Positions 1 to 64,000 of a stretch of DNA of 64,000 nucleotides are shown piece by piece. The notes under the pieces are model-generated. The model worked only from the letters and a program-made list of their open reading frames with translations. It searched no databases and was not told the DNA's origin. The number at the start of each line of letters is the position of its first letter. Position 1 is the first letter of the stretch. The stretch comes from an uncultured Gemmatimonadales bacterium (GTDB lineage: Bacteria; Gemmatimonadota; Gemmatimonadetes; Gemmatimonadales; GWC2-71-9), in contig CAWGED010000005.1 of NCBI GenBank assembly GCA_963821525.1, positions 320,001 to 384,000 on the forward strand. The letters are read 5' to 3'. Position numbers and translations under genes: made by a program.

Positions 1-658
1 AGAGCGTCTTGAGTTTGGGGTCCAGCCGAGTAACGGGGCTGCCAAGCTCCATCCGGATCTGCAGCCGCTCCCAATCCTCCCGCGGCTTGAGAGGCAGCCA
101 ATCTTCCGGCGCGTTGCCCGCCAGATAGTCCTTGGAGAGGTTGGGCCGGTCGTACGGCTCCACTGCCTCGGCACCGATCATGGTGATCCGGCCGGGATAG
201 CCCTCCTGACGGAACGTGAGCGCGGCCGCAGCACCGGCCGCTCCGGCGCCGACGATGACGATTTGCGCGGGAGTCTTCGGGGAAAGCGTGCGAATACTAG
301 GTGTCGACACGGTTTGGGTCCGCTTCCCCGTGACGTAGATCATGCCGAGCTCATGCTTGATGTCGTAGCAGGGGATCGGCGACAGTGCCGGGGCTCGCAA
401 TACCTCGCCGGTCCGCAGGCTGAAACAGGCATGGTGCAGGGGACAGCGCACGGTGTCATTCACCAGAACGCCTTCGTTGAGCGGCCCGCTGTAATGGGTG
501 CACGTAGCGCCCACAGCGAAGAAGCGGGCCCCCCGACGAGCCACGAGGACCGCGTCATCGCCAAAGTGACCGAGCAGCATTCCATTATCGGGAATCCGAT
601 CGTCCGGCACACCCTTACGGAGATCGGGGCCCGTAGCCTGATCCTGAGAGCTGGCCAT
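1..658 (-). CDS. Rieske [2Fe-2S] + FAD-dependent pyridine nucleotide-disulfide oxidoreductase (AIF-like); runs off window start
   Basis: Manual translation (not in ORF track): MASSQDQATGPDL...CTHYSGPL...VRCPLHHACF (Rieske CxH/CxxH), then IVIVGAGAAG (FAD) and PYDRPNLSKDYL; ATG at 658 abuts the marR stop. Confidence 0.9.
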   Translation of the reverse strand, partial: MASSQDQATGPDLRKGVPDDRIPDNGMLLGHFGDDAVLVARRGARFFAVGATCTHYSGPLNEGVLVNDTVRCPLHHACFSLRTGEVLRAPALSPIPCYDIKHELGMIYVTGKRTQTVSTPSIRTLSPKTPAQIVIVGAGAAGAAAALTFRQEGYPGRITMIGAEAVEPYDRPNLSKDYLAGNAPEDWLPLKPREDWERLQIRMELGSPVTRLDPKLKTL

Positions 659-659
659 A

Positions 660-1160
660 TCAGCCTTCCGAGAAGAAGAATCGAGCGTCCACGTCCTGTG
701 CCTCCATCGCGCCTACCAGATCATCTACCGCCCGTCGAATGGCCCGAAGCCGTTTGCTGGACATGCCGCCGAGGCCATAAAGGAGCCGTCCCTGGGTTGG
801 CTCCGGAGCTACCGCGCAGAGGCTCACCGCACGCTCGGTCAGCTCGATGCGCACGAAGCGACGATCGTTCTGCAAGCGCACCCGGTTGACCAGCCCCCGT
901 CGCTCCAACCGGTCCACCAGGAGCGAGGCGCTGCTGGGGTGTATCAGGAGTATTTGGGCCAGCTGTCCTGTGGTGAGGGGGCCGGTCTTCGCCAGAGTCT
1001 TGAGCGCCCAAAGCTGGGGCGCGGTGAGGCCGTAGGTCCGGCGGACGTCGTGCGAATAGACCTCCAGGGCCCGAACGATGCGCCGGAGGCCTACCACGAT
1101 GCTGGTGATGTCCGGTAGGCGGGAGACGGCGGCAGGCCGCCGGCGGCTCAGGGCAGGCAT
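660..1160 (-). CDS. MarR family transcriptional regulator
   Basis: LTAPQLWAL...LAQ...SSASLLVDRLERRGLVNR...DRRFVRIELT winged-helix pattern; start placed at ATG 1160 (ORF track extends to 1226). Confidence 0.88.
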   Translation of the reverse strand: MPALSRRRPAAVSRLPDITSIVVGLRRIVRALEVYSHDVRRTYGLTAPQLWALKTLAKTGPLTTGQLAQILLIHPSSASLLVDRLERRGLVNRVRLQNDRRFVRIELTERAVSLCAVAPEPTQGRLLYGLGGMSSKRLRAIRRAVDDLVGAMEAQDVDARFFFSEG

Positions 1161-1172
1161 GGATCGGAGGGC

Positions 1173-1196
1173 AGATGTATTGATATCAACATATCT
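1173..1196. promoter_or_regulatory. Imperfect 24-bp palindrome, probable MarR operator
   Basis: AGATGTATTGATATCAACATATCT with perfect core TTGATATCAA, just upstream of marR in the divergent marR/sbcD gap. Confidence 0.6.
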
Positions 1197-1277
1197 CAAA
1201 TAATCCCCGATTTCCCGCCACGGCAAGGGTGCCCCGAGCCTCTTACAGATCGCAGGTCGTCACTTACCTTTCAGCCC

Positions 1278-2456
1278 GTGAAACTTGCTCACCTTGCCGA
1301 CCTTCACCTCGGCTTCCGCCAGTATCACCGGCAGACTCCAACCGGTCTGAACCAGCGGGAAGCCGATGCTGCCGATGCGTTCCGCCGCGCCATCGATGGG
1401 GTCATTGCGGCCGCTCCCGAGATGGTGATCATCGCGGGGGACCTCTTTCATTCGGTCCGGCCCACCAACCAGGCGATTCTCGTCGCCTACACGCAGCTGC
1501 ACCGGTTGCGCGAAGCATTGCCCGCCTCGCCGGTCATTCTCATCTCGGGCAACCACGACTCGCCGCGGTCACAGGAGACCGGGTCGATCCTCCAGCTCTT
1601 CAAGACGCTCGACGTGGAGGTCGTGGACGAGGGCTCTCGCGCGATCTCGTTCCCGCAATTCGACCTTCGGGTGTTCGCGGTGTCCCACGAGGCGCTGGTT
1701 GGTTCCGCCCGTCCTGCCCTCCGGCCGGAGGGACCGGAGCGATACCAGGTCCTGGTGCTGCATGGCGAAGTCGAGGGCGTGTTCCCGGTCGATCGCTCCG
1801 CCGTCGATTTCGGAGGCGCCTCGTTGCAGCCCGACGAGCTGAATGGAGAGAACTGGAGCTACGTCGCTCTGGGCCACTATCACGTGCAGCACCAGGTGGG
1901 TCCTCGAGTCTGGTACAGCGGCTCGCTGGACTACGTGAGCACCAATCCCTGGGGAGAATTGCAGGACGAAGCCGAGAAGAGAGTGCAGGGGAAGGCCTGG
2001 CTGCTGGTGGATCTGGAATCCGGAGTCGCGCAGCGCATGCCGGTGCAGCTCGCCCGCCGGGTGATCGACTTGCCGCGGCTCGAAGGGATGGGACTGGTGG
2101 CCGAGGAGCTGGATGCCCTGGTCGCGGAGGCCGTTGCCGGAGTGCCCGGGGGCATCACCGACGAAGTGGTCCGGCAGGTAGTCCACAACGTCCCCCGGAG
2201 TGTGGGCCGTGCGATGAACTACCAGACGATCCGTGCCTACAAGGCTCAGGCGCTGCATTTCCAGCTCGATCTCCGACGGCCCGAGATCCAGCGTCAGGTA
2301 GGAGTCGGTTCTCCCGGTCGCAGACAGACGCTACCGGAAATCGTGGAGACCTATCTGAATGGTCGCGACCTTCCGCCCGGTGTCGAGCGTGACGCGCTGG
2401 TCCAGACCGGAACGCAGATCATGACCGCGATCGAGCGGGAGTGGGCCCAAGGCTGA
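1278..2456 (+). CDS. sbcD: SbcD/Mre11 metallophosphoesterase nuclease
   Basis: DLHLG, GDLFH, GNHD, LHG and ALGHYH phosphoesterase motifs; coupled to SMC ATPase. Confidence 0.92.
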   Translation: MKLAHLADLHLGFRQYHRQTPTGLNQREADAADAFRRAIDGVIAAAPEMVIIAGDLFHSVRPTNQAILVAYTQLHRLREALPASPVILISGNHDSPRSQETGSILQLFKTLDVEVVDEGSRAISFPQFDLRVFAVSHEALVGSARPALRPEGPERYQVLVLHGEVEGVFPVDRSAVDFGGASLQPDELNGENWSYVALGHYHVQHQVGPRVWYSGSLDYVSTNPWGELQDEAEKRVQGKAWLLVDLESGVAQRMPVQLARRVIDLPRLEGMGLVAEELDALVAEAVAGVPGGITDEVVRQVVHNVPRSVGRAMNYQTIRAYKAQALHFQLDLRRPEIQRQVGVGSPGRRQTLPEIVETYLNGRDLPPGVERDALVQTGTQIMTAIEREWAQG

Positions 2457-4882
2457 TGTACATCGAACGCCTGCGTCTCGTGAACTTCCGTCAGCACGAG
2501 GACACCGAGTTGGTCCTCGGCCCGGGGCTTACCGGGATCATAGGACCGAACGGCGCAGGGAAGACGACACTGCTCGAAGCGATCGCCTGGGGTCTCTATG
2601 GGGCCGAAGCGGCCCGGGGCACCAAGGAGACGATCCGCCGGCGAAGCGCCTCCCCCCGATCACCGGTCCGAGTCGAGTTGGAATTCAGCCTGGGACCTCA
2701 CCGCTATCGGGTGGTGCGCGGGCTGAGCACCGCGGAGTTGTATCAGGACGGGGACTCGACCCCGGTGGCTCACAGCCTGGTCGAGGTGACGGCGCGGATC
2801 GGCCGGATGCTCGGCATGGCCCGCGAGGAATTCTTCAACACCTACTTCACCGGTCAGAAGCAGCTCGCGGTCATGGCCGCGATGCGCCCGGTCGAACGGG
2901 CTCAGTTTCTTTCCCGGGTGCTGGGTTACGATCGCTTGCAGCTTGCGCAGGACCGAGTTCGGGAGCACCGCGTGTCGGTGCGGGCCCGGGTGGGAGCGCT
3001 TCAGTCGAGTTTGACCGATCCCGCTGAACTCGCGGCCGAGGAGGCTCAGGCCCAGGCCCGGCTGGAGGGAGCCCAGGAGGCTGTTGCGCGAGCGAAGGAG
3101 AATCACGAGCGCGCCGAGCAGCGGAGAGCGGAGGTCACGCCGCGCTGGGAGGCGAGCCAGCGGCTCCAGGAGCAGACTCGAGTTCTCGAGGGCGAGTTCC
3201 GGTTGGCGGAGCACAAGGTCCAGGCCGCCCGGGAGACCTTCCAGCGCCTGGATCGCCAGTTGGTTGCCGCGAATGAAGCGCGTGGCCGGCTCGAAGGGAT
3301 GCGGGCGTCTCTCGAACCGCTGGCCGCGCTCCGCGCCGAGCGAACGAAGCTCGACGGCGAGGCGGAGCGCCACTCGGTGGCCCGGGCAGCGATGGCGCAG
3401 GTGCTCGAAGTCCGTAGCTCTCTCACCCAGGTCGAGGAGCGGATCAATCGACTCCCGGCGCCTGAGGTAGTTACCCAGGGGATCGAGCGCGCCGAACAGG
3501 TGCGTCGCCAGCTTACCCAGGTCAGCGAGGAAGCCGAGGAGAAACGGACTGCGTGGGTGCGGGGTCTCCAGGACGCGAGAACCAAGCGAGAGGGTCTGCT
3601 CGACCAGTACAAAGACTTGAAGGAGCAGCAGCAGAGGATCACCGCCGCAGGCGCCGAAGGCATCTGCCCGACGTGCGCCCGTCCGCTCGGCAAGGAATAC
3701 GAGAACGTGGTCGGCATGCTGGATCGCCAGCTGCAGGACGTGCTCTTCAACGGCAACTACTACAAGCAGCGCATCGAACAGCTGGCGAACGAGCCGCCGG
3801 AGCTCCAGGAACTTGATCGCCAGATCGAGGCGCTGGAAAAAGAGGCTGCGACCGCTGCGGCCGAAGGTGGGCGGCAACAGGCGCTGGCACAGGAAGGCCC
3901 TGTGCTGGCCCGCGAGCAGGGGCGCCTGATCGCGCGGATTCGGGAGCTGGAAGAGGTCGTGGCTCGGCAACCGGCCGGATACGATCCGGCCCGCCACGGT
4001 GAGGTCCGCCGGCGCATCGAAGAGTTGGAGCCGCTGGAACTGCAGGCCGAGCGGCACCGGGCCATGGCAGAGCGGGCCGAGGTGCTGGTGTCAGAGGCTG
4101 AGGCAGCCGAGCGCGAGCTTTCGATAGTGGAAGCGCACGCCCTGGAATTGCGGCATCACATGGATGCGCTGGGCTATACCGAGGCCGCCTTCCTCGAGGC
4201 TCGGAGCGCACACGAGGCCGTCGAGCAGGAGCGCCGCGAAGCGGAAATGATGGGCATTCGGGCATTGGTAGAAGTCCAGGCCGCGGAGGATGGGCTGGCC
4301 GCGGTGTCCCGGCGGCGGGCCGAGCGGGCGGTGCGGGAGGAAGATCTTCGGCAGGCCGCGAAGTCACTAGCACTGCATAACGAGTTGGATCGGGCGTTCA
4401 CCGATCTGCGGACCGAGCTGAACCTGCAGTTGCGTCCCGATCTCTCGGAACTGGCCAGCGGTTTCCTCCGTGATCTGACCAACGGCCGCTACACCGAGAT
4501 GGAGCTGGATGAAGACTACATGGCCACGTTGCTGGACGGCGGTGAGGTCAAGCCGGTCATTTCCGGCGGGGAAGAAGACATCGCTAACCTGGCGTTGCGA
4601 CTCGCCATCAGCCAGATGATCGCGGACCGTGCCGGTCAGCCGCTCTCCCTCCTGTTCCTGGACGAAATCCTCGGCTCGCTCGACGAGGAGCGTCGCCTCG
4701 CGGTGATCGAACTCCTGCGGAGCCTGGCAGATCGCTTCCCTCAGGTGATTCTCATCACCCACATTGAATCGATGCGGGATGCCAGCTTCGATCGGATTAT
4801 CCGGGTCGAGTATGATGCGGAGCGTGGCGTGGCACAGGTGCGCGACGAGCCGGAGGGAGTGTTGGATGGCCTGGCAGCTTGA
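2456..4882 (+). CDS. sbcC: SbcC/Rad50 SMC-family ATPase
   Basis: Walker A GPNGAGKTT, coiled coils, zinc hook CPTC, signature ISGGE, Walker B LFLDE; TGATG overlap with sbcD. Confidence 0.93.
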   Translation: MYIERLRLVNFRQHEDTELVLGPGLTGIIGPNGAGKTTLLEAIAWGLYGAEAARGTKETIRRRSASPRSPVRVELEFSLGPHRYRVVRGLSTAELYQDGDSTPVAHSLVEVTARIGRMLGMAREEFFNTYFTGQKQLAVMAAMRPVERAQFLSRVLGYDRLQLAQDRVREHRVSVRARVGALQSSLTDPAELAAEEAQAQARLEGAQEAVARAKENHERAEQRRAEVTPRWEASQRLQEQTRVLEGEFRLAEHKVQAARETFQRLDRQLVAANEARGRLEGMRASLEPLAALRAERTKLDGEAERHSVARAAMAQVLEVRSSLTQVEERINRLPAPEVVTQGIERAEQVRRQLTQVSEEAEEKRTAWVRGLQDARTKREGLLDQYKDLKEQQQRITAAGAEGICPTCARPLGKEYENVVGMLDRQLQDVLFNGNYYKQRIEQLANEPPELQELDRQIEALEKEAATAAAEGGRQQALAQEGPVLAREQGRLIARIRELEEVVARQPAGYDPARHGEVRRRIEELEPLELQAERHRAMAERAEVLVSEAEAAERELSIVEAHALELRHHMDALGYTEAAFLEARSAHEAVEQERREAEMMGIRALVEVQAAEDGLAAVSRRRAERAVREEDLRQAAKSLALHNELDRAFTDLRTELNLQLRPDLSELASGFLRDLTNGRYTEMELDEDYMATLLDGGEVKPVISGGEEDIANLALRLAISQMIADRAGQPLSLLFLDEILGSLDEERRLAVIELLRSLADRFPQVILITHIESMRDASFDRIIRVEYDAERGVAQVRDEPEGVLDGLAA

Positions 4883-5834
4883 TCGCGATCTCTACGGTCC
4901 GGAGCGGCCGACGGTCAGGGATATCGAACCCCTGAACCGGGTGTTCTCCGAGTCCTTTACCGATCGCTATCGGCGGGACGGGCTGCTCGGCGTCCGGGTG
5001 CCGCACCTCAATCCCCTGATCTGGCGCTATGCGCTGGAGGACGCGGGAGACGGGGCGATGGTGTGGCGCGACGGTGATGGTGAATTGGCAGGCTTCAACG
5101 TCGTGCACTTCTCGGGCAGCGAAGGGTGGATGGGCCCGCTCGCGGTGCGTCCCGACCGTCAGGGGATCGGTCTCGGCAAGGAGATGATCCGGTCGGGCAT
5201 CGATTGGCTGCACGAGAAGGCGGTGCAGACGATCGGCCTCGAGACCATGCCTCGCACTATCGAGAACATCGGGTTCTACAGCAGGCTGGGATTCCTGCCC
5301 GGGCATCTCACCATCACACTGACCCGGGATCTGCCGCGCAAACCGGGACTCGCCCCGGAACTCGCCTCACACGCGGCGGCAGCGCGGGTGGACCGCGTAC
5401 TGGAATGCCGTACGCTGACGACGCGGCTCGCGCCGGGCATCGACTTCGCCCGCGAAATCCAGCTCACGCTCGAGCTCAAGATCGGCGATGTCGCGCTGGT
5501 CCGGCGAGACGGAGGCGCGCTCTCAGGATTCGCGCTGTTCCACTCGGCGCCCCTCGCCGCGGGACGGCCCCAGGACGAGCTGCGGATTCTCAAACTCGTG
5601 GCGGAGGATGTGGAGAGTTTCGAGGCGGTGATCAGTGCGGCGGAAACCGCGGCGATGGGAATGGGCCTGCGGCGACTCAGCCTGCGCTGCCAGACGGGAT
5701 ACTGCAACGCGTACCTGCGACTGATCCAGGCCGGCTACCGCACCCACTGGACCGATCTCCGCATGACTCTCAACGGTCATCCCGAAGTCGTTCCAGCCGC
5801 CGGTGCGGTGGTGATGTCGAACTGGGAGATCTGA
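4866..5834 (+). CDS. GNAT family N-acetyltransferase (tandem GNAT fold)
   Basis: PLAVRPDRQGIGLGK acetyl-CoA motif A and FYSRLGF motif B; ATG 4866 overlaps sbcC end. Confidence 0.85.
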   Translation: MAWQLDRDLYGPERPTVRDIEPLNRVFSESFTDRYRRDGLLGVRVPHLNPLIWRYALEDAGDGAMVWRDGDGELAGFNVVHFSGSEGWMGPLAVRPDRQGIGLGKEMIRSGIDWLHEKAVQTIGLETMPRTIENIGFYSRLGFLPGHLTITLTRDLPRKPGLAPELASHAAAARVDRVLECRTLTTRLAPGIDFAREIQLTLELKIGDVALVRRDGGALSGFALFHSAPLAAGRPQDELRILKLVAEDVESFEAVISAAETAAMGMGLRRLSLRCQTGYCNAYLRLIQAGYRTHWTDLRMTLNGHPEVVPAAGAVVMSNWEI

Positions 5835-5839
5835 ACAGC

Positions 5840-5927
5840 AAAAGCGTGAGAAGTGAGAGGTAAGAAGTAAGAGGGTTGCCAGATTCGGCTACCGTCTCAC
5901 TTCTCACCGCTTACCTCTTACGCTTTT
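5840..5927. terminator. Long inverted repeat made of heptamers; probable bidirectional terminator
   Basis: AAAA-GCGTGAG-AAGTGAG-AGGTAAG-AAGTAAG ... CTCACTT-CTCACCG-CTTACCT-CTTACGC-TTTT between convergent genes. Confidence 0.6.
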
Positions 5928-6103
5928 CTCTCGTCTCCCGTCTCCCGCAGCCCCCACCACCTCACAAACAGCGCTCCTGCCAGCCCCAGGAGCAGGTGGA
6001 CGGCGCTGCCGGCGGGACCTAGCGGGAAGAGAAAAGTCAAGCAAATCCAGAGCGTGAGCGACAGCACAGCGGCCACGGGCAAGAGGGCCATCATGACCTC
6101 CAC
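5918..6103 (-). CDS. Small two-TM membrane protein
   Basis: 61-aa ORF with two hydrophobic segments. Confidence 0.5.
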   Translation of the reverse strand: MEVMMALLPVAAVLSLTLWICLTFLFPLGPAGSAVHLLLGLAGALFVRWWGLRETGDERKA

Positions 6104-6111
6104 AGTCGTGA

Positions 6112-6140
6112 TTGACGATGACGGATCGAATTCCTATCTT
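6112..6140 (+). promoter_or_regulatory. Sigma70-type promoter of the ncRNA
   Basis: TTGACG (6112-6117), 17-nt spacer, TATCTT (6135-6140). Confidence 0.7.
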
Positions 6141-6142
6141 GT

Positions 6143-6308
6143 GCATCGACGGCATCGGGGAGACCCGTTATTGAGCCAACAGGTCCGATGAAGGGCCCAA
6201 ATACCGTGACTGATGTCAGGCCCCCCGGGGGAAGACAGACGCTATGGTGAGGGCGCCAAGCATTCTCGTCGGGCTTCAATAAACCCTCTCCGATGTCGCC
6301 GTAGTTGC
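6143..6308 (+). ncRNA. ssrS: Probable 6S RNA (long rod with central bubble)
   Basis: 5' GGCATCGGGGAG pairs with 3' CTCTCCGATGTC (12 bp with G-U); TTATTGAGCC pairs with GGCTTCAATAA; unpaired central bubble; apical stem ACCGTG/TATGGT and CCCC/GGGG; own promoter and terminator. Confidence 0.72.
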
Positions 6309-6310
6309 TT

Positions 6311-6345
6311 CGAGGCGCCGGCCCCTGGTCGGCGCTTCGTTGTTT
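6311..6345 (+). terminator. Intrinsic terminator after the ncRNA
   Basis: CGAGGCGCCGGCC-CCT-GGTCGGCGCTTCG followed by TTGTTT. Confidence 0.65.
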
Positions 6346-6416
6346 ATGGTCGTCGTTCAGGCTTGACTCCCGGTTGGTCGCTGGCATCTTCCACCACTCT
6401 TTGGCTGGATTGACCG

Positions 6417-6830
6417 ATGCCTCTCGCGGCCGTCACCCGGCGCGTCCATTTCAATGCGGCGCACCGTCTCTATAATCCGTCTCGCTCCGAGGAATGGAAT
6501 CAGCAGATCTTCGGTGTCTGCAGCAACCCCAACTACCACGGCCATAACTACGAGATGGATGTGACCGTCGAGGGGCCGATCGACCCCGACACCGGCTATG
6601 TCATCGACATCAACGTACTGAAGAATCTGGTCGAGGAGAAGTTGCTCAACCAGCTCGATCACAAGAACCTGAATCTGGATGTCACCTGGTTCCTGGAGTT
6701 GATTCCCACGGCCGAAAACATCGCTGCCGTCTGCTGGAAAGTGCTGGCCCCGGAACTCCCTGCCGGCCGCCTGCTGCGCATCCGTCTGTGGGAAACGCCG
6801 AGGAACTATGTCGAATACGAAGGTCGGTAA
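6417..6830 (+). CDS. 6-pyruvoyl-tetrahydropterin synthase (PTPS/QueD family, CX5HGH PTPS-II-like)
   Basis: [39 protein letters not shown]. Confidence 0.9.
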
Positions 6831-7404
6831 GCGAAGGCGTACCGGATCGTTCCAGGCCGAGGTCCGCACCATCCTGACGGCCCTGGGTGAGGATCCGGAG
6901 CGGCCCGGGTTGCTCAAGACCCCGGTGCGAGTGGAAAACTCGTTGCGCTGGCTGACCCGAGGGTACGAGATGTCGGTGGCCGACGCGGTGGGAGACGCGG
7001 TGTTCGAGGAGAACCACTCGAGCATGATCCTGGTGCGCGACATCGAGATGTATTCTCTCTGCGAACACCATCTGCTGCCGTTCTTCGGCCGGGCCCATGT
7101 GGCCTACATTCCGGATCGGCGTATCCTGGGCCTGTCCAAGCTCCCCCGCATCGTGGAGGTGTTCGCCCGGAGGCTCCAGGTGCAGGAGAGGCTGAGCGAT
7201 CAGATCGCCGACGCGATCATGGATGTCCTTCAGCCTCATGGAGTAGGAGTGCTCATCGAAGCGACCCATCTCTGCATGGCGATGCGGGGCGTCGAAAAGC
7301 AGAACTCCCGCACCGTCACCAGCGCGGTGCGGGGCATCTTCCGCAGCGACCTTCGTTCCCGCGAGGAGTTCCTCCGCCTGGTGCATGGACGTCCGTTCGA
7401 ATGA
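6808..7404 (+). CDS. folE: GTP cyclohydrolase I
   Basis: [36 protein letters not shown]. Confidence 0.96.
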
Positions 7405-8111
7405 GCGGTCTGGCAGGGCGGTTGGCGGTGGTGACCGGTGCGTCGCGCGGGATCGGTCTCGCCGCAGCGCAGGCGCTTGCCGCCGAGGGCGCCACTGTCG
7501 TTCGGCTGGCACGGAGTCTCAAGGACGGCACCCACGATCATTTCCGGGACGTGGCCTGCGATCTGACTCAGTCCGCGGAAGTCGTTCGGGCCAGCACGCG
7601 AATCCTGGGAGATTGGGGTACGCCCCAGATCCTGGTGAACAACGCGGGCGCATTCCTGCTCAAGGCATTTGACGCCACCGATCTTGCCGATCTCGATCAA
7701 CAGCTCTCGGCGAACCTCAAGGCCCCGTTCCTCGTGGCCCAGGGATTTCTTCCCGCCATGTCGGGCGCAGGTGACGGTTTGGTCGTCACGATTGGCAGCG
7801 TCTCGGATCATCATGCCTATCCGGAGAACGCAGCATACGCCGCGAGCAAGTACGGGCTTCGGGGTCTGCACGAGACGCTCGCCGCGGAATATCGTGGCAC
7901 CGGAGTCCGGTTTACTCTAATCTCGCCGGGCCCGACCGACACGAGGATCTGGGATCCCATAGACCCCGATCACCGGCCCGGGCTTCCCCATCGCAGCGAG
8001 ATGCTGCACCCGGAGGACGTGGGGGCGGCCGTGCTGTTCGCGGCGACCCGGCCGTCGCGTGCAACTGTAGAATGGATCCGTCTCATGCCCACGCCGGCAG
8101 GCGGGCGCTGA
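7401..8111 (+). CDS. SDR family oxidoreductase (candidate sepiapterin-reductase-like)
   Basis: [12 protein letters not shown] and YAASK; ATGA overlap with folE. Confidence 0.88.
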
Positions 8112-8154
8112 GCCGTTGCCGAATCGAATCGCGTACTTCTTTCACCTGGACTCC

Positions 8155-9738
8155 ATGAGTCGACTCGTTTGGCGCAGCATGTGGCGCGCAGCTCTTCTGG
8201 GAGCAACGCTGGGCACCTCAGCCCTCTCGGCGCAGGTCAAGCTTCCACCCGTCCCCGATTCGACGGGGTGGGGAGTGCACGTCCTCACCGTCGCGCGAGA
8301 TCCGCGCGGGGGCCTCTGGGTCGGCACCTACGGGCAGGGTATCCTGCGACTCCGCGCCGGGGCAAATGCCTGGGAACGGATACGGAGTGACACTACCCCG
8401 ACGAGCCTGTCCTGGGATTTCGTTCACGCGTTCGGCTTCGGGAGCCGGGGCGAGATCTGGTACGGTACGGTCGGGAATGGCTGGGGAGTCTCGACCGATG
8501 ACGGCGCCACGTGGACCAACTGGACGCTGAAGCAGCTGGGCCCCGAATGGCAGTACGTGGCCCCCAATGGGATCGCTACCCGGGGTGATACCGTATGGAT
8601 CGGAACGGCCGACGGCATTCAGGTCACCAGCGACGGCGGCCACCATTGGATCGCGCTCGGCGACAAGACCGGCCCGGCCGCGAAGGGGCCGGCCGATACC
8701 GCGTTCGCGATTCTCAACAACGAATATGTGAAGCGGCTGGGGATCGATCGCCGGGGGGTCCTGGTCACGACACCCAAGGGGAACGAGCTGATCACGTCCA
8801 CCTCCGAAGGCTGGGTGAGCCAGGGCATCACCACGGCCGCATTCGCTCCCTTGAACCGCATCGTGATCGACGGGCAGGCCGTGCGCGGCACACCCTGCGG
8901 GCTCCGGCTCGCGACCGACACGATGCCGTGCTACACCCGCGCCTCCAAGGCCGCCGATCCGCCTCGCGCCCTGCTGACGACCTGGTTTGCCCGGCCCATC
9001 GACCGGTCAGACAACTCCTATATCGACCAGACGTATCGGTACGGCTCGACGATGGGAGGGAACTTCCAGCAGCATCAGGGCGTCGAATTCAACAATCCCG
9101 ACGGGACACCGGTGCACGCGATCGGCGCCGGCAAGGTGGTCTATGCCGGACCGGCTGAAGCGGGTGCGCTCACCGTCGCCATTCGGCATGACACCACGGT
9201 GACCGGCGCAGACGGGAAGCTGCGCATCTTCTCGGTCTACTACCACAACTCCTCGCTCGCGGTGAAAGTGGGACAGCGGGTCGCTGCGGGTGCCGTGATC
9301 GCCCGCGTCGGCAATACCGGACGTGCGACGAATGATCACCTCCACCTCGAAGTACACGCGTCGCCGACCGACTCGGTTCCCGCCATCGTGGATTCGCTAC
9401 AGCGGTTCCCCCCTTATACCACCAATCCCGAGCTCTGGATCGAGCCGCTTCCGGGGACCGGGATCGTGGCGGGGCAGGTCTTCAACGCCGCGGGAGAACC
9501 AATTCCCCAAGCCCGGATCTACGGGTTGGTGAAGCCCGAACCGATCGAAACACCGTTCTCCTACGCCGAGACGTACGGTGACAAGGCCCATCCCCATCCG
9601 TTGTACGGAGAGCATTTCGCGGTGGGCGACGTTCCGCCGGGAGTCTATATCATGGGAACGGAGATCGAGGGGAAGAAGGTCTTTCGAAGGGTGACAGTGG
9701 AGGCGGGGAAACTCAGTTGGGTGGTGTTTAAACCGTAG
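8155..9738 (+). CDS. Secreted M23 metallopeptidase with N-terminal beta-propeller/BNR repeats and C-terminal carboxypeptidase-regulatory-like domain
   Basis: Signal peptide; LWVGT/IWYGT/VWIGT propeller repeats, STDDGATW Asp-box; HQGVE...YYHN...GNTGRATNDHLHLEV. Confidence 0.8.
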   Translation: MSRLVWRSMWRAALLGATLGTSALSAQVKLPPVPDSTGWGVHVLTVARDPRGGLWVGTYGQGILRLRAGANAWERIRSDTTPTSLSWDFVHAFGFGSRGEIWYGTVGNGWGVSTDDGATWTNWTLKQLGPEWQYVAPNGIATRGDTVWIGTADGIQVTSDGGHHWIALGDKTGPAAKGPADTAFAILNNEYVKRLGIDRRGVLVTTPKGNELITSTSEGWVSQGITTAAFAPLNRIVIDGQAVRGTPCGLRLATDTMPCYTRASKAADPPRALLTTWFARPIDRSDNSYIDQTYRYGSTMGGNFQQHQGVEFNNPDGTPVHAIGAGKVVYAGPAEAGALTVAIRHDTTVTGADGKLRIFSVYYHNSSLAVKVGQRVAAGAVIARVGNTGRATNDHLHLEVHASPTDSVPAIVDSLQRFPPYTTNPELWIEPLPGTGIVAGQVFNAAGEPIPQARIYGLVKPEPIETPFSYAETYGDKAHPHPLYGEHFAVGDVPPGVYIMGTEIEGKKVFRRVTVEAGKLSWVVFKP

Positions 9739-9760
9739 GGGCTCAGGGAACTGGAACCCG

Positions 9761-10357
9761 GTGTTCATCGAACTCACCGATCATCTTCGTTGTCCCGCCC
9801 CGCACGAGGAGGCGTTCCTCGTCCTGGTGCCGTATGAGATGGACGGTCGCATGGTAGTCCGTGGAGTGTTGGGGTGTCCGATTTGCCAGCGGGAGTTCCG
9901 AATCACCCGCGGTGTCGCGGTCTTCGAGCTGAACGGGCGCACCGGCGAGGCGGCTCCTGGTGTGACCGCCTCGATCCCGACAGACGCAATTGTGGCTTTC
10001 CTGGGGCTCGAGGGGCCGGGAGGCTACCTGGGACTCTTCGGGGACGCGTCGGGGTTTGCGGCAGGCCTGGAGACAGCTCTGCCAGGCGTTCACCTGGTCG
10101 TGCTCAATCCGCCTGACGGAGGGACCAGTTCCCCTTCCGTAAGCATTCTCCGTGGACCGACGGCACCCATCAAGTCCCGGTCGCTGCGTGGGGTGGTACT
10201 GGGCGGTGATATCGGGTCCAGCCCGGAGTGGCAGAAGGAAGCGGGTCGGTGTGTGCTGCCCGGCCTCAGAGTCGTTGGAGAGGGAACTCCGCCGCGACTG
10301 CCGGAACTGGAATCGCTGGCTGAAGCAGGAGGTTGGTGGGTGGCGCGAAAGGGCTAG
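9761..10357 (+). CDS. Hypothetical protein: Trm112-like Zn-ribbon + degenerate methyltransferase-like fold
   Basis: LRCP...LGCPICQREFRITRGV N-terminus; RCVLPGLRVV resembles an MTase C-terminal motif. Confidence 0.6.
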   Translation: MFIELTDHLRCPAPHEEAFLVLVPYEMDGRMVVRGVLGCPICQREFRITRGVAVFELNGRTGEAAPGVTASIPTDAIVAFLGLEGPGGYLGLFGDASGFAAGLETALPGVHLVVLNPPDGGTSSPSVSILRGPTAPIKSRSLRGVVLGGDIGSSPEWQKEAGRCVLPGLRVVGEGTPPRLPELESLAEAGGWWVARKG

Positions 10358-10369
10358 CGAGCGGAGCCG

Positions 10370-12196
10370 CTAGACGTCGTGTGAGCCGCCGACCGACTCC
10401 GAATAGAGCGCCTCGATCTGGCTCTGATAGTTCCGCTCCACGACTCTCCGTTTGACCTTGAGCGTCGGCGTCAGCTCTCCCCCTTCGATACTGAAGTCGC
10501 GGGCCAGCAGCATGACCTTCTTCGGCATTTCGAAGTGGGCCAGGTCGCGCAGCTCCTTTCTCATCTCCCGCTCAATCTTGTCTCCCGACTGAGGAAGCTC
10601 GATGAGGCTCGCCTCGTCAGCGAAGGCGAGATTCTTGGCGTGAGCCCAGGCCTTCAGGTTGTCCATGTTGGGGACGACGAGCATGATCGGAAACTTGCGC
10701 TTGTCCCCGATCATGACCGCGTTCGACACGAACTTGTTGCTCTTGACCCGGTTTTCGATTGGCTGCGGGGCGATGTTCTTGCCCCCTGCGGTGACGATGA
10801 TGTCCTTCTTGCGGTCGGTGATCTTGAGAAACCCATCGGCGTCGAGCAGTCCGATGTCTCCGGTATGGAACCAGCCATCGGCGTCGATAGCCTCTTTCGT
10901 CGCATCCGGCTTGTTGAAATACCCTTTCATGATATGAGGACCGCGGGTCAGGATCTCTCCATCCGAGGCGATTTTCACCTGGACCCCGGGGATCGGCTGG
11001 CCCACGGTGCCGAGCTTAAGATGTTCGAAGGTGTTGACGGCGATGACCGGCGAGGTCTCGGTCAGACCATATCCCTCGAGAATCGGTAGTCCTGCCGCGT
11101 AGAAAAACTTGGCGATCTCAGCCGACAACGGGGCTCCGCCCGACACGAAGATTCTGAGTCGTCCCCCTGTCGCCGCCTTCAGCTTGCCGAACACGAGGCG
11201 GTCGGCGATTCGCTTCCTGAAGCCAAGGCCTCCTGGGACCGGCCGGTGCGCCAGCGTGTACTCCGCCCAGAGTTCCGCGGTCCGCTTAGCCCAGAAGAAG
11301 ATCCGGCGTTTCACGGAGGAGCCGGCGAGCGCGCCCTCCAGCACCCGGGCGTAGATCTTCTCGTACAACCGCGGCACCGAGGCGACGATCGTAGGCCGCC
11401 GCTCTCTCATCTCGGCCGAGACCGCGTCGACGCTCGAGGCGTAGTTGATGATCACGCCGCTATGGAACATGCAGTAGTGGCCCAGCATCCGCTCGAATAC
11501 ATGAGAGAGCGGCAGGAACGACAGGCATTCATCCGACTGGGCGTTGAGCTGCACGATGCTCATCGAGGTGACCACGTTGGACGTGATGTTCCCGTGGCTG
11601 AGCATCACGCCCTTGGGGTCTCCCGTCGTGCCGGAGGTGTAGATCAGGGTGGCGAGATCGTCGGGATCCACCTCCAGCGCCTCTTCGCGCCAGCGGGGAT
11701 ACTTCGCCAGTGCCGCCCGTCCCTTGGCGATCACATCGTTGAAGGAGAGGACGTCCCGCCCGATCGCATCCTGGTCGATGGCGATGACGTGCCTCAGCTC
11801 AGGGGTCACGTCGGGGTACCTGATGGCGAGGACCTTCTCGAGCTGGGCGCTGCTCGACACGATGATGGCCGCGGCGCCCGAATCGCGCAAAATGTATCCG
11901 ATGTGCTGTGGCGGGAGTGTGGGATAGATCGGGACGTCGGCGCAGCGCGCCGCGAGGCAGGCGAAATCGGTCCAGGCCCACTCGGGCCGATTCTCCGACA
12001 ACAATGCAACGCGATCGCCGGGTTTGAGGCCCAGCTCGCGCAGGCCGGCAGCGAGGCACTGAACCTGGTCCAGCACGAATCGGTAATCGAAGTCGGTCCA
12101 CGTCCCGCCGAGCTTGGCCCGCATCGCCACCGAAGCGGCCGGATACCGGTCTATCGCGCCGAAGAAGATCTCGTTGAGCGTTCGCGGAGAGGTCAT
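10370..12196 (-). CDS. Long-chain fatty acid-CoA ligase (AMP-dependent synthetase)
   Basis: YTSGTTGDPKG, GYGLTE, GWFHTGDIG, DRKKDIIVTAGGKN. Confidence 0.93.
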   Translation of the reverse strand: MTSPRTLNEIFFGAIDRYPAASVAMRAKLGGTWTDFDYRFVLDQVQCLAAGLRELGLKPGDRVALLSENRPEWAWTDFACLAARCADVPIYPTLPPQHIGYILRDSGAAAIIVSSSAQLEKVLAIRYPDVTPELRHVIAIDQDAIGRDVLSFNDVIAKGRAALAKYPRWREEALEVDPDDLATLIYTSGTTGDPKGVMLSHGNITSNVVTSMSIVQLNAQSDECLSFLPLSHVFERMLGHYCMFHSGVIINYASSVDAVSAEMRERRPTIVASVPRLYEKIYARVLEGALAGSSVKRRIFFWAKRTAELWAEYTLAHRPVPGGLGFRKRIADRLVFGKLKAATGGRLRIFVSGGAPLSAEIAKFFYAAGLPILEGYGLTETSPVIAVNTFEHLKLGTVGQPIPGVQVKIASDGEILTRGPHIMKGYFNKPDATKEAIDADGWFHTGDIGLLDADGFLKITDRKKDIIVTAGGKNIAPQPIENRVKSNKFVSNAVMIGDKRKFPIMLVVPNMDNLKAWAHAKNLAFADEASLIELPQSGDKIEREMRKELRDLAHFEMPKKVMLLARDFSIEGGELTPTLKVKRRVVERNYQSQIEALYSESVGGSHDV

Positions 12197-12889
12197 TGGA
12201 ACCTCACGATGAATCGCTGGCCGGAGCCTGGGACGGTGGCTTGGCTGGGGCGGAAGGCAAACACCTCCACGATGACGCTATCGGGTTGTACCACGCCATT
12301 GGTGCGGCGCAGGGTCACGGGGACCAGCGGTCTTCCGTCGGCGCCGGTCTCGGCGCGGAGCGACATTCCGCCGCCCTCGAAGTGCACCAGCCCGAGGCTC
12401 ACGAGACTGTCGAAAACCACATAGCTGATCGAGGTAAAGGGTACGCCGCCGGGGGGATTCAAGGTCTGCACGGCGGCATCGAGCGGGGCGGAAGCGGTGT
12501 CCGCGTCGGGTACCGTCATCGTGTCGGGGCCGACGACCGCCAGGGTATCGGATGGGGGATGAACGATGATCGAAATGAGCGGAGAAAGCAGGCTCCCAAC
12601 GTACGCCTGAACTTCGCCCGTCCCGGTCAGGCTGTCGGTGGTGAGCAGCCCGATCGAATCCACCATCGTCAACAGGGTTCGGATCCGTTGTGCGCCAGTA
12701 GACCGGCTCGCTGACTACATCGCCGTTCTTGTCCAGCGCCTGGGCGACCAGGGTGAGAGTGTCGCCCGGCTCTACCGCGGCATCGGCCGGCGCCTGCACC
12801 TGGATGGCGATCACCCCATTGCCGGTGCTCGTCACATCGCTGCAGGCCAGCACGCCGAGCACTGCCGCGACGTGGCGAAACTGTCTCAC
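12193..12889 (-). CDS. Lipoprotein with Ig-like domains; frameshifted near 12675 in this sequence
   Basis: Lipobox VLAC; ORF halves 12278..12889 and 12193..12672 join into one beta-rich protein; overlaps with both neighbours. Confidence 0.65.
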
Positions 12890-13329
12890 GAAGACTCCGA
12901 GGCCGCTTCCGTCTCGATTTCCCGTAACGCCCCTTCGGCGTGCTGCACCCAGCGGTCGGCATCGGGGCCCTTGGGCGGCCGGGCGAGAAAGGCCCGGAGA
13001 TGCTGGGCGGCTTCGGGAAGGTCGCCCCTGGCTTTGAGGCGGAACGCGAGCCCATAGTGGGCGCCCGAGAGGCTCCCATCGAGCTGCAGGGCCCGGCGAT
13101 AAAAACGGATCGCTTCCTCCGGCTGGCCTGTCTTGGTGAAGGCGATGGCCATGCTCTGGAGAATGCGAGGATCGTTGGGGTTGTCACGGAGGGCAAGCCT
13201 ATAGGACGTCAACGCGGCCTCGAAGTCGCCCTGACGCTCGAGCGCCATTGCCTCATTGAGGTAGTCCAGACGTTGGGGCCTGAGAGCCTCCGACTTCCCG
13301 GTGCCGAACAACCGCCGCCAGAAGCTCAT
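12886..13329 (-). CDS. Tetratricopeptide repeat protein
   Basis: Repeated A..Y..AL TPR consensus. Confidence 0.85.
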   Translation of the reverse strand: MSFWRRLFGTGKSEALRPQRLDYLNEAMALERQGDFEAALTSYRLALRDNPNDPRILQSMAIAFTKTGQPEEAIRFYRRALQLDGSLSGAHYGLAFRLKARGDLPEAAQHLRAFLARPPKGPDADRWVQHAEGALREIETEAASESS

Positions 13330-13493
13330 CGCGTCAGACGGATCCTTGAGGAAAGCGGTGAGGAGAAAGGAGTTGGGCCTGCGTCCCTAAGATAGTCCCC
13401 GCAGAAAAGTGCCGCAACGCGGTTGATGGCTCGGTAGTGCACCAGTAGGTTACTGGTCCACGGCGGCACTACGAAGCGAAAGACGATCTGCTC

Positions 13494-14009
13494 ATGAAGC
13501 CACCCATCTCACCGGTCCCTCGCGGAGTTCTCGAGGTTGATTGGGCCTTCTTCGGGGAAATCTGCCGCGCCCTCGCTCTCAAGGTGGCACGGGAGTTCGA
13601 TCCCGAGGTGGTGCTCGGGGTGGCCAAAGCCGGCGTGATCCCCGGTGTGGTTGTCGCCTCGATCCTGCAGCGCGAGTTCACCTCGATGGTGGTCACCCGC
13701 AAGGACGAAGGTGAAGAACCGGTGCTCATCGCCGGACCTCCTTCCACCATCCGGGGCCGGCGGGTCCTCATCGTGGATGAGACCTGCGATACCGGCAGCA
13801 CCATGAAACTGGCGCTGAGCGAAGTCCGCGCGCTCAAGCCGGCAACGGTCAAGACGGCAGTCTCTTTCAAGACCGGGCCGTACCAGCCTGACTACTATGC
13901 TTTCGAATCCGAGAACTTCATCATCCTGCCCTGGGATCGCGAAATCATTCAGGGAGGTGAGCTGGTAGTGCGGCCGGAATACGTGGGAAAGCTTCGAGAA
14001 GGTCGATAA
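13494..14009 (+). CDS. Type I phosphoribosyltransferase
   Basis: VLIVDETCDTGSTM PRPP loop; C-terminal ILPWD as in Gpt/Hpt-like enzymes. Confidence 0.88.
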   Translation: MKPPISPVPRGVLEVDWAFFGEICRALALKVAREFDPEVVLGVAKAGVIPGVVVASILQREFTSMVVTRKDEGEEPVLIAGPPSTIRGRRVLIVDETCDTGSTMKLALSEVRALKPATVKTAVSFKTGPYQPDYYAFESENFIILPWDREIIQGGELVVRPEYVGKLREGR

Positions 14010-14112
14010 CGAGTCGAGCCTCGAGTCTCTGCCTCCGGCCTGGATGATTCCCGGCGCCTGAGGCGGACGGCTTGGGGCTTGGTGTCACCTGCCTCCGATC
14101 ACGATCTCGAGA

Positions 14113-15486
14113 ATGCATAATCGCCTCGCCGAAGCCATCGCGTCTTCGCGCGCCGACTACACCGAAATCCGTCTCGAGCGCTCCTGGCTCACTGCCGTGG
14201 CCTACCGCGGCAGCCGTCTGGAGGGAGCCAACAGCAGCCTCGACCTGGGTGGATTCGTCCGCTGCATGTCGAGGGGGTACGGGTGGGGTGCCGTGTCCTT
14301 CAACGGCCTGGACCACCTCGACGCCATGGTGTCCCGGGCCCATGAGCTTTCTCTCGCGGTTCGGCTGGATCAGCCCATTCGGCTGGCCGAGCTGCCCGCC
14401 CGGCGTGATGATGTGCGGGCCGATCTCGACGGCGATGTCCGCGGGATCAGCCTGGCCGAGAAGCAGCAACTGCTGGAGCGACTGAACCAGGAAATGCTCG
14501 CGGTGGACCGCCGGATCGTGGACACCCAGGCCGCGTACCGCGATGAAGTCACCGAGTACTGGTTCGCCAACTCCGACGGAACCATGCTCTACGAGCTTCG
14601 GCCCGACGTGACGCTCTCCGCCGTGGCTCTGGCGCGGGACGAGGGAGTCGTCGAGCGTGGGCTCGAATCCGTCGGAGTGCGCGGTGGCTGGCGCTCGGTC
14701 CAGGAATGCGACCAGCTCTTTCGCACCGCGGCCCGCCGCGCAATCCAGCTGCTCACCGCTCCGCGAGTCCGCAGCGGTACCTACCCGGTGGTGCTGGATC
14801 CCCGGCTGGCCGCCATTCTGGTCCACGAAGCTATCGGGCACATGAGCGAAGCCGACGTGATCGCCGACAACGCCGAGGCCCGCGCGATGATGACCCTGGG
14901 ACGGAGGTTCGGCTCCGAGCTGCTGACCGTGGGTGACGATGGCAGCGCGGCCGGCCTCCGTGGTTCACTCCCCTATGACGACGAGGGCACGCCGACGCAG
15001 AACACCCTGCTCATCCAAAACGGCGTGCTGGTAGGCCGGCTCCACTCCCGGGAGACCGCCGCACGGATGAACGAACGGCCCACCGGAAATGCCCGCGCGG
15101 TTTCCTTCCGCCATGCACCGATCGTCCGGCTCACCAACACGTACATCGCGAACGGCCGGGGAAGCCTGGATGACCTGCTCAAGGGCATCCGGTTCGGGGT
15201 CTACTGCTGCGACGCGCTGGGCGGCCGGAGCCACCTCGAAAACTTTTCCTTCACTTCGGGCTACGGCCACATGATCCGGGACGGCAAGCTGGCCGAGCTG
15301 GTCAAACCGGTCGTCCTGGCGGGGAACCTGTTTGAGACGCTGGACCGGGTGGACTCGGTAGCCGGGGACTTCCGCTGGAACCAGCTCGGGGGAGGCTGTG
15401 GGAAGGGAGGCCAGGTGCCGCTTCCGGTAGCCGAGGGCGCGCCCCACATCCGGTTGTCCGAGGTCGCTGTAGGTGGTGGCCAGTGA
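14113..15486 (+). CDS. tldD: TldD metalloprotease subunit
   Basis: HEAIGHMSE zinc motif, YDDEG, GGCGKGGQ..PV..G.PH. Confidence 0.92.
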   Translation: MHNRLAEAIASSRADYTEIRLERSWLTAVAYRGSRLEGANSSLDLGGFVRCMSRGYGWGAVSFNGLDHLDAMVSRAHELSLAVRLDQPIRLAELPARRDDVRADLDGDVRGISLAEKQQLLERLNQEMLAVDRRIVDTQAAYRDEVTEYWFANSDGTMLYELRPDVTLSAVALARDEGVVERGLESVGVRGGWRSVQECDQLFRTAARRAIQLLTAPRVRSGTYPVVLDPRLAAILVHEAIGHMSEADVIADNAEARAMMTLGRRFGSELLTVGDDGSAAGLRGSLPYDDEGTPTQNTLLIQNGVLVGRLHSRETAARMNERPTGNARAVSFRHAPIVRLTNTYIANGRGSLDDLLKGIRFGVYCCDALGGRSHLENFSFTSGYGHMIRDGKLAELVKPVVLAGNLFETLDRVDSVAGDFRWNQLGGGCGKGGQVPLPVAEGAPHIRLSEVAVGGGQ

Positions 15487-16773
15487 TCGGGACGCTGCTG
15501 GAGCGCGCTGCGCGCCGGACTCAGGCGGCCGATCTCACCTCCAAGTCCGACGAGACTCTCACCCTCGGCTTCGATGGTGGCCGACTGAAGTCGGCCGGGA
15601 GACTGCAGGAGCGCGGAGTGAATCTTCGCGTCGTGGCCGGTGGCCGGATGGGTTTTGCCGGTACCACAGACACCGAGCCCGAGCCGCTACTGGAGATGGC
15701 GCTCGCTTCGGCTGCGGTGGGAGAAGAGGTGAAGATCGAGTTGCCGCGCCCGCAACCGCTCCCGCAGGTTGCCACTCACTATCCTCGCGCGGCTGTGGCG
15801 ACGCTCGAGGAACTCGCCCAATTGGGACAGGGCATTCACGATCGCCTCGTCCGGGATGGGTGCCACGTCCGCGTCTCGGTCGAGCGATCGGTCGGCTCGG
15901 TCAGAGTGGCGAATACTGCCGGAGTAGATGCCGGGTACGACGTATCGTCGGTCAGCCTCGGCGCAGAACTGGTCCGGATCCGCGGGGATGATGTGCTCAC
16001 TATTCGTGAGTATTGGGCCGGCGGCGACCTTCCGGGCGATGCGGATCTCGAGTGGCTGGTCGGCGGGATACTCCAGCGATTGAAATGGGCCGAGCGGCAC
16101 GGCTGAGGCGCCACATGGTGCACTGACGGTCTGCTTTACGCCGAACGGCGCCGAAGCGCTTCTGCTTCCGCTGCACGCGGCGCTCCAGGGCAAGGCGCTC
16201 TTGCACGGTGTCTCCCCGCTCATGGTCCGGGGCCGTGCCATCACCTTCGCCTCGAGCTTCTCGCTGACCGACGATCCGCTGCTGGACGGAAGGCCGGGCT
16301 CGAGGCCAATAGATGATGAAGGAGTGGTGAGCCGCCGCACGCCCCTGGTCCACCAGGGGAACGTGCAGGAGTTCATCTACGACCTCGAATCGGCGGGGCG
16401 AGCGGGCACTCAGCCTACCGGTCACGGCCGGAGAACGATCTTCGGAAAGCCTCAGGCCGCGTTCAGCAACCTCATCGTGAGTCCGGGCGAGTATTCGCTT
16501 CCCAATCTGCTCGGCCTGATCTCCAGCGGCGTGCTGGTGGACCGGCTCCACGGAGTGGGGCAGGGCAACCTGGTGAGCGGCACCTTCGCGCACCAGATCG
16601 CGACGGCGTATCGGGTTGAAAACGGTGAAGTCGTCGGCCGGATTGCGAGCGGCACCGTGGCAGGGAATGCCTATGAGCTGCTGGGACGAATCACGACTTT
16701 GGGACGGGATGCACCGTGGCGGGGGAGTACCTCAGTGCCGGCGATGCTGGTGGACGGGGTGACGGTCTCCTGA
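15483..16773 (+). CDS. pmbA: PmbA/TldE partner subunit; frameshifted near 16096
   Basis: N-half 15483..16106 and C-half (IDDEGV, PTGHG, AGNAYELL) rejoin by removing one G; follows tldD. Confidence 0.85.
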
Positions 16774-16854
16774 TCAGAAGAGGTAGATCCTGACCAACCG
16801 GTAGACTCCGTACATCGTCGCCAGACCGATCAGCACGATCACAATTTCCCGCAA
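16774..16854 (-). CDS. Putative 26-aa single-TM small protein
   Basis: TTG start after GGAGG; MREIVIVLIGLATMYGVYRLVRIYLF*; stop abuts the pmbA stop (TGA-TCA). Confidence 0.45.
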   Translation of the reverse strand: MREIVIVLIGLATMYGVYRLVRIYLF

Positions 16855-16962
16855 CAGGTTCAGAAACCTCCGAGTCCCTGCCGCGGGGTCGTGATCGACT
16901 TGTCTATTGCTGCGAATGTTGTACGCGCACATCGAGCGCTTCCGCGCACTACGGCCCCTCGC

Positions 16963-17526
16963 TCAGCCCCCGATTCCCAGGGCCTCATGGTAGGAATGTC
17001 CCTCGGCCATCCGATCGTAGAGCACCTGCAGGGTTTCCGGCGCTCCCGCGAGGAAGCGGCAACGGTCGTCACCCCTGGAAAGACACTCGACTTCCATGAC
17101 GCCGAGCGTGGAATTGGAGACCCGGCCCAGGACGTCGGCCAGCATGCCGCTGGAGAGATGACAGGAAGGGTACTGCGTTCCGGCTGAGGCGTCTGCCTCG
17201 GACCAATCGGAGGAGTCGAGAGCGATGACCGCCTGGGCGATAGGAGCCACGGTGAGCGTGCCCCAACCGGTTTCCCGGAAAAATCCCGAGAGGGTCTCGC
17301 CGAGGTGGCGCACATCGAGCCCGGCCGGGGAGTCGATGCCATAGCGACCCGCGAGCCAGCCGCGATAGGCCTGATAGACCGCCTCTCCACCGGCGAATCC
17401 GGCCTCCTGGAGGTATGCCGCTGTCTGAAGCCCGGTGTCACGCTCCAGGCTGGCGCGAAGCTGATGCAGGCTCCGCCGACTCAGGGCGAGACAGTTGGGC
17501 GAGACGAGGAGTGCCGTGGCCGTCAT
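16963..17526 (-). CDS. V4R (4-vinyl reductase) domain protein
   Basis: TGWG, PSCHLSSG and EVECLSRGDDRCRF metal-binding pattern. Confidence 0.85.
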   Translation of the reverse strand: MTATALLVSPNCLALSRRSLHQLRASLERDTGLQTAAYLQEAGFAGGEAVYQAYRGWLAGRYGIDSPAGLDVRHLGETLSGFFRETGWGTLTVAPIAQAVIALDSSDWSEADASAGTQYPSCHLSSGMLADVLGRVSNSTLGVMEVECLSRGDDRCRFLAGAPETLQVLYDRMAEGHSYHEALGIGG

Positions 17527-17615
17527 TGGAAGGAGCCGCGATTAGGGTTGGCGCAAAGTAGGAATGTAATGGGGCCTGCCGCAAGGTCACTATGTCCTTT
17601 TCAGCGGCGCTGGTC

Positions 17616-19664
<2,049 letters not shown>

Positions 19665-19674
19665 CTAGTGAAGC

Positions 19675-19792
19675 GGGAGTGGGGAGTGGGGAGTGGGGGG
19701 AGGGAGTAGGGAGTAGGGAGTAGTGAGTAGGGAGTGCGGTGGAGAGCCTGGGTGTGGCCCTACGCCCTACTCCCTACAACCTACTCCCACTC
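19675..19792. repeat. Heptamer tandem array with inverted partner
   Basis: (GGGAGTG)3...(GGGAGTA)n, then CTACGCC-CTACTCC-CTACAAC-CTACTCC-CACTC. Confidence 0.8.
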
Positions 19793-19794
19793 AA

Positions 19795-20643
19795 CTAGCG
19801 CGCCGCCGCCTCCTGCCCCAGCACCGTGAGCGCCACCCCGACCAAACGCTCGATCTCCTCCGCGCTGGCCTTGGCCAGGATCCCTTCGCTCCAGGGGCCC
19901 TCCCGGGCCGCGAACTCGTCGAGGAGCCGGCGGAGGAAGCCGATCAGCGCCGCCCGCTCCCGCTCGGTGGCCCGGTGTGCCGGGGACGGAGACTCCCCCA
20001 CCCGCTGCTGCAGCCGTTCGAAACGGTGGGCGTTCCGGAGCGACTTCGCCGTGAGGCTGGCCACGACCTGGCAGAAGGCCACGTCGTTTTCGGAGAAATT
20101 GGGCCCGTCCCGGAAGGTTCGCAGGAAGATGGCCCCGATGGCCGCACCCCGCCACGTGATTGGGACGACGGTGATGGCCTTAACCCGGCGGAGCTGCAGG
20201 GCGCTCCGCACGTGCTCCAGCGATTGATCCTTCTCGACGTCCGGGATGAACACCGTGCGACCGGTCTTGATGGCCTGAGCCAGCTCCGGATAGCGGTCCA
20301 GGTCCACCATGTAGTTCCGGATGCCCGGGTCTTCGTAGCTGGCCACGAGGCGAACGGTCTTTCCGTCCCGCTCCGCCAGGAAGATCGAGCAGCGGTCCAG
20401 CCCGAATGCCTCCCCCAGCCGCCGCGTGATGGACTGCATGATGTCCACGAAGTGGAGCGACCCCGCGATTTCCTGGAGAATCTCGATGATGGCCAGGAGG
20501 TGCTTCCGTTCGTGCTCCAGGTCCCGAACCTGGGCCTGAAGGCGCTCGGCGTCCTCAGCGGTGACAGCCGCTGCCGAAGTCACGGTCATGGACTCATCCG
20601 GTATGGGATGGCGAAGTTTCGCCGGGGGAGTGGAGGGGGTCAA
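19795..20643 (-). CDS. GAF domain protein with N-terminal coiled coil
   Basis: DRCSIFL...VFIPDV...AITVVPITWRGAAIGAI...FSENDVAFCQVVA GAF pattern; start uncertain. Confidence 0.82.
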   Translation of the reverse strand: MTPSTPPAKLRHPIPDESMTVTSAAAVTAEDAERLQAQVRDLEHERKHLLAIIEILQEIAGSLHFVDIMQSITRRLGEAFGLDRCSIFLAERDGKTVRLVASYEDPGIRNYMVDLDRYPELAQAIKTGRTVFIPDVEKDQSLEHVRSALQLRRVKAITVVPITWRGAAIGAIFLRTFRDGPNFSENDVAFCQVVASLTAKSLRNAHRFERLQQRVGESPSPAHRATERERAALIGFLRRLLDEFAAREGPWSEGILAKASAEEIERLVGVALTVLGQEAAAR

Positions 20644-20708
20644 GCGTGAGTAGCTTGCTCAGGATCTTGACGGTAATTTTCTGACGGTACGGTACACGGA
20701 GGCAGACA

Positions 20709-21038
20709 ATGCTTGACGAAGAAGACAAGGGGGGTCGCGAGGGTGGCGGCTTTCTGACCGGTTTGGTGCTCGGGGCGGCTGTAGGCGCGGTCGTGGCCCT
20801 GCTCTTTGCCCCGGCCAGCGGGGAGGAAACCCGGCGGTTGGTGCGGAAACGGGCCAGGGCGATCGAAAAGAAGGCCGCCTCGGCGTGGGTCGCTGAACGG
20901 GACGCGGCACGCCACGCGATGCGACGGCGCCGCAAGCAGCTCCGGGAGAAGCTCGAGTCCGCCGCTTCGAGGGCGGACGAGGTTCTGGGAGACGTGAAGG
21001 ACCGGCTGGGTGACGTGAAGGACCGGCTGCGCGGCTGA
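20709..21038 (+). CDS. YtxH domain protein
   Basis: FLTGLVLGAAVGAVVALLFAPASGEETR. Confidence 0.88.
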   Translation: MLDEEDKGGREGGGFLTGLVLGAAVGAVVALLFAPASGEETRRLVRKRARAIEKKAASAWVAERDAARHAMRRRRKQLREKLESAASRADEVLGDVKDRLGDVKDRLRG

Positions 21039-21043
21039 GACCG

Positions 21044-21835
21044 CTAGTCCTTGTCCTTCTTGTTGGCGATCCGTTTCAGCAGTGCCGCCGCCTCGGCTTG
21101 ATACCCGGGGTCGGCGGCATCGAAGACCGGCAGCTCGGCGATCTCGGTGAGCTGTTGCCTGGCGTCGCTGTAGCGATCGACGTCCACATAGATCTCGGCC
21201 AGGTCAAGGCGGTGGTACACGCTTTCGGGATTGAGCGCCACCGCCTTCTGCATGTTATCGATCGCTCCCTGCCAGGACGCGGCGTCGAATACCGCGCCGC
21301 CCAGAAAATTTTTCGCGAAGAAGCGAGTGAGCCCGGAAAGCCGCATGATTTCGGCGTTCCACCGGCCCAGCACATGGTAGGCCTTGTCATGGTTGGGGTC
21401 CAGCGCGAGAGCCTTGAGCGCCTCGTTCCGAATCTCGGCTGCGCGCTTGACCCGCTCCTTCTTGCTCTTGGTCAGGGAGGCGCGCCCGATCGCGGCGGCG
21501 AGGATGAAGTGGCCATCAGGGCCGGTTGAATCGGCCTTGACCGCGGCTCGTGCCAGGGTCTCGGCCCGGGCGTAGAGTGAATCCCGCGCTCGCGACTTCA
21601 CGCTGTCCGGAGTCTGCTTGCCGATATCGACCAGCGCCTGAGCGGCGCCCCAGTTCGCTTCGTAGTTGGTGGAATCAACCGCCAGCACCGCTTCGAATTC
21701 TGCCAGAGCCGCGGTTGGGTTCCTGGTCGTGAATTCGCGGCCTGCGGCGAGGTGGTCCTCCACCGACTGGCCCAGCAGCTTCGAGCCTGACCCCATCAAC
21801 AGGGCGGCGATCAACAACTGGGTGCGCGGTGTCAC
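21044..21835 (-). CDS. Secreted TPR protein
   Basis: Signal peptide and TPR helices (KALALDPN, KAVALNPE). Confidence 0.8.
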   Translation of the reverse strand: MTPRTQLLIAALLMGSGSKLLGQSVEDHLAAGREFTTRNPTAALAEFEAVLAVDSTNYEANWGAAQALVDIGKQTPDSVKSRARDSLYARAETLARAAVKADSTGPDGHFILAAAIGRASLTKSKKERVKRAAEIRNEALKALALDPNHDKAYHVLGRWNAEIMRLSGLTRFFAKNFLGGAVFDAASWQGAIDNMQKAVALNPESVYHRLDLAEIYVDVDRYSDARQQLTEIAELPVFDAADPGYQAEAAALLKRIANKKDKD

Positions 21836-21882
21836 GACGAGTTCGCTCCGCGTTTGGACCAGAGTGAGGAACCGGCGGCTGA

Positions 21883-23220
21883 ATGGTGATCCAGCCTCTA
21901 ATTGAACGCAAGCGCGACGGCGGAGAGCTCACCGCCGCCGAATGGACCGCTCTGGTCGAGGGATTCACCGCAGGAGCGGTGCCTGACTATCAGATGTCGG
22001 CACTGCTCATGGCGGTTGTGCTTCGGGGAATGAGCGCAGCCGAGCTCAACGCTCTCTGCGAAAGCATGCTCCACTCGGGCCAGACCCTCGACTTCGGTAC
22101 CTGGGCGGTTCCCCGGGTAGACAAACATTCGACTGGCGGCGTCGGCGACAAGGTTTCCCTGGTGCTGGCACCGCTCGTCGCAAGCTGCGGTGTTGCGGTC
22201 CCCATGATTTCCGGCCGCGGGCTGGGACACACCGGCGGGACCACCGACAAGATGGAATCGATCCCTGGATTTCGGACCGATCTTTCGCTCGCGGAGACCC
22301 GGGACCAGGTCCAGCGGATCGGCGTCGCGATGGTCGGTCAGACCGCGGAGATTGCCCCGGCCGACGGCCGGCTCTACGCACTGCGCGATGTGACGGGAAC
22401 CGTGCCCTCTGTTCCCCTCCTCGCCGCGAGCATCATGGCCAAGAAGCTCGCCGAGGGGCTGAATGCGCTGGTGCTGGATGTGAAGACTGGAAGCGGTGCC
22501 TTTCTTCCGGAAGCAGAGCGAGGTATCGAACTCGCGCGCACGATGGTCGGCTTGGGCGAGGCTCACGGTTGCCGAACCGTCGCCTACTTGAGCGCGATGG
22601 ATCAGCCGCTCGGCCGTGCGATCGGAAACGCTCTCGAAGTGGAAGAGGCGCTCCTCGCCCTCGCTGGCGAGGGTCCCGAAGACCTGTCCCGTCTCACTCG
22701 AACTCTTGCCATCGAGATGCTGCGGGCGGGCGGCGTCGTTAAGGACCGCAAGGAGGGAGCAGCCAGGGTCGATGAAGCCCTGGGCTCCGGTAAGGCTCTC
22801 GACACCTTCCGGAAAATCATCGAAGCGCAAGGCGGCAATCCCGCGGTAGTTGATGATCCCGGCGTGCTGCCTCAGGCCGAGGAAGTAGAGCTCTTTCCGG
22901 CACCGATCGGTGGTACGATTCGGCAGATCGAGCCACGAGCGTTGGGCGAGGCCATCGTGGAGATGGGAGGCGGCCGTCGCGCCCTGGGGGACGCGGTGGA
23001 TCACTCGGTTGGGTTTGTGGTGACGGTGAAGCCTGGAAGCAAGGTGATCGCCGGGGAACCGATCGCTTCGGTGTTCGCCAGGGACAAGGCAGGAGTCGAG
23101 ATCGGGCTCGCCGCGCTGAGGAGCGCGATCAAATTCACCGGAACGTCTGATCCACTTCCACTGGTGTCGCACCGAATTACTGCTGACGGGGTCGAAACTC
23201 TCGAACGAGGATACCTATGA
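21883..23220 (+). CDS. pdp: Pyrimidine-nucleoside/thymidine phosphorylase
   Basis: DKHSTGGVGDK, SGRGLGHTGGT, LYALRDVTGTV, LDVKTGSGAF. Confidence 0.95.
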   Translation: MVIQPLIERKRDGGELTAAEWTALVEGFTAGAVPDYQMSALLMAVVLRGMSAAELNALCESMLHSGQTLDFGTWAVPRVDKHSTGGVGDKVSLVLAPLVASCGVAVPMISGRGLGHTGGTTDKMESIPGFRTDLSLAETRDQVQRIGVAMVGQTAEIAPADGRLYALRDVTGTVPSVPLLAASIMAKKLAEGLNALVLDVKTGSGAFLPEAERGIELARTMVGLGEAHGCRTVAYLSAMDQPLGRAIGNALEVEEALLALAGEGPEDLSRLTRTLAIEMLRAGGVVKDRKEGAARVDEALGSGKALDTFRKIIEAQGGNPAVVDDPGVLPQAEEVELFPAPIGGTIRQIEPRALGEAIVEMGGGRRALGDAVDHSVGFVVTVKPGSKVIAGEPIASVFARDKAGVEIGLAALRSAIKFTGTSDPLPLVSHRITADGVETLERGYL

Positions 23221-23441
23221 GCGGTGGGCTTCTGCTGCTGCTCGCAATCGCCGTCTTCCTTGCCTGGTTGATGCGGCCCGGTCGTCACTCCCGGGATCCA
23301 TCAAACCTGGAGGAGCCGGACCAGGATGAGCTGGAGGCTGCCGAGCGGGAGGTCCGCGACCTCGGCGCTCACCAGCGGCCGGAAGATGGCTTCGAGGGAG
23401 ACGACTGGGGCCCAGGCGCAGGCAACCCTCGCGTCCAGTAG
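23217..23441 (+). CDS. Small membrane-anchored hypothetical protein
   Basis: N-terminal TM and acidic tail; ATGA overlap with pdp. Confidence 0.6.
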   Translation: MSGGLLLLLAIAVFLAWLMRPGRHSRDPSNLEEPDQDELEAAEREVRDLGAHQRPEDGFEGDDWGPGAGNPRVQ

Positions 23442-23810
23442 CGCCGAAAGCGAGGCCTCAGGAAGTCCGCCACCTTCCGATCCGCCGTTTAGAAACGTGC
23501 TACTCGTCCCTCCCTCGCTGCACGAGGGCACGCCTTCCCGAGCGACAGTGTTGAATTGCCTGACACCCGCCGCGAGCTACTCGCGAGTCCCGCCACAAGT
23601 TGGCCGCTCTGACCACTCTCTTTACAGCACCATTTCGGGGCTGGCGACGGCGGCTCAGGGATGAGCCTGACGGCCGTTGGTACGCCAAATGCTGACAATG
23701 ACTTAGCTGGTCCACTCAAAGCAGTATGGTAGCGATCCAAGAGTAGACAACAATTCGGGACCCGCGATGCGGGCCGACACGGGTACCGATCTGTGACGGG
23801 GAGGTAGGAC

Positions 23811-24920
23811 GTGGGGGTCACGCGCGAACAGACGCGGAGGCTTGCTCCGCGGACGCGGTACGGGAACGGACCGAACGGTGGCCACGCCGGGAACACGGCG
23901 GCCCGAATTCTCGTGGTTGATGATGAGGCGTCCAACGTCGAAGCACTGATCCGGATTCTCAATCGCGCCGGATTCCGTCACGTGAAGGGCACGACTGATT
24001 CGCGCTCCGTTCTCCAGCTGCTCGAAGATCACAATCCCGATCTGATCCTGCTCGACCTTCACATGCCGAATATGGACGGTTTCGCGGTGCTGACCCAGCT
24101 CCGCGCCGCGATTCCTTCCGATTGCTATCTGCCGATCCTCATGCTCACCGCCGACGACAGCGCTCAGATGAGACAACGGGCGCTTTCGATGGGAGCCAAG
24201 GATTTCCTCGGCAAGCCGTTCGACGTCCCCGAAGTGCTCCTCCGGATTCGCAACCTGATCGAGACCCGCACGTTGCACCTCGCCCTGCAGTCCCAGAACC
24301 AGAGTCTCGAGCGCCGAGTGGCCGAGCGCACCGCCGCGCTGGAGCGGACTCAGGTCGAAGTCCTGGAGCGCCTGGCGGCCGCTGCGGAGTTCCGGGACGA
24401 CGCGACCGGGCGGCACACCCAGCGGGTTGCCGCGCTGGCGGGCGCCCTCGCCGTCGATCTGGGCGTGGGAGAGACCGTCTCCAGCCTGATTCGGCGGGCG
24501 GCACCACTGCATGACGTGGGGAAGATCGGAGTGCCTGACCGCATCCTGCTCAAACCCGGGAGGCTTACCCCTCGCGAGCTGGGGGTGATGCGGACTCATA
24601 CGACGATCGGTGCCCGGATCCTGGGCGGAGGCAAGTCCGCGATGATCCAGATGGCGCAGCGTATCGCGCAGAGCCACCACGAGCGGTGGGACGGGAAAGG
24701 ATATCCCTACGGGCTGGCCGGGGAGGCGATCCCGCTCGAAGCTCGCATCGTCGCCATCGCGGACTTCTTCGACGCGCTGACTCACGACCGGCCATATCGC
24801 AGCGCGCGGCCGGTGGAAACAGTAAGGGTCGAAATCAGCCGCCGGAGCGGGGCTCATTTCGACCCTCAGGTGACTGAAGCGTTTCTCTCGTTTCAGTCTC
24901 CGGAGCAGATGCTGCGATAG
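23811..24920 (+). CDS. RpfG-like response regulator with HD-GYP c-di-GMP phosphodiesterase
   Basis: REC (VVDDE, LLDLHMP, KPF) plus HDVGK, HHERWDGKGYP, DALTHDRPYR. Confidence 0.92.
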   Translation: MGVTREQTRRLAPRTRYGNGPNGGHAGNTAARILVVDDEASNVEALIRILNRAGFRHVKGTTDSRSVLQLLEDHNPDLILLDLHMPNMDGFAVLTQLRAAIPSDCYLPILMLTADDSAQMRQRALSMGAKDFLGKPFDVPEVLLRIRNLIETRTLHLALQSQNQSLERRVAERTAALERTQVEVLERLAAAAEFRDDATGRHTQRVAALAGALAVDLGVGETVSSLIRRAAPLHDVGKIGVPDRILLKPGRLTPRELGVMRTHTTIGARILGGGKSAMIQMAQRIAQSHHERWDGKGYPYGLAGEAIPLEARIVAIADFFDALTHDRPYRSARPVETVRVEISRRSGAHFDPQVTEAFLSFQSPEQMLR

Positions 24921-24926
24921 GCCGGT

Positions 24927-26885
<1,959 letters not shown>

Positions 26886-27246
26886 TCAGGGGGTAACGCC
26901 ATCGCGCCGGCGGAACCCGCCGGGCATCCATCGTATCGACTTGATCCGACCGGTCCTGCCCGGCATTGATCCGGGCCAGGATGGTCGGAGTCATCAGGCC
27001 CAGCTCACTCGCCCATGGTGCGCTCGCCACCCGCACGCGGAGCACGCCGTCGGCTGTCACCGAATCGGGCTCCGTCACCCGAGCGATCTGCGGTCCCACC
27101 AGCCGCGCCCACTCGTCCAGCACACTCGCCTGCTGTACTCGGCGCGACAGGCCAGCGGACTTGAGATACTTGTCCAACGCATCTTTGAGCACCGTCGGGC
27201 CGGTGGGAGCAGGAGTCAGACGCCTTGTTTTTCTGGACTCAGCCAT
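26886..27246 (-). CDS. DUF721/DciA family protein; +1 frameshift near 26960
   Basis: W..LVG.QIA..T.P...DGVLRVRV.S..WASEL; removing one G gives ...INAGRTGRIKSIRWMPGG...* ending at 26886; lies between recF and gyrB. Confidence 0.82.
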
Positions 27247-27320
27247 AAGCCGTAAGCCTTACGCTATAGCCGCTCGGAACCCGGAACTCGGAACTACTCA
27301 GTCCTCGATACTCACTACTC
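27240..27320. repeat. Composite heptamer arrays
   Basis: AGCCATA-AGCCGTA-AGCCTTA-CGCTATA; CTCGGAA-CCCGGAA-CTCGGAA; ACTCAGT-CCTCGAT-ACTCACT. Confidence 0.7.
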
Positions 27321-28383
27321 CACCCCTCACCCTCCACACCGGCAGCTCCATGCCCGGTCCCAGCTCGTCCGCCCGAGGCGAGGTGATGAACACCTGAGCC
27401 TGTCCTACTCGCCGCAGCCGAGTCGCGAGCCGTTCCTGCCGCTCCTGATCCAGTTCGGCGAAGACATCGTCCAGCAGCAACGCCGGCGCTTCTCCCGCTG
27501 CCCGTCGCAGCGTTTCCAGCTCCAGCAGCTTCAGCGCGATCGCCGCACTCCGCTGCTGGCCGGTGGAGCCGAATTCCCGGACACCGTGCCCCTCGAGGCA
27601 GAGCCGCATATCGTCGCGGTGCGGTCCCACAGTGGTGGCGCCCCTCGCCTGATCCCGCGCCGCCGCCGCGTCGAGCGCGGCGGGCCATGCCTCGGGGTCC
27701 GCGAGCTCTGCTGGTCCCGCATATCCGAGATCCGCCGCGGCGCGAGGCTCGCCCAGAGCCAGCAACTCGTCGCGAAATCCGGCCTGCGCCTGTTCTACCC
27801 AGGCGAGGCGCCCGGCGACCACTCGCGCTCCAGCGCGTGCCAGCGGCGCGTCGAAGGCTCGGGCCAGATCCAGTCGTCCGGCGCGGAGTGCCGCGTTCCG
27901 CTGCCCGAGCGCGTGGCGGTATGTCGCAAGCGCCGTGAAGTATTGCCGGTCGGCCAGCGCCAGCGTGCGATCGAGGAACAATCGCCTCCCGGCCGCGGGT
28001 CCCGACGCGAGCCGTACATCCTCGGGGAGAAACGCCACCGCTACCCAGGTCCCGGCGCCATCGGCCAGCCGCCTCAGCGGCTCGCCATCCAGGACATGCT
28101 CTTTCTTGCGGCCCGCGGCGCGGTAGGTGACGGCCGCATGGTGGGACTGGTCGCGGGCTTCGAAGCGGAGAGCCACGTGAAAACCCGGCTCTCCAAACCG
28201 CACGATTTCCTGGTCCGAGGCCCCGCGCAGCGAGCGAAACAGCACGGGGAAGTAGATCGCCTCGAGCAGGCTCGTCTTACCCTCGCCGTTGGCGCCGAGG
28301 AGTACCGCGCCCTCGGGCCCTGCCTCCAGCGTGGTGTCCTTCAGGTTCCGGAAACTCCGGACTGTGAGCTCCTGGAACCGCAC
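27298..28383 (-). CDS. recF: DNA replication/repair protein RecF
   Basis: GANGEGKTSLLEA, GPHRDD, GSTGQQR, LLLDDVFAELD. Confidence 0.96.
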   Translation of the reverse strand: MRFQELTVRSFRNLKDTTLEAGPEGAVLLGANGEGKTSLLEAIYFPVLFRSLRGASDQEIVRFGEPGFHVALRFEARDQSHHAAVTYRAAGRKKEHVLDGEPLRRLADGAGTWVAVAFLPEDVRLASGPAAGRRLFLDRTLALADRQYFTALATYRHALGQRNAALRAGRLDLARAFDAPLARAGARVVAGRLAWVEQAQAGFRDELLALGEPRAAADLGYAGPAELADPEAWPAALDAAAARDQARGATTVGPHRDDMRLCLEGHGVREFGSTGQQRSAAIALKLLELETLRRAAGEAPALLLDDVFAELDQERQERLATRLRRVGQAQVFITSPRADELGPGMELPVWRVRGGVVSIED

Positions 28384-28811
28384 TACTGAATCGTCAGGTG
28401 ACGGATCGCGGTGTCACCGTGGGTACCGAGCACATCCACCCCGAACACCCGCACGGTAATCACTGCGCCCGAGAGACCGCCGGTCGTGATCGGCAGCCCG
28501 AAGCGCACCGTGTCCGAGCTCGCGATGAACGGTGGAAACCCCGATATCCCTCCCTCGGTCTCGAAGTACACCGTGTCTACCCCGTCGGCGTCCCCCACTC
28601 GCCCAGCCACGAAATACACCGGACCCGCGGTAATCGTGGTGTCTACAGACGGACGGTCGATCGTGCTGGTTGGGCCGCCTGCGGAAGGCCCCGTAGGGGG
28701 AGTAGGGAAGAAGATTCTGTCCCGCTCGTTGCACCCGAGCAGCGCCGTGCTAAGCACCGATATCACAAGGCCTGCGGCCAACTCCGGCAACCCGGGACGA
28801 CCCCTCTTCAT
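28383..28811 (-). CDS. Hypothetical lipoprotein (Ig-like)
   Basis: Lipobox LLGC, Pro-rich linker, beta-rich domain. Confidence 0.65.
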   Translation of the reverse strand: MKRGRPGLPELAAGLVISVLSTALLGCNERDRIFFPTPPTGPSAGGPTSTIDRPSVDTTITAGPVYFVAGRVGDADGVDTVYFETEGGISGFPPFIASSDTVRFGLPITTGGLSGAVITVRVFGVDVLGTHGDTAIRHLTIQ

Positions 28812-28874
28812 AGGACACAAATTTAGTCGGTAGACAGAGGGAATTGCAGGGTTGGAACCCCCCTTTTTGCGGGC

Positions 28875-29657
28875 TCATTTCCCTCGGAAACTGGCCTTAC
28901 GCTTCTCCAGAAACGCGGCCATCCCCTCCCGCATATCCTCGGTCGAGGCGAGCAGGCCGAAATGGTTTGCCTCGAGCAAATGGGCGTCCTCGGCGGTCAT
29001 TTCCAGGCCGGCATCCACCGCCTCCAGGACCAACCGGACCGCCAGGGGTCCGTTATCGAGAATGCTCCGAACCAGCTTTTCGGCTTCGGCCAGGAGCTGG
29101 TCAGCCGGGAACACCTTGTTGACCAGTCCTATGCGCCACGCCTCCTGGGCGTCGATCATCTGTCCAGTCAGCAACAGTTCCAGCGCGCGACCTTTTCCGA
29201 CCAGTCGCGGCAACCGGACCGTTCCGCCGTAGCCGGGGCCGATTCCCAGCCTCACTTCCGGCTGGCCGAATTTCGCGTTCTCGCTGGCGAGCCTCAGGTG
29301 GCACGCCATCGCCAGCTCACAACCCCCGCCCAGCGCGAAGCCGTTTACCGCCGCGATGACGGGTTTGCCCAGCCGTTCGATCCGACGAAACACCGCCTGT
29401 CCCTCCATTGCGCGGGCTTTCCCATCGAATGGGCCCTGCCGCGACAGATCACCGATGTCGGCTCCGGCGACGAACGCCTTGGGACCAGCACCGGTCAGGA
29501 TCACCCCGCCCACCGCCGCATCGGTTTCGACTGCCCGGATCGCCAGCCCCAACTCGGCGATGACCGCGTCGTTCAGCGCGTTGAGCTTGTCGGGACGGTT
29601 GACGGTGATGAAGGCGACGCCTTCGCGGATCTCGAGTAACAGGGTCGAGTACGACAT
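28875..29657 (-). CDS. Enoyl-CoA hydratase (crotonase family)
   Basis: NRPDKLNAL, AFVAGADI, ALGGGCELA, GQPEV. Confidence 0.94.
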   Translation of the reverse strand: MSYSTLLLEIREGVAFITVNRPDKLNALNDAVIAELGLAIRAVETDAAVGGVILTGAGPKAFVAGADIGDLSRQGPFDGKARAMEGQAVFRRIERLGKPVIAAVNGFALGGGCELAMACHLRLASENAKFGQPEVRLGIGPGYGGTVRLPRLVGKGRALELLLTGQMIDAQEAWRIGLVNKVFPADQLLAEAEKLVRSILDNGPLAVRLVLEAVDAGLEMTAEDAHLLEANHFGLLASTEDMREGMAAFLEKRKASFRGK

Positions 29658-29799
29658 GGGCTCTCGGGGGGAGGGGGCGGGCGAATTTTAGTCCGGTCGA
29701 AGGCGCCGGGGCAGGACTGTGGTTGGGGCCCTACAGACCTGAGGAGTCGGATAGTGACGCGGGGCCCTAAGGGCTCGGAAATCTTGTCCATAAGCCCTC

Positions 29800-29912
29800 A
29801 CATAGCGACGAAAATACTAACAGCAACTGTAGATATGATATCAATTAACAAATTGTGCTTTAATAACTTATGCTGAAATAGTTGCACTAGCTGTATATTT
29901 TATTGACACCTC
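29800..29912. promoter_or_regulatory. AT-rich divergent promoter region
   Basis: Markedly AT-rich stretch in a GC-rich window; contains TTGACA (29903) and a TGATATCA palindrome. Confidence 0.55.
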
Positions 29913-30066
29913 ATGAAAGCCAACGGCACCTGAGTTGCTCCTCCTCCAGCAGAGGTGCGATTGCCCGATTTTCGCCATGGGTTCTGTCGCCAACGAGGAG
30001 TTCTCTACGATAACCCGGTGTCAGGCTGTCTACGACTACCCTCTGGACGGAAGGCGCGTTGATGCG

Positions 30067-30225
30067 ATGACGGATCTCTACGGTCTGAACGATTATCCCG
30101 CACGGGATTCGATTCAGTACGGCTCGATTGCGGTGAGGGTTATCCTGATCGCGCTGGGTGGCTGGATCGCCTCGAAGGGTTTCGGCTGGCTGTTGACAAA
30201 GCTCGGCTGGGACCAGCCAAGGTGA
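30067..30225 (+). CDS. Small hydrophobic/amphipathic peptide (52 aa; start could be upstream)
   Basis: MTDLYGLNDYPARDSIQYGSIAVRVILIALGGWIASKGFGWLLTKLGWDQPR; GTGA overlap with next gene. Confidence 0.55.
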   Translation: MTDLYGLNDYPARDSIQYGSIAVRVILIALGGWIASKGFGWLLTKLGWDQPR

Positions 30226-30830
30226 AAACCATGAGAGGTCAAGCGCGCGCTGTGGTACGGAACCTGAAGCCGAGTCGTCAGCGCAGCCTCATCGCGCTCG
30301 GCGTCGGTCTGACTCTCGCGCTTGCCGCCATCAGTTGCGGCAGCAGCGACCTTCCGACTGCGGACCCCTCCACTCAAGCAGTGGTCTCGCCCAACTCGAA
30401 TCTTGAGTTGCTGGATCCAGCGAAGGGCCTGCTCGGCACCGGACTCCTGGCTTGCCGAGTTGAACCGTATCAGGTGACTACAAAGACCATCGGTCCGGCC
30501 GGTGGCCGAATCGAGGTCGGCCGGCACGTTCTGGTAATCCCTGCCGGCGCACTGTCTGCTCCGACTCAGATCACCGCCGAAGCGCCGAGCGATCCGGTGG
30601 CCTCGGTTCGCTTCTCTCCTGAAGGCTTGCAATTCAAGGAGGGGCTCGCGGCCCGCCTCACGCTGGACTATTCGAATTGCCCGCTCGGCCGGTTGCAGAT
30701 TCTGAAGCGCATTGCCTACACCACCGAGCGGCTCAACATCCTCAGCTACCTGCTCTCGCGGGACAATCTCCTGCTGCAGCGGGTCAGTGGCGATGTCGGG
30801 CACTTCTCTCGGTACGCGGTGGCCTGGTAG
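30222..30830 (+). CDS. Lipoprotein with ZU5-like beta domain
   Basis: Lipobox AISC; TIGPAGGRIEVG..LVIPAGAL...ITA...F.PEGLQF...HFSRYAVAW. Confidence 0.75.
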   Translation: MKTMRGQARAVVRNLKPSRQRSLIALGVGLTLALAAISCGSSDLPTADPSTQAVVSPNSNLELLDPAKGLLGTGLLACRVEPYQVTTKTIGPAGGRIEVGRHVLVIPAGALSAPTQITAEAPSDPVASVRFSPEGLQFKEGLAARLTLDYSNCPLGRLQILKRIAYTTERLNILSYLLSRDNLLLQRVSGDVGHFSRYAVAW

Positions 30831-30832
30831 AA

Positions 30833-32446
30833 ATGCAGTCCCGGGATAACTCGACTTCCGAGGCTCGGGCCGCCGGCTCGGGGGCGAAGCCTCGCGCCAG
30901 CGAACTTCTCGCCGAAGCCCAGGCCCACGAGAGATCGGGCCGGATCAGCGAAGCACTCGACGCGTACCATGTTGCCATCGCCTCCGCCGAGCGCTCGGCG
31001 GAGAATGCTGTGCTCGCGGAAGCGCTCCGTCGCCTGAGCATAGTCCACCATCACCAGAACGATGGCGATCGGGCCCGCGCGCTGTGCCAGCGGAGCTATG
31101 AAACGGCGCTCGCGATGGGGGAGTCGGGGCTGGCAGCTGAGGCATTGAACACTCTCGGTGGGTATGAGATCGAGCACGGCGCGATGCGGAGCGCCGCGGA
31201 GTACTTCGAGCGCGCGCTCACGCTCGGAGGGGCCGATCCCCGCCTGCGCTGCCGGATCGAACAGAACCTCGGCATCCTCGCCACCATTCGCGGCGACCAC
31301 GCGGCGGCACTGCGGCACTACGGAGCTTCACTCGAGGCTTCGCAGGCCATGGGCGACGACAAGGGCTGCGCTATCGCCTATCACAATCTTGGAATGATCA
31401 GCGCGGATCGTAAGCAGTGGGCCGACGCGGAGCGCTTTTACGAGCAGAGCCGCACGCTGGCTGAGCGGATCGGCGATGTGCACCTGCAGGGTCTGTGTCT
31501 CCTGAACCATTCGGAAGTCCACATTGCCCGTCAGGCCTACGAACTGGCCCGGCGCGACGCGGAGGCTGCATTGGCCATCTTCGACCGGCTCGGCTCCCGA
31601 CTGGACAAGTCCGATGCGTACCGAGTCATCGGGATGGTCTATCGGGACACGGGACGCATGCAGTTGGCGGAATCCCGGCTGCGGAGCGCGATTGATCTCG
31701 CCGTGAGCACCGGTTCGATCCTGAGCGAGGCCGAGGCCTCGCGCGAGCTGGCCTGGCTCTATCAGGCTCAGGGGCGAAATCAGGATGCACTCGGGCTGCT
31801 CAACGCATCCTATCGCCTGTTCCGCCGGCTCGACGCCGCGCTGGACCTGGTGGACGTCCAGGCCAAGGTCGAAGAGCTCGAGGGAACCTTCCTCGCGGTG
31901 GTGCAGGACTGGGGTCAGTCGATCGAATCGGCGGACAGCTACACCTTCGGCCACTGCGGCCGGGTCGCGGAGTATGCGGAGGCAGTGGGCCGTGCGCTCG
32001 GGCTGACGGAGGACGCTCTCACCACCCTGCGGCTGGGCGCCTATCTGCACGACGTCGGGAAGGTGAAGGTGCCGCACGAGATTCTGAACAAGCCCGGCAA
32101 ACTCACCGAAGCCGAGTTCGAAATCATCAAGCAGCACCCAGTCTGGGGTGTCGACCTGTTTTCCGCGATCGAGTTCCCCTGGGATATCAAGCCGATCATC
32201 CGCTGGCACCACGAGAAGTACGATGGCACCGGATATCCCGACCGCCTTCGAGGCGACGAGATTCCGCTCGCGGCACAGATCATCTGCATCGTGGATGTCT
32301 ACGATGCCCTCACCACGACTCGCAGCTACCGCCCGGCCTTGTCCCATGAGGAGGCATTGTCCGCCATGCGGGAGACCCCGCAGTGGTGGAGGCCTGACGT
32401 GCTCGACGCCTTCATGCGCTCGGTGGGCATCGCCGCCGCGGCATGA
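30833..32446 (+). CDS. TPR-repeat + HD-GYP phosphodiesterase
   Basis: About 8 TPRs (NTLG, QNLG, HNLG), then HCGRV, HDVGK, HHEKYDGTGYP, DALTTTRSYR. Confidence 0.9.
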   Translation: MQSRDNSTSEARAAGSGAKPRASELLAEAQAHERSGRISEALDAYHVAIASAERSAENAVLAEALRRLSIVHHHQNDGDRARALCQRSYETALAMGESGLAAEALNTLGGYEIEHGAMRSAAEYFERALTLGGADPRLRCRIEQNLGILATIRGDHAAALRHYGASLEASQAMGDDKGCAIAYHNLGMISADRKQWADAERFYEQSRTLAERIGDVHLQGLCLLNHSEVHIARQAYELARRDAEAALAIFDRLGSRLDKSDAYRVIGMVYRDTGRMQLAESRLRSAIDLAVSTGSILSEAEASRELAWLYQAQGRNQDALGLLNASYRLFRRLDAALDLVDVQAKVEELEGTFLAVVQDWGQSIESADSYTFGHCGRVAEYAEAVGRALGLTEDALTTLRLGAYLHDVGKVKVPHEILNKPGKLTEAEFEIIKQHPVWGVDLFSAIEFPWDIKPIIRWHHEKYDGTGYPDRLRGDEIPLAAQIICIVDVYDALTTTRSYRPALSHEEALSAMRETPQWWRPDVLDAFMRSVGIAAAA

Positions 32447-33450
32447 AACCCGAAGGACTCCCTTCCGAATGGGGTAGTGGCGATCTCGAATTGCTGAGCG
32501 AACTCGCGCGGGCGGGACGATTTCGCGAGGCGCTGCGGGCGTTCGACGACCGCAGCAAGCGAGGATCGTCCACACCTCCCCCTGAGGCCGAGTATCTCGC
32601 GGCACTCGCAGCGGCGCGACTCGGCGCCTATGAGCGCGCCTCACGGCTTGCCGAATCGGCATTGAGCCGGCTCAGCGCCCTGGCGGATGAGTCGGGCGCC
32701 ATGCGGGCCGCCAATCTCCTGGGAGGAGTCGCTTTCGAGCAGGGCCGGCTGGATGACGCGGAGGCACGTTTCGAAGAGACGCTCCGCCGGGCGCATCTGC
32801 TGAACGACGCCCAGATGGCGGCGCGAGCCTCCAACAACCTGGGCTCACTCGTTCACCTGCAGGGGAAGGATGCGCTGGCGGTGAATCTCTATTGCAGCGC
32901 GTTGCACGTGTACCGAATGCAGGGGGATCGCCTCGGTACCGCGCAAACCTGCCACAATCTCGCCTTGGCGTATCGATTGGAAGGGCGGTTCGCCGAGGCG
33001 CTGGACGCCAACCACCAGGCGGTCGAGGCCGCGGAGCAAGCCGGCGATCAGGCGCTTCTTGCGCTCACCCGGATGGGGCGCGCCGAGACCTGGCTCGAAT
33101 GGGGTGAACCGGCGAAGGCAGAGACCGAGCTGCGGGGTGCCCTGGAACTCGCCGCGACCTCTGGCGACGAGGCCGGTGTTGGAGAGGCGGAACGACTGCT
33201 GGCCCTCGTCGCGATGCAGCGGCAACGGTACGACCTCGCCATGCGGCACGCCCACAGGGGACGGAAGATCGCGGGACGGCTGCGCTGCACTGAACTGCGT
33301 GGCCAGTGTGACGCCATTTCCGCCCTTGCGGCCAGAGCCATCCGCCAGCCTCGACTCGCAGATCGGTTCCGGCTCCGGGCGGTGCAGGCCTTCCGCTCCC
33401 TCGGTGCCAGCGGATTACTCCGCCGTTTCGAGCTCGATTGGGCCAGCTGA
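32443..33450 (+). CDS. TPR-only protein
   Basis: NLLG, NNLG and HNLA TPR repeats; ATGA-coupled to the HD-GYP gene. Confidence 0.82.
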   Translation: MKPEGLPSEWGSGDLELLSELARAGRFREALRAFDDRSKRGSSTPPPEAEYLAALAAARLGAYERASRLAESALSRLSALADESGAMRAANLLGGVAFEQGRLDDAEARFEETLRRAHLLNDAQMAARASNNLGSLVHLQGKDALAVNLYCSALHVYRMQGDRLGTAQTCHNLALAYRLEGRFAEALDANHQAVEAAEQAGDQALLALTRMGRAETWLEWGEPAKAETELRGALELAATSGDEAGVGEAERLLALVAMQRQRYDLAMRHAHRGRKIAGRLRCTELRGQCDAISALAARAIRQPRLADRFRLRAVQAFRSLGASGLLRRFELDWAS

Positions 33451-33486
33451 CTCACTCCGCGGCCGGAGGCGGGATATCTTCCCGGC

Positions 33487-34518
33487 GTGCCAGAATTCAA
33501 TCAGATCGCCTGGACCGAGTCGGGGACGATTCGCATCCTCGATCAAACCAGGCTTCCCGGCGAAGAGACCTATCGCGAGCTGAGCCAGCCCGCGGACATG
33601 GCCGAGGCCATTCGCACTTTGAGGGTGCGGGGTGCACCGCTCATCGGCGTTGCCGCGGCGATGGGGGTGACGCTAGCGGCTCGGCGGCTCGGTGGCTCCG
33701 GGCCGCGGCTCGGCTAGAAGACGTTCTCGCTGCGTGTGACGTGCTGCAGGCGGACCCGGCCCACCGCGGTCAACCTTGCCTGGGCCCTCGAGCGCATGCG
33801 GAAGGTGGCACGGTCCGTCGCCGCGGGCGACGGTCTTCACGCTGCCCTCGTCGCCGAGGCAAATGCGATCTGGGAAGGGGACCGCGCCATGTGCCGCAGG
33901 ATCGGCGAAGCGGGACTCGCGCTTATCCCCGATGGCGCCGTTGTTCATACCCACTGCAACGCCGGCGCGCTCTGCTGCTCGGGGATCGGAACCGCCCTCG
34001 CCCCGGTCTACCTGGCACACGAGGCCGGACGGCGAGTCTCGGTAATCGCTGATGAAACGCGGCCGCTGCTCCAGGGAAGCCGGCTTACCGCATGGGAGCT
34101 GGGCAGGGCAGGGATCAGCTGCACCGTCATAGCCGACAACATGGCCGCGAGCCGGCTGCGCCGCGGCGGCATCACCTGTGTCATCGTCGGAGCCGATCGG
34201 ATCGCGGCGAACGGAGACGTCGCCAACAAGATCGGGACTTATGGAGTGGCCCTCGCCGCCCGGGAGCACGGCGTCCCCTTTTACGTCGCGGCGCCGACGT
34301 CGACGTTCGACTTCAACTCGGCGGACGGCAGCCGAATTCCCATCGAAGAGCGGGGAGCGGAGGAGATCCGAGCGGTAGGGGGTCAAGCCGTCGCCCCGGC
34401 AGGAGCCGCGGTATGGAATCCCGCGTTCGACGTTACCCCCGCGGAGCTGGTGGCGGGCTACATCACGGACAGGGGGATGAAAAGAAGGGATGAGTTGGAA
34501 GGACTGAGGACGGAGTAG
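33487..34518 (+). CDS. mtnA: S-methyl-5-thioribose-1-phosphate isomerase; two +1 frameshifts at about 33700-33755
   Basis: LDQTRLP, VRGAPLIG, RPTAVNL, THCNAG, ETRPLLQGSRLT, NKIGTY, NPAFDVTP. Confidence 0.92.
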
Positions 34519-34520
34519 AA

Positions 34521-34582
34521 GTACCGAGTACCTAGTACCGAGTACCGAGCAATTACCAATTACCAATTACCAATCAGCAATT
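34521..34582. repeat. Composite heptamer tandem array
   Basis: GTACCGA-GTACCTA-GTACCGA-GTACCGA, then GCAATTA-CCAATTA-CCAATTA-CCAATCA-GCAATT. Confidence 0.85.
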
Positions 34583-36062
34583 GTCCTCCATCCTCGCCCT
34601 CGACCAGGGAACAACTGGCAGCACAGCCATGGTCGTGCACCAGGACGGCCGTGTGTTGGGACGTGGTTATCGGGAATTCACCCAATATTTCCCGCAGCCC
34701 GGTTGGGTGGAGCACGATCCGGAAGAAATCTTTCGCATCACCCTGGATGCGGCCCGGGAGGCTCTGAGACAGGCCGGGGAGACGCCCGCCGGGATTGGAA
34801 TCACCAATCAGCGGGAGACGGTCGCCCTGTGGGATCGGAAGACCCTCACCCCGGTTGCCCCGGCCATCGTCTGGCAGGACCGGCGCACCGCGGAGCGTTG
34901 CCGCGAGCTCAAGGCCGAGGGGAAGGAGAGCCTGATTCGGCAGAAGACCGGACTGGTGCTCGATCCCTATTTCTCCGGCACCAAGCTCGAGTGGTTGCTG
35001 CGCGACCCGGGGCTGCGGCGCCGGGCGGAGCGAGGAGAAATCGCCGCTGGCACCATCGACACCTGGCTCATCGCGAAGCTCACCGGTGGCCGGGTCCACG
35101 TCACCGATCACACCAACGCGTCGCGCACTCTGCTGTATGATCTCGCTGCGCGCGATTGGGACGACACCCTGCTGGCGCTCTTCGGAGTGCCGCGCGGCAT
35201 CCTTCCGGCGATTGCGCCCTCCTCTCAAGTCGTGGGTGAGACCGACCGCGACTTGTTGGGCGCCGCGCTGCCGATCGCCGGAATCGCCGGCGATCAGCAG
35301 TCCGCGTTGTTCGGCCAAGGCTGTGTGCACCCCGGTCTGGCGAAGAACACCTACGGCACCGGCGCCTTTCTCCTCGCCTTCACCGGACAAGCCAAACCGC
35401 TTTCTCAAAATGGTCTGCTGACCACCTCGGCTTGCGGACCCAGGGGTGAACCTGCCTATGCGCTCGAGGGCAGTGTCTTCATCGCCGGGGCCGCAATCCA
35501 GTGGCTCCGCGACGGCCTCGGCCTGATCGGGACCGCGGGAGAGACAGAGTCTCTGGCCCGGAGCGTCCCGGACACCGGTGGAGTGCACATGGTTCCCGCT
35601 TTCGTGGGATTGGGCTCTCCTCACTGGGAGGCCGAGGCCAGGGGGACGATCGTCGGACTGACCCGGGGCACCACCCGGGCGCACCTCGTAAGAGCTGCGC
35701 TCGAGGCCATGGCCTACAGCACAAGGGACCTCCTCGACGCAATGATTACCGACGCCCACCTCACCCTCGAGGCGCTTCGGGTAGATGGAGGTGCGGCCGC
35801 GAACGATTGGATGATGCAGTTCCAGGCAGACCTGCTGGGTGTACCAGTCGAGCGGCCCGACAATATCGAGACCACAGCGCTTGGAGCCGCGGCATTGGCG
35901 GGACTCGCATTGGGCACGTGGCGTACGGTGGACGATTTCCTTGCGGGTCGAAATTTCCGGCGTTTCGAACCAGCTATCAACGATGCCGAGAGGGAGCGGC
36001 TCGTGGCGGGCTGGCAGCGCGCGGTGCACGCCACGCTCGCATGGGCGCGCTGGGTGCCCTAG
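34581..36062 (+). CDS. glpK: Glycerol kinase
   Basis: LDQGTT, GITNQRET, DPYFSGTK, GDQQ, KNTYGTG, RVDGG. Confidence 0.96.
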   Translation: MSSILALDQGTTGSTAMVVHQDGRVLGRGYREFTQYFPQPGWVEHDPEEIFRITLDAAREALRQAGETPAGIGITNQRETVALWDRKTLTPVAPAIVWQDRRTAERCRELKAEGKESLIRQKTGLVLDPYFSGTKLEWLLRDPGLRRRAERGEIAAGTIDTWLIAKLTGGRVHVTDHTNASRTLLYDLAARDWDDTLLALFGVPRGILPAIAPSSQVVGETDRDLLGAALPIAGIAGDQQSALFGQGCVHPGLAKNTYGTGAFLLAFTGQAKPLSQNGLLTTSACGPRGEPAYALEGSVFIAGAAIQWLRDGLGLIGTAGETESLARSVPDTGGVHMVPAFVGLGSPHWEAEARGTIVGLTRGTTRAHLVRAALEAMAYSTRDLLDAMITDAHLTLEALRVDGGAAANDWMMQFQADLLGVPVERPDNIETTALGAAALAGLALGTWRTVDDFLAGRNFRRFEPAINDAERERLVAGWQRAVHATLAWARWVP

Positions 36063-36072
36063 CCCCGCGGGG

Positions 36073-37629
36073 TTAGAACCTCCAGGTGAGCGAGCTGTAG
36101 AGCTGGTCGGTATGGTTGCCCGAGGCGTTTTCCCGACTTCCCGAGAGCAGCAGGTACCACGACCGCCCCAGCGAAATGTCCAGATCCGCACCCAGCCAGG
36201 AAATTGAGCGGTGGGTTGGAAACGCCAGCGGCTCATTTTCTTGTTGCACTCCCCCATTCAGCTCGAGATGCAGCGGTCCCGCAAGCTGGGCCCCAGCACT
36301 CAATGCATAGAGCCAGCCATCCAATCGCGGATTGGTGTAGCGGGTCACTCGGCCGTTTACTCCCAGACCGAAAGACGTGAGCTGATAGAGGCCACCCGTT
36401 GCGGTGATGGACGTCGCCGTGCCGGCCGGGCCGCCGAAGCTCGATCGCCCATCGGCACCGATTCGCCAGCGAGGACCGTTGAACGCGATCCCTCCCCAGG
36501 CTCCTTGTCGGTACTCGTCGTCGAACTGAGTCACCGGGTTCACCACATCCTCGTAGAGCCGCACATTGCGGCGTGTATCGTAGCCGCCGTAGAGAGAGAC
36601 GAGGCGATTCAATCGCAGGTTCGCGGTGAGGTAGGTACTGGTGAGAGATACAGACGCCTTCTCTCCGGCATCGACTTTCCAGGGCTGATAGTAGTCCAGC
36701 TCCTGGGATCCGAAGAGCGAGAGCCGCGGGTTATAAAACGAGGCCTGCACATACGCGAACTCCCGGTTCGCCTTGCCTTTGAAGTAGGAGCCGATCACGC
36801 CCGTCGTGACGGCCCATGCCTCGGTTGCTTCGCGGTGATGGACTCCCACGAAGCCACCAACCTGTTTCATGTCGGTGGAGAAGCCGAGGTCTGGGTCGGG
36901 CTGTGTCCCCGCGAAGACCCCAGCCCCCCAGCGCTGCTTATCCAGCTCGATTAACGCGCCATCGAAGAGACTGAGAGCCGAGAGGCTCTGAGAGAACTGC
37001 CGGCCGATGGTGGCCCGCCACGGCGAGGTGGTCCGCTGCCAGAAAAGGTTCGCCTCGTAGGCACGCGCCCGGTCGTCGACCAGGGTGGAGCCGTCGCTCA
37101 GGGTGCTCGTAGTCCGACGCGCCCGAAAATCCAGATCGATGCCCAGCCCGGAATCCCACAGGTTCTGACCCGCCAACCGTAGATCCGCCGCCGGCTGCCC
37201 GTATCCGACATTTCCTGCGCCATCCTTGACCACGAGATAGCGGGCTCCAACCCTGCCGTGGAGCAACCCCGCCTCCGGGCGGCCGCTCGCTGTGGTGCCC
37301 CGCACCGAGTCGTGAGTGACAGGCGCCGCCGCCACGGCAGGCGTGAACCTCACTTGATCTCCTACCTGGATGGCCGGATTGCCTTCGACCAGCTGGCAGA
37401 CGGACTGGTGGGACGAGAGGTACTGCACCCGAAGCTGTGCTACGGTGGAATCGCCGTGAAAGATGAAAACCTCGCTACCCTCCACCAGCCCATCCTGACG
37501 GCCCTTATTGATGTAGTAGGATCCCCCCACCACGTAGGTAACCCGCGCAGGACCGGTGCTCGCCGAATCCTGGGCGGCGAGAGTAGTGGCCCAGAGGGCC
37601 AAGAGCAGAACTCCGGAGACCCGTTGCAT
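36073..37629 (-). CDS. Outer-membrane beta-barrel porin of conduit 1, with N-terminal FlgT-C-like domain
   Basis: Signal peptide from ATG 37629; alternating amphipathic strands; C-terminal SLTWRF; downstream of two multiheme cytochromes. Confidence 0.8.
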   Translation of the reverse strand: MQRVSGVLLLALWATTLAAQDSASTGPARVTYVVGGSYYINKGRQDGLVEGSEVFIFHGDSTVAQLRVQYLSSHQSVCQLVEGNPAIQVGDQVRFTPAVAAAPVTHDSVRGTTASGRPEAGLLHGRVGARYLVVKDGAGNVGYGQPAADLRLAGQNLWDSGLGIDLDFRARRTTSTLSDGSTLVDDRARAYEANLFWQRTTSPWRATIGRQFSQSLSALSLFDGALIELDKQRWGAGVFAGTQPDPDLGFSTDMKQVGGFVGVHHREATEAWAVTTGVIGSYFKGKANREFAYVQASFYNPRLSLFGSQELDYYQPWKVDAGEKASVSLTSTYLTANLRLNRLVSLYGGYDTRRNVRLYEDVVNPVTQFDDEYRQGAWGGIAFNGPRWRIGADGRSSFGGPAGTATSITATGGLYQLTSFGLGVNGRVTRYTNPRLDGWLYALSAGAQLAGPLHLELNGGVQQENEPLAFPTHRSISWLGADLDISLGRSWYLLLSGSRENASGNHTDQLYSSLTWRF

Positions 37630-38903
37630 CAATCGCCACCTCGGCCATTTGGATGGCAGCTGAGGCAGGCCGTGCTGACGTACGAATAGCCGGCCCGCCC
37701 GTGGTGTTTGCTGTCCATCGAGGCCTGATTGTGTTCGTGACACACGAGACAGGTGAACTGGCGGAAGTCGCTCGCCACCTGGTGGCAGGTGGAGCAACTG
37801 CTCCAGGTGCCACGGTGGCTCCCGCTGTAGATCGGGAAGAACGGTCCATCGTGTGCGAACACGGCGCCGGGCCACCGGGTCGTGTTGTGGCAGGAGGCGC
37901 AGTCGGTGGGGAAGCCGGCGCCCTGGTGAGCCGGATTGGTGGTCGCATTGTAGTCCGCGAGGTGGCAGCTCACGCACTGGTTGCTCTTGCCGATGTAGAC
38001 CCCATCGTTGTGACACTGCTGGCAGGTCGCTGCCTTATGCGCCCCCGTGAGCGGGAATTGAGTCCGCGAGTGATTAAACGGCGCGGTCCACGACGCGGTC
38101 GTGTGGCAGCTCACGCAGTCCGTGGGGAACGCGGCCTGGGCATGATTGGGTTGCGAGGTCTGGTTGTAGTCGTTCTGGTGACACGCGACGCATTGCGTCG
38201 ATGCGCCGGTGAAATTGTTTCCGACGTGACACTGGTCGCAGGGCACCGCACGGTGCGCGCCGGTAAGCGGGAAACCACTGCCGTCGTGATTGAACCGGGC
38301 CGGGTTCCACGCCACCGTGCCGTGGCACTGGTTGCAGGTCGTTGGGAATCCGCCGGCGAGGTGATTCGGATTGGACGCCGATTGGTAGGCGCTTTGATGG
38401 CAGCTCACGCAGTCGGTCGGGACCGCGAGGAACACCATCTGTCCCTGGGCCTGGGCCACGTGGCAAGACCGGCAATCGGTCACCAGATGGGCGCCATCCA
38501 GCGGGAACCGGGTGAGTTGGTGACCTCGGGTCATGGCCGCGCGATCGACGAAGCTTCTGGTCGTGTGGCAGCTGGAGCAGACGGTACCGAGCTCGCCGCG
38601 GTGGAGATCCTGGTGGCAGGACACGCAGGCCGGGTCCGCGTCACTGAAGGCCAGCGAAGCGTGGCAGGCCCGGCAGGTGGTCGAGGCGTGGGATCCGGTC
38701 AGGGCGAAGCCCTTCTTGGCATGGTCGAACGCACGGCTGATCCGCGCCGGTGTCCAGCCCTCCGGGGCATGGCAGGTGCTGCATTCTTCCTTAAGCGCGC
38801 CATGTGGGGAACGCGTCGCCTCCTGAGCCCACCCCTGACTGGCCAGGAGGCAGCCAAGCAACGCGAGTCCGACGGCTGGGCCGACACCCCGATCCCGAGT
38901 CAT
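37629..38903 (-). CDS. Secreted 16-heme cytochrome c
   Basis: Signal peptide; 16 CxxCH counted; repeated FPLTGAH triheme modules. Confidence 0.93.
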   Translation of the reverse strand: MTRDRGVGPAVGLALLGCLLASQGWAQEATRSPHGALKEECSTCHAPEGWTPARISRAFDHAKKGFALTGSHASTTCRACHASLAFSDADPACVSCHQDLHRGELGTVCSSCHTTRSFVDRAAMTRGHQLTRFPLDGAHLVTDCRSCHVAQAQGQMVFLAVPTDCVSCHQSAYQSASNPNHLAGGFPTTCNQCHGTVAWNPARFNHDGSGFPLTGAHRAVPCDQCHVGNNFTGASTQCVACHQNDYNQTSQPNHAQAAFPTDCVSCHTTASWTAPFNHSRTQFPLTGAHKAATCQQCHNDGVYIGKSNQCVSCHLADYNATTNPAHQGAGFPTDCASCHNTTRWPGAVFAHDGPFFPIYSGSHRGTWSSCSTCHQVASDFRQFTCLVCHEHNQASMDSKHHGRAGYSYVSTACLSCHPNGRGGD

Positions 38904-40904
38904 GTGCCTCTCGGTTCGCCGTGGCAGCTTTCACACTTGGTCGAAACGGGCCGGTAGATCGTCGCTCCCGAGCGGTCCCTTGTGTGGCAGCCGCTGCATG
39001 GGACCGCCTCGTGCGCACCCTTCAGGGAGAAGTGTGTGTCACGGTTGTGGTCGAATCGGGAAGCCGGCGTGAATCCGTCGAGACCGTGACAGGCGTCGCA
39101 CTTGCCGCGATCCACGCGGGTGGCGAACTGATCGCCGTGCGGGCCTTGGTGACACTCTGCACACCCCGTCTTGGCCGCGAGCTTGAGCGGTGCGAACGCG
39201 GTGCCCGAGGCGGCCAGGCTGGAACCCGCCCGCCCCCTGTGCTGGAGGTCTCCATGACACGAGGCACAGGGGACTGCCCGGTGGGCACCTTGGAGCGGTA
39301 GCGCGAAGCGGTTGTGGGTATCGATGGTGATGGTCGAGGGGCGAAAGCTCTCCTGATCGTGACACGCGAGGCACCCTTCCGGCTGGGGTTGCTCACCACC
39401 CTGCGCAAATCGTCCTTGATGCGGATCCAGGTGACAGTCGGTGCAATTCGTTTCTGGGGGCCGGAACAGGAACCCGCCTTTGCCCAGTGCAACCGGGGCA
39501 CTCAGCACCCTGAGTCCGGGGCGCTTCGAACCATGGCAAGCCGAGCACGACACGGTGCCGTGTTTCCCCGCGAGAGTCACCCGCAGGTTCGCATGGTCTC
39601 GGAGGTCATACCGGCTGGGCTTCCAGCCGATCGCGATGTGGCAGGCACTGCACTCGCCCTTGTCGGGGCGGGTCGCCAGCTGGCCGCCGTGCTCGTCGGC
39701 GTGGCAGTCGAGGCACTTGGTGGCTGAGGGTCGGAGGATTACTCGGGCGCTGCCATAACGCGCGACCGGCGCCGTGAGGTCCTTGCGATGACACTGAGCG
39801 CAGGGTACGGCCTGGTGCTCTCCCTCGAGCGGGAACTTCGTCTTCGCGTGCTGCGCCACGCTCAACTGACCCGGACTGAAACCGGTAACGTCATGGCACG
39901 AGGCACAGTCCACCGCGATTCCCCCCAGTGTCGCGGTGCCACCGTGCGGATCGCTATGACACGCGGCGCAGGTGGCGAACGGCGGCCGCTTGCCTTGTTC
40001 GGTTCGGAAATCGTGGCACTTCGCGCAGGGGATGGACGCGTGCCGGCCGCGCAGGGGATACCGGGTGCGGTCGTGATCGAACGCCTGTTTCTCGATGGTT
40101 CCGAAACTCCGCGTGGAATGGCAGCCGGAGCAGGTGGCGCCCAGACGCCCGGCATGGGGATCCGCGTGGCACGCAGAGCATTGCCCGTGGGGAACCGGGC
40201 GGTATCTCGGTACGCGGTGACCCAGAGCGTCGTTCTTGAGGCCGAGTCTGGGGTCGAGGTGACATTGGCGACACGTCACCTCGGCATGCTTTCCGGTGAG
40301 TGGGTAGGCCGTCGAGTCGTGAGAGAATCCGGGGGTGACCTTCCATTTCCCTGCATCATGGCACCTGGCGCAGTCCTGTCCCAAGGCGCCTCGATGAACG
40401 TCCTCGTGGCACGACACGCACTCCCGAGACAATCCGGTCCAACTCTGGACGGTGCGCTGCACCGCGAGCTTCGCGGCCGGTGAGATCCGGAATTTCGTGG
40501 TGTGACAGTCGGCGCACTTCGCTCGTCGGTGACTTTGCTCCAGGGTCCAGCCCGCTCGCGCGTGATCAAAGCCTTCTGGAGTTCCATCCGGCCACTTGAT
40601 GAGGGCGAAGTCACGGCCTGCGTGGTCCGGGTGGCAGGACGCGCAGGTCTGCTCCCCGGAGAGCACCGTGGGGGCCTTCGCGCCGTGCGGCGAGCCAGCC
40701 GATGTCCTTGTGACAGTCCACGCAGAGCGTATCCATGGCTTCCTTCCGTCCTCCATGGCACCGGGTACAGTTCAGCGTCCCTTCGAGCTCCCGGTGTGCG
40801 CTGGCCAACGGGCCAGGTGAGATCTGGGCCTGCGATCGTGGAGCGCCTGCGATGAGAAGGCCGACCGCCAGAGCCGTGACTCGCACGGCTCGCGCGGTCT
40901 TCAC
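38900..40904 (-). CDS. Periplasmic ~23-heme cytochrome c; frameshift near 40660
   Basis: Signal peptide and QISPGPLASAH with 2 CxxCH in frame 40611..41180, plus 21 CxxCH in frame 38900..40756. Confidence 0.9.
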
Positions 40905-41889
40905 CAGAACCACGTCGCCCCGAGCGCGACCACGACGCCCACATGGATCAGCACGGCCACGAGCGCTGTGATGGCAAACGGTCGGTGGGCCACATGCCAG
41001 TAGCGAAAGAGCCGTTGCGTCACCCCGAGCATCCGGGCTTGCTGAGTGAGAGCCATTTCCCGGTTGGCCAGGCGAAGCACGGTTCGAGAGTGCTCGTCGG
41101 TCCAGGCGCCGGGCAGTGCCGTTCCTTGCCTCCACTCTGTCGTCGCAGGACTCGGGCGGCTCGGCGACGGTCAAGGTCATCCTTCAGCATCAGGCCGACG
41201 CTGCGAACCAGGCCGATCCCTTCAGTCGGGCTGGGGTCAGAGCGGAGGGTGCCCTCGATTTCCTCCCTCGTCAGTCCGGTTTCGGTCGCGATCTGCAGGA
41301 TGAGTTCGTTGCGTTGCGCCGCCGTCTCCTCGGCGCTCAGCTCGAGCCCGCTCTGTCCCCGCGGAATCCGCACGTACAGGTATCGGCCCGCGATGCCGCT
41401 GGCGCAGACCACGATCATCGAGAGGTATCCCAGCCCGATCAGTCCATCGAACCGCCAGCTGGCATGGATGGCGGCGATCAGAGGGAGCGCCAGACGCCAC
41501 CAGGACGTGGGCATCCATCCAGCGCGACATCGATCCGGTCCACGCCAGCCAGCGGTATTTCTTGCGGAAGGGATAGAGCCAGAGAACAGGAAGATGAGCA
41601 ATGCCAGGATGCCGGCGGATTGCCCGATATAGCCCGAGGGCCGCAGCCACGGATGCCATGGCGAACGCACTCGCTCCGCAGGTGCGGCGAGATAGTACGG
41701 AGCCCCGATGAGAGAGATCGCGACCAGGACCGCGAGGACCGCCGCCAGCCCTCGCGGTGTGGCCGGCTTCGTCGCGGCCCGTGGAGGATTCGTCTCACCG
41801 CCGACCGGGGAGGGAGGCGCTACCTTGGTGGTCACGGGACGAGGGCGGGTTGCCAGCTTGAGCGCCCCGGGACGGACTGTTCGTTTCAT
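40901..41889 (-). CDS. Inner-membrane protein, ~4 TM with His motifs (b-heme/ferric-reductase-like); several frameshifts
   Basis: Stitched frames give LYPFRKK..W...WMDAHV, IAAIHASWRF, SGIAGRYLY and C-terminal LFRYWHVAHRPF...LIHVGVV. Confidence 0.75.
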
Positions 41890-42070
41890 GAAGGCTCGTT
41901 CAAAATGTTGGTCGGTACGCCGCGTGCATTACTGCAAAGGAGAAACCGTGGGGATGGAGCGAGGGTTGCTGGTGTAACAGATGATGCCACATAGAATTGC
42001 CGCGCAGCTCCAAGGCTGCTAACGGCTCCGCGAGTGCTACGCGTTGATCCACCTGTAACGAGTCGTTGCA

Positions 42071-43409
42071 ATGCTTGCTTATTTGACATTATTGGCGATC
42101 CTCGCTTTCACGATTGTCGCCCAGGTTCGGCGTATGCACCGTCGCGACCGCGAGGCTCGAGCTGCGGCATCCCGCGGCGGCCTGGTCACGGAAGGACCCC
42201 GGGCACAACATCCGCACATCGACGTGGATCACTGCATAGGCTGTGGTGCGTGCGTTGATGCTTGCCCGGAGGGAGACGTACTCGCCGTCATCGGCGGGAA
42301 AGCCGCGATCGCCAAAGGACACAAATGCATCGGTCACGGGCTCTGCGCCGAGGCTTGCCCGGTCGGCGCGATCGAGATCGTCATGGCCGCGGCGAGCATC
42401 AGCGCAGATCTGCCGCAACTCAGCGCCGACTATGAAACCAACGTTCCCGGGTCTCTTCATCGCCGGAGAGCTGGGCGGACTTGCCCTGATCAAGAACGCG
42501 ATCAATCAGGGTCGTGACTGCGTGGACACGATCGCCCGGCGGGTGGCCCAGACCCGCGGACCTCGCTCAGTCGAGGTTCACGACGTCTGCATTGTCGGAG
42601 CCGGTCCGGGAGGGATCAGCGCTTCGCTCCGCGCCATTGAGCGCAAGCTCTCGTATGTCACGCTGGAACAGGACGAATTGGGCGGGACGGTAGCCAAGTA
42701 CCCTCGACAGAAACTGGTCCTGACGAGCCCGGTCGAATTGCCGCTCTATGGGAAGTTCAAGAAACTCGAGATCTCGAAAGAGGACCTGCTGGAGGTGTGG
42801 GCGGAGCTCTCGGACAAGGTGGGGTTGGTCGTCAACACTCGGGAGCGGGTGGACCACCTGATTCGAGAGCCGGACGGCACCTTCCGCATCGAGACCTCGA
42901 ACGGACGCTATCGGGCCCGCCACGTGATCCTGGCCCTGGGTCGCCGGGGCACGCCCCGCAAACTTGGTGTTCCCGGCGAGGAACTCTCCCATGTCATGTA
43001 CAGCCTGATCGATGCGGAGGCGTATACCGACAAGAGGATTCTGGTGGTGGGTGGAGGTGACAGCGCGGTGGAGGCCGCTATGGGTCTGGCTCACCAGCGA
43101 GGAAACCGCGTCGTCGTCTCCTATCGGGCTGCGGAGTTCACGCGGCTCAAGGAGCGGAATGCGCGAGGCCTGCAGGAAGCCGTGAAATCAGGCCGACTCG
43201 AGGTAGTGCTGAATTCCCTGCCGACCGAGATCAGCAGCGAAGCGGTGCTGCTTCGGATCGGCGAGGGTACTCGCCGGATCTCAGCCGATTATGTATGGAT
43301 CTTCATAGGGGGCACGCCCCCCAATCACTTCCTGGAAAAGGCCGGGGTCATCCTTGGGGCACGGGACCTGACCGCCGAGGCGGCGGCAGAGGCATTGCGG
43401 GTCGCCTGA
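42071..43409 (+). CDS. Membrane-anchored 2x[4Fe-4S] ferredoxin fused to thioredoxin-reductase-like FAD/NAD(P) oxidoreductase; frameshift near 42450
   Basis: TM helix; CIGCGACVDACP and CIGHGLCAEACP; TNVPGLFIAGELGG; VGAGPGG; VVGGGDSAVE. Confidence 0.88.
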
Positions 43410-43465
43410 CGCGCTGCGAAGGCTCCGCTCGCGGAGTATATTGGACGCAGCAATCACGTGGAGTC

Positions 43466-43891
43466 ATGATGAAACCGGGACACAAATTCCTACTGGGCGC
43501 CGCCATCATCGTTGGCGCCGTTGCCTTGCTGATGATCGAAGGGGTCAAGGAGTTTGGTCAGTATTCCCTCACACCGACCGAACTTGCCGCCAAGACGGCC
43601 GCCGATTCCTCGTTCTACAACCTCGGCCTGAAGATGAACGCCAAAGTGGTTCCCGGAACGATCAAGCGGGACCCGGCGTCTCAGACCATCGATTTCGAGG
43701 TGACCGACGGCAGTCACACCTATCCTGTGAGTTATCACGGGCTGGCGCCCGACACCTTCACCGACCAGCAGGATATCGAAGTGGTCGTCGAGGGCCGGCT
43801 GGGGCGGGATGGGGTGTTCCGCGCCACGACACTGCTGGCCAAGTGCGGCTCGCGCTACTCCGGCAAGTACGCGGAGGGAAAGAAGGTGTAG
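43466..43891 (+). CDS. ccmE: Cytochrome c maturation heme chaperone CcmE (CxxxY type)
   Basis: N-terminal TM, V.YHG..PDTF, VVVEG..., LLAKCGSRY. Confidence 0.88.
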   Translation: MMKPGHKFLLGAAIIVGAVALLMIEGVKEFGQYSLTPTELAAKTAADSSFYNLGLKMNAKVVPGTIKRDPASQTIDFEVTDGSHTYPVSYHGLAPDTFTDQQDIEVVVEGRLGRDGVFRATTLLAKCGSRYSGKYAEGKKV

Positions 43892-43927
43892 CTGTCCCGG
43901 TAGGCTAGGCGGCGGTGGCTCGCGGGG

Positions 43928-43965
43928 GGGCCGGCTTCGGATTACGAAGCCGGCCCTTTGTTTTT
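43928..43965 (+). terminator. Intrinsic terminator
   Basis: GGGCCGGCTTCG-GATTA-CGAAGCCGGCCC followed by TTTGTTTTT. Confidence 0.85.
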
Positions 43966-44277
43966 GGGGAGTGACTCTCGAGCCTGCCGAGCCCACGCGG
44001 CCACTGAGCCGCAGCCGCATGAGGAAAACTTCATCCCTCATTCCGGGTCCTTTTAGCGCCCGTCCCCCAACGTAGCCCAACCCCGTTGAGTTCGCGGGAT
44101 CACCCTCGGCCACGGCTGTCGTGACGTGTCAAACAGCTCCGCCGGTCATTGTCGGACCCCTTCGCAGAGGCACTCATGGTGCGAGAGTGCCAGGCTTGCT
44201 GGCTTCACGCCAGTCCCCCCACGGGCGGAGCCCACGGGCGCGCCGGGTCGCCAATCCTCTCTTACCCGCGACTACCT

Positions 44278-46623
44278 ATGAGACGGGTCGACCGTAGGAC
44301 GTTCCTCAAGAGGCTTGGGGTCGTTTCAGCGGCCACCGCCGCCGCTGGCGCCGTTCCCGGCATGGTGTTCCCCACGGGTGGTATCCTCCCGCACGGCGCC
44401 CAAACCGGCCCAGTCTGGAAGAAGACACCGTGCCGCCTTTGCGGCGTCGGCTGCGGATTACTGATAGCGATCGAGAACGGACGCGCAGTGGCCGTAAAGG
44501 GCGACCCTGACTCCCCGGTGAGCAAAGGGCTGGCCTGTGTGAAGGGCTATAACTCCGTGCAGGCGCTCTACGGGCGGGACCGGCTCGCGCACGCCATGGT
44601 CCGGCGCGACGGTGGGCTGGTGGAGGCTTCCCTCAACGAGACGTTCGACCTGGTGGCGCGCAGGCTCCGCGAGACCGTCGAGAAGCACGGCAAGAACAGC
44701 GTCGCCATCTACGGCTCGGCCCAGTGGACCATCCCGGATGCCTACATCGCGTCGAAGCTGTTCAAGGGAGCGCTGGGAACCAACAACGTGGAGACCAGCT
44801 CGCGCCTTTACGCCGGAAGCGCGATGGCCGGCCTCCAGAGCAGCTTCGGCCTCGACGGTGGGATCGGCTGCTACGAGGACATCGACCACGCCGACGTCTT
44901 CGTGTTGTGGGACGTCAATCTGGCGGAAACCGATCCGGTTCTCTTCTCTCGCATGCTGGACCGCCGGCGGGTGAACCCCGCCGTCCGGATCATCGAGGTC
45001 GCAACCCGCACCACGCGCACCAGTTACGCCGTCGACCAGTCTCTGCTGCACGCGCCGCATGCCGCGGCGGCGATCGCCAACGGCATCTGCAACGAAATCG
45101 TGGCCCGCAAATGGGTGCAGCAGGAGTTCGTCGCCCAGCACGTCGCCTTCAAACGGGGGAGGGCGAACATAGGTGACGGTCTGGCCGACGACCCTCTGGT
45201 TACGGAAGACGCCACCGACAGCACTTGGAGAGAGTACGTAGCGTTTCTCGCGGACTACGAGCCGGAGCGAGCCCAGGAATTGTCCGGCGTTTCGGCGGCG
45301 AGCATTCGCTGGCTGGCGTCCCTCTACGGCGACCCGCTGCGCAAGGTGATGTCGGTCTGGGGCCGAGAGGTGAACCAGGACGTGCGCGGCACCTGGATGA
45401 ACAACCTGCTCTACAACATCCATCTGCTGGTGGGGAAGGTCGCCTCGCCAGGGAATAGCCCCTTCGCCACCACGGGCCAGCCGAGCGGCGGGAGCGCGGT
45501 GAACGACGCGGGCAGCTTGACGCACACTCTGCCGCGCGGGGTGGTACAGAACGAAGAGGATCGCCGCCGGGCGTCGGAGATCTGGGGCGTCCCGGTGGAC
45601 AGGATCGATGCCCAGCCGACCGCCCCTTTGCTGGCAATGTTCCGCCAGCTGGAACGGGGCGACATCCGCTTTCTCTGGATCCTGGCCACCGATCCGATGG
45701 TCAGCCTGCCGAATTTGGACCGTTATCGTCAGGCGGCAACCAAGGGCGACCGCTTCATCGTGGTCTCGGAGGCGTATCCGACTCCTACGACGGATGTGGC
45801 GGACGTCGTCCTCCCCGCGGCGATGTGGCTTGAGCGCGAGGGGATCTACGCGAACGTCGAGCGCCGGGCGCAGCACTTCGAGCGGATGGTAGCGCCTCCC
45901 GGTGAGGCCACCGGCGACGCTTGGCAGATGATCGAGGTCGCCCGCCGTCTCGGCTTCGAGAAGCTGTTCCCCTACCAGCCGGGTGGCCACGTCGAGCAGA
46001 TCTGGGAGGAGTACCGCCGCTTTCATCAGGAACCGCAAGACGCGCTGCCCGCCACCTCCGAGCTCCGCGCGAACTCCGGCGTGATGTGGCCTTACGTGGG
46101 CGGCCGCGAGACGCGGTGGCGCTACAACTCCGCTTACGATCCGGCGGCCGATGGCACCCACGGCGCCTTCGATTTCTACGGCCATGCGGACCATCGTGCC
46201 TGGATCTGGCTCAGACCCTACGAGCCTCCGGCGGAGTTTCCAGGCGGCGAGTATCCATTCTGGCTCACGACGGGCGCCGTACTCGAGCATTGGGGTGCGG
46301 GCTCGATGACCCAACGCATTCCGACGTTGCATCACGCGCTCCCTCATGCCTACGTCGAGGTCAATCGCGAGGACGCAAGCGATCTGGGCATTCGGAACCG
46401 CGAGACCATCCGCCTGGTGAGCCGCCGCGGCTCGATCGAGCTCGAGGCCCGCATCGACTATCGTTCCCAACCGCCGCGTGGGCAGGTCTTTGTTCCGTCG
46501 TTCGACGAGGCGCGGCCGGTGAATCGGCTCACGCTCGATGCGTGCTGTCCGCTATCGGGCCAGCCCGATTCCAGCAAGTGTGCGGTTCGGGTGGAGCGAC
46601 TGACGCCGCGGAGCGGCACATGA
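44278..46623 (+). CDS. NapA-like (periplasmic nitrate reductase family) molybdopterin-oxidoreductase-fold protein with atypical active site
   Basis: Tat signal RRTFLK; CRLCGVGC...CVKG [4Fe-4S]; NapA-like GSAQWTI, GCYEDID, PGNSPF..TGQPS, EYPFWLTTG, KCAVRV; Mo-ligand position reads RLYAGSA. Confidence 0.88.
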   Translation: MRRVDRRTFLKRLGVVSAATAAAGAVPGMVFPTGGILPHGAQTGPVWKKTPCRLCGVGCGLLIAIENGRAVAVKGDPDSPVSKGLACVKGYNSVQALYGRDRLAHAMVRRDGGLVEASLNETFDLVARRLRETVEKHGKNSVAIYGSAQWTIPDAYIASKLFKGALGTNNVETSSRLYAGSAMAGLQSSFGLDGGIGCYEDIDHADVFVLWDVNLAETDPVLFSRMLDRRRVNPAVRIIEVATRTTRTSYAVDQSLLHAPHAAAAIANGICNEIVARKWVQQEFVAQHVAFKRGRANIGDGLADDPLVTEDATDSTWREYVAFLADYEPERAQELSGVSAASIRWLASLYGDPLRKVMSVWGREVNQDVRGTWMNNLLYNIHLLVGKVASPGNSPFATTGQPSGGSAVNDAGSLTHTLPRGVVQNEEDRRRASEIWGVPVDRIDAQPTAPLLAMFRQLERGDIRFLWILATDPMVSLPNLDRYRQAATKGDRFIVVSEAYPTPTTDVADVVLPAAMWLEREGIYANVERRAQHFERMVAPPGEATGDAWQMIEVARRLGFEKLFPYQPGGHVEQIWEEYRRFHQEPQDALPATSELRANSGVMWPYVGGRETRWRYNSAYDPAADGTHGAFDFYGHADHRAWIWLRPYEPPAEFPGGEYPFWLTTGAVLEHWGAGSMTQRIPTLHHALPHAYVEVNREDASDLGIRNRETIRLVSRRGSIELEARIDYRSQPPRGQVFVPSFDEARPVNRLTLDACCPLSGQPDSSKCAVRVERLTPRSGT

Positions 46624-47438
46624 GCTCCCCCGACCGGCACCCGGCCGCACTCGTCTTGGGCCTGTTCATGGTCGGCTCGGCCGTCACCGCCGCGGCCGCG
46701 TTGAGCGTCGCGGTGAAACGTGCTGCCGCCGGTCGGGAGCCGGTGCCCGCCCCCATCGCCGTCAAGATGGTGGCGCCACCCGATGAGCCGATCCGCGCCG
46801 AGGCGCAGGTGTTCCGCACAACTCCCGCCATCCTGGCGATCGAGCCCTCTGCCCGCCGGGAACGGTCGGCTCACCCGCGCACACTGAAGACGGTTCGCTT
46901 CCTGCGCGCCTTTCCGGGAGCCCCACCGCGGATTCCCCACGCCCTCACGCCTGAGGAATTCCGCACCGACGCCTGCAAGACCTGCCACGAGCGAGGTGGC
47001 TTCTCGCAGCGGTTTGACGCCTACGTGCCAGTGACGCCGCATCCCGAGCGGGGCATCTGTCTCCAGTGCCACGCGGGCGAGGACTCGCTCATGGGAGTGG
47101 CGATTCCCATCGCAAACCCGAACGCGAGGTGTCCGCAGTGCCACGGTCCGAGCGGTGGCCCCCCACGCGCAGATGCTACACTGACCTGGCCCACGACGGT
47201 TTGGCCGCAGGTGCCGCGGACAACGCCCGACCAAGATCCCCCCCCGATTCCGCACAGTCTGCAGTTCAGGGAGAATTGCCTCACCTGCCATTCCGGGCCT
47301 TCCGCCGTCGCTGAAATCCGGACCAAACACCCGGAGCGGGTCAACTGCCGTCAGTGCCATGTCGCGCTCGATCCGGAGGCGGAGCCGTTCGCCCGCCTGC
47401 CGCAGGACGTCGCTGCCGGGGACGGGAGTACGCCATGA
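46620..47438 (+). CDS. NapB-like cytochrome c, doubled, 5 hemes
   Basis: Two PPxIPH motifs; CKTCH, CLQCH, CPQCH, CLTCH, CRQCH; N-terminal TM/signal. Confidence 0.85.
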   Translation: MSSPDRHPAALVLGLFMVGSAVTAAAALSVAVKRAAAGREPVPAPIAVKMVAPPDEPIRAEAQVFRTTPAILAIEPSARRERSAHPRTLKTVRFLRAFPGAPPRIPHALTPEEFRTDACKTCHERGGFSQRFDAYVPVTPHPERGICLQCHAGEDSLMGVAIPIANPNARCPQCHGPSGGPPRADATLTWPTTVWPQVPRTTPDQDPPPIPHSLQFRENCLTCHSGPSAVAEIRTKHPERVNCRQCHVALDPEAEPFARLPQDVAAGDGSTP

Positions 47439-48157
47439 GCCGGACCCGGGTTGCGACCGCGGTCGGGTGCCTCGCGGCAGCATGGCTGACGTCTGCCTGT
47501 CGCGAACGAGCCCATGCGGTGTGGGACGTCCCACCGCCCGGGGCGGTCAGCCAGGTCGACTCTGCGACGGCCGCCCTGAACGCGACTCTGGAGCCCGGCG
47601 TACTGGCAACGGTGCAGGCGGTGCCGGTCCAACGCTGGAAGGGACCGGGCAACGAGCCATTCGAAGTCGCGCTCCGCAGCGCGACTCCGGAGGCGGGACA
47701 CTCCCGAATGTTCGGCTCCATCACGCTGCCGATCGCGCTGCGTAGCCGGGCGGCGGCCATGAGTCAGTACCCCTGCACGTCATGCCACCAGGGCCGGAAG
47801 GTGGTCATGGCCAACAAGCGCATCAGCGACGCTCACAACAACATCAAGCCGGTGCACCCGGACCAGACCGGCGCCGTCTGCTCCACCTGCCACTCGGCCG
47901 ACGACGTCGAGCTGCTCACGCTCAAGAGCGGCGAGCACGCCACCCTGGACGAGAGCTATCGGCTGTGTGCGCAGTGCCACTTCGAGCAGGCGAAGGCGTG
48001 GGCCGGCGGCGGGCATGGGAAACGACTCGACGGCTGGGAGGGACGGCGGGTGGTCATGGCCTGCGCCGATTGCCACGACCCACACAATCCCGCTGTCCAG
48101 ACCCGCATCCCCTTCCGCGCGCCGGAACTCGAGCGAACCAGGAGCGCCGGCCCATGA
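47435..48157 (+). CDS. Tetraheme cytochrome c lipoprotein
   Basis: Lipobox LTSAC; CTSCH, CSTCH, CAQCH, CADCH. Confidence 0.85.
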   Translation: MSRTRVATAVGCLAAAWLTSACRERAHAVWDVPPPGAVSQVDSATAALNATLEPGVLATVQAVPVQRWKGPGNEPFEVALRSATPEAGHSRMFGSITLPIALRSRAAAMSQYPCTSCHQGRKVVMANKRISDAHNNIKPVHPDQTGAVCSTCHSADDVELLTLKSGEHATLDESYRLCAQCHFEQAKAWAGGGHGKRLDGWEGRRVVMACADCHDPHNPAVQTRIPFRAPELERTRSAGP

Positions 48158-49128
48158 GCGATGACGGCACCCCCCAGATGCCGGAGCGCGCCGACGGCAC
48201 CGTGCTGCAGAAGCGGGTCGATCGGCGGGAAGCGCTGGGCCTCCTGGTTGGCGGCCTGGCCGCCGGCGCTGCCGCGGTGGGCGCGTGTACCCCGCTCACC
48301 GCGGCGACGCCCGAGGAGCGCGAGCTCAAGCTCTTAGCCTGGCGGGAGTACATCAAGGGCAATTACCACTTCATGACGGAGGAGGAGCGGGCGGAGACGA
48401 TCGCTCGTCTCGAGCGCCTCGCGAAGCTGCAGCGCGGCGTGGACGTGACTATCCAGTCCACCGGGGCACAGCCCGGCGTGATGTTCGGCTACGCCTTCAA
48501 TATTTCGAAGTGCAAGGGGTTCCGGAACTGCGTCGAGGCCTGCATCAACGAGAACAATCTCGATCGGCGGGCGGCGACGCAGTACATCCGCATCTTCGAG
48601 ATGGAGGACGGCGAAGTCGACCTCGACCTCGCCGATGCGACCTTCCAGCACGAGGTGCCGGCCGAGGGCCACTTCTATCTCGGGACCCAGTGCTTCCAGT
48701 GCGCCGATCCCCCGTGTGTGAAGGTCTGCCCGGTGGGCGCCACCTGGCAGGAACCGGATGGCATCACGGTCATCGACTACGACTGGTGCATTGGGTGCCG
48801 CTATTGCATGGCCGCCTGTCCCTACTGGGCGCGGCGCTTCAACTGGAGCCAGCCGGAGGTCCCCCAAGAGGAAGTGAACCCCAACCAGCACTACCTGGGC
48901 AACCGCGCGCGCAAGAAGGGCGTGGTCGAGAAGTGCACCTTCTGCATCCACCGGACCCGGCAGGGCCGGTTGCCGGCCTGCGCCGAGGCCTGTCCCACAG
49001 GGGCGCGGGTCTTCGGCAACCTGCTGGATCCCGACTCCGAGATCCGCTGGGTGCTGGCGAACAAGCGAATTTTCCGGCTGAAGGAAGAACTGAAGACGGA
49101 GCCGCGTTTCTGGTACTTCACCGACTGA
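48154..49128 (+). CDS. NrfC/DsrO-like 4Fe-4S electron-transfer subunit, copy 1
   Basis: Tat-like RREALG; CKGFRNCVEAC, CFQCADPPCVKVCP, CIGCRYCMAACP, KCTFC..R...PACAEACP. Confidence 0.9.
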   Translation: MSDDGTPQMPERADGTVLQKRVDRREALGLLVGGLAAGAAAVGACTPLTAATPEERELKLLAWREYIKGNYHFMTEEERAETIARLERLAKLQRGVDVTIQSTGAQPGVMFGYAFNISKCKGFRNCVEACINENNLDRRAATQYIRIFEMEDGEVDLDLADATFQHEVPAEGHFYLGTQCFQCADPPCVKVCPVGATWQEPDGITVIDYDWCIGCRYCMAACPYWARRFNWSQPEVPQEEVNPNQHYLGNRARKKGVVEKCTFCIHRTRQGRLPACAEACPTGARVFGNLLDPDSEIRWVLANKRIFRLKEELKTEPRFWYFTD

Positions 49129-49135
49129 GGCGACC

Positions 49136-50430
49136 GTGCACCTGAAGCCATTCCTGCTCACAGCCCTAGACTCGGCGACCACCGGGGGCCGGCGCTACCA
49201 CCTCTGGATGGGGAGCCTGACGGCGATCATCCTCGTCGGGGCGTACGCGTATTCCCTCCAGCTGCGCTACGGACTCGGCGTCACGGGAATGAGCGATCAG
49301 GTGAGCTGGGGTCTTTACATCTCGAACTTCACCTTTCTCGTCGGCATGGCCGCGGCCGCCATGATGCTGGTGCTGCCGGCGTACATCCTGGACGACGTGG
49401 ACTTCGGCCGCGCGGTGCTGATGGCGGAAGGCGGTCGCCGTGGCGGCGCTGGTCATGTGCCCTCGGGTTCGTGGTGGTGGACATCGGCAACCCATTCGCC
49501 GGGTGGCACCTCGTGCCCGGCATCGGCTACCTGAACTGGCCGCGGTCGCTCCTGGCCTGGGACGTGATCGTGCTGAACGGGTACCTGGCGCTGAATCTGG
49601 CCATCCCGTTCTACATCCTCTACAGCCACTACTCCGGCCGTTCGCCGGCCAAGAACAAGTACCTCCCCTGGATGTACATCTCCGCCATGTGGGCGGTGAG
49701 CATTCACCTGGTCACGGCGTTCCTGCTGGCGGGCCTGCCCGCCCGGCCGTTCTGGAACACGGCGCTGCTGGGGCCCCGGTTCCTGGCCTCGGCCTTCACC
49801 GCGGGGCCGGCGTTCGTGCTCGCTGCTGCTCTGGTTCATCCGGCGGAAGACGAAGTACGCCATTGCCGATGGCGCCTTCTCGAAGCTCGCGCTGATCGCT
49901 GTCGCCGCGGCGCAGATCAACCTCGTGATGCTCATCTCCGAGCTGTTCTACGAGTTCTACTCGCCCACCCATCACGGCATCAACGCGCGGTATCTCTTCT
50001 TCGGCCTCGGCGGGCACCACGCCCTGGTGCCCTGGATCTGGACGGGGATCGGGCTGAATGTCCTGCGCGACCGTCGCCCTCATGATCCACCCGCTGCGGC
50101 GCAAATCCGCGCTGGCTGATGCCGGCCTGCGCCACGCTGTTCGTGGGCATCTGGATCGAGAAGGGGATCGGCCTGGTGATCCCCGGCTTCATTCCCTCGC
50201 CGCTGGGCGAGATCGTCGAGTACACGCCCACCTGGGTCGAGCTGTGCGTGACCGCCGGCATCTGGGCCCTGGGCCTGTTCGTGCTGACCGTCCTGGTGCG
50301 GGTGGCGCTGCCGATCGAGCTGGGGGATGTGCGCAGTCCGTACCTGGCGCAGGCGCCCGCCGCGCGGGCAGTCCGCCCGCGCGCGACCCGGGCGCGGCAC
50401 GAGGACGTCCGGCCAGTCCGGACCCGATGA
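49136..50430 (+). CDS. NrfD/DsrP-family membrane subunit, copy 1; frameshifted
   Basis: VSWGLYISNFTFLVG, DIGNP, SIHLVTAFL, PRFLASAF, EKGIGLVIPG, YTPTWVE across frames. Confidence 0.85.
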
Positions 50431-50475
50431 TCCGACGCTGGGCACTCCGCCGGCCGACTTTACTTCCACGAGGTG

Positions 50476-51361
50476 ATGGACATGACCAGACACTAGGCCA
50501 AACGACACCCGATACTCCTTCGCCGCGCTCGCCGCGGGGCTGGTCGGGGCGGCCGGGCTGGCCGGCGGGCTGTTCCTCGCGGGGGTCGCGCCGCCGCTGG
50601 CCGCGGTGGCGGGCCTGGGATTGGGGCTGCTCCTCGCCGCCTCGATCAAGTACACCGACCAGTGGGAGAAGGCGGTCCTCCTGCGGCTCGGCCGCTACCG
50701 GGGCCTGCGAGGTCCCGGGTACTTCGCCATCGTGCCGATCCTCGATCGGGTGGCCTACACCATCGACCAGCGGATCCGGACCACGGCGTTCGGCGCCGAA
50801 TCGTGCCTGACCCGCGACACGGTGCCGGTCAACGTCGACGCCATCGCCTTCTGGATCGTGCGCGACGCCGAGCGCGCCGCGCTGGAGGTGCAGGACTACG
50901 ACGAGGCGGTCATCCTCTCGGCGCAGACCGCGCTGCGGGACGCCATCGGGAAGCACGATCTCGCGGAGCTGATCCAGTCCCGGGTGGAACTGGGCCACGG
51001 ACTCAAGGTGGCGCTGGAGCAGAAGATGGCGAACTGGGGGATCCAGGTGCAGTCGGTGGAGATCCGGGACGTCATCATCCCGGCCGCGCTCGAGGACGCC
51101 ATGTCGCGCCAGGCCCAGGCCGAGCGGGAGCGCCAGGCCCGCATCATCCTGGGCACTGCGGAAACCGAGATCGCCCACAAGTTCGTCGAGGCCGCGGCCG
51201 CCTACCGCGACCACCCCGAAGCCATGAACCTGCGGGCCATGAACATGCTCTACGAGAGCATCGTCAAGCGCGGCTCGCTCATGGTGGTGCCCTCAGGCCT
51301 GGCCGACTCCCTGAACGTCCCATCCCTGATGGGCGTGTCAGGGGCACCGAAGAGCCTGTAA
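50476..51361 (+). CDS. SPFH/stomatin (band 7) protein, copy 1; +1 indel near 50494, shorter C-terminus
   Basis: QWEKAVLLRLG, LTRDTVPVNVDA, AQTALRDAIG, VEIRDV, QAQAERERQA. Confidence 0.88.
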
Positions 51362-51440
51362 CCCGGAAGGGAGGCGCAGGACCCCAGATGCACAACTGCC
51401 CCTTCCGCCCTGAACTGGAGCGTACCAGGAGCCACGGCCC

Positions 51441-52420
51441 ATGAGTGACAACCGCATCCCCGAGATGCCCGAGAGCGCCGACGACGGCACCGTGCTGCAG
51501 AAGCGGGTCGATCGCCGGGATGCGCTGGGCCTCCTGCTCGGCGGCCTGGCCGCCGGCGCTGCCGCGGTGGCCGCGTGTACCCCGCTCACCGCGGCGACGC
51601 CCGAGGAGCGCGAGCTCAAACTGCTCGAATGGGAACAGTTCACCCAGAAGCACTATCGCCGGATGACCGAGGAGGAGCGCGCAGAGACCATCCAGCGGCT
51701 CGAGCGCCTCGCCAAGCTGCTCCATAACCAGGACGTCACCATCGCCACTACCAATGCATTGCCGGGAGTCCTCTTCGGCTACGCCTTCAACATCTCGAAG
51801 TGCAAGGGCTACCGGCGCTGCGTCGAGGCCTGCATCAACGAGAACAACCTGGACCGCAAAGCGGACACGCAGTACATCCGGATCTTCGAGAACGGAACAC
51901 GGCGTGGTCAATCTCAACGATGCCGATGCGACCTATCCAACACGAGGTGCCGGCCGAGGGCCACTTCTACCTCGGGACCCAGTGCTTCCAGTGCGCCAAC
52001 CCGCCCTGCGTCCCGGTCTGCCCGGTGGGCGCCACCTGGCAGGAGCCCGATGGCATCGTGGTGATCGACTACAACTGGTGCGTCGGATGCCGGGCCTGCA
52101 TGGCCGCTTGCCCCTACTGGGCGCGGCGCTTCAACTGGGACGTGCCCGAGGTGCCCAACGAGGAAGTGAACCCCAATCAACACTACCTCGGGAATCGTGC
52201 CCGCAAACAGGGATGCGTCGAGAAGTGCACCTTCTGCATCCACCGGACCCGGCAGGGCCGGTTGCCGGCCTGCGTCGAGGCCTGTCCCACCGGGGCGCGG
52301 GTCTTCGGCAACCTGTTGGATCCCGATTCCGAGATTCGTTGGGTGCTCGCAAACAAGCAGGTCTTCCGTCTGAAGGAAGAGCTCGCGACGGAACCGCGCT
52401 TCTGGTACTTCATCGACTGA
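51441..52420 (+). CDS. NrfC/DsrO-like 4Fe-4S subunit, copy 2; frameshifts at about 51890-51940
   Basis: RRDALG; CKGYRRCVEAC, CFQCANPPC, CVGCRACMAACP, KCTFC. Confidence 0.88.
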
Positions 52421-52427
52421 GGCGACC

Positions 52428-53721
52428 GTGCATCTACGAGCCTTCCTGTTGAGCGCGCTGCGCTCCGTGACCTCCGGCGATCGCCGCTACCATCTCTGGA
52501 TGGGGAGCCTGACGGCGATCATGCTGGTCGGGGGCTATGCCTACCTCGTCCAGGCCACCCACGGGCTCGTCGTCACGGGGATGAACGACCATGTGAGTTG
52601 GGGACTGTACATCTCCAACATGGCGTTCCTCGTGGGGGTGGCGGCCGCGGCGGTGATCCTGGTGATGCCGGCGTATGTCCTGCAGGACGTCGACTTCAGC
52701 CAGGCCGTCCTCATCGCCGAGGGGGTCGCGGTGTCCGCCCTGGTCATGTGCCTCAGCTTCGTCACGGCCAACAGTCCGGGCTTTCCCTGGAAGTGGTGGC
52801 GCCTCACGCCGGTCATCGGACTGCTAAACTGGCCCAGCTCGATGCTGGCATGGGACGTCATTGCCCTGAACGGCTACCTGGTGCTCAACCTCACCATCCC
52901 GTTCTACATCCTCTACAGCCACTTCACCGGACGCGAGCCGGAGAAGAAGAAGTACGTGCCGTTCATTTACCTCTCGGTCGTCTGGGCGGTGAGCATTCAC
53001 CTGATTACCGCGTTTCTTTCGCGGCCCCACCGTCCCGCCCCCTGTGGAACTCGCCGCTGCTTGGGCCCCGCTTCCTGGCCTCGGCCTTCACGGCCGGCCC
53101 CGCGTTCATGATCCTGTTGCTCGGGTTTATCCGGTCGACCAGCCAAGTACCCCATTTCGGACATGGCCATCTCGAAACTGGCCACCGCCACCACCGTGGC
53201 GGCGCAGATCAATCTCGTGATGCTCTTTTCCGAGCTGGTTTACGAGTTCTACTTTCCCACGCATCACAGCATCAGCGCGCGATATCTCTTCTTCGGCCTC
53301 GGCGAGCATCATGCGCTGGTGCCGTGGATCAGGACCGCGGATCACCCTCAACGTCGTGGCGACGTGGTCGCTCATGATCCACCCGCTGCGGCGTAACCCG
53401 CGCTGGCTGATGCCGGCCTGCGCCACGCTGTTCGTCGGCATCTGGGTCGAGAAGGGGATCGGCCTGGTGATCCCGGGCTTCATTCCCTCGCCGCTGGGCG
53501 AGATCGTCGAGTACACCCCCACCTGGGTCGAGCTGTGCGTGACCGCCGGCATCTGGGCCTTGGGCCTGTTCGTCCTGACCGTCCTGGTGCGGGTGGCGCT
53601 TCCGATCGAGCTGGGGCATGTGCGCAGTCCCTATCTGGAGCAGGGGCCCGCCCCGCGGGCAGTCCGCCCGCGCGCGACCCGGGTGCGGCACGAGGACGTC
53701 CGGCCGGTCCGGACCCGATGA
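52428..53721 (+). CDS. NrfD/DsrP-family membrane subunit, copy 2; frameshifted
   Basis: VSWGLYISN, SIHLITAFL, PRFLASAF, EKGIGLVIPG across frames. Confidence 0.85.
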
Positions 53722-53766
53722 TACGACGCTGGGCACTCCGCCAGCCGACTTTACTTCCACGAGGTG

Positions 53767-54753
53767 ATGGCCATGACCAGACATAGAGCAAACGACACCC
53801 GGTACTCCTTCGCCGCGCTCGCCGCGGGGCTGGTGGGGGCGGCCGGGCTGGCCGGCGGACTGTTCCTCGCGGGGATCGCGCCGCCGCTGGCCGCGGTGGC
53901 GGGCCTGGGACTGGGGGTGCTCCTCGCCGCCGCGATCAAGTACACCGACCAGTGGGAGAAGGCGGTCCTCCTGCGGCTGGGCCGCTATCGGGGCCTGCGA
54001 GGTCCCGGGTACTTCGCCGTCGTCCCGATCCTCGATCGGGTGGCGTACACCATCGACCAGCGGATCCGGACCACGGCGTTCGGCGCCGAATCCTGCCTGA
54101 CCCGCGACACGGTGCCGGTGAACGTCGACGCCATCGCGTTCTGGATCGTGCGCGACGCCGAGCGCGCCGCGCTGGAGGTGCAGGACTACGACGAGGCGGT
54201 CGTCCTCTCGGCGCAGACCGCGCTGCGGGACGCCATCGGGAAGCACGATCTCGCGGAGCTGATCCAGTCCCGGGTGGAGCTGGGCCACGGGCTCAAGGTG
54301 GCGCTGGAACAGAAGATGGCGAATTGGGGGATCCAGGTGCAGTCGGTCGAGATCCGCGACGTCATCATCCCGGCCGCGCTCGAGGATGCCATGTCGCGCC
54401 AGGCCCAGGCCGAACGGGAACGCCAGGCCCGCATCATCCTGGGCACGGCGGAAACCGAGATCGCCCACAAGTTCGTCGAGGCCGCGGACGCCTACCGCGA
54501 CCACCCCGCAGCCATGAACCTGCGCGCGATGAACATGCTCTACGAGAGCATCGTCAAGCGCGGCTCGCTCATGGTGGTGCCGTCAGGCCTGGCCGACTCG
54601 CTGAACGTCCCATCCCTGATGGGCGTGATGGGTGCCACCGGACTGCTGCCGCGGGATGGCGAGGCCAAGGCACCGGTGATGGGAGGTGGGGCGGCCACGG
54701 TCGCGCCTGGGGCGCCTGCCCCCAGCGCGGCGGAAACCGGGAAGGCGCACTAG
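53767..54753 (+). CDS. SPFH/stomatin (band 7) protein, copy 2
   Basis: Intact ORF with SPFH motifs; GAGGTG RBS. Confidence 0.92.
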   Translation: MAMTRHRANDTRYSFAALAAGLVGAAGLAGGLFLAGIAPPLAAVAGLGLGVLLAAAIKYTDQWEKAVLLRLGRYRGLRGPGYFAVVPILDRVAYTIDQRIRTTAFGAESCLTRDTVPVNVDAIAFWIVRDAERAALEVQDYDEAVVLSAQTALRDAIGKHDLAELIQSRVELGHGLKVALEQKMANWGIQVQSVEIRDVIIPAALEDAMSRQAQAERERQARIILGTAETEIAHKFVEAADAYRDHPAAMNLRAMNMLYESIVKRGSLMVVPSGLADSLNVPSLMGVMGATGLLPRDGEAKAPVMGGGAATVAPGAPAPSAAETGKAH

Positions 54754-54770
54754 CAGATCCTCCCCTGCGT

Positions 54771-56193
54771 TTGACTGCTCCGGAATAGTATTCCCATGGC
54801 AGGCGGCGCAGGTCTGGGGGTTCTTGCGCTTCATCCGCTCGGCATCGAACCCCGGCCCGTGCGGATTGAAGCTGCGGCCGCTCTGGGCCGAGTGACACGC
54901 CAGGCAGTCCCGCTCGGAGTGGCAGGCGACGCAGGTCTCGATGTTCTGCCGTGCGGCGGTGCCGTGATTGAGGAGGAAGACACCGCTGGCGTCATGGTAT
55001 CCCGGCTGCAATTTGCCGGGCGACACCAGGCCGGCCTGCTGATGGCAGGTGACACAGAATGCGGCCTGATTGTGGCACTCCGCGCACTCGGCCTGCCGAT
55101 TGAAGGCGGCGGCGGGATGCCGGGTCAGGAATCCAGCCGGGTGGTAGTTGCCCGCTGCTCCTGCGTTCGGACGGTGGCATTCCAGGCACTCGGCGCGCTC
55201 GTGGCAGGCGCTGCAGGTGCCCGGCGATGAGCCGGCGAGCGGGCCATGCTTGTCCACGAAATCGGCCGAGTGGGATGCAGGCCGGCCCCGTTCGATGCGC
55301 GCACCGATCCCTCGTCCCGGTCCACTGGCCGGAAGCAGCAGGACCACGTTGGGCGGGGCGCGATGGCAGGCCATGCAGCTCTCCTGCGTGTGGCAAAAGG
55401 CGCAACTTCCCGGGTCCTTTTTGGCATTCCCCCCGTGCTGCGAGAGAAACCGGCCCTCCTGGTGGGAGGCCGGCGCCTCTAGCTCGGCCTTGATCGCCAG
55501 CGAGCGGGGATCAACTGCCAGAGCCTGGATCGCCTTGACTTCGGGCGCGTTGACGTGGCACTGAACGCAGAAGTCCCGCGCATGGCAGATGGAACAGCTC
55601 AGTGTGCTGCGCTCCGCCTGGTCGCCATGACCCTTGGAAGAGAGGAACGCCGTGTCATCGTGCGACGCGGGCTTCTCGAACTTCGCCACCCGCGCCTCCG
55701 GCAGGGCCGTTGCCTCAGCCAGCGGGAAATGGCAGGTGCCGCAAGCGGTGTCGGGGGCGGAGAAATGCGCCGTTCGGATCCCGTGGCAGTCGAGGCACTG
55801 GGCTGAAATGGTGCGCCGGACGGTCAACCAGCTAGCCCCCGAGGGGATGTGGCAGGCAGGGCAAGCGAGGGCGGAATCGGCCGGGAGCTTCTCGCCTGAC
55901 TCCCGCGCATGCTCGGCGTGGGTGAAGCGGAAGTTCGAGGGATGAGCCGGGGGTGGTGACCAGTCCACCTTCTTCTCGATCGAACCGTCATGGCAGACGG
56001 CGCAGGACTCCGGAGAGGGATAGACTGGGCGTCCAGTTTCGGTGATGCCGGCGTGACATCCCTGGCATTCCGGAAAGACCTTGCGGTGCTTCTCGTGGTC
56101 GAAGACGTCGCGGTCCTGGCGGAGCACTGCGCTGCCGAAGGCGCCGAGCAGGATCACGAGGCCCGCGGCAAGTGGGATGCTAGGGAGCCTCAT
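54771..56193 (-). CDS. Periplasmic 16-heme cytochrome c of conduit 2 (true stop probably lost by an indel near 54772)
   Basis: Signal MRLPSIPLAAG...; 16 CxxCH, many in CxxCH-x4-CxxCH pairs; read-through to 54583 would overlap the SPFH gene convergently. Confidence 0.87.
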
Positions 56194-57673
56194 CGCCGCC
56201 CTTCTCGCCGGACAGCGGGCGGGAGGGGCAGCCGGTCGGCGCTCGAGCCGAAGAGCCAAGAGAGGGTGGCGCTTACCCGAGTCTGGGACCAGTTGATGGT
56301 GGAGGCATCGGGCCGCTTGCGATCCTCGTCGTATCGGGTTGCCCCGAGGCCGAGGCGTAGGCGTTCGGTCGCTCGGAGATCGATGGAGAGACCATACCAG
56401 GTCAGCGCGGGGTCCTCTACCCGGTACTCGAGCGGTCGAACCAGGTGGCCTGCCTTGCGCCGTGAGAGTCATGGCGTGGGTCGGCCGCACGCTGAGGCTC
56501 CCATCCACGCCTTGGGAGGCAGCGCCGGGTCCGAATTCGGCCTGATAACCCCCGTCAATACTTACGGCTGAGGAGATGCTGTACCCCGCCCCCGCGTTCC
56601 AGCGCCAGCCTTCGGTTTCCTCTGTGAGCAGCGGTGTTTCCGCTTCGGCGTCCGCGTACCAGTAACGCTCCCCGCCACCGCGGAGCGTCAGGCCGCGCAC
56701 CGGTGACACCCACAGCGAGCCGTTTACGGCGGAGTACGGCACCGGACTGAACACGCCCCAGAGGCTCCAGAGGTCGAAGTAGGGACGGTAGCGCCTGATG
56801 CCTACTGCCCCGCCGAACCGCGTCTGGCTGTGGCGGAGGGTCAGGTCCGCGTTGCCCCACCAGCCCCAGGCGAGATCGTAGTCGGCGCCCCCGGTGAGGC
56901 TCCAGCCGGTGAGGGGACGAATGGTCGCCGAAAGGGCCATCCGCTCCGAAACGAAGTTCCGAGTGTCCCGGTCGACCTCGCGCTCATAGTCCAAGCCGCG
57001 CGTCCACCGTGCGGCTCTGCCATTCGACGGCGCCCCCGGCAAGGAGCTGCCGTGACGGGGGCTGGAAGTCGTCCAGGGGGTTCAGCGCGTCACTGGTCAC
57101 GGGGAGGGCGCTGCCCCTCGCCAATCCAAGACCCACATAGCCGATCGCGGTCAGCCCTTGCTTCGGGAAGCGATAGGCCAGGCGACCTCCGTCGTAACCG
57201 TAGTACCCGAGGCGCCCGCGCTCGATCTGCCGTCCGAGTCGTGCGGTGAAGCGATCCGCGGCGTACTCGCCGTACCCCTCCACCAACTGCACGGCGGGAT
57301 CGGTCCCCGGCCAGACGTCAGAGCTGCTGAGATCCGCGCCGACCCGGGCATTGGCATGCAGGCTGAGGCCGTGCACGCCGAAACCCCAGGCCGTGAGGTC
57401 GGCGCTGGTCATGAACGGGCCGCCATGGAGGATCGGGCCCGCGCGGAAGAAGTAGCAGTAGGTTAGCCCGGTGCAGCTGACAGCGTAGCCGTCCGGAGTC
57501 TCGGGGCCGCCGCTGGGGCCGGTCACGACCTGACCGGCCAGGATGCTGTCTTTTTGGACGCCCCGATACGAAACGCTTTGTACTCGCGAATCGAGCCGGA
57601 CCAGGTATTCTTGCGCCCTCCCTACGGCAGGGGCCGCGAGCAGCAGCAGGGCCCATCCCAGCCCGGCTTTCAT
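56190..57673 (-). CDS. Outer-membrane beta-barrel porin of conduit 2; frameshifted near 57000 and 56460
   Basis: Signal MKAGLGWALLLLAAPAVGRA; RLGRQ, GYDGG, amphipathic strands; ATGA overlaps with cytochromes on both sides. Confidence 0.78.
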
Positions 57674-59633
57674 CCCGCCTTCGCTGGCTTGAGGAGCCGT
57701 GACCGGTACTGACCGGGCTCGGCCTGCAGGTGACAGGTTGTGCACTCCCGCTCGGGATGGTGATCCACGTCGGCGTCGTGGCAGGCCAGGCAGAAGGACC
57801 GGGTGGGCGACAAGGGTGCGATGGCGGCGGTCGCATGGCAGGCGTCGCAGGCGATGTGCACGCGCACCGGCTGGGCGTGGGGCTCCCGGATCGTCGCGGT
57901 CCGGTGGCACCACGCACAGTCGCGCCCGCTCGGCATGGTGCTTGTCGTGGCAGCCCTCGCAGGTGGTGACCGAGTCTGCCGGATGGAGAGTGACTTGTTC
58001 GGAGTGGCAGTCGGTGCACTTGATATCAGAGTGCTTCTCGTGCGGGAAGCCCACAGGCCGATGACGCGCCGGCTTGCCGGCGGCCGCGATAGAGACATCC
58101 ACCTCGACGGTCGAAGGCATCTCGCCCGCCTCATGGCAGGACGTGCAGTCGCTACGCTGGGGGGCCTGGTGGTGGCAGATCTGGCAGCCACGCGGCGGTG
58201 CGAAGGTGAGCTTTTGCGCCGGACCTGCTGAGGTGGCAGGTGAGGCACGGCAGCTTCTGATGTATGGGATGTGAAAATGTATCGCTCTGCGAGGCGGGGA
58301 GGGCGTTGAGCGCCTTCCTCGGGGGATCATCCCCAGGCAGCGCGTCACCTTTCCCTTTGCTGGGTCGCTCTGGTTTGACTGCGGGGGACTCAGGGGCCAG
58401 CGAGTGTTGGAGCGCCTTCAGGGTATCGAAGGGAAGCGGCGGCTGAATCTTCCCGCCCGGGTTGCGGGCCCGCACGGCCTCATGGCAACCGGTACAGTCA
58501 CTGGCGTCCACCCGAGCCGCGTGCGGCTGGTGGCACAGGGTACACTGTTCGACCTTCGCGCGGTGCGCGGCCCCGGTGTGGAACGGATTCTTGCGCCAGT
58601 CGGCATGGCAGGCCGCGTCGGTACAGGATTTCTTCGTCTCACCCTTGTTGAGCTGACTATGCGGGTTGTGGCACATGCCGCAGGTGCCGCGGTGTGGATC
58701 CTCACCCACCGAGAAGTTCGGCAGCAGCCCCTCCATCTGGTGGCAAGACAAGCACTGCTTGATGTTGGGCCGAAGGGCACCTGCCGCGGAGTCGCGGGTC
58801 GCGAGGGCCGCTACTTGCGTGGTGAACTTGTGGCAGACGATGCAGTGGAGATCCGTCTGATCAGCCATCTTGCCGAGCTTGATCCTGCTGTCCTCGGTGA
58901 GGTGGCACCCCTTCTGCACGCAGGTGCTGTCGGCCGGCATGAACCGGTGTGCCGTCCGGGCGTGACAGGTGAGACACTCCACCTTTCCCTTGAGCGCCGA
59001 GGAGTCCGACTCGAGGTGGGTCCGATGCCCCGCCGTAGCCGCTATCGCCTGCCAGGTCTCCTTTGCTGCACCCTGCACGTGGCATGCTTCGCAGGTCGTC
59101 CGCGGTACCTTGGCGTGGGGCGGGATCTCCTTGCCGCGTATGCCCGACATCCAGAAGATGAGCTTGACGGCCTCCTTCGTCGGGTTGAGCGGGTGGCAGG
59201 TATGGCAGCTGATGCTATCGTGCTTGCCTTCCAGCTTGGGGACGATGCTATAGAAGCCGGTGTCGGGTGGGCGACCGTCTGACCGCTGGGCACGAAGATG
59301 TGACAACCGTTGCAGAACCGCTTGTCGGTTTCGACGAACTGGTAGCTCTGGTACCCCATGCCAGCCGCCACCATGAGCGCGACCACCGCGCCCCCTGCCA
59401 GGGCGAGCTTGATACCGCCACTCCGGGTCCGAAGCCAAGTGAAGAACGCGACCCGGCGGGGCCAGAACCAGCGCAGGAAAAGGAAGGCCAACCCGCCCGC
59501 CAGCACCACGCCCCCCCACATGACCCACGGCGAGCGCTGGAACAGCCATTGGATGATGGGCGTTAGTCGGTCGCTCGGACGGCGCGTGTTGGCTGTCGAC
59601 CGGGAAGGCAAGGAAGGAAAGGTTGTGGAGCAT
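57670..59633 (-). CDS. Membrane-anchored ~20-heme cytochrome c with NapC/NirT-like N-terminus; about 4 frameshifts
   Basis: Two TM helices, then ETDKRFCNGCH...H..ISCHTCH (NapC-like); 18 CxxCH plus 2 CX4CH over stitched frames. Confidence 0.8.
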
Positions 59634-59714
59634 GTCGGTATAGAAAATACCCGCCCCGGCAAAAGGAACATCGCCGGGGCGGGTGAGACTCCGCGTCACC
59701 AAGGCGCGCCCCAA

Positions 59715-61406
59715 TCAGTGCGCGGATGCTCTCATGACGATCTTTTCAGTTGCCGGTGCCATCCGGAGCTGCCCACTTCGGATCGCACGCTGGATCTTCT
59801 CCTGCATCGCCGCTGGCGGCGCGGGCAGGAACCCTCCGTAGTTGGCTTCCAGGTCCGCAATCGATGACAACAGCAGTGCCCGGTACAGGAACGGATTGTG
59901 CACGCCGTGCGATCCGTCGGGATGGCCGGACAGCTCCTCACCGAGCATCTGAGCGTTGAACAGCGCACCCTTGGCCGGCGTGGGCCTTGCGGCGTTGGTC
60001 GGGTCGATCAGCGGTCGAAGATCGAGCTCTTCCGGCGCGTTGAGCTGTATCTTGGCCAGGTAGCCCAGTGTCCGCCGGGTAGGCATCCAGTTTCTCGTCG
60101 CCATTGAGGTCCACCCACAGTACATCGAGGTAGCCCTCCTTCTCGTCCCTGATGCTGTTCAGCAGCTGGACTGCGACGGGTTCACTATGGCACCCCGACG
60201 CCGCGCAGGCGGCCCACGATCTGACTGGGTTGGTCATAGGCGCACGAGTTGTCAAACGTCGTATCCACGACACCCGGGCTGCCGGGCATGAAACAGGGCA
60301 GCGGATGGAAGCTGTGGCCGCTGTACGAAACCGGGTTGCCGCCGGCGTCCACACCGGTAAGGGCGTTCACGTGGCAGCCGGCGCAGAGCCGCGGGTTCGT
60401 CTCCGACCCGTGGGTCGCGAGAATTGCAGTGGTGTCGTATACGGTCCCCGGCGGGAAATACCCTGCGGTCCCGAACAACACGGGCCCCTGCGTGGCGTGC
60501 GGCCCACGGGAATTGGTGGGGGTGGGATCAGGCGTCCGGTTGTGGCAGTGGGTGCAGAGGTTCACCTCAATGACCGGCGAGTTGATCGGGAAGCGTAGCT
60601 GCCCTTCCCAGGGTAGGTTCGTCGCCGGATCCCTGGCCGTGCCGTGTGGATCGTGGCAGACCGCACAGGTCTGCGGCAGGAGCGTAGTGGTCCCCAGCTC
60701 CTTGTAGACGGTATTGACTCCCCACGCAGCCAAGGCTCCCTTCGCCTCGTGGCACGGCTGGCACTCAGCTCGGGGGGCGGGGGTCGCGTTGAGGATCCCG
60801 TGCCGGGACGATTTCCATTCCTTCAGGTAATTGTGGTTCCGCGAGGGTCCGGCTCCCTGGTGGCAGCCCCCGCAACCCGAGTTGACGATGGCCGCAGTAT
60901 CCGCCGCGGTCGGGGGAGGGGTGTTGGGGGGTTCAGGAGGGAAGGCCATGATGCTCGGAATGGGACGGGTTGCCACGGTCGTCGGATTCTGAACGTGATC
61001 GTACCCGGCCCGTGACAACTCTCGCACTGAACGTCGTAATAGGCCGCGGTCCTTCACCGCGTCGTAACCCACGCTGGCGGCAGCCTGGTTCCCGCGGGAG
61101 TTCACGGTGTGGCAGCCTTCGCAGGAGGGGTCGGCCGCCGGGTTGGCCTGCAGGGTTGTCCCAAGCGGTCGCATGTAGGGTCTGGATCCAGTCGGCCTGC
61201 TGGCCCACGTGACAGTTGCCGCAGGTGGTTTGCTGCTCGGACGCTGTGAAGTAGCCGAGGAAGCCGCTGTTGGCATCGGGTGGCGGATTGAAAGGCGGTC
61301 GGTCCTTGTAGACCGTGTCGGTACACCCGACGGCCACAAACGCGAGTAGCCCCAGCAGGACACAAATCCGCTGCGGCGACCCAATGGGAGAGAAGAAGCC
61401 CGTCAT
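59715..61406 (-). CDS. ~9-heme cytochrome c lipoprotein (c554-like N-terminus, DGSHGVHNP C-terminus); about 5 frameshifts
   Basis: Lipobox AVGC; CGNCH, CEGCH, VQCESCHGPG, CGGCH, CQPCH, CAVCH, CTHCH, CAGCH and CAASGCH. Confidence 0.82.
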
Positions 61407-61588
61407 AGGGCCACCCCTTATGTAACGCGTTGTCCGTAGAAATACGGTGAGGCTAGTAGCGCTAAGATACGGATGCCGGGAGCGAGGGCAAGAGGGAGAG
61501 TGTAACCGTGAAGGAACTTTAAGCCGAAGTTTAAGCTGGACTCATGCCAAACCCTGGGTACCTGCGTACAGGAAATGCGACCAATCGT

Positions 61589-62239
61589 TCAGACTGATCC
61601 GGTTGGCAGCGCGGTCACCTTCCGCTTCTTTCGTTTGAGCCGGGCTAATCGGGCGTGTTCCTCCCGTTCCCGCTCCTCCAGCACCGCCCGGATACGGTTC
61701 ACATCGGTTCGCAGGGCCGGAGCCAGGCGGCGTTCCAGGGTATTCACCTGGCGCGAGGTCTGAGCCAGCGCCAGCCCCAGGCGTTGGAGCAGCAATTCGC
61801 GCGGAGCGGCGTCCAGCAGCAGGTCGGTCAGCCGCTCGAACCACTCGGCGGTTCGGATTGCCGATCCGGTACTGCTCCCGGGCCCGAGGCCACGGGCGCT
61901 TTGAGAGCGCGGAACCCTGGGACGATCGATGAGTTCCGATACCGCGATACCCCAGACCACACCCGGCCGGATGCCGACTCGAAGCTCCCGGGTGGGCCAG
62001 CCGAGGGCTCGCACCCCGTCGTATCCCTCTTCGCCGAGGACATCGAGAAGGGAAGGGTAGGCCCGGGCGGCGGCCTCCGCGATCAGGGCGCGGGCATCGG
62101 CGGCCGGTCGGGCCAGGCGGAACAGTTCGCTGACCAGCGCTTCCCGCTTGCGCCGCAGCAGGTCGCGTCCCCGGCCCAGCTGCTGGAGCCTTCGCTGGGT
62201 GTTCAGCAGGTTGAGGCGCGTCGCAGCGGTCGCGCTCAT
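61589..62239 (-). CDS. ntpD: V/A-type ATP synthase subunit D
   Basis: TRLNL, GRDLLRRKREAL, TSRQVNTLE, LEEREREE. Confidence 0.93.
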   Translation of the reverse strand: MSATAATRLNLLNTQRRLQQLGRGRDLLRRKREALVSELFRLARPAADARALIAEAAARAYPSLLDVLGEEGYDGVRALGWPTRELRVGIRPGVVWGIAVSELIDRPRVPRSQSARGLGPGSSTGSAIRTAEWFERLTDLLLDAAPRELLLQRLGLALAQTSRQVNTLERRLAPALRTDVNRIRAVLEEREREEHARLARLKRKKRKVTALPTGSV

Positions 62240-63621
62240 GACTGGGTCGCCTCACCATGTCGGGCTGCCCAGGTCCGCTCCCGGATTCGGGTGAGATCCC
62301 CTCGCGGCAGAGTATCGAGCAGTTTCCATCCCACTTCGAGGGTCTCGGCGATGGTGCGCCGCGTCGTTCCCTGACCAACGAACTCCCGCTCGAAGGCGGT
62401 GGCAAACTCGAGCGCGCGACGGTCGGCCGGCCCCAGCCCTGCCTCGCCCACGATCGCCGCCAGCAGCCGGGCCTCGTTGCCCCGGGCGTAGACCGCGTAC
62501 AACTGATCGGCCCATTCCCGATGTTCCGCCGAGGTCCTCCCGGACCCGATTCCGGCGTTCATCAGCCGGGACAGGGAGGGAAGCACGTCTATCGGAGGCT
62601 GGATGCCGCGCCGGGCCAGCTCATGCCGCAGGACGATCTGTCCCTCGGTGATGTAGCCGGTGAGGTCGGGAATGGGATGGGTGATGTCGTTGTCCGGCAT
62701 CGTGACGATCGGAATCTGGGTGAGGGACCCAGGCCGGTCCTGGAGAATTCCGGCCCGCTCGAACAGGGCCGCCAAGTCGGTATACATGTAGCCCGGGTAC
62801 CCGCGCCGGCCGGAGATTTCCTCCCGGGCGGTGCCGATCTCGCGCAGTGCTTCACAGTAGTGGGTGATGTCCGCCATCACGACCAGGACGTGCAGTCCCG
62901 CGACGAAGGCGAGGAACTCGGCCTGGGCCAGCGCGACTCGCGGAGCCAGCAGACGTTCAATGGTGGGATCCCGAGCCTGATTGAGATAGAGCACGCTCCG
63001 TTCGATCGCTCCGCTGCGCTCCAGGCGATCGAGGAAGGTGCGCGTCTCCCGACTGGTGATCCCGATTCCGACGAAGATCACCGCGAAGGCCTCGCCACGG
63101 GGCGCGCGGGCCCCTTCCACGATTTGCATGGCCAGTTCCAGGCCCGGCAGGCCCGGGCCGGAGAAGACCGGTAGCTTTTGTCCGCGCACCAGCGTGTTCA
63201 TGCCATCGATGGCGGAGATGCCGGTTTCGATGAAGTCGGCCGGCCGGCTCCGGCGCACCGGGTTGATCGGGCTTCCCCAGATCGGCACTCGGGCTTCGCC
63301 CACCGGAGCGGGCAATCCATCGATGGGAACCCCGACTCCGGTGAACGCCCGCCCGAGCAGCTCGCGTCCCACAGTCGCAGAGGCAATCTCTCCCGTGAGG
63401 GTGACTTCGCTCGCCCGGGCCGAAAGGCCAAGGGTGTCCTCCAGAACCTGAATGACGGTCAATTCGGTTCCTGCATCGATGACCTGACCGCGGCGGGGCG
63501 GTTGATCGGGAAGCCGGATCGTGACCCATTCGCCCAGCGCCACCGCGGCAGTGCGCTCGAGAAACAGCAGCGGACCGGCGGCTCCAGCGGCACCGCGGTA
63601 GGTGCGAGAGATCGCGGTCAT
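62236..63621 (-). CDS. ntpB: V/A-type ATP synthase subunit B
   Basis: TGISAIDGMNTLVRGQKLPVFSG, RRGYPGYMYTDLA, THPIPDLTGYITEGQI. Confidence 0.96.
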   Translation of the reverse strand: MTAISRTYRGAAGAAGPLLFLERTAAVALGEWVTIRLPDQPPRRGQVIDAGTELTVIQVLEDTLGLSARASEVTLTGEIASATVGRELLGRAFTGVGVPIDGLPAPVGEARVPIWGSPINPVRRSRPADFIETGISAIDGMNTLVRGQKLPVFSGPGLPGLELAMQIVEGARAPRGEAFAVIFVGIGITSRETRTFLDRLERSGAIERSVLYLNQARDPTIERLLAPRVALAQAEFLAFVAGLHVLVVMADITHYCEALREIGTAREEISGRRGYPGYMYTDLAALFERAGILQDRPGSLTQIPIVTMPDNDITHPIPDLTGYITEGQIVLRHELARRGIQPPIDVLPSLSRLMNAGIGSGRTSAEHREWADQLYAVYARGNEARLLAAIVGEAGLGPADRRALEFATAFEREFVGQGTTRRTIAETLEVGWKLLDTLPRGDLTRIRERTWAARHGEATQS

Positions 63622-64000
63622 GAGGCCACCGCTCCGGTTCCCAGTGCGGCGAGAGCGGTTTCCACCGCGGAAACCTGCGGTTCGAGCTGATTGGGCGCAC
63701 TGTCCCGCAGCGCGAAGAGTGCCTGGCGGGTGGGTTCGAAATCGAGTCCGACGGCGGTGGCGCCGCCTTCCAGGAGGGTCCCGGCTCTCCGGTGAAGTGC
63801 CACCAGCAACCGTATCAATTGATAGGTCTTCGGAATCGGCGAGCTGGCATCGTTCGGGTCGTAGGCGCTTTGACCCAGCACCGCCTCCCGGGCCAGTCGG
63901 GCGAGATCGAGCAGCACCCGATCCGAATCCTGAAGTGCTTCCGGCCCGACCAGCGCCGCGATCTCCCGCAACTCCTGTCCGCGCTGCAACAGGGTGAGCA
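63618..64000 (-). CDS. ntpA: V/A-type ATP synthase subunit A, C-terminal part
   Basis: LLQR..EL.EI..LVGPEAL...D...RE..LGQSAYDPNDA; immediately upstream of subunit B. Confidence 0.88.
   Translation of the reverse strand, partial: LTLLQRGQELREIAALVGPEALQDSDRVLLDLARLAREAVLGQSAYDPNDASSPIPKTYQLIRLLVALHRRAGTLLEGGATAVGLDFEPTRQALFALRDSAPNQLEPQVSAVETALAALGTGAVAS

Follow-up and report, generated by a model that had tools for sequence, protein, structure and literature searches.

The locus described here raises the question of what a NapA homologue without the molybdenum-ligating cysteine does in an operon of electron-transfer genes. It is found in an uncultured Gemmatimonadales bacterium (assembly GCA_963821525.1, here G000; 81% complete), on contig CAWGED010000005.1, positions 320,001-384,000 of the forward strand; this whole stretch of 64,000 nt is called the window. 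NapA* denotes the operon's homologue lacking the Mo-ligand Cys, and Cys-type denotes relatives that keep it.

Gene content and assembly quality

All nine genes of the co-oriented operon reported in an earlier note were confirmed in place on the + strand (Table 1). ATGA overlaps couple genes 1-4 (napA*, pentaheme, tetraheme, FeS1). NrfD1, FeS2, NrfD2 and the start of SPFH1 are frameshifted in the assembly, and so are 6/8 of the flanking cytochrome, porin and FAD genes compared. These frameshifts are likely consensus errors, because relatives carry intact copies of the affected genes and single-base indels at 50065, 50105, 51936 and 53017 separate the window from contigs assembled from public runs. 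Heme counts of both flanking clusters were read from intact copies in genome G015.

The two FeS-NrfD-SPFH copies show 85.6% identity in DNA and are therefore paralogues; an assembly duplication was rejected. The remnant of the tetraheme gene marks the left end of this tandem duplication, which was not seen in Cys-type operons.

Table 1. Features of the NapA* locus (positions in the window)
Feature	Position	Strand	Description
Upstream divergent cluster	36073..41922	-	membrane protein, 23-heme, 16-heme, probable outer-membrane protein
Ferredoxin-FAD (thioredoxin-reductase-like) gene and ccmE	42071..43891	+	occupy the place of napD in Cys-type operons
napA*	44278..46623	+	781 aa, NapA-derived, Tat-exported, twin-Arg signal
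Tyr178 codon TAC	44809..44811	+	Mo-ligand position; counterpart of Cys140 in D. desulfuricans NapA
Pentaheme cytochrome c	46620..47438	+	5 CxxCH; N-terminal hydrophobic segment
Tetraheme cytochrome c	47435..48157	+	4 CxxCH; probable lipoprotein, no named family
FeS1	48154..49128	+	DsrO/NrfC-like; twin-Arg, probable lipoprotein
NrfD1 (type 1)	49136..50430	+	NrfD/DsrP-like membrane subunit; Asp115 at quinol-site position; frameshifted here
SPFH1/stomatin	~50473..51361	+	start frameshifted; C-terminus shorter
Remnant of tetraheme gene 3' end	51388..51444	+	18 codons; overlaps FeS2 start
FeS2 (type 2)	51441..52420	+	one frameshift near 51936
NrfD2 (type 2)	52428..53721	+	NrfD/DsrP-like; Asn at quinol-site Asp; frameshifted here
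SPFH2/stomatin	53764..54753	+	second stomatin copy
Downstream convergent conduit-like cluster	54781..61406	-	octaheme, 18-heme membrane-anchored, probable beta-barrel, 16-heme

Descent of NapA* and of its operon

As had been supposed, the large subunit derives from NapA and not from QrcB or ActB. It scored 744 bits against the NCBIfam NapA model (cut-off 904; only NapA*, not its Cys-type relatives, was run against this model) and 68 bits against QrcB. A sequence search matched it to NapA with E=1e-185, NapA structures were the top Foldseek matches, and the tree nested NapA* within the Cys-type NapA clade.

The earlier note had proposed that the architecture may have arisen independently from NapAB. 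An origin together with NapA* does not hold, since the same gene order, with napD, already accompanies Cys-type NapA. Synteny searches revealed napD-napA-cytochrome-cytochrome-FeS-NrfD operons whose NapA is Cys-type; they occur in Gemmatimonadota and Bacteroidota as well as in a few further phyla, for example in Flammeovirga kamogawensis (NZ_CP076130.1, KM029_RS26130-26155), Flagellimonas and Tenacibaculum; we found no paper describing this Cys-type operon by name. The tree points to it as the direct ancestor of the NapA* operon. In this ancestor, the place of NapC/NapGH is taken by two cytochromes and a DsrOP-like pair of FeS and NrfD subunits. One Gemmatimonadales lineage (perhaps twice) would then have gained the stomatin, lost napD and finally lost the Mo site of NapA. 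A stomatin gene follows NrfD in 22/23 NapA* loci vs 1/22 Cys-type Gemmatimonadota loci, and ccmE/ccmF genes often adjoin the operon. One genome (G117) has the module beside a conduit with no napA in front; in another (G023) the downstream part lies at a contig start, with no match to NapA or the pentaheme cytochrome.

NapA* has lost the molybdenum ligand and much of the cofactor signature

Tyr178 replaces the Cys of the RxCMxSA site. Among the best 120 homologues the position is occupied by Y110/F5/H4/T1 and by Cys in 0/120, so Tyr178 is no sequencing error. Syntenic homologues thus do not all keep the Cys. In our alignment, 54 rows have C and the 37 non-Cys rows have Y30/H3/R2/S1/F1; five different residues at this site argue against a replacement ligand. 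The Met adjacent to the ligand position is also absent.

Cys-type relatives share 213 invariant sites, of which NapA* retained 180 and lost 33. Several of the lost residues are near-invariant in a distant comparison set of 91 Cys-bearing Nap/Nas/Fdh representatives (<40% identical), namely G212 (91/91), G364 (91/91), K766 (82/82), R667 (83/85), H673 (75/85), H219 (83/91), D263 (80/91) and R409 (76/83). The genome's own Sec-type Fdh retains G212, G364, R667 and K766. Across the NapA* clade R667, K766, G364, M363, D263 and F741 are now variable. In this family a conserved Arg/His connects both pterins (PMC10673323); position 667 may correspond to it. The substrate channel of C. jejuni NapA comprises Arg174, Asp191, Glu192, Arg463, Arg471 and His715 (PMC12769810); four of the six (Glu192, Arg463, Arg471, His715) are changed in NapA* and two are kept.

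NapA* keeps the Tat signal, the [4Fe-4S] ligands Cys52/55/59/87 and Lys89, whose equivalent in NapA connects FeS cluster and pterin (PMC12769810). The cysteines and Lys89 are retained in 114-120 of the best 120 homologues (Lys89 in 119/120), the remainder being unaligned. Other pocket residues persist: Q149 (119/120), N214 (118/120), E217 (120/120), Q401 (118/120) and N749 (110/120). Overall, conservation among the 120 homologues reaches 90% or more at 166/180 of the retained invariant sites. The losses are not enriched at the deepest sites (13/79 vs 20/134). At 18 of the 33 lost sites new residues, many of them polar, have become fixed (>=90%; among them Y178, D212, D219, H258, D368, H409 and D410), which could reflect a remodelled active site and not merely cavity filling. 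The whole clade lacks the Mo ligand along with a large share of the signature for cofactor and substrate.

The absence of napD from the window was borne out, and napD was also not found in the whole genome (81% complete). Comparing NapA* with Cys-type, napD is present in 0/33 vs 37/39 loci and in 1/42 vs 36/38 genomes; the Pfam NapD model detected it in 1/42 vs 25/38 genomes. The single NapA* genome with napD also has a canonical napA. Moco genes are indeed missing from the window, but moaA and moaC are present elsewhere in the genome and moaC occurs in 37/41 NapA* genomes, so this absence is uninformative. Genes resembling mobA were detected in 79/80 genomes searched, none above cut-off; with moaC this common, bis-MGD may therefore be available. 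No napC is named in the window; its absence may not strictly hold, because the N-terminus of the downstream 18-heme protein is weakly NapC/NirT-like.

From these residues we consider it likely that NapA* is devoid of Mo-bisPGD, probably a further loss of this cofactor in the DMSO reductase superfamily. The excerpt of PMC10100899 records three independent losses of Mo/W-bisPGD, none from NapA, for which it gives Cys as the ligand. Alternatively, NapA* could still bind Mo/W-bisPGD or a simpler pterin, ligand-free or with a Tyr/His nearby, act on a substrate other than nitrate and retain the ancestral quinol-cytochrome wire. Such a site has a precedent in AioA and IdrA, which bind Mo-bisPGD without a protein ligand (PMC10100899, excerpt), and it would fit the re-fixed sites, the persistence of Lys89 and the other pocket residues and the Moco genes of the genome. 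This alternative appears improbable given that the ligand position varies among Y, H, F, S, R and T, that G212, G364, R667 and K766 were lost though near-invariant across enzymes with different substrates, that napD is gone, and that one genome has no napA in front of the module.

The database label is a different matter. In JGI many of the homologues carry the name 'nitrate reductase NapA', and both the NapA fold and the descent from a nap operon agree with this name. However, a protein lacking the Mo-ligand Cys, the adjacent Met, four of six channel residues and napD is most improbable as an ordinary periplasmic nitrate reductase. Its NapA score below cut-off points the same way, with the reservation on Cys-type relatives given above, and nrfA differs weakly (6/42 NapA* vs 11/31 Cys-type Gemmatimonadota genomes). 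That NapA* does not reduce nitrate is, judged from these features, highly likely.

napA* is under purifying selection

Selection on napA* is purifying and not relaxed as in a decaying pseudogene: dN/dS is ~0.17 and, at ~0.17-0.20, equal to that of Cys-type NapA; the 7 closest pairs span 0.10-0.23, and at larger distances the values resemble those of the Cys-type group. Many genomes carry the gene as an uninterrupted reading frame of 781 codons. Some members (L097, L107/L108) display long branches and heavier decay.

NapA* might be a relic on its way out, kept by translational coupling and protein stability, with only the cytochrome-FeS-NrfD part mattering. The decayed members and the loci without a NapA match (G117, and G023 at its contig start) are compatible with this idea, but we judge it very unlikely in view of the dN/dS values shared with Cys-type NapA, the conserved 166/180 sites and the intact frames. 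Since NapA* has lost the Mo ligand and napD and is under purifying selection in an electron-transfer operon, it probably moves electrons and does not reduce nitrate, despite its label.

Cytochrome, FeS, NrfD and stomatin subunits

The pentaheme protein, described earlier as a NapB, contains two NapB-like units, each led by PPxIPH, plus a middle heme, but its Pfam NapB match (E=1.6e-4) is below cut-off. Every heme motif and distal His is retained; the Bacteroidota relatives have 4 hemes. The tetraheme protein has, in relatives, a Cys after a short hydrophobic leader, which agrees with its description as a lipoprotein (probable).

The FeS/NrfD pair had been regarded as Qrc-like. Profile searches instead identified it as DsrO/DsrP-like, with 371-391 bits for DsrP (cut-off 350), 39-56 bits for QrcD (cut-off 570) and 193 bits for the FeS subunit against DsrO (cut-off 200). 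The first cluster motif of FeS1 is without its second Cys, a trait shared by the readable rows of the NapA* and Cys-type groups, and possibly holds a [3Fe-4S] cluster. The quinol-site positions His139, Ser164 and Asp169 of ActC correspond to Asp (Asp115 in NrfD1), Ser and Asp in 59/59 type 1 NrfD rows. Type 2 NrfD has Asn at the His139 position in 9/9 rows and can occur alone.

Linkage to porin-cytochrome clusters

A porin-cytochrome cluster adjoins 22/25 NapA* loci vs 6/22 Cys-type loci; linked loci are kin, so these counts are not independent. The linkage takes four different arrangements, and in G031 conduit and operon are co-oriented, without napD. NapA* loci are tightly linked to porin-multiheme clusters, as the earlier note had seen here; the conduit is, however, far commoner (downstream conduit in 105/151 family genomes, NapA* in 17) and does not need the module. 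It possibly has its own NapC/NirT-like entry in the 18-heme protein (weak N-terminal match). The multiheme genes of the flanking clusters are clear. The barrel match is weak (Pfam OMP_b-brl, E=0.0017), the closest Atlas clusters that bear a name are those of outer-membrane barrels (0.92-0.93), and a profile search gave no match to the MtrB-type family. That the module feeds the conduits is plausible, though we infer it, and for their partnership the chances are about even.

Another possibility is that NapA* is Mo-free and the module is an extra alternative complex III serving soluble cytochromes and terminal oxidases, or that a new ligand or metal occupies the pocket with its re-fixed Asp, His and Tyr; the proximity of the conduit would then reflect shared cytochrome c maturation or regulation. 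The ccmE/ccmF neighbours, the several heme-copper oxidase subunit I genes of the genome, the presence of the conduit without the module in most family genomes and the newly fixed pocket residues favour such a role. It is nevertheless rather unlikely, as the genome already holds a separate Qrc/ACIII-like locus (G000:C19) and the linkage survives four rearrangements, including the fully co-oriented operon.

Proposed function and comparison with known systems

The reading we prefer, at roughly an even chance, is a derived Cys-type nap operon in which NapA*, free of Mo, would serve as an FeS cap for a wire from quinol to cytochromes. Against it speak the re-fixed and the persisting pocket residues, the lack of enrichment of losses at the deepest sites, the Moco genes, the ligand-free precedents AioA and IdrA, the wide occurrence of the conduit with its possible entry of its own, and the Qrc/ACIII-like locus and heme-copper oxidase genes of the genome. 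NrfD would oxidise (or reduce) quinone on the periplasmic side, and electrons would pass from the FeS subunit via the tetraheme lipoprotein to the pentaheme protein. Periplasmic multiheme cytochromes would receive (or supply) them, those of the linked porin-cytochrome cluster being the likeliest candidates. Carrying only its [4Fe-4S] cluster, NapA* may be retained as a folded protein that caps the pentaheme cytochrome or docks onto it, much as the Mo-free QrcB and ActB domains persist in their complexes, and the stomatin may organise the complex in the membrane. We infer complex formation as well as the path and direction of electrons.

A wider reading, which we hold only tentatively and consider doubtful, joins these parts: NapA* would be a further independent loss of Mo-bisPGD, possibly twice in Gemmatimonadota, turning a nitrate reductase into a new ACIII-convergent quinol:cytochrome complex on a conduit. 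If so, living intermediates persist (napD lost first, napA* last), the convergence extends to the Mo-free scaffold, to an FeS cluster with three Cys and to an NrfD pair with one member lacking the quinol-site acid, and common soil bacteria have their quinone pool wired to an undescribed porin-multiheme conduit.

NapAB/NapD systems (C. necator 3ML1, E. coli 2NYA, R. sphaeroides 1OGY, D. desulfuricans 2NAP, C. jejuni 9PXT) share with NapA* the sequence, fold, Tat signal, [4Fe-4S] motif, bridging Lys and an adjoining NapB-like cytochrome. In contrast to them, NapA* lacks the Mo-ligand Cys, many cofactor and channel residues and napD, its partner has five hemes, and quinol input is DsrOP-like instead of via NapC/NapGH. 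The Cys-type Bacteroidota/Gemmatimonadota operon has the same gene order and orthologous subunits but keeps Cys, cofactor residues and napD.

QrcABCD and ACIII are analogous in working, with a molybdopterin-fold protein that is Mo-free (in NapA* probably so, its sequence signature being lost), FeS, multiheme cytochromes and NrfD. Orthology to QrcABCD was rejected (bits/cut-off: QrcB 68/440, QrcC 154/400, QrcD 39-56/570). Unlike both, NapA* keeps the N-terminal FeS motif. It stems from NapA, whereas ActB groups with ArrA/ArxA (PMC10100899, excerpt); NapA* and FeS are separate genes with two cytochrome genes between them, whereas ActB has fused domains, and the operon has no ActD or ActE. A pair of NrfD paralogues with a changed quinol site in one of them recalls ActC/ActF, although the altered NrfD can stand alone here, unlike ActF. 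FhcB, Nqo3/NuoG and ActB are MopB members that keep the fold without Mo/W-bisPGD, as NapA* would if it is Mo-free.

No dsrM, dsrK or dsrAB was found among the locus genes or conserved neighbours. As in DsrJOP, a small lipoprotein cytochrome precedes FeS and an NrfD that passes the DsrP cut-off, but this cytochrome is tetraheme, not triheme, and the NrfD shares only 42-49% identity with the DsrP encoded by a true dsr operon from this family.

Identity of the large subunit and loss of the molybdenum site

The window corresponds to G000:C5:320001-384000. Its operon comprises nine genes on one strand, encoding the NapA homologue (781 aa, here NapA*), a pentaheme and a tetraheme cytochrome, and two sets of an FeS subunit, an NrfD membrane subunit and a stomatin (SPFH) protein. 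Its nearest loci lie in Gemmatimonadales MAGs at 92-96% identity.

Positions of the features described
Feature	Sequence	Coordinates
Nine-gene NapA* operon	window	44278-54753
napA*	window	44278-46623
Type 1 NrfD	window	49136-50430
Type 2 NrfD	window	52428-53721
Upstream multiheme/outer-membrane cluster	window	36073-41922
Downstream multiheme/outer-membrane cluster	window	54781-61406
Membrane-anchored ferredoxin and FAD thioredoxin-reductase-like (YpdA-like) gene	window	42071-43409
V/A-type ATPase genes	window	61589-63989
Stomatin gene upstream of napA*	L079	8303-9211
Operon with ketoacyl synthase gene in place of napA	L157 (G117:C31)	8603-13638
Second Cys-type napA clade	L114 (G008:C56)	9209-15476
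Lone canonical napD-napA	L110 (G075:C33)	6002-8618
[NiFe] uptake hydrogenase and hyp operon	L122 (G015:C6)	801-10754
NAD-linked formate dehydrogenase	L116 (G000:C19)	9849-11834
Apparent dsr region	L159 (G066:C3)	5558-13000

NapA* is a NapA by every comparison made: it scored 744 bits with the NCBIfam model for NapA and 68 with that for QrcB, and the best matches of a PDB search were the five solved NapAs, in agreement with Foldseek. In the alignment with D. desulfuricans NapA, Tyr178 of NapA* takes the position of Cys140, which binds Mo there. Among 91 distinct near-full-length sequences, the ligand position was Cys in 54 (Cys-type) and another residue in 37 (non-Cys: Y30, H3, R2, S1, F1). The earlier note had allowed that all homologues might keep the canonical RxCMxSA site; the best 120 of 2131 database matches to NapA* contained no Cys at the ligand (Y110, F5, H4, T1), which also rules out a sequencing error at this codon. 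Selenocysteine at the ligand, considered for some Cys-type relatives with an in-frame TGA, was ruled out since these keep the ligand Cys.

The loss extends well beyond the ligand. Cys-type sequences share 213 invariant sites; the non-Cys group retains 139 of these, has partly lost 41 and has lost 33, the losses including Met141, Glu156, Gly174, Met308, Gly309, Arg354, Arg617, His623 and Lys714 (D. desulfuricans numbering). To tell cofactor from substrate residues, we used a set of 91 distant representatives of Nap, Nas and Fdh that bear the Cys (out of 150 retrieved), in which G212, G364, K766, R667, H673, H219, D263 and R409 (NapA* numbering) are 88-100% conserved; all are lost in NapA*, and the Sec-type Fdh of the source genome (G000) itself retains G212, G364, R667 and K766. 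Going by their conservation and by what is known of NapA and FdhF structures, these lost sites (G212, G364, K766, R667 and others) probably contact bis-MGD. The available part of PMC10673323 describes a conserved Arg or His as the bridge between the pterins. Of six channel residues that the accessible text of PMC12769810 lists for the C. jejuni enzyme, NapA* has four changed.

Against a clean loss, Q149, N214, E217, Q401, N749 and the FeS-to-pterin Lys89 are kept. Lost sites are not in excess at depth (13/79 deep sites vs 20/134 others); at 18 of the 33 a new residue, often a polar one, has become fixed, and 15 are now variable. AlphaFold models of NapA* (pLDDT 73.7, pTM 0.71) and of a Cys-type control (74.6 and 0.74, same 60 sequences) were similar and are silent on the cofactor. 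A remodelled Mo/W enzyme, to which the kept residues point, is rather unlikely in view of the lost ligand and presumed cofactor contacts.

NapA* lacks defining traits of NapA (the Mo-ligand Cys, most of the channel residues and napD). That it is still a nitrate reductase, as its database name implies, is hardly credible; nrfA co-occurrence differs weakly (6 of 42 NapA* genomes vs 11 of 31 Cys-type Gemmatimonadota genomes). Public databases name these proteins 'nitrate reductase NapA' and NapA* occurs in 17 of 151 sampled genomes of the window's family. Nitrate reduction by Gemmatimonadales may therefore be overestimated when napA genes are counted. As far as the available parts of two Gemmatimonadota surveys go (PMC11316326, PMC10581226), napAB is scored as nitrate reduction and the ligand is not mentioned; those of PMC5317091 and PMC12300631 contribute nothing specific.

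Operon structure and assembly state

Genes 1-4 have intact reading frames with ATGA overlaps, and the assembly carries frameshifts in NrfD1, FeS2, NrfD2 and at the start of SPFH1. These are probably consensus errors, because contigs from public runs differ from the window by frame-changing single-base indels at four of these places. Eight flanking genes (for cytochromes, porins and an FAD protein) were checked against G015, a same-genus relative with intact copies, and six of them were also frameshifted.

The two FeS-NrfD-stomatin runs share 85.6% DNA identity, and an 18-codon remnant of the 3' end of the tetraheme gene precedes FeS2 and marks a tandem duplication. A duplication by assembly was ruled out by this divergence, by the two clades (types 1 and 2) into which the DsrP-like NrfD paralogues fall (type 2 support 100), and by the presence of the duplication in five further loci (L001, L011, L015, L043, L059).

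Origin and phylogeny

The earlier note had suggested that a Qrc/ACIII-like architecture may have arisen independently from NapAB. An origin of the gene order together with the Mo-free NapA is not supported: napA-cytochrome-cytochrome-FeS-NrfD also occurs with Cys-type NapA in Gemmatimonadota, Bacteroidota, Latescibacterota and Rhodothermota, and a Flammeovirga record has the same order annotated together with napD. The proposed derivation of the large subunit from NapA was borne out: in a tree computed without 49 diagnostic columns, the non-Cys sequences nested within the Gemmatimonadota Cys-type sequences, and a clade of the latter alone was rejected (p-AU 1e-4).

Trees and dN/dS excluded L109, exact duplicates and every locus whose open match fell short of near full length. 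The heavily frameshifted L001 and L024 were not used for the NrfD tree or the NrfD counts, nor was L009 (duplicate protein) used for linkage and genome counts; L072, whose ligand site is missing from its contig, was scored non-Cys by identity. Quick trees united all non-Cys sequences with a support of 87-89. In a careful tree the main non-Cys clade had a support of 100/99, and L079, with Ser at the ligand, paired outside it with a Cys-type sister at 99/99; the NrfD tree likewise separated L079 (support 94). A single non-Cys clade was not rejected (p-AU 0.088, bootstrap not fully settled). By this pairing, L079 may represent a second, independent loss of the Mo ligand. Its stomatin gene lies upstream of napA*, at the usual place of napD.

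Two Cys-type genomes near the non-Cys clade, G031 and G185 (locus L025), have a stomatin and no napD. A third genome, G117, has pentaheme, tetraheme, FeS, NrfD and stomatin genes with an unrelated gene at the napA position, and Cys-type napA on other contigs. These few genomes suggest that stomatin gain and napD loss preceded the loss of the Mo site, sometimes followed by loss of napA* itself. In G117 the replacing gene encodes a ketoacyl synthase, and a convergent conduit cluster with two octaheme genes is found at the same locus.

The most eroded NapA*, in L107 and L108 (genomes G098 and G028), carry Arg in place of the ligand, have deletions around residue 405 and sit on a long branch; the full operon is still present there. 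NapA* from MAGs titled Chloroflexota, Actinomycetota and Acidobacteriota (L012, L016, L042) branch among Gemmatimonadales, a placement that may reflect transfer or mis-binning. A second Cys-type napA clade of the same family (L114, L098-L105) has genes for Rieske protein, cytochrome b and octaheme cytochrome on one side and a tetraheme double-NapB gene on the other, and resembles the nap cluster linked to Rieske and cytochrome b genes in Caldithrix.

A literature search, with most subscription journals outside its coverage, turned up no report on a NapA without the Cys. The available part of PMC10100899 gives the NapA ligand as Cys and counts three losses of Mo/W-bisPGD (FhcB, Nqo3, ActB), and that of PMC8076601 has no Nap-linked NrfD complex among those listed. 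The nearest printed hint in the text available to us is a multiheme-FeS-NrfD cluster 3' of Nap genes in two MAGs, in one of them beside a porin-cytochrome complex (PMC10732223). A NapA lineage with a dismantled molybdenum site in an inherited Nap-DsrOP-like operon is real, conserved and apparently undescribed, and the literature seems to lack a description of the parent operon, in which a DsrOP-like module feeds Nap, as well. If true, this is a recent, well-sampled example of an enzyme becoming a cofactor-free subunit; close Cys-type sisters (~65% identical) and intermediates make a transition of the ActB/QrcB/Nqo3 type directly studiable, and the parent operon is experimentally accessible in cultured Bacteroidota.

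Selection, chaperone and cofactor genes

dN/dS (simple NG86; non-independent pairs, GC3 bias uncorrected) was 0.10-0.23 in seven non-Cys pairs with dS <0.5. Medians for non-Cys and Cys-type pairs were 0.195 (101 pairs) vs 0.212 (85 pairs) at dS 0.5-0.8, and 0.197 (272 pairs) vs 0.178 (168 pairs) at dS 0.8-1.2. NapA* therefore resembles Cys-type NapA and lacks the relaxed selection of a decaying pseudogene that the earlier note had considered; decay is ruled out as the main reading. A relic, with which the long branches and stronger erosion of some members would agree, is very unlikely given these ratios.

Using a profile made from Cys-type loci, with identity backed by Pfam, we found napD immediately upstream of napA in 37 of 39 Cys-type loci with enough flank vs none of 33 non-Cys loci. 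Genome-wide, napD was detected in 36/38 Cys-type vs 1/42 NapA* genomes (25/38 vs 1/42 with the Pfam model), many of these genomes being incomplete and all being kin. The sole NapA* genome with napD, G075, has a second, canonical napD-napA, which stands alone, lacking cytochrome or quinol partners; this NapA might borrow the module of the NapA* operon.

Moco synthesis is retained in NapA* genomes, and G000 carries moaA, moaC and a Sec-type Fdh. Its loss was dropped as evidence, since moaC was found in 37/41 NapA* vs 37/38 Cys-type genomes and mobA-like matches occurred everywhere, none above cut-off.

The membrane module

The earlier note had described a Qrc/ACIII-like module. The NapA* operon is a member of neither Qrc nor ACIII; by analogy, its complex may work like them. 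The operon fails QrcB, QrcC and QrcD membership, and its NrfD passes the DsrP cut-off instead: intact NrfD copies scored 371 and 391 with DsrP (cut-off 350) and 39-56 with QrcD (cut-off 570), and the FeS subunit 193 with DsrO (cut-off 200) and 154 with QrcC (cut-off 400). In the first cluster motif of the FeS subunit the second Cys is missing in readable sequences of both groups, a trait therefore ancestral to the module; the subunit may bind [3Fe-4S]. A stomatin gene follows NrfD in 22 of 23 NapA* loci vs 1 of 22 Cys-type Gemmatimonadota loci.

L159, from the same Gemmatimonadales family, has a DsrP 42-49% identical to the window NrfD, in what we take, from translations, to be a full dsrAB-dsrC-dsrMKJOP region.

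In an alignment with R. marinus ActC, Asp115 of NrfD corresponds to His139; opposite Ser164 and Asp169 stand a Ser and an Asp. In the available part of PMC8076601 these three ActC residues are listed for the quinol site, and substitution of the equivalent residue in PsrC and DmsC is reported to block quinol oxidation. The position of Asp115 is Asp in all 59 type 1 and Cys-type sequences and Asn in all nine type 2 sequences, a pair with one altered member that recalls ActC/ActF. An ActF-equivalent role of type 2 is weakened by its presence alone in all five single-copy genomes checked and by one public-run contig in which the tetraheme gene runs directly into FeS2.

Flanking multiheme clusters and proposed function

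Two unnamed multiheme/outer-membrane clusters flank the operon. The downstream cluster, as read in G015, comprises genes for cytochromes with 8, 18 and 16 hemes and for a protein of 493 aa; the upstream one has genes for cytochromes with 23 and 16 hemes and for a protein of 527 aa with terminal Phe. The beta-barrel assignment of the outer-membrane proteins is weak. The downstream barrel-like gene has no Pfam family, and the N-terminus of the 18-heme protein gave a weak NapC/NirT-like match (E 4e-5 to 0.011, below cut-off). This cluster possibly represents a conduit type that is characteristic of Gemmatimonadota and not yet described.

Of 25 NapA* loci with long flanks, 22 have genes of the downstream cluster next to them, vs 6 of 22 Cys-type Gemmatimonadota loci, and four arrangements occur; for porins alone the counts are 21/25 vs 5/32 over all Cys-type loci. 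Cluster and operon are co-oriented in G031. The link between conduit and NapA* is real but one-sided, because the barrel gene (105 of 151 family genomes) is far commoner than NapA* (17) or a close NrfD (25) and G000 has a QrcB/ActB-like gene (226 bits) adjoining an NrfD gene as well as several oxidase subunit I genes.

The most likely reading, in which we place about even confidence, is an electron wire between the quinol site and the linked-cluster cytochromes, capped by a Mo-free NapA*. Electrons would enter from or leave to the quinone pool at NrfD, in either direction, and pass through the FeS clusters, the tetraheme and the pentaheme to the periplasmic multiheme cytochromes of the linked cluster, with NapA* seated on the pentaheme as a [4Fe-4S] cap. 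A Mo-free complex that passes electrons to other acceptors, or a NapA* pocket that binds a new ligand, is improbable by comparison; the one-sided link and the re-fixed polar residues would fit it, and the adjacency of conduit and operon favours the wire. In this abundant, barely cultured phylum the operon hints at a respiratory route that is still unstudied and may involve extracellular electron transfer.

In some of the NapA* loci the ferredoxin/FAD gene is found together with the 23-heme cluster. In G015 the hydrogenase operon, identified from translations, lies just past the downstream conduit, a position taken in the window by the ATPase genes. The formate dehydrogenase of G000 is of the selenocysteine type, with an in-frame TGA at the ligand.
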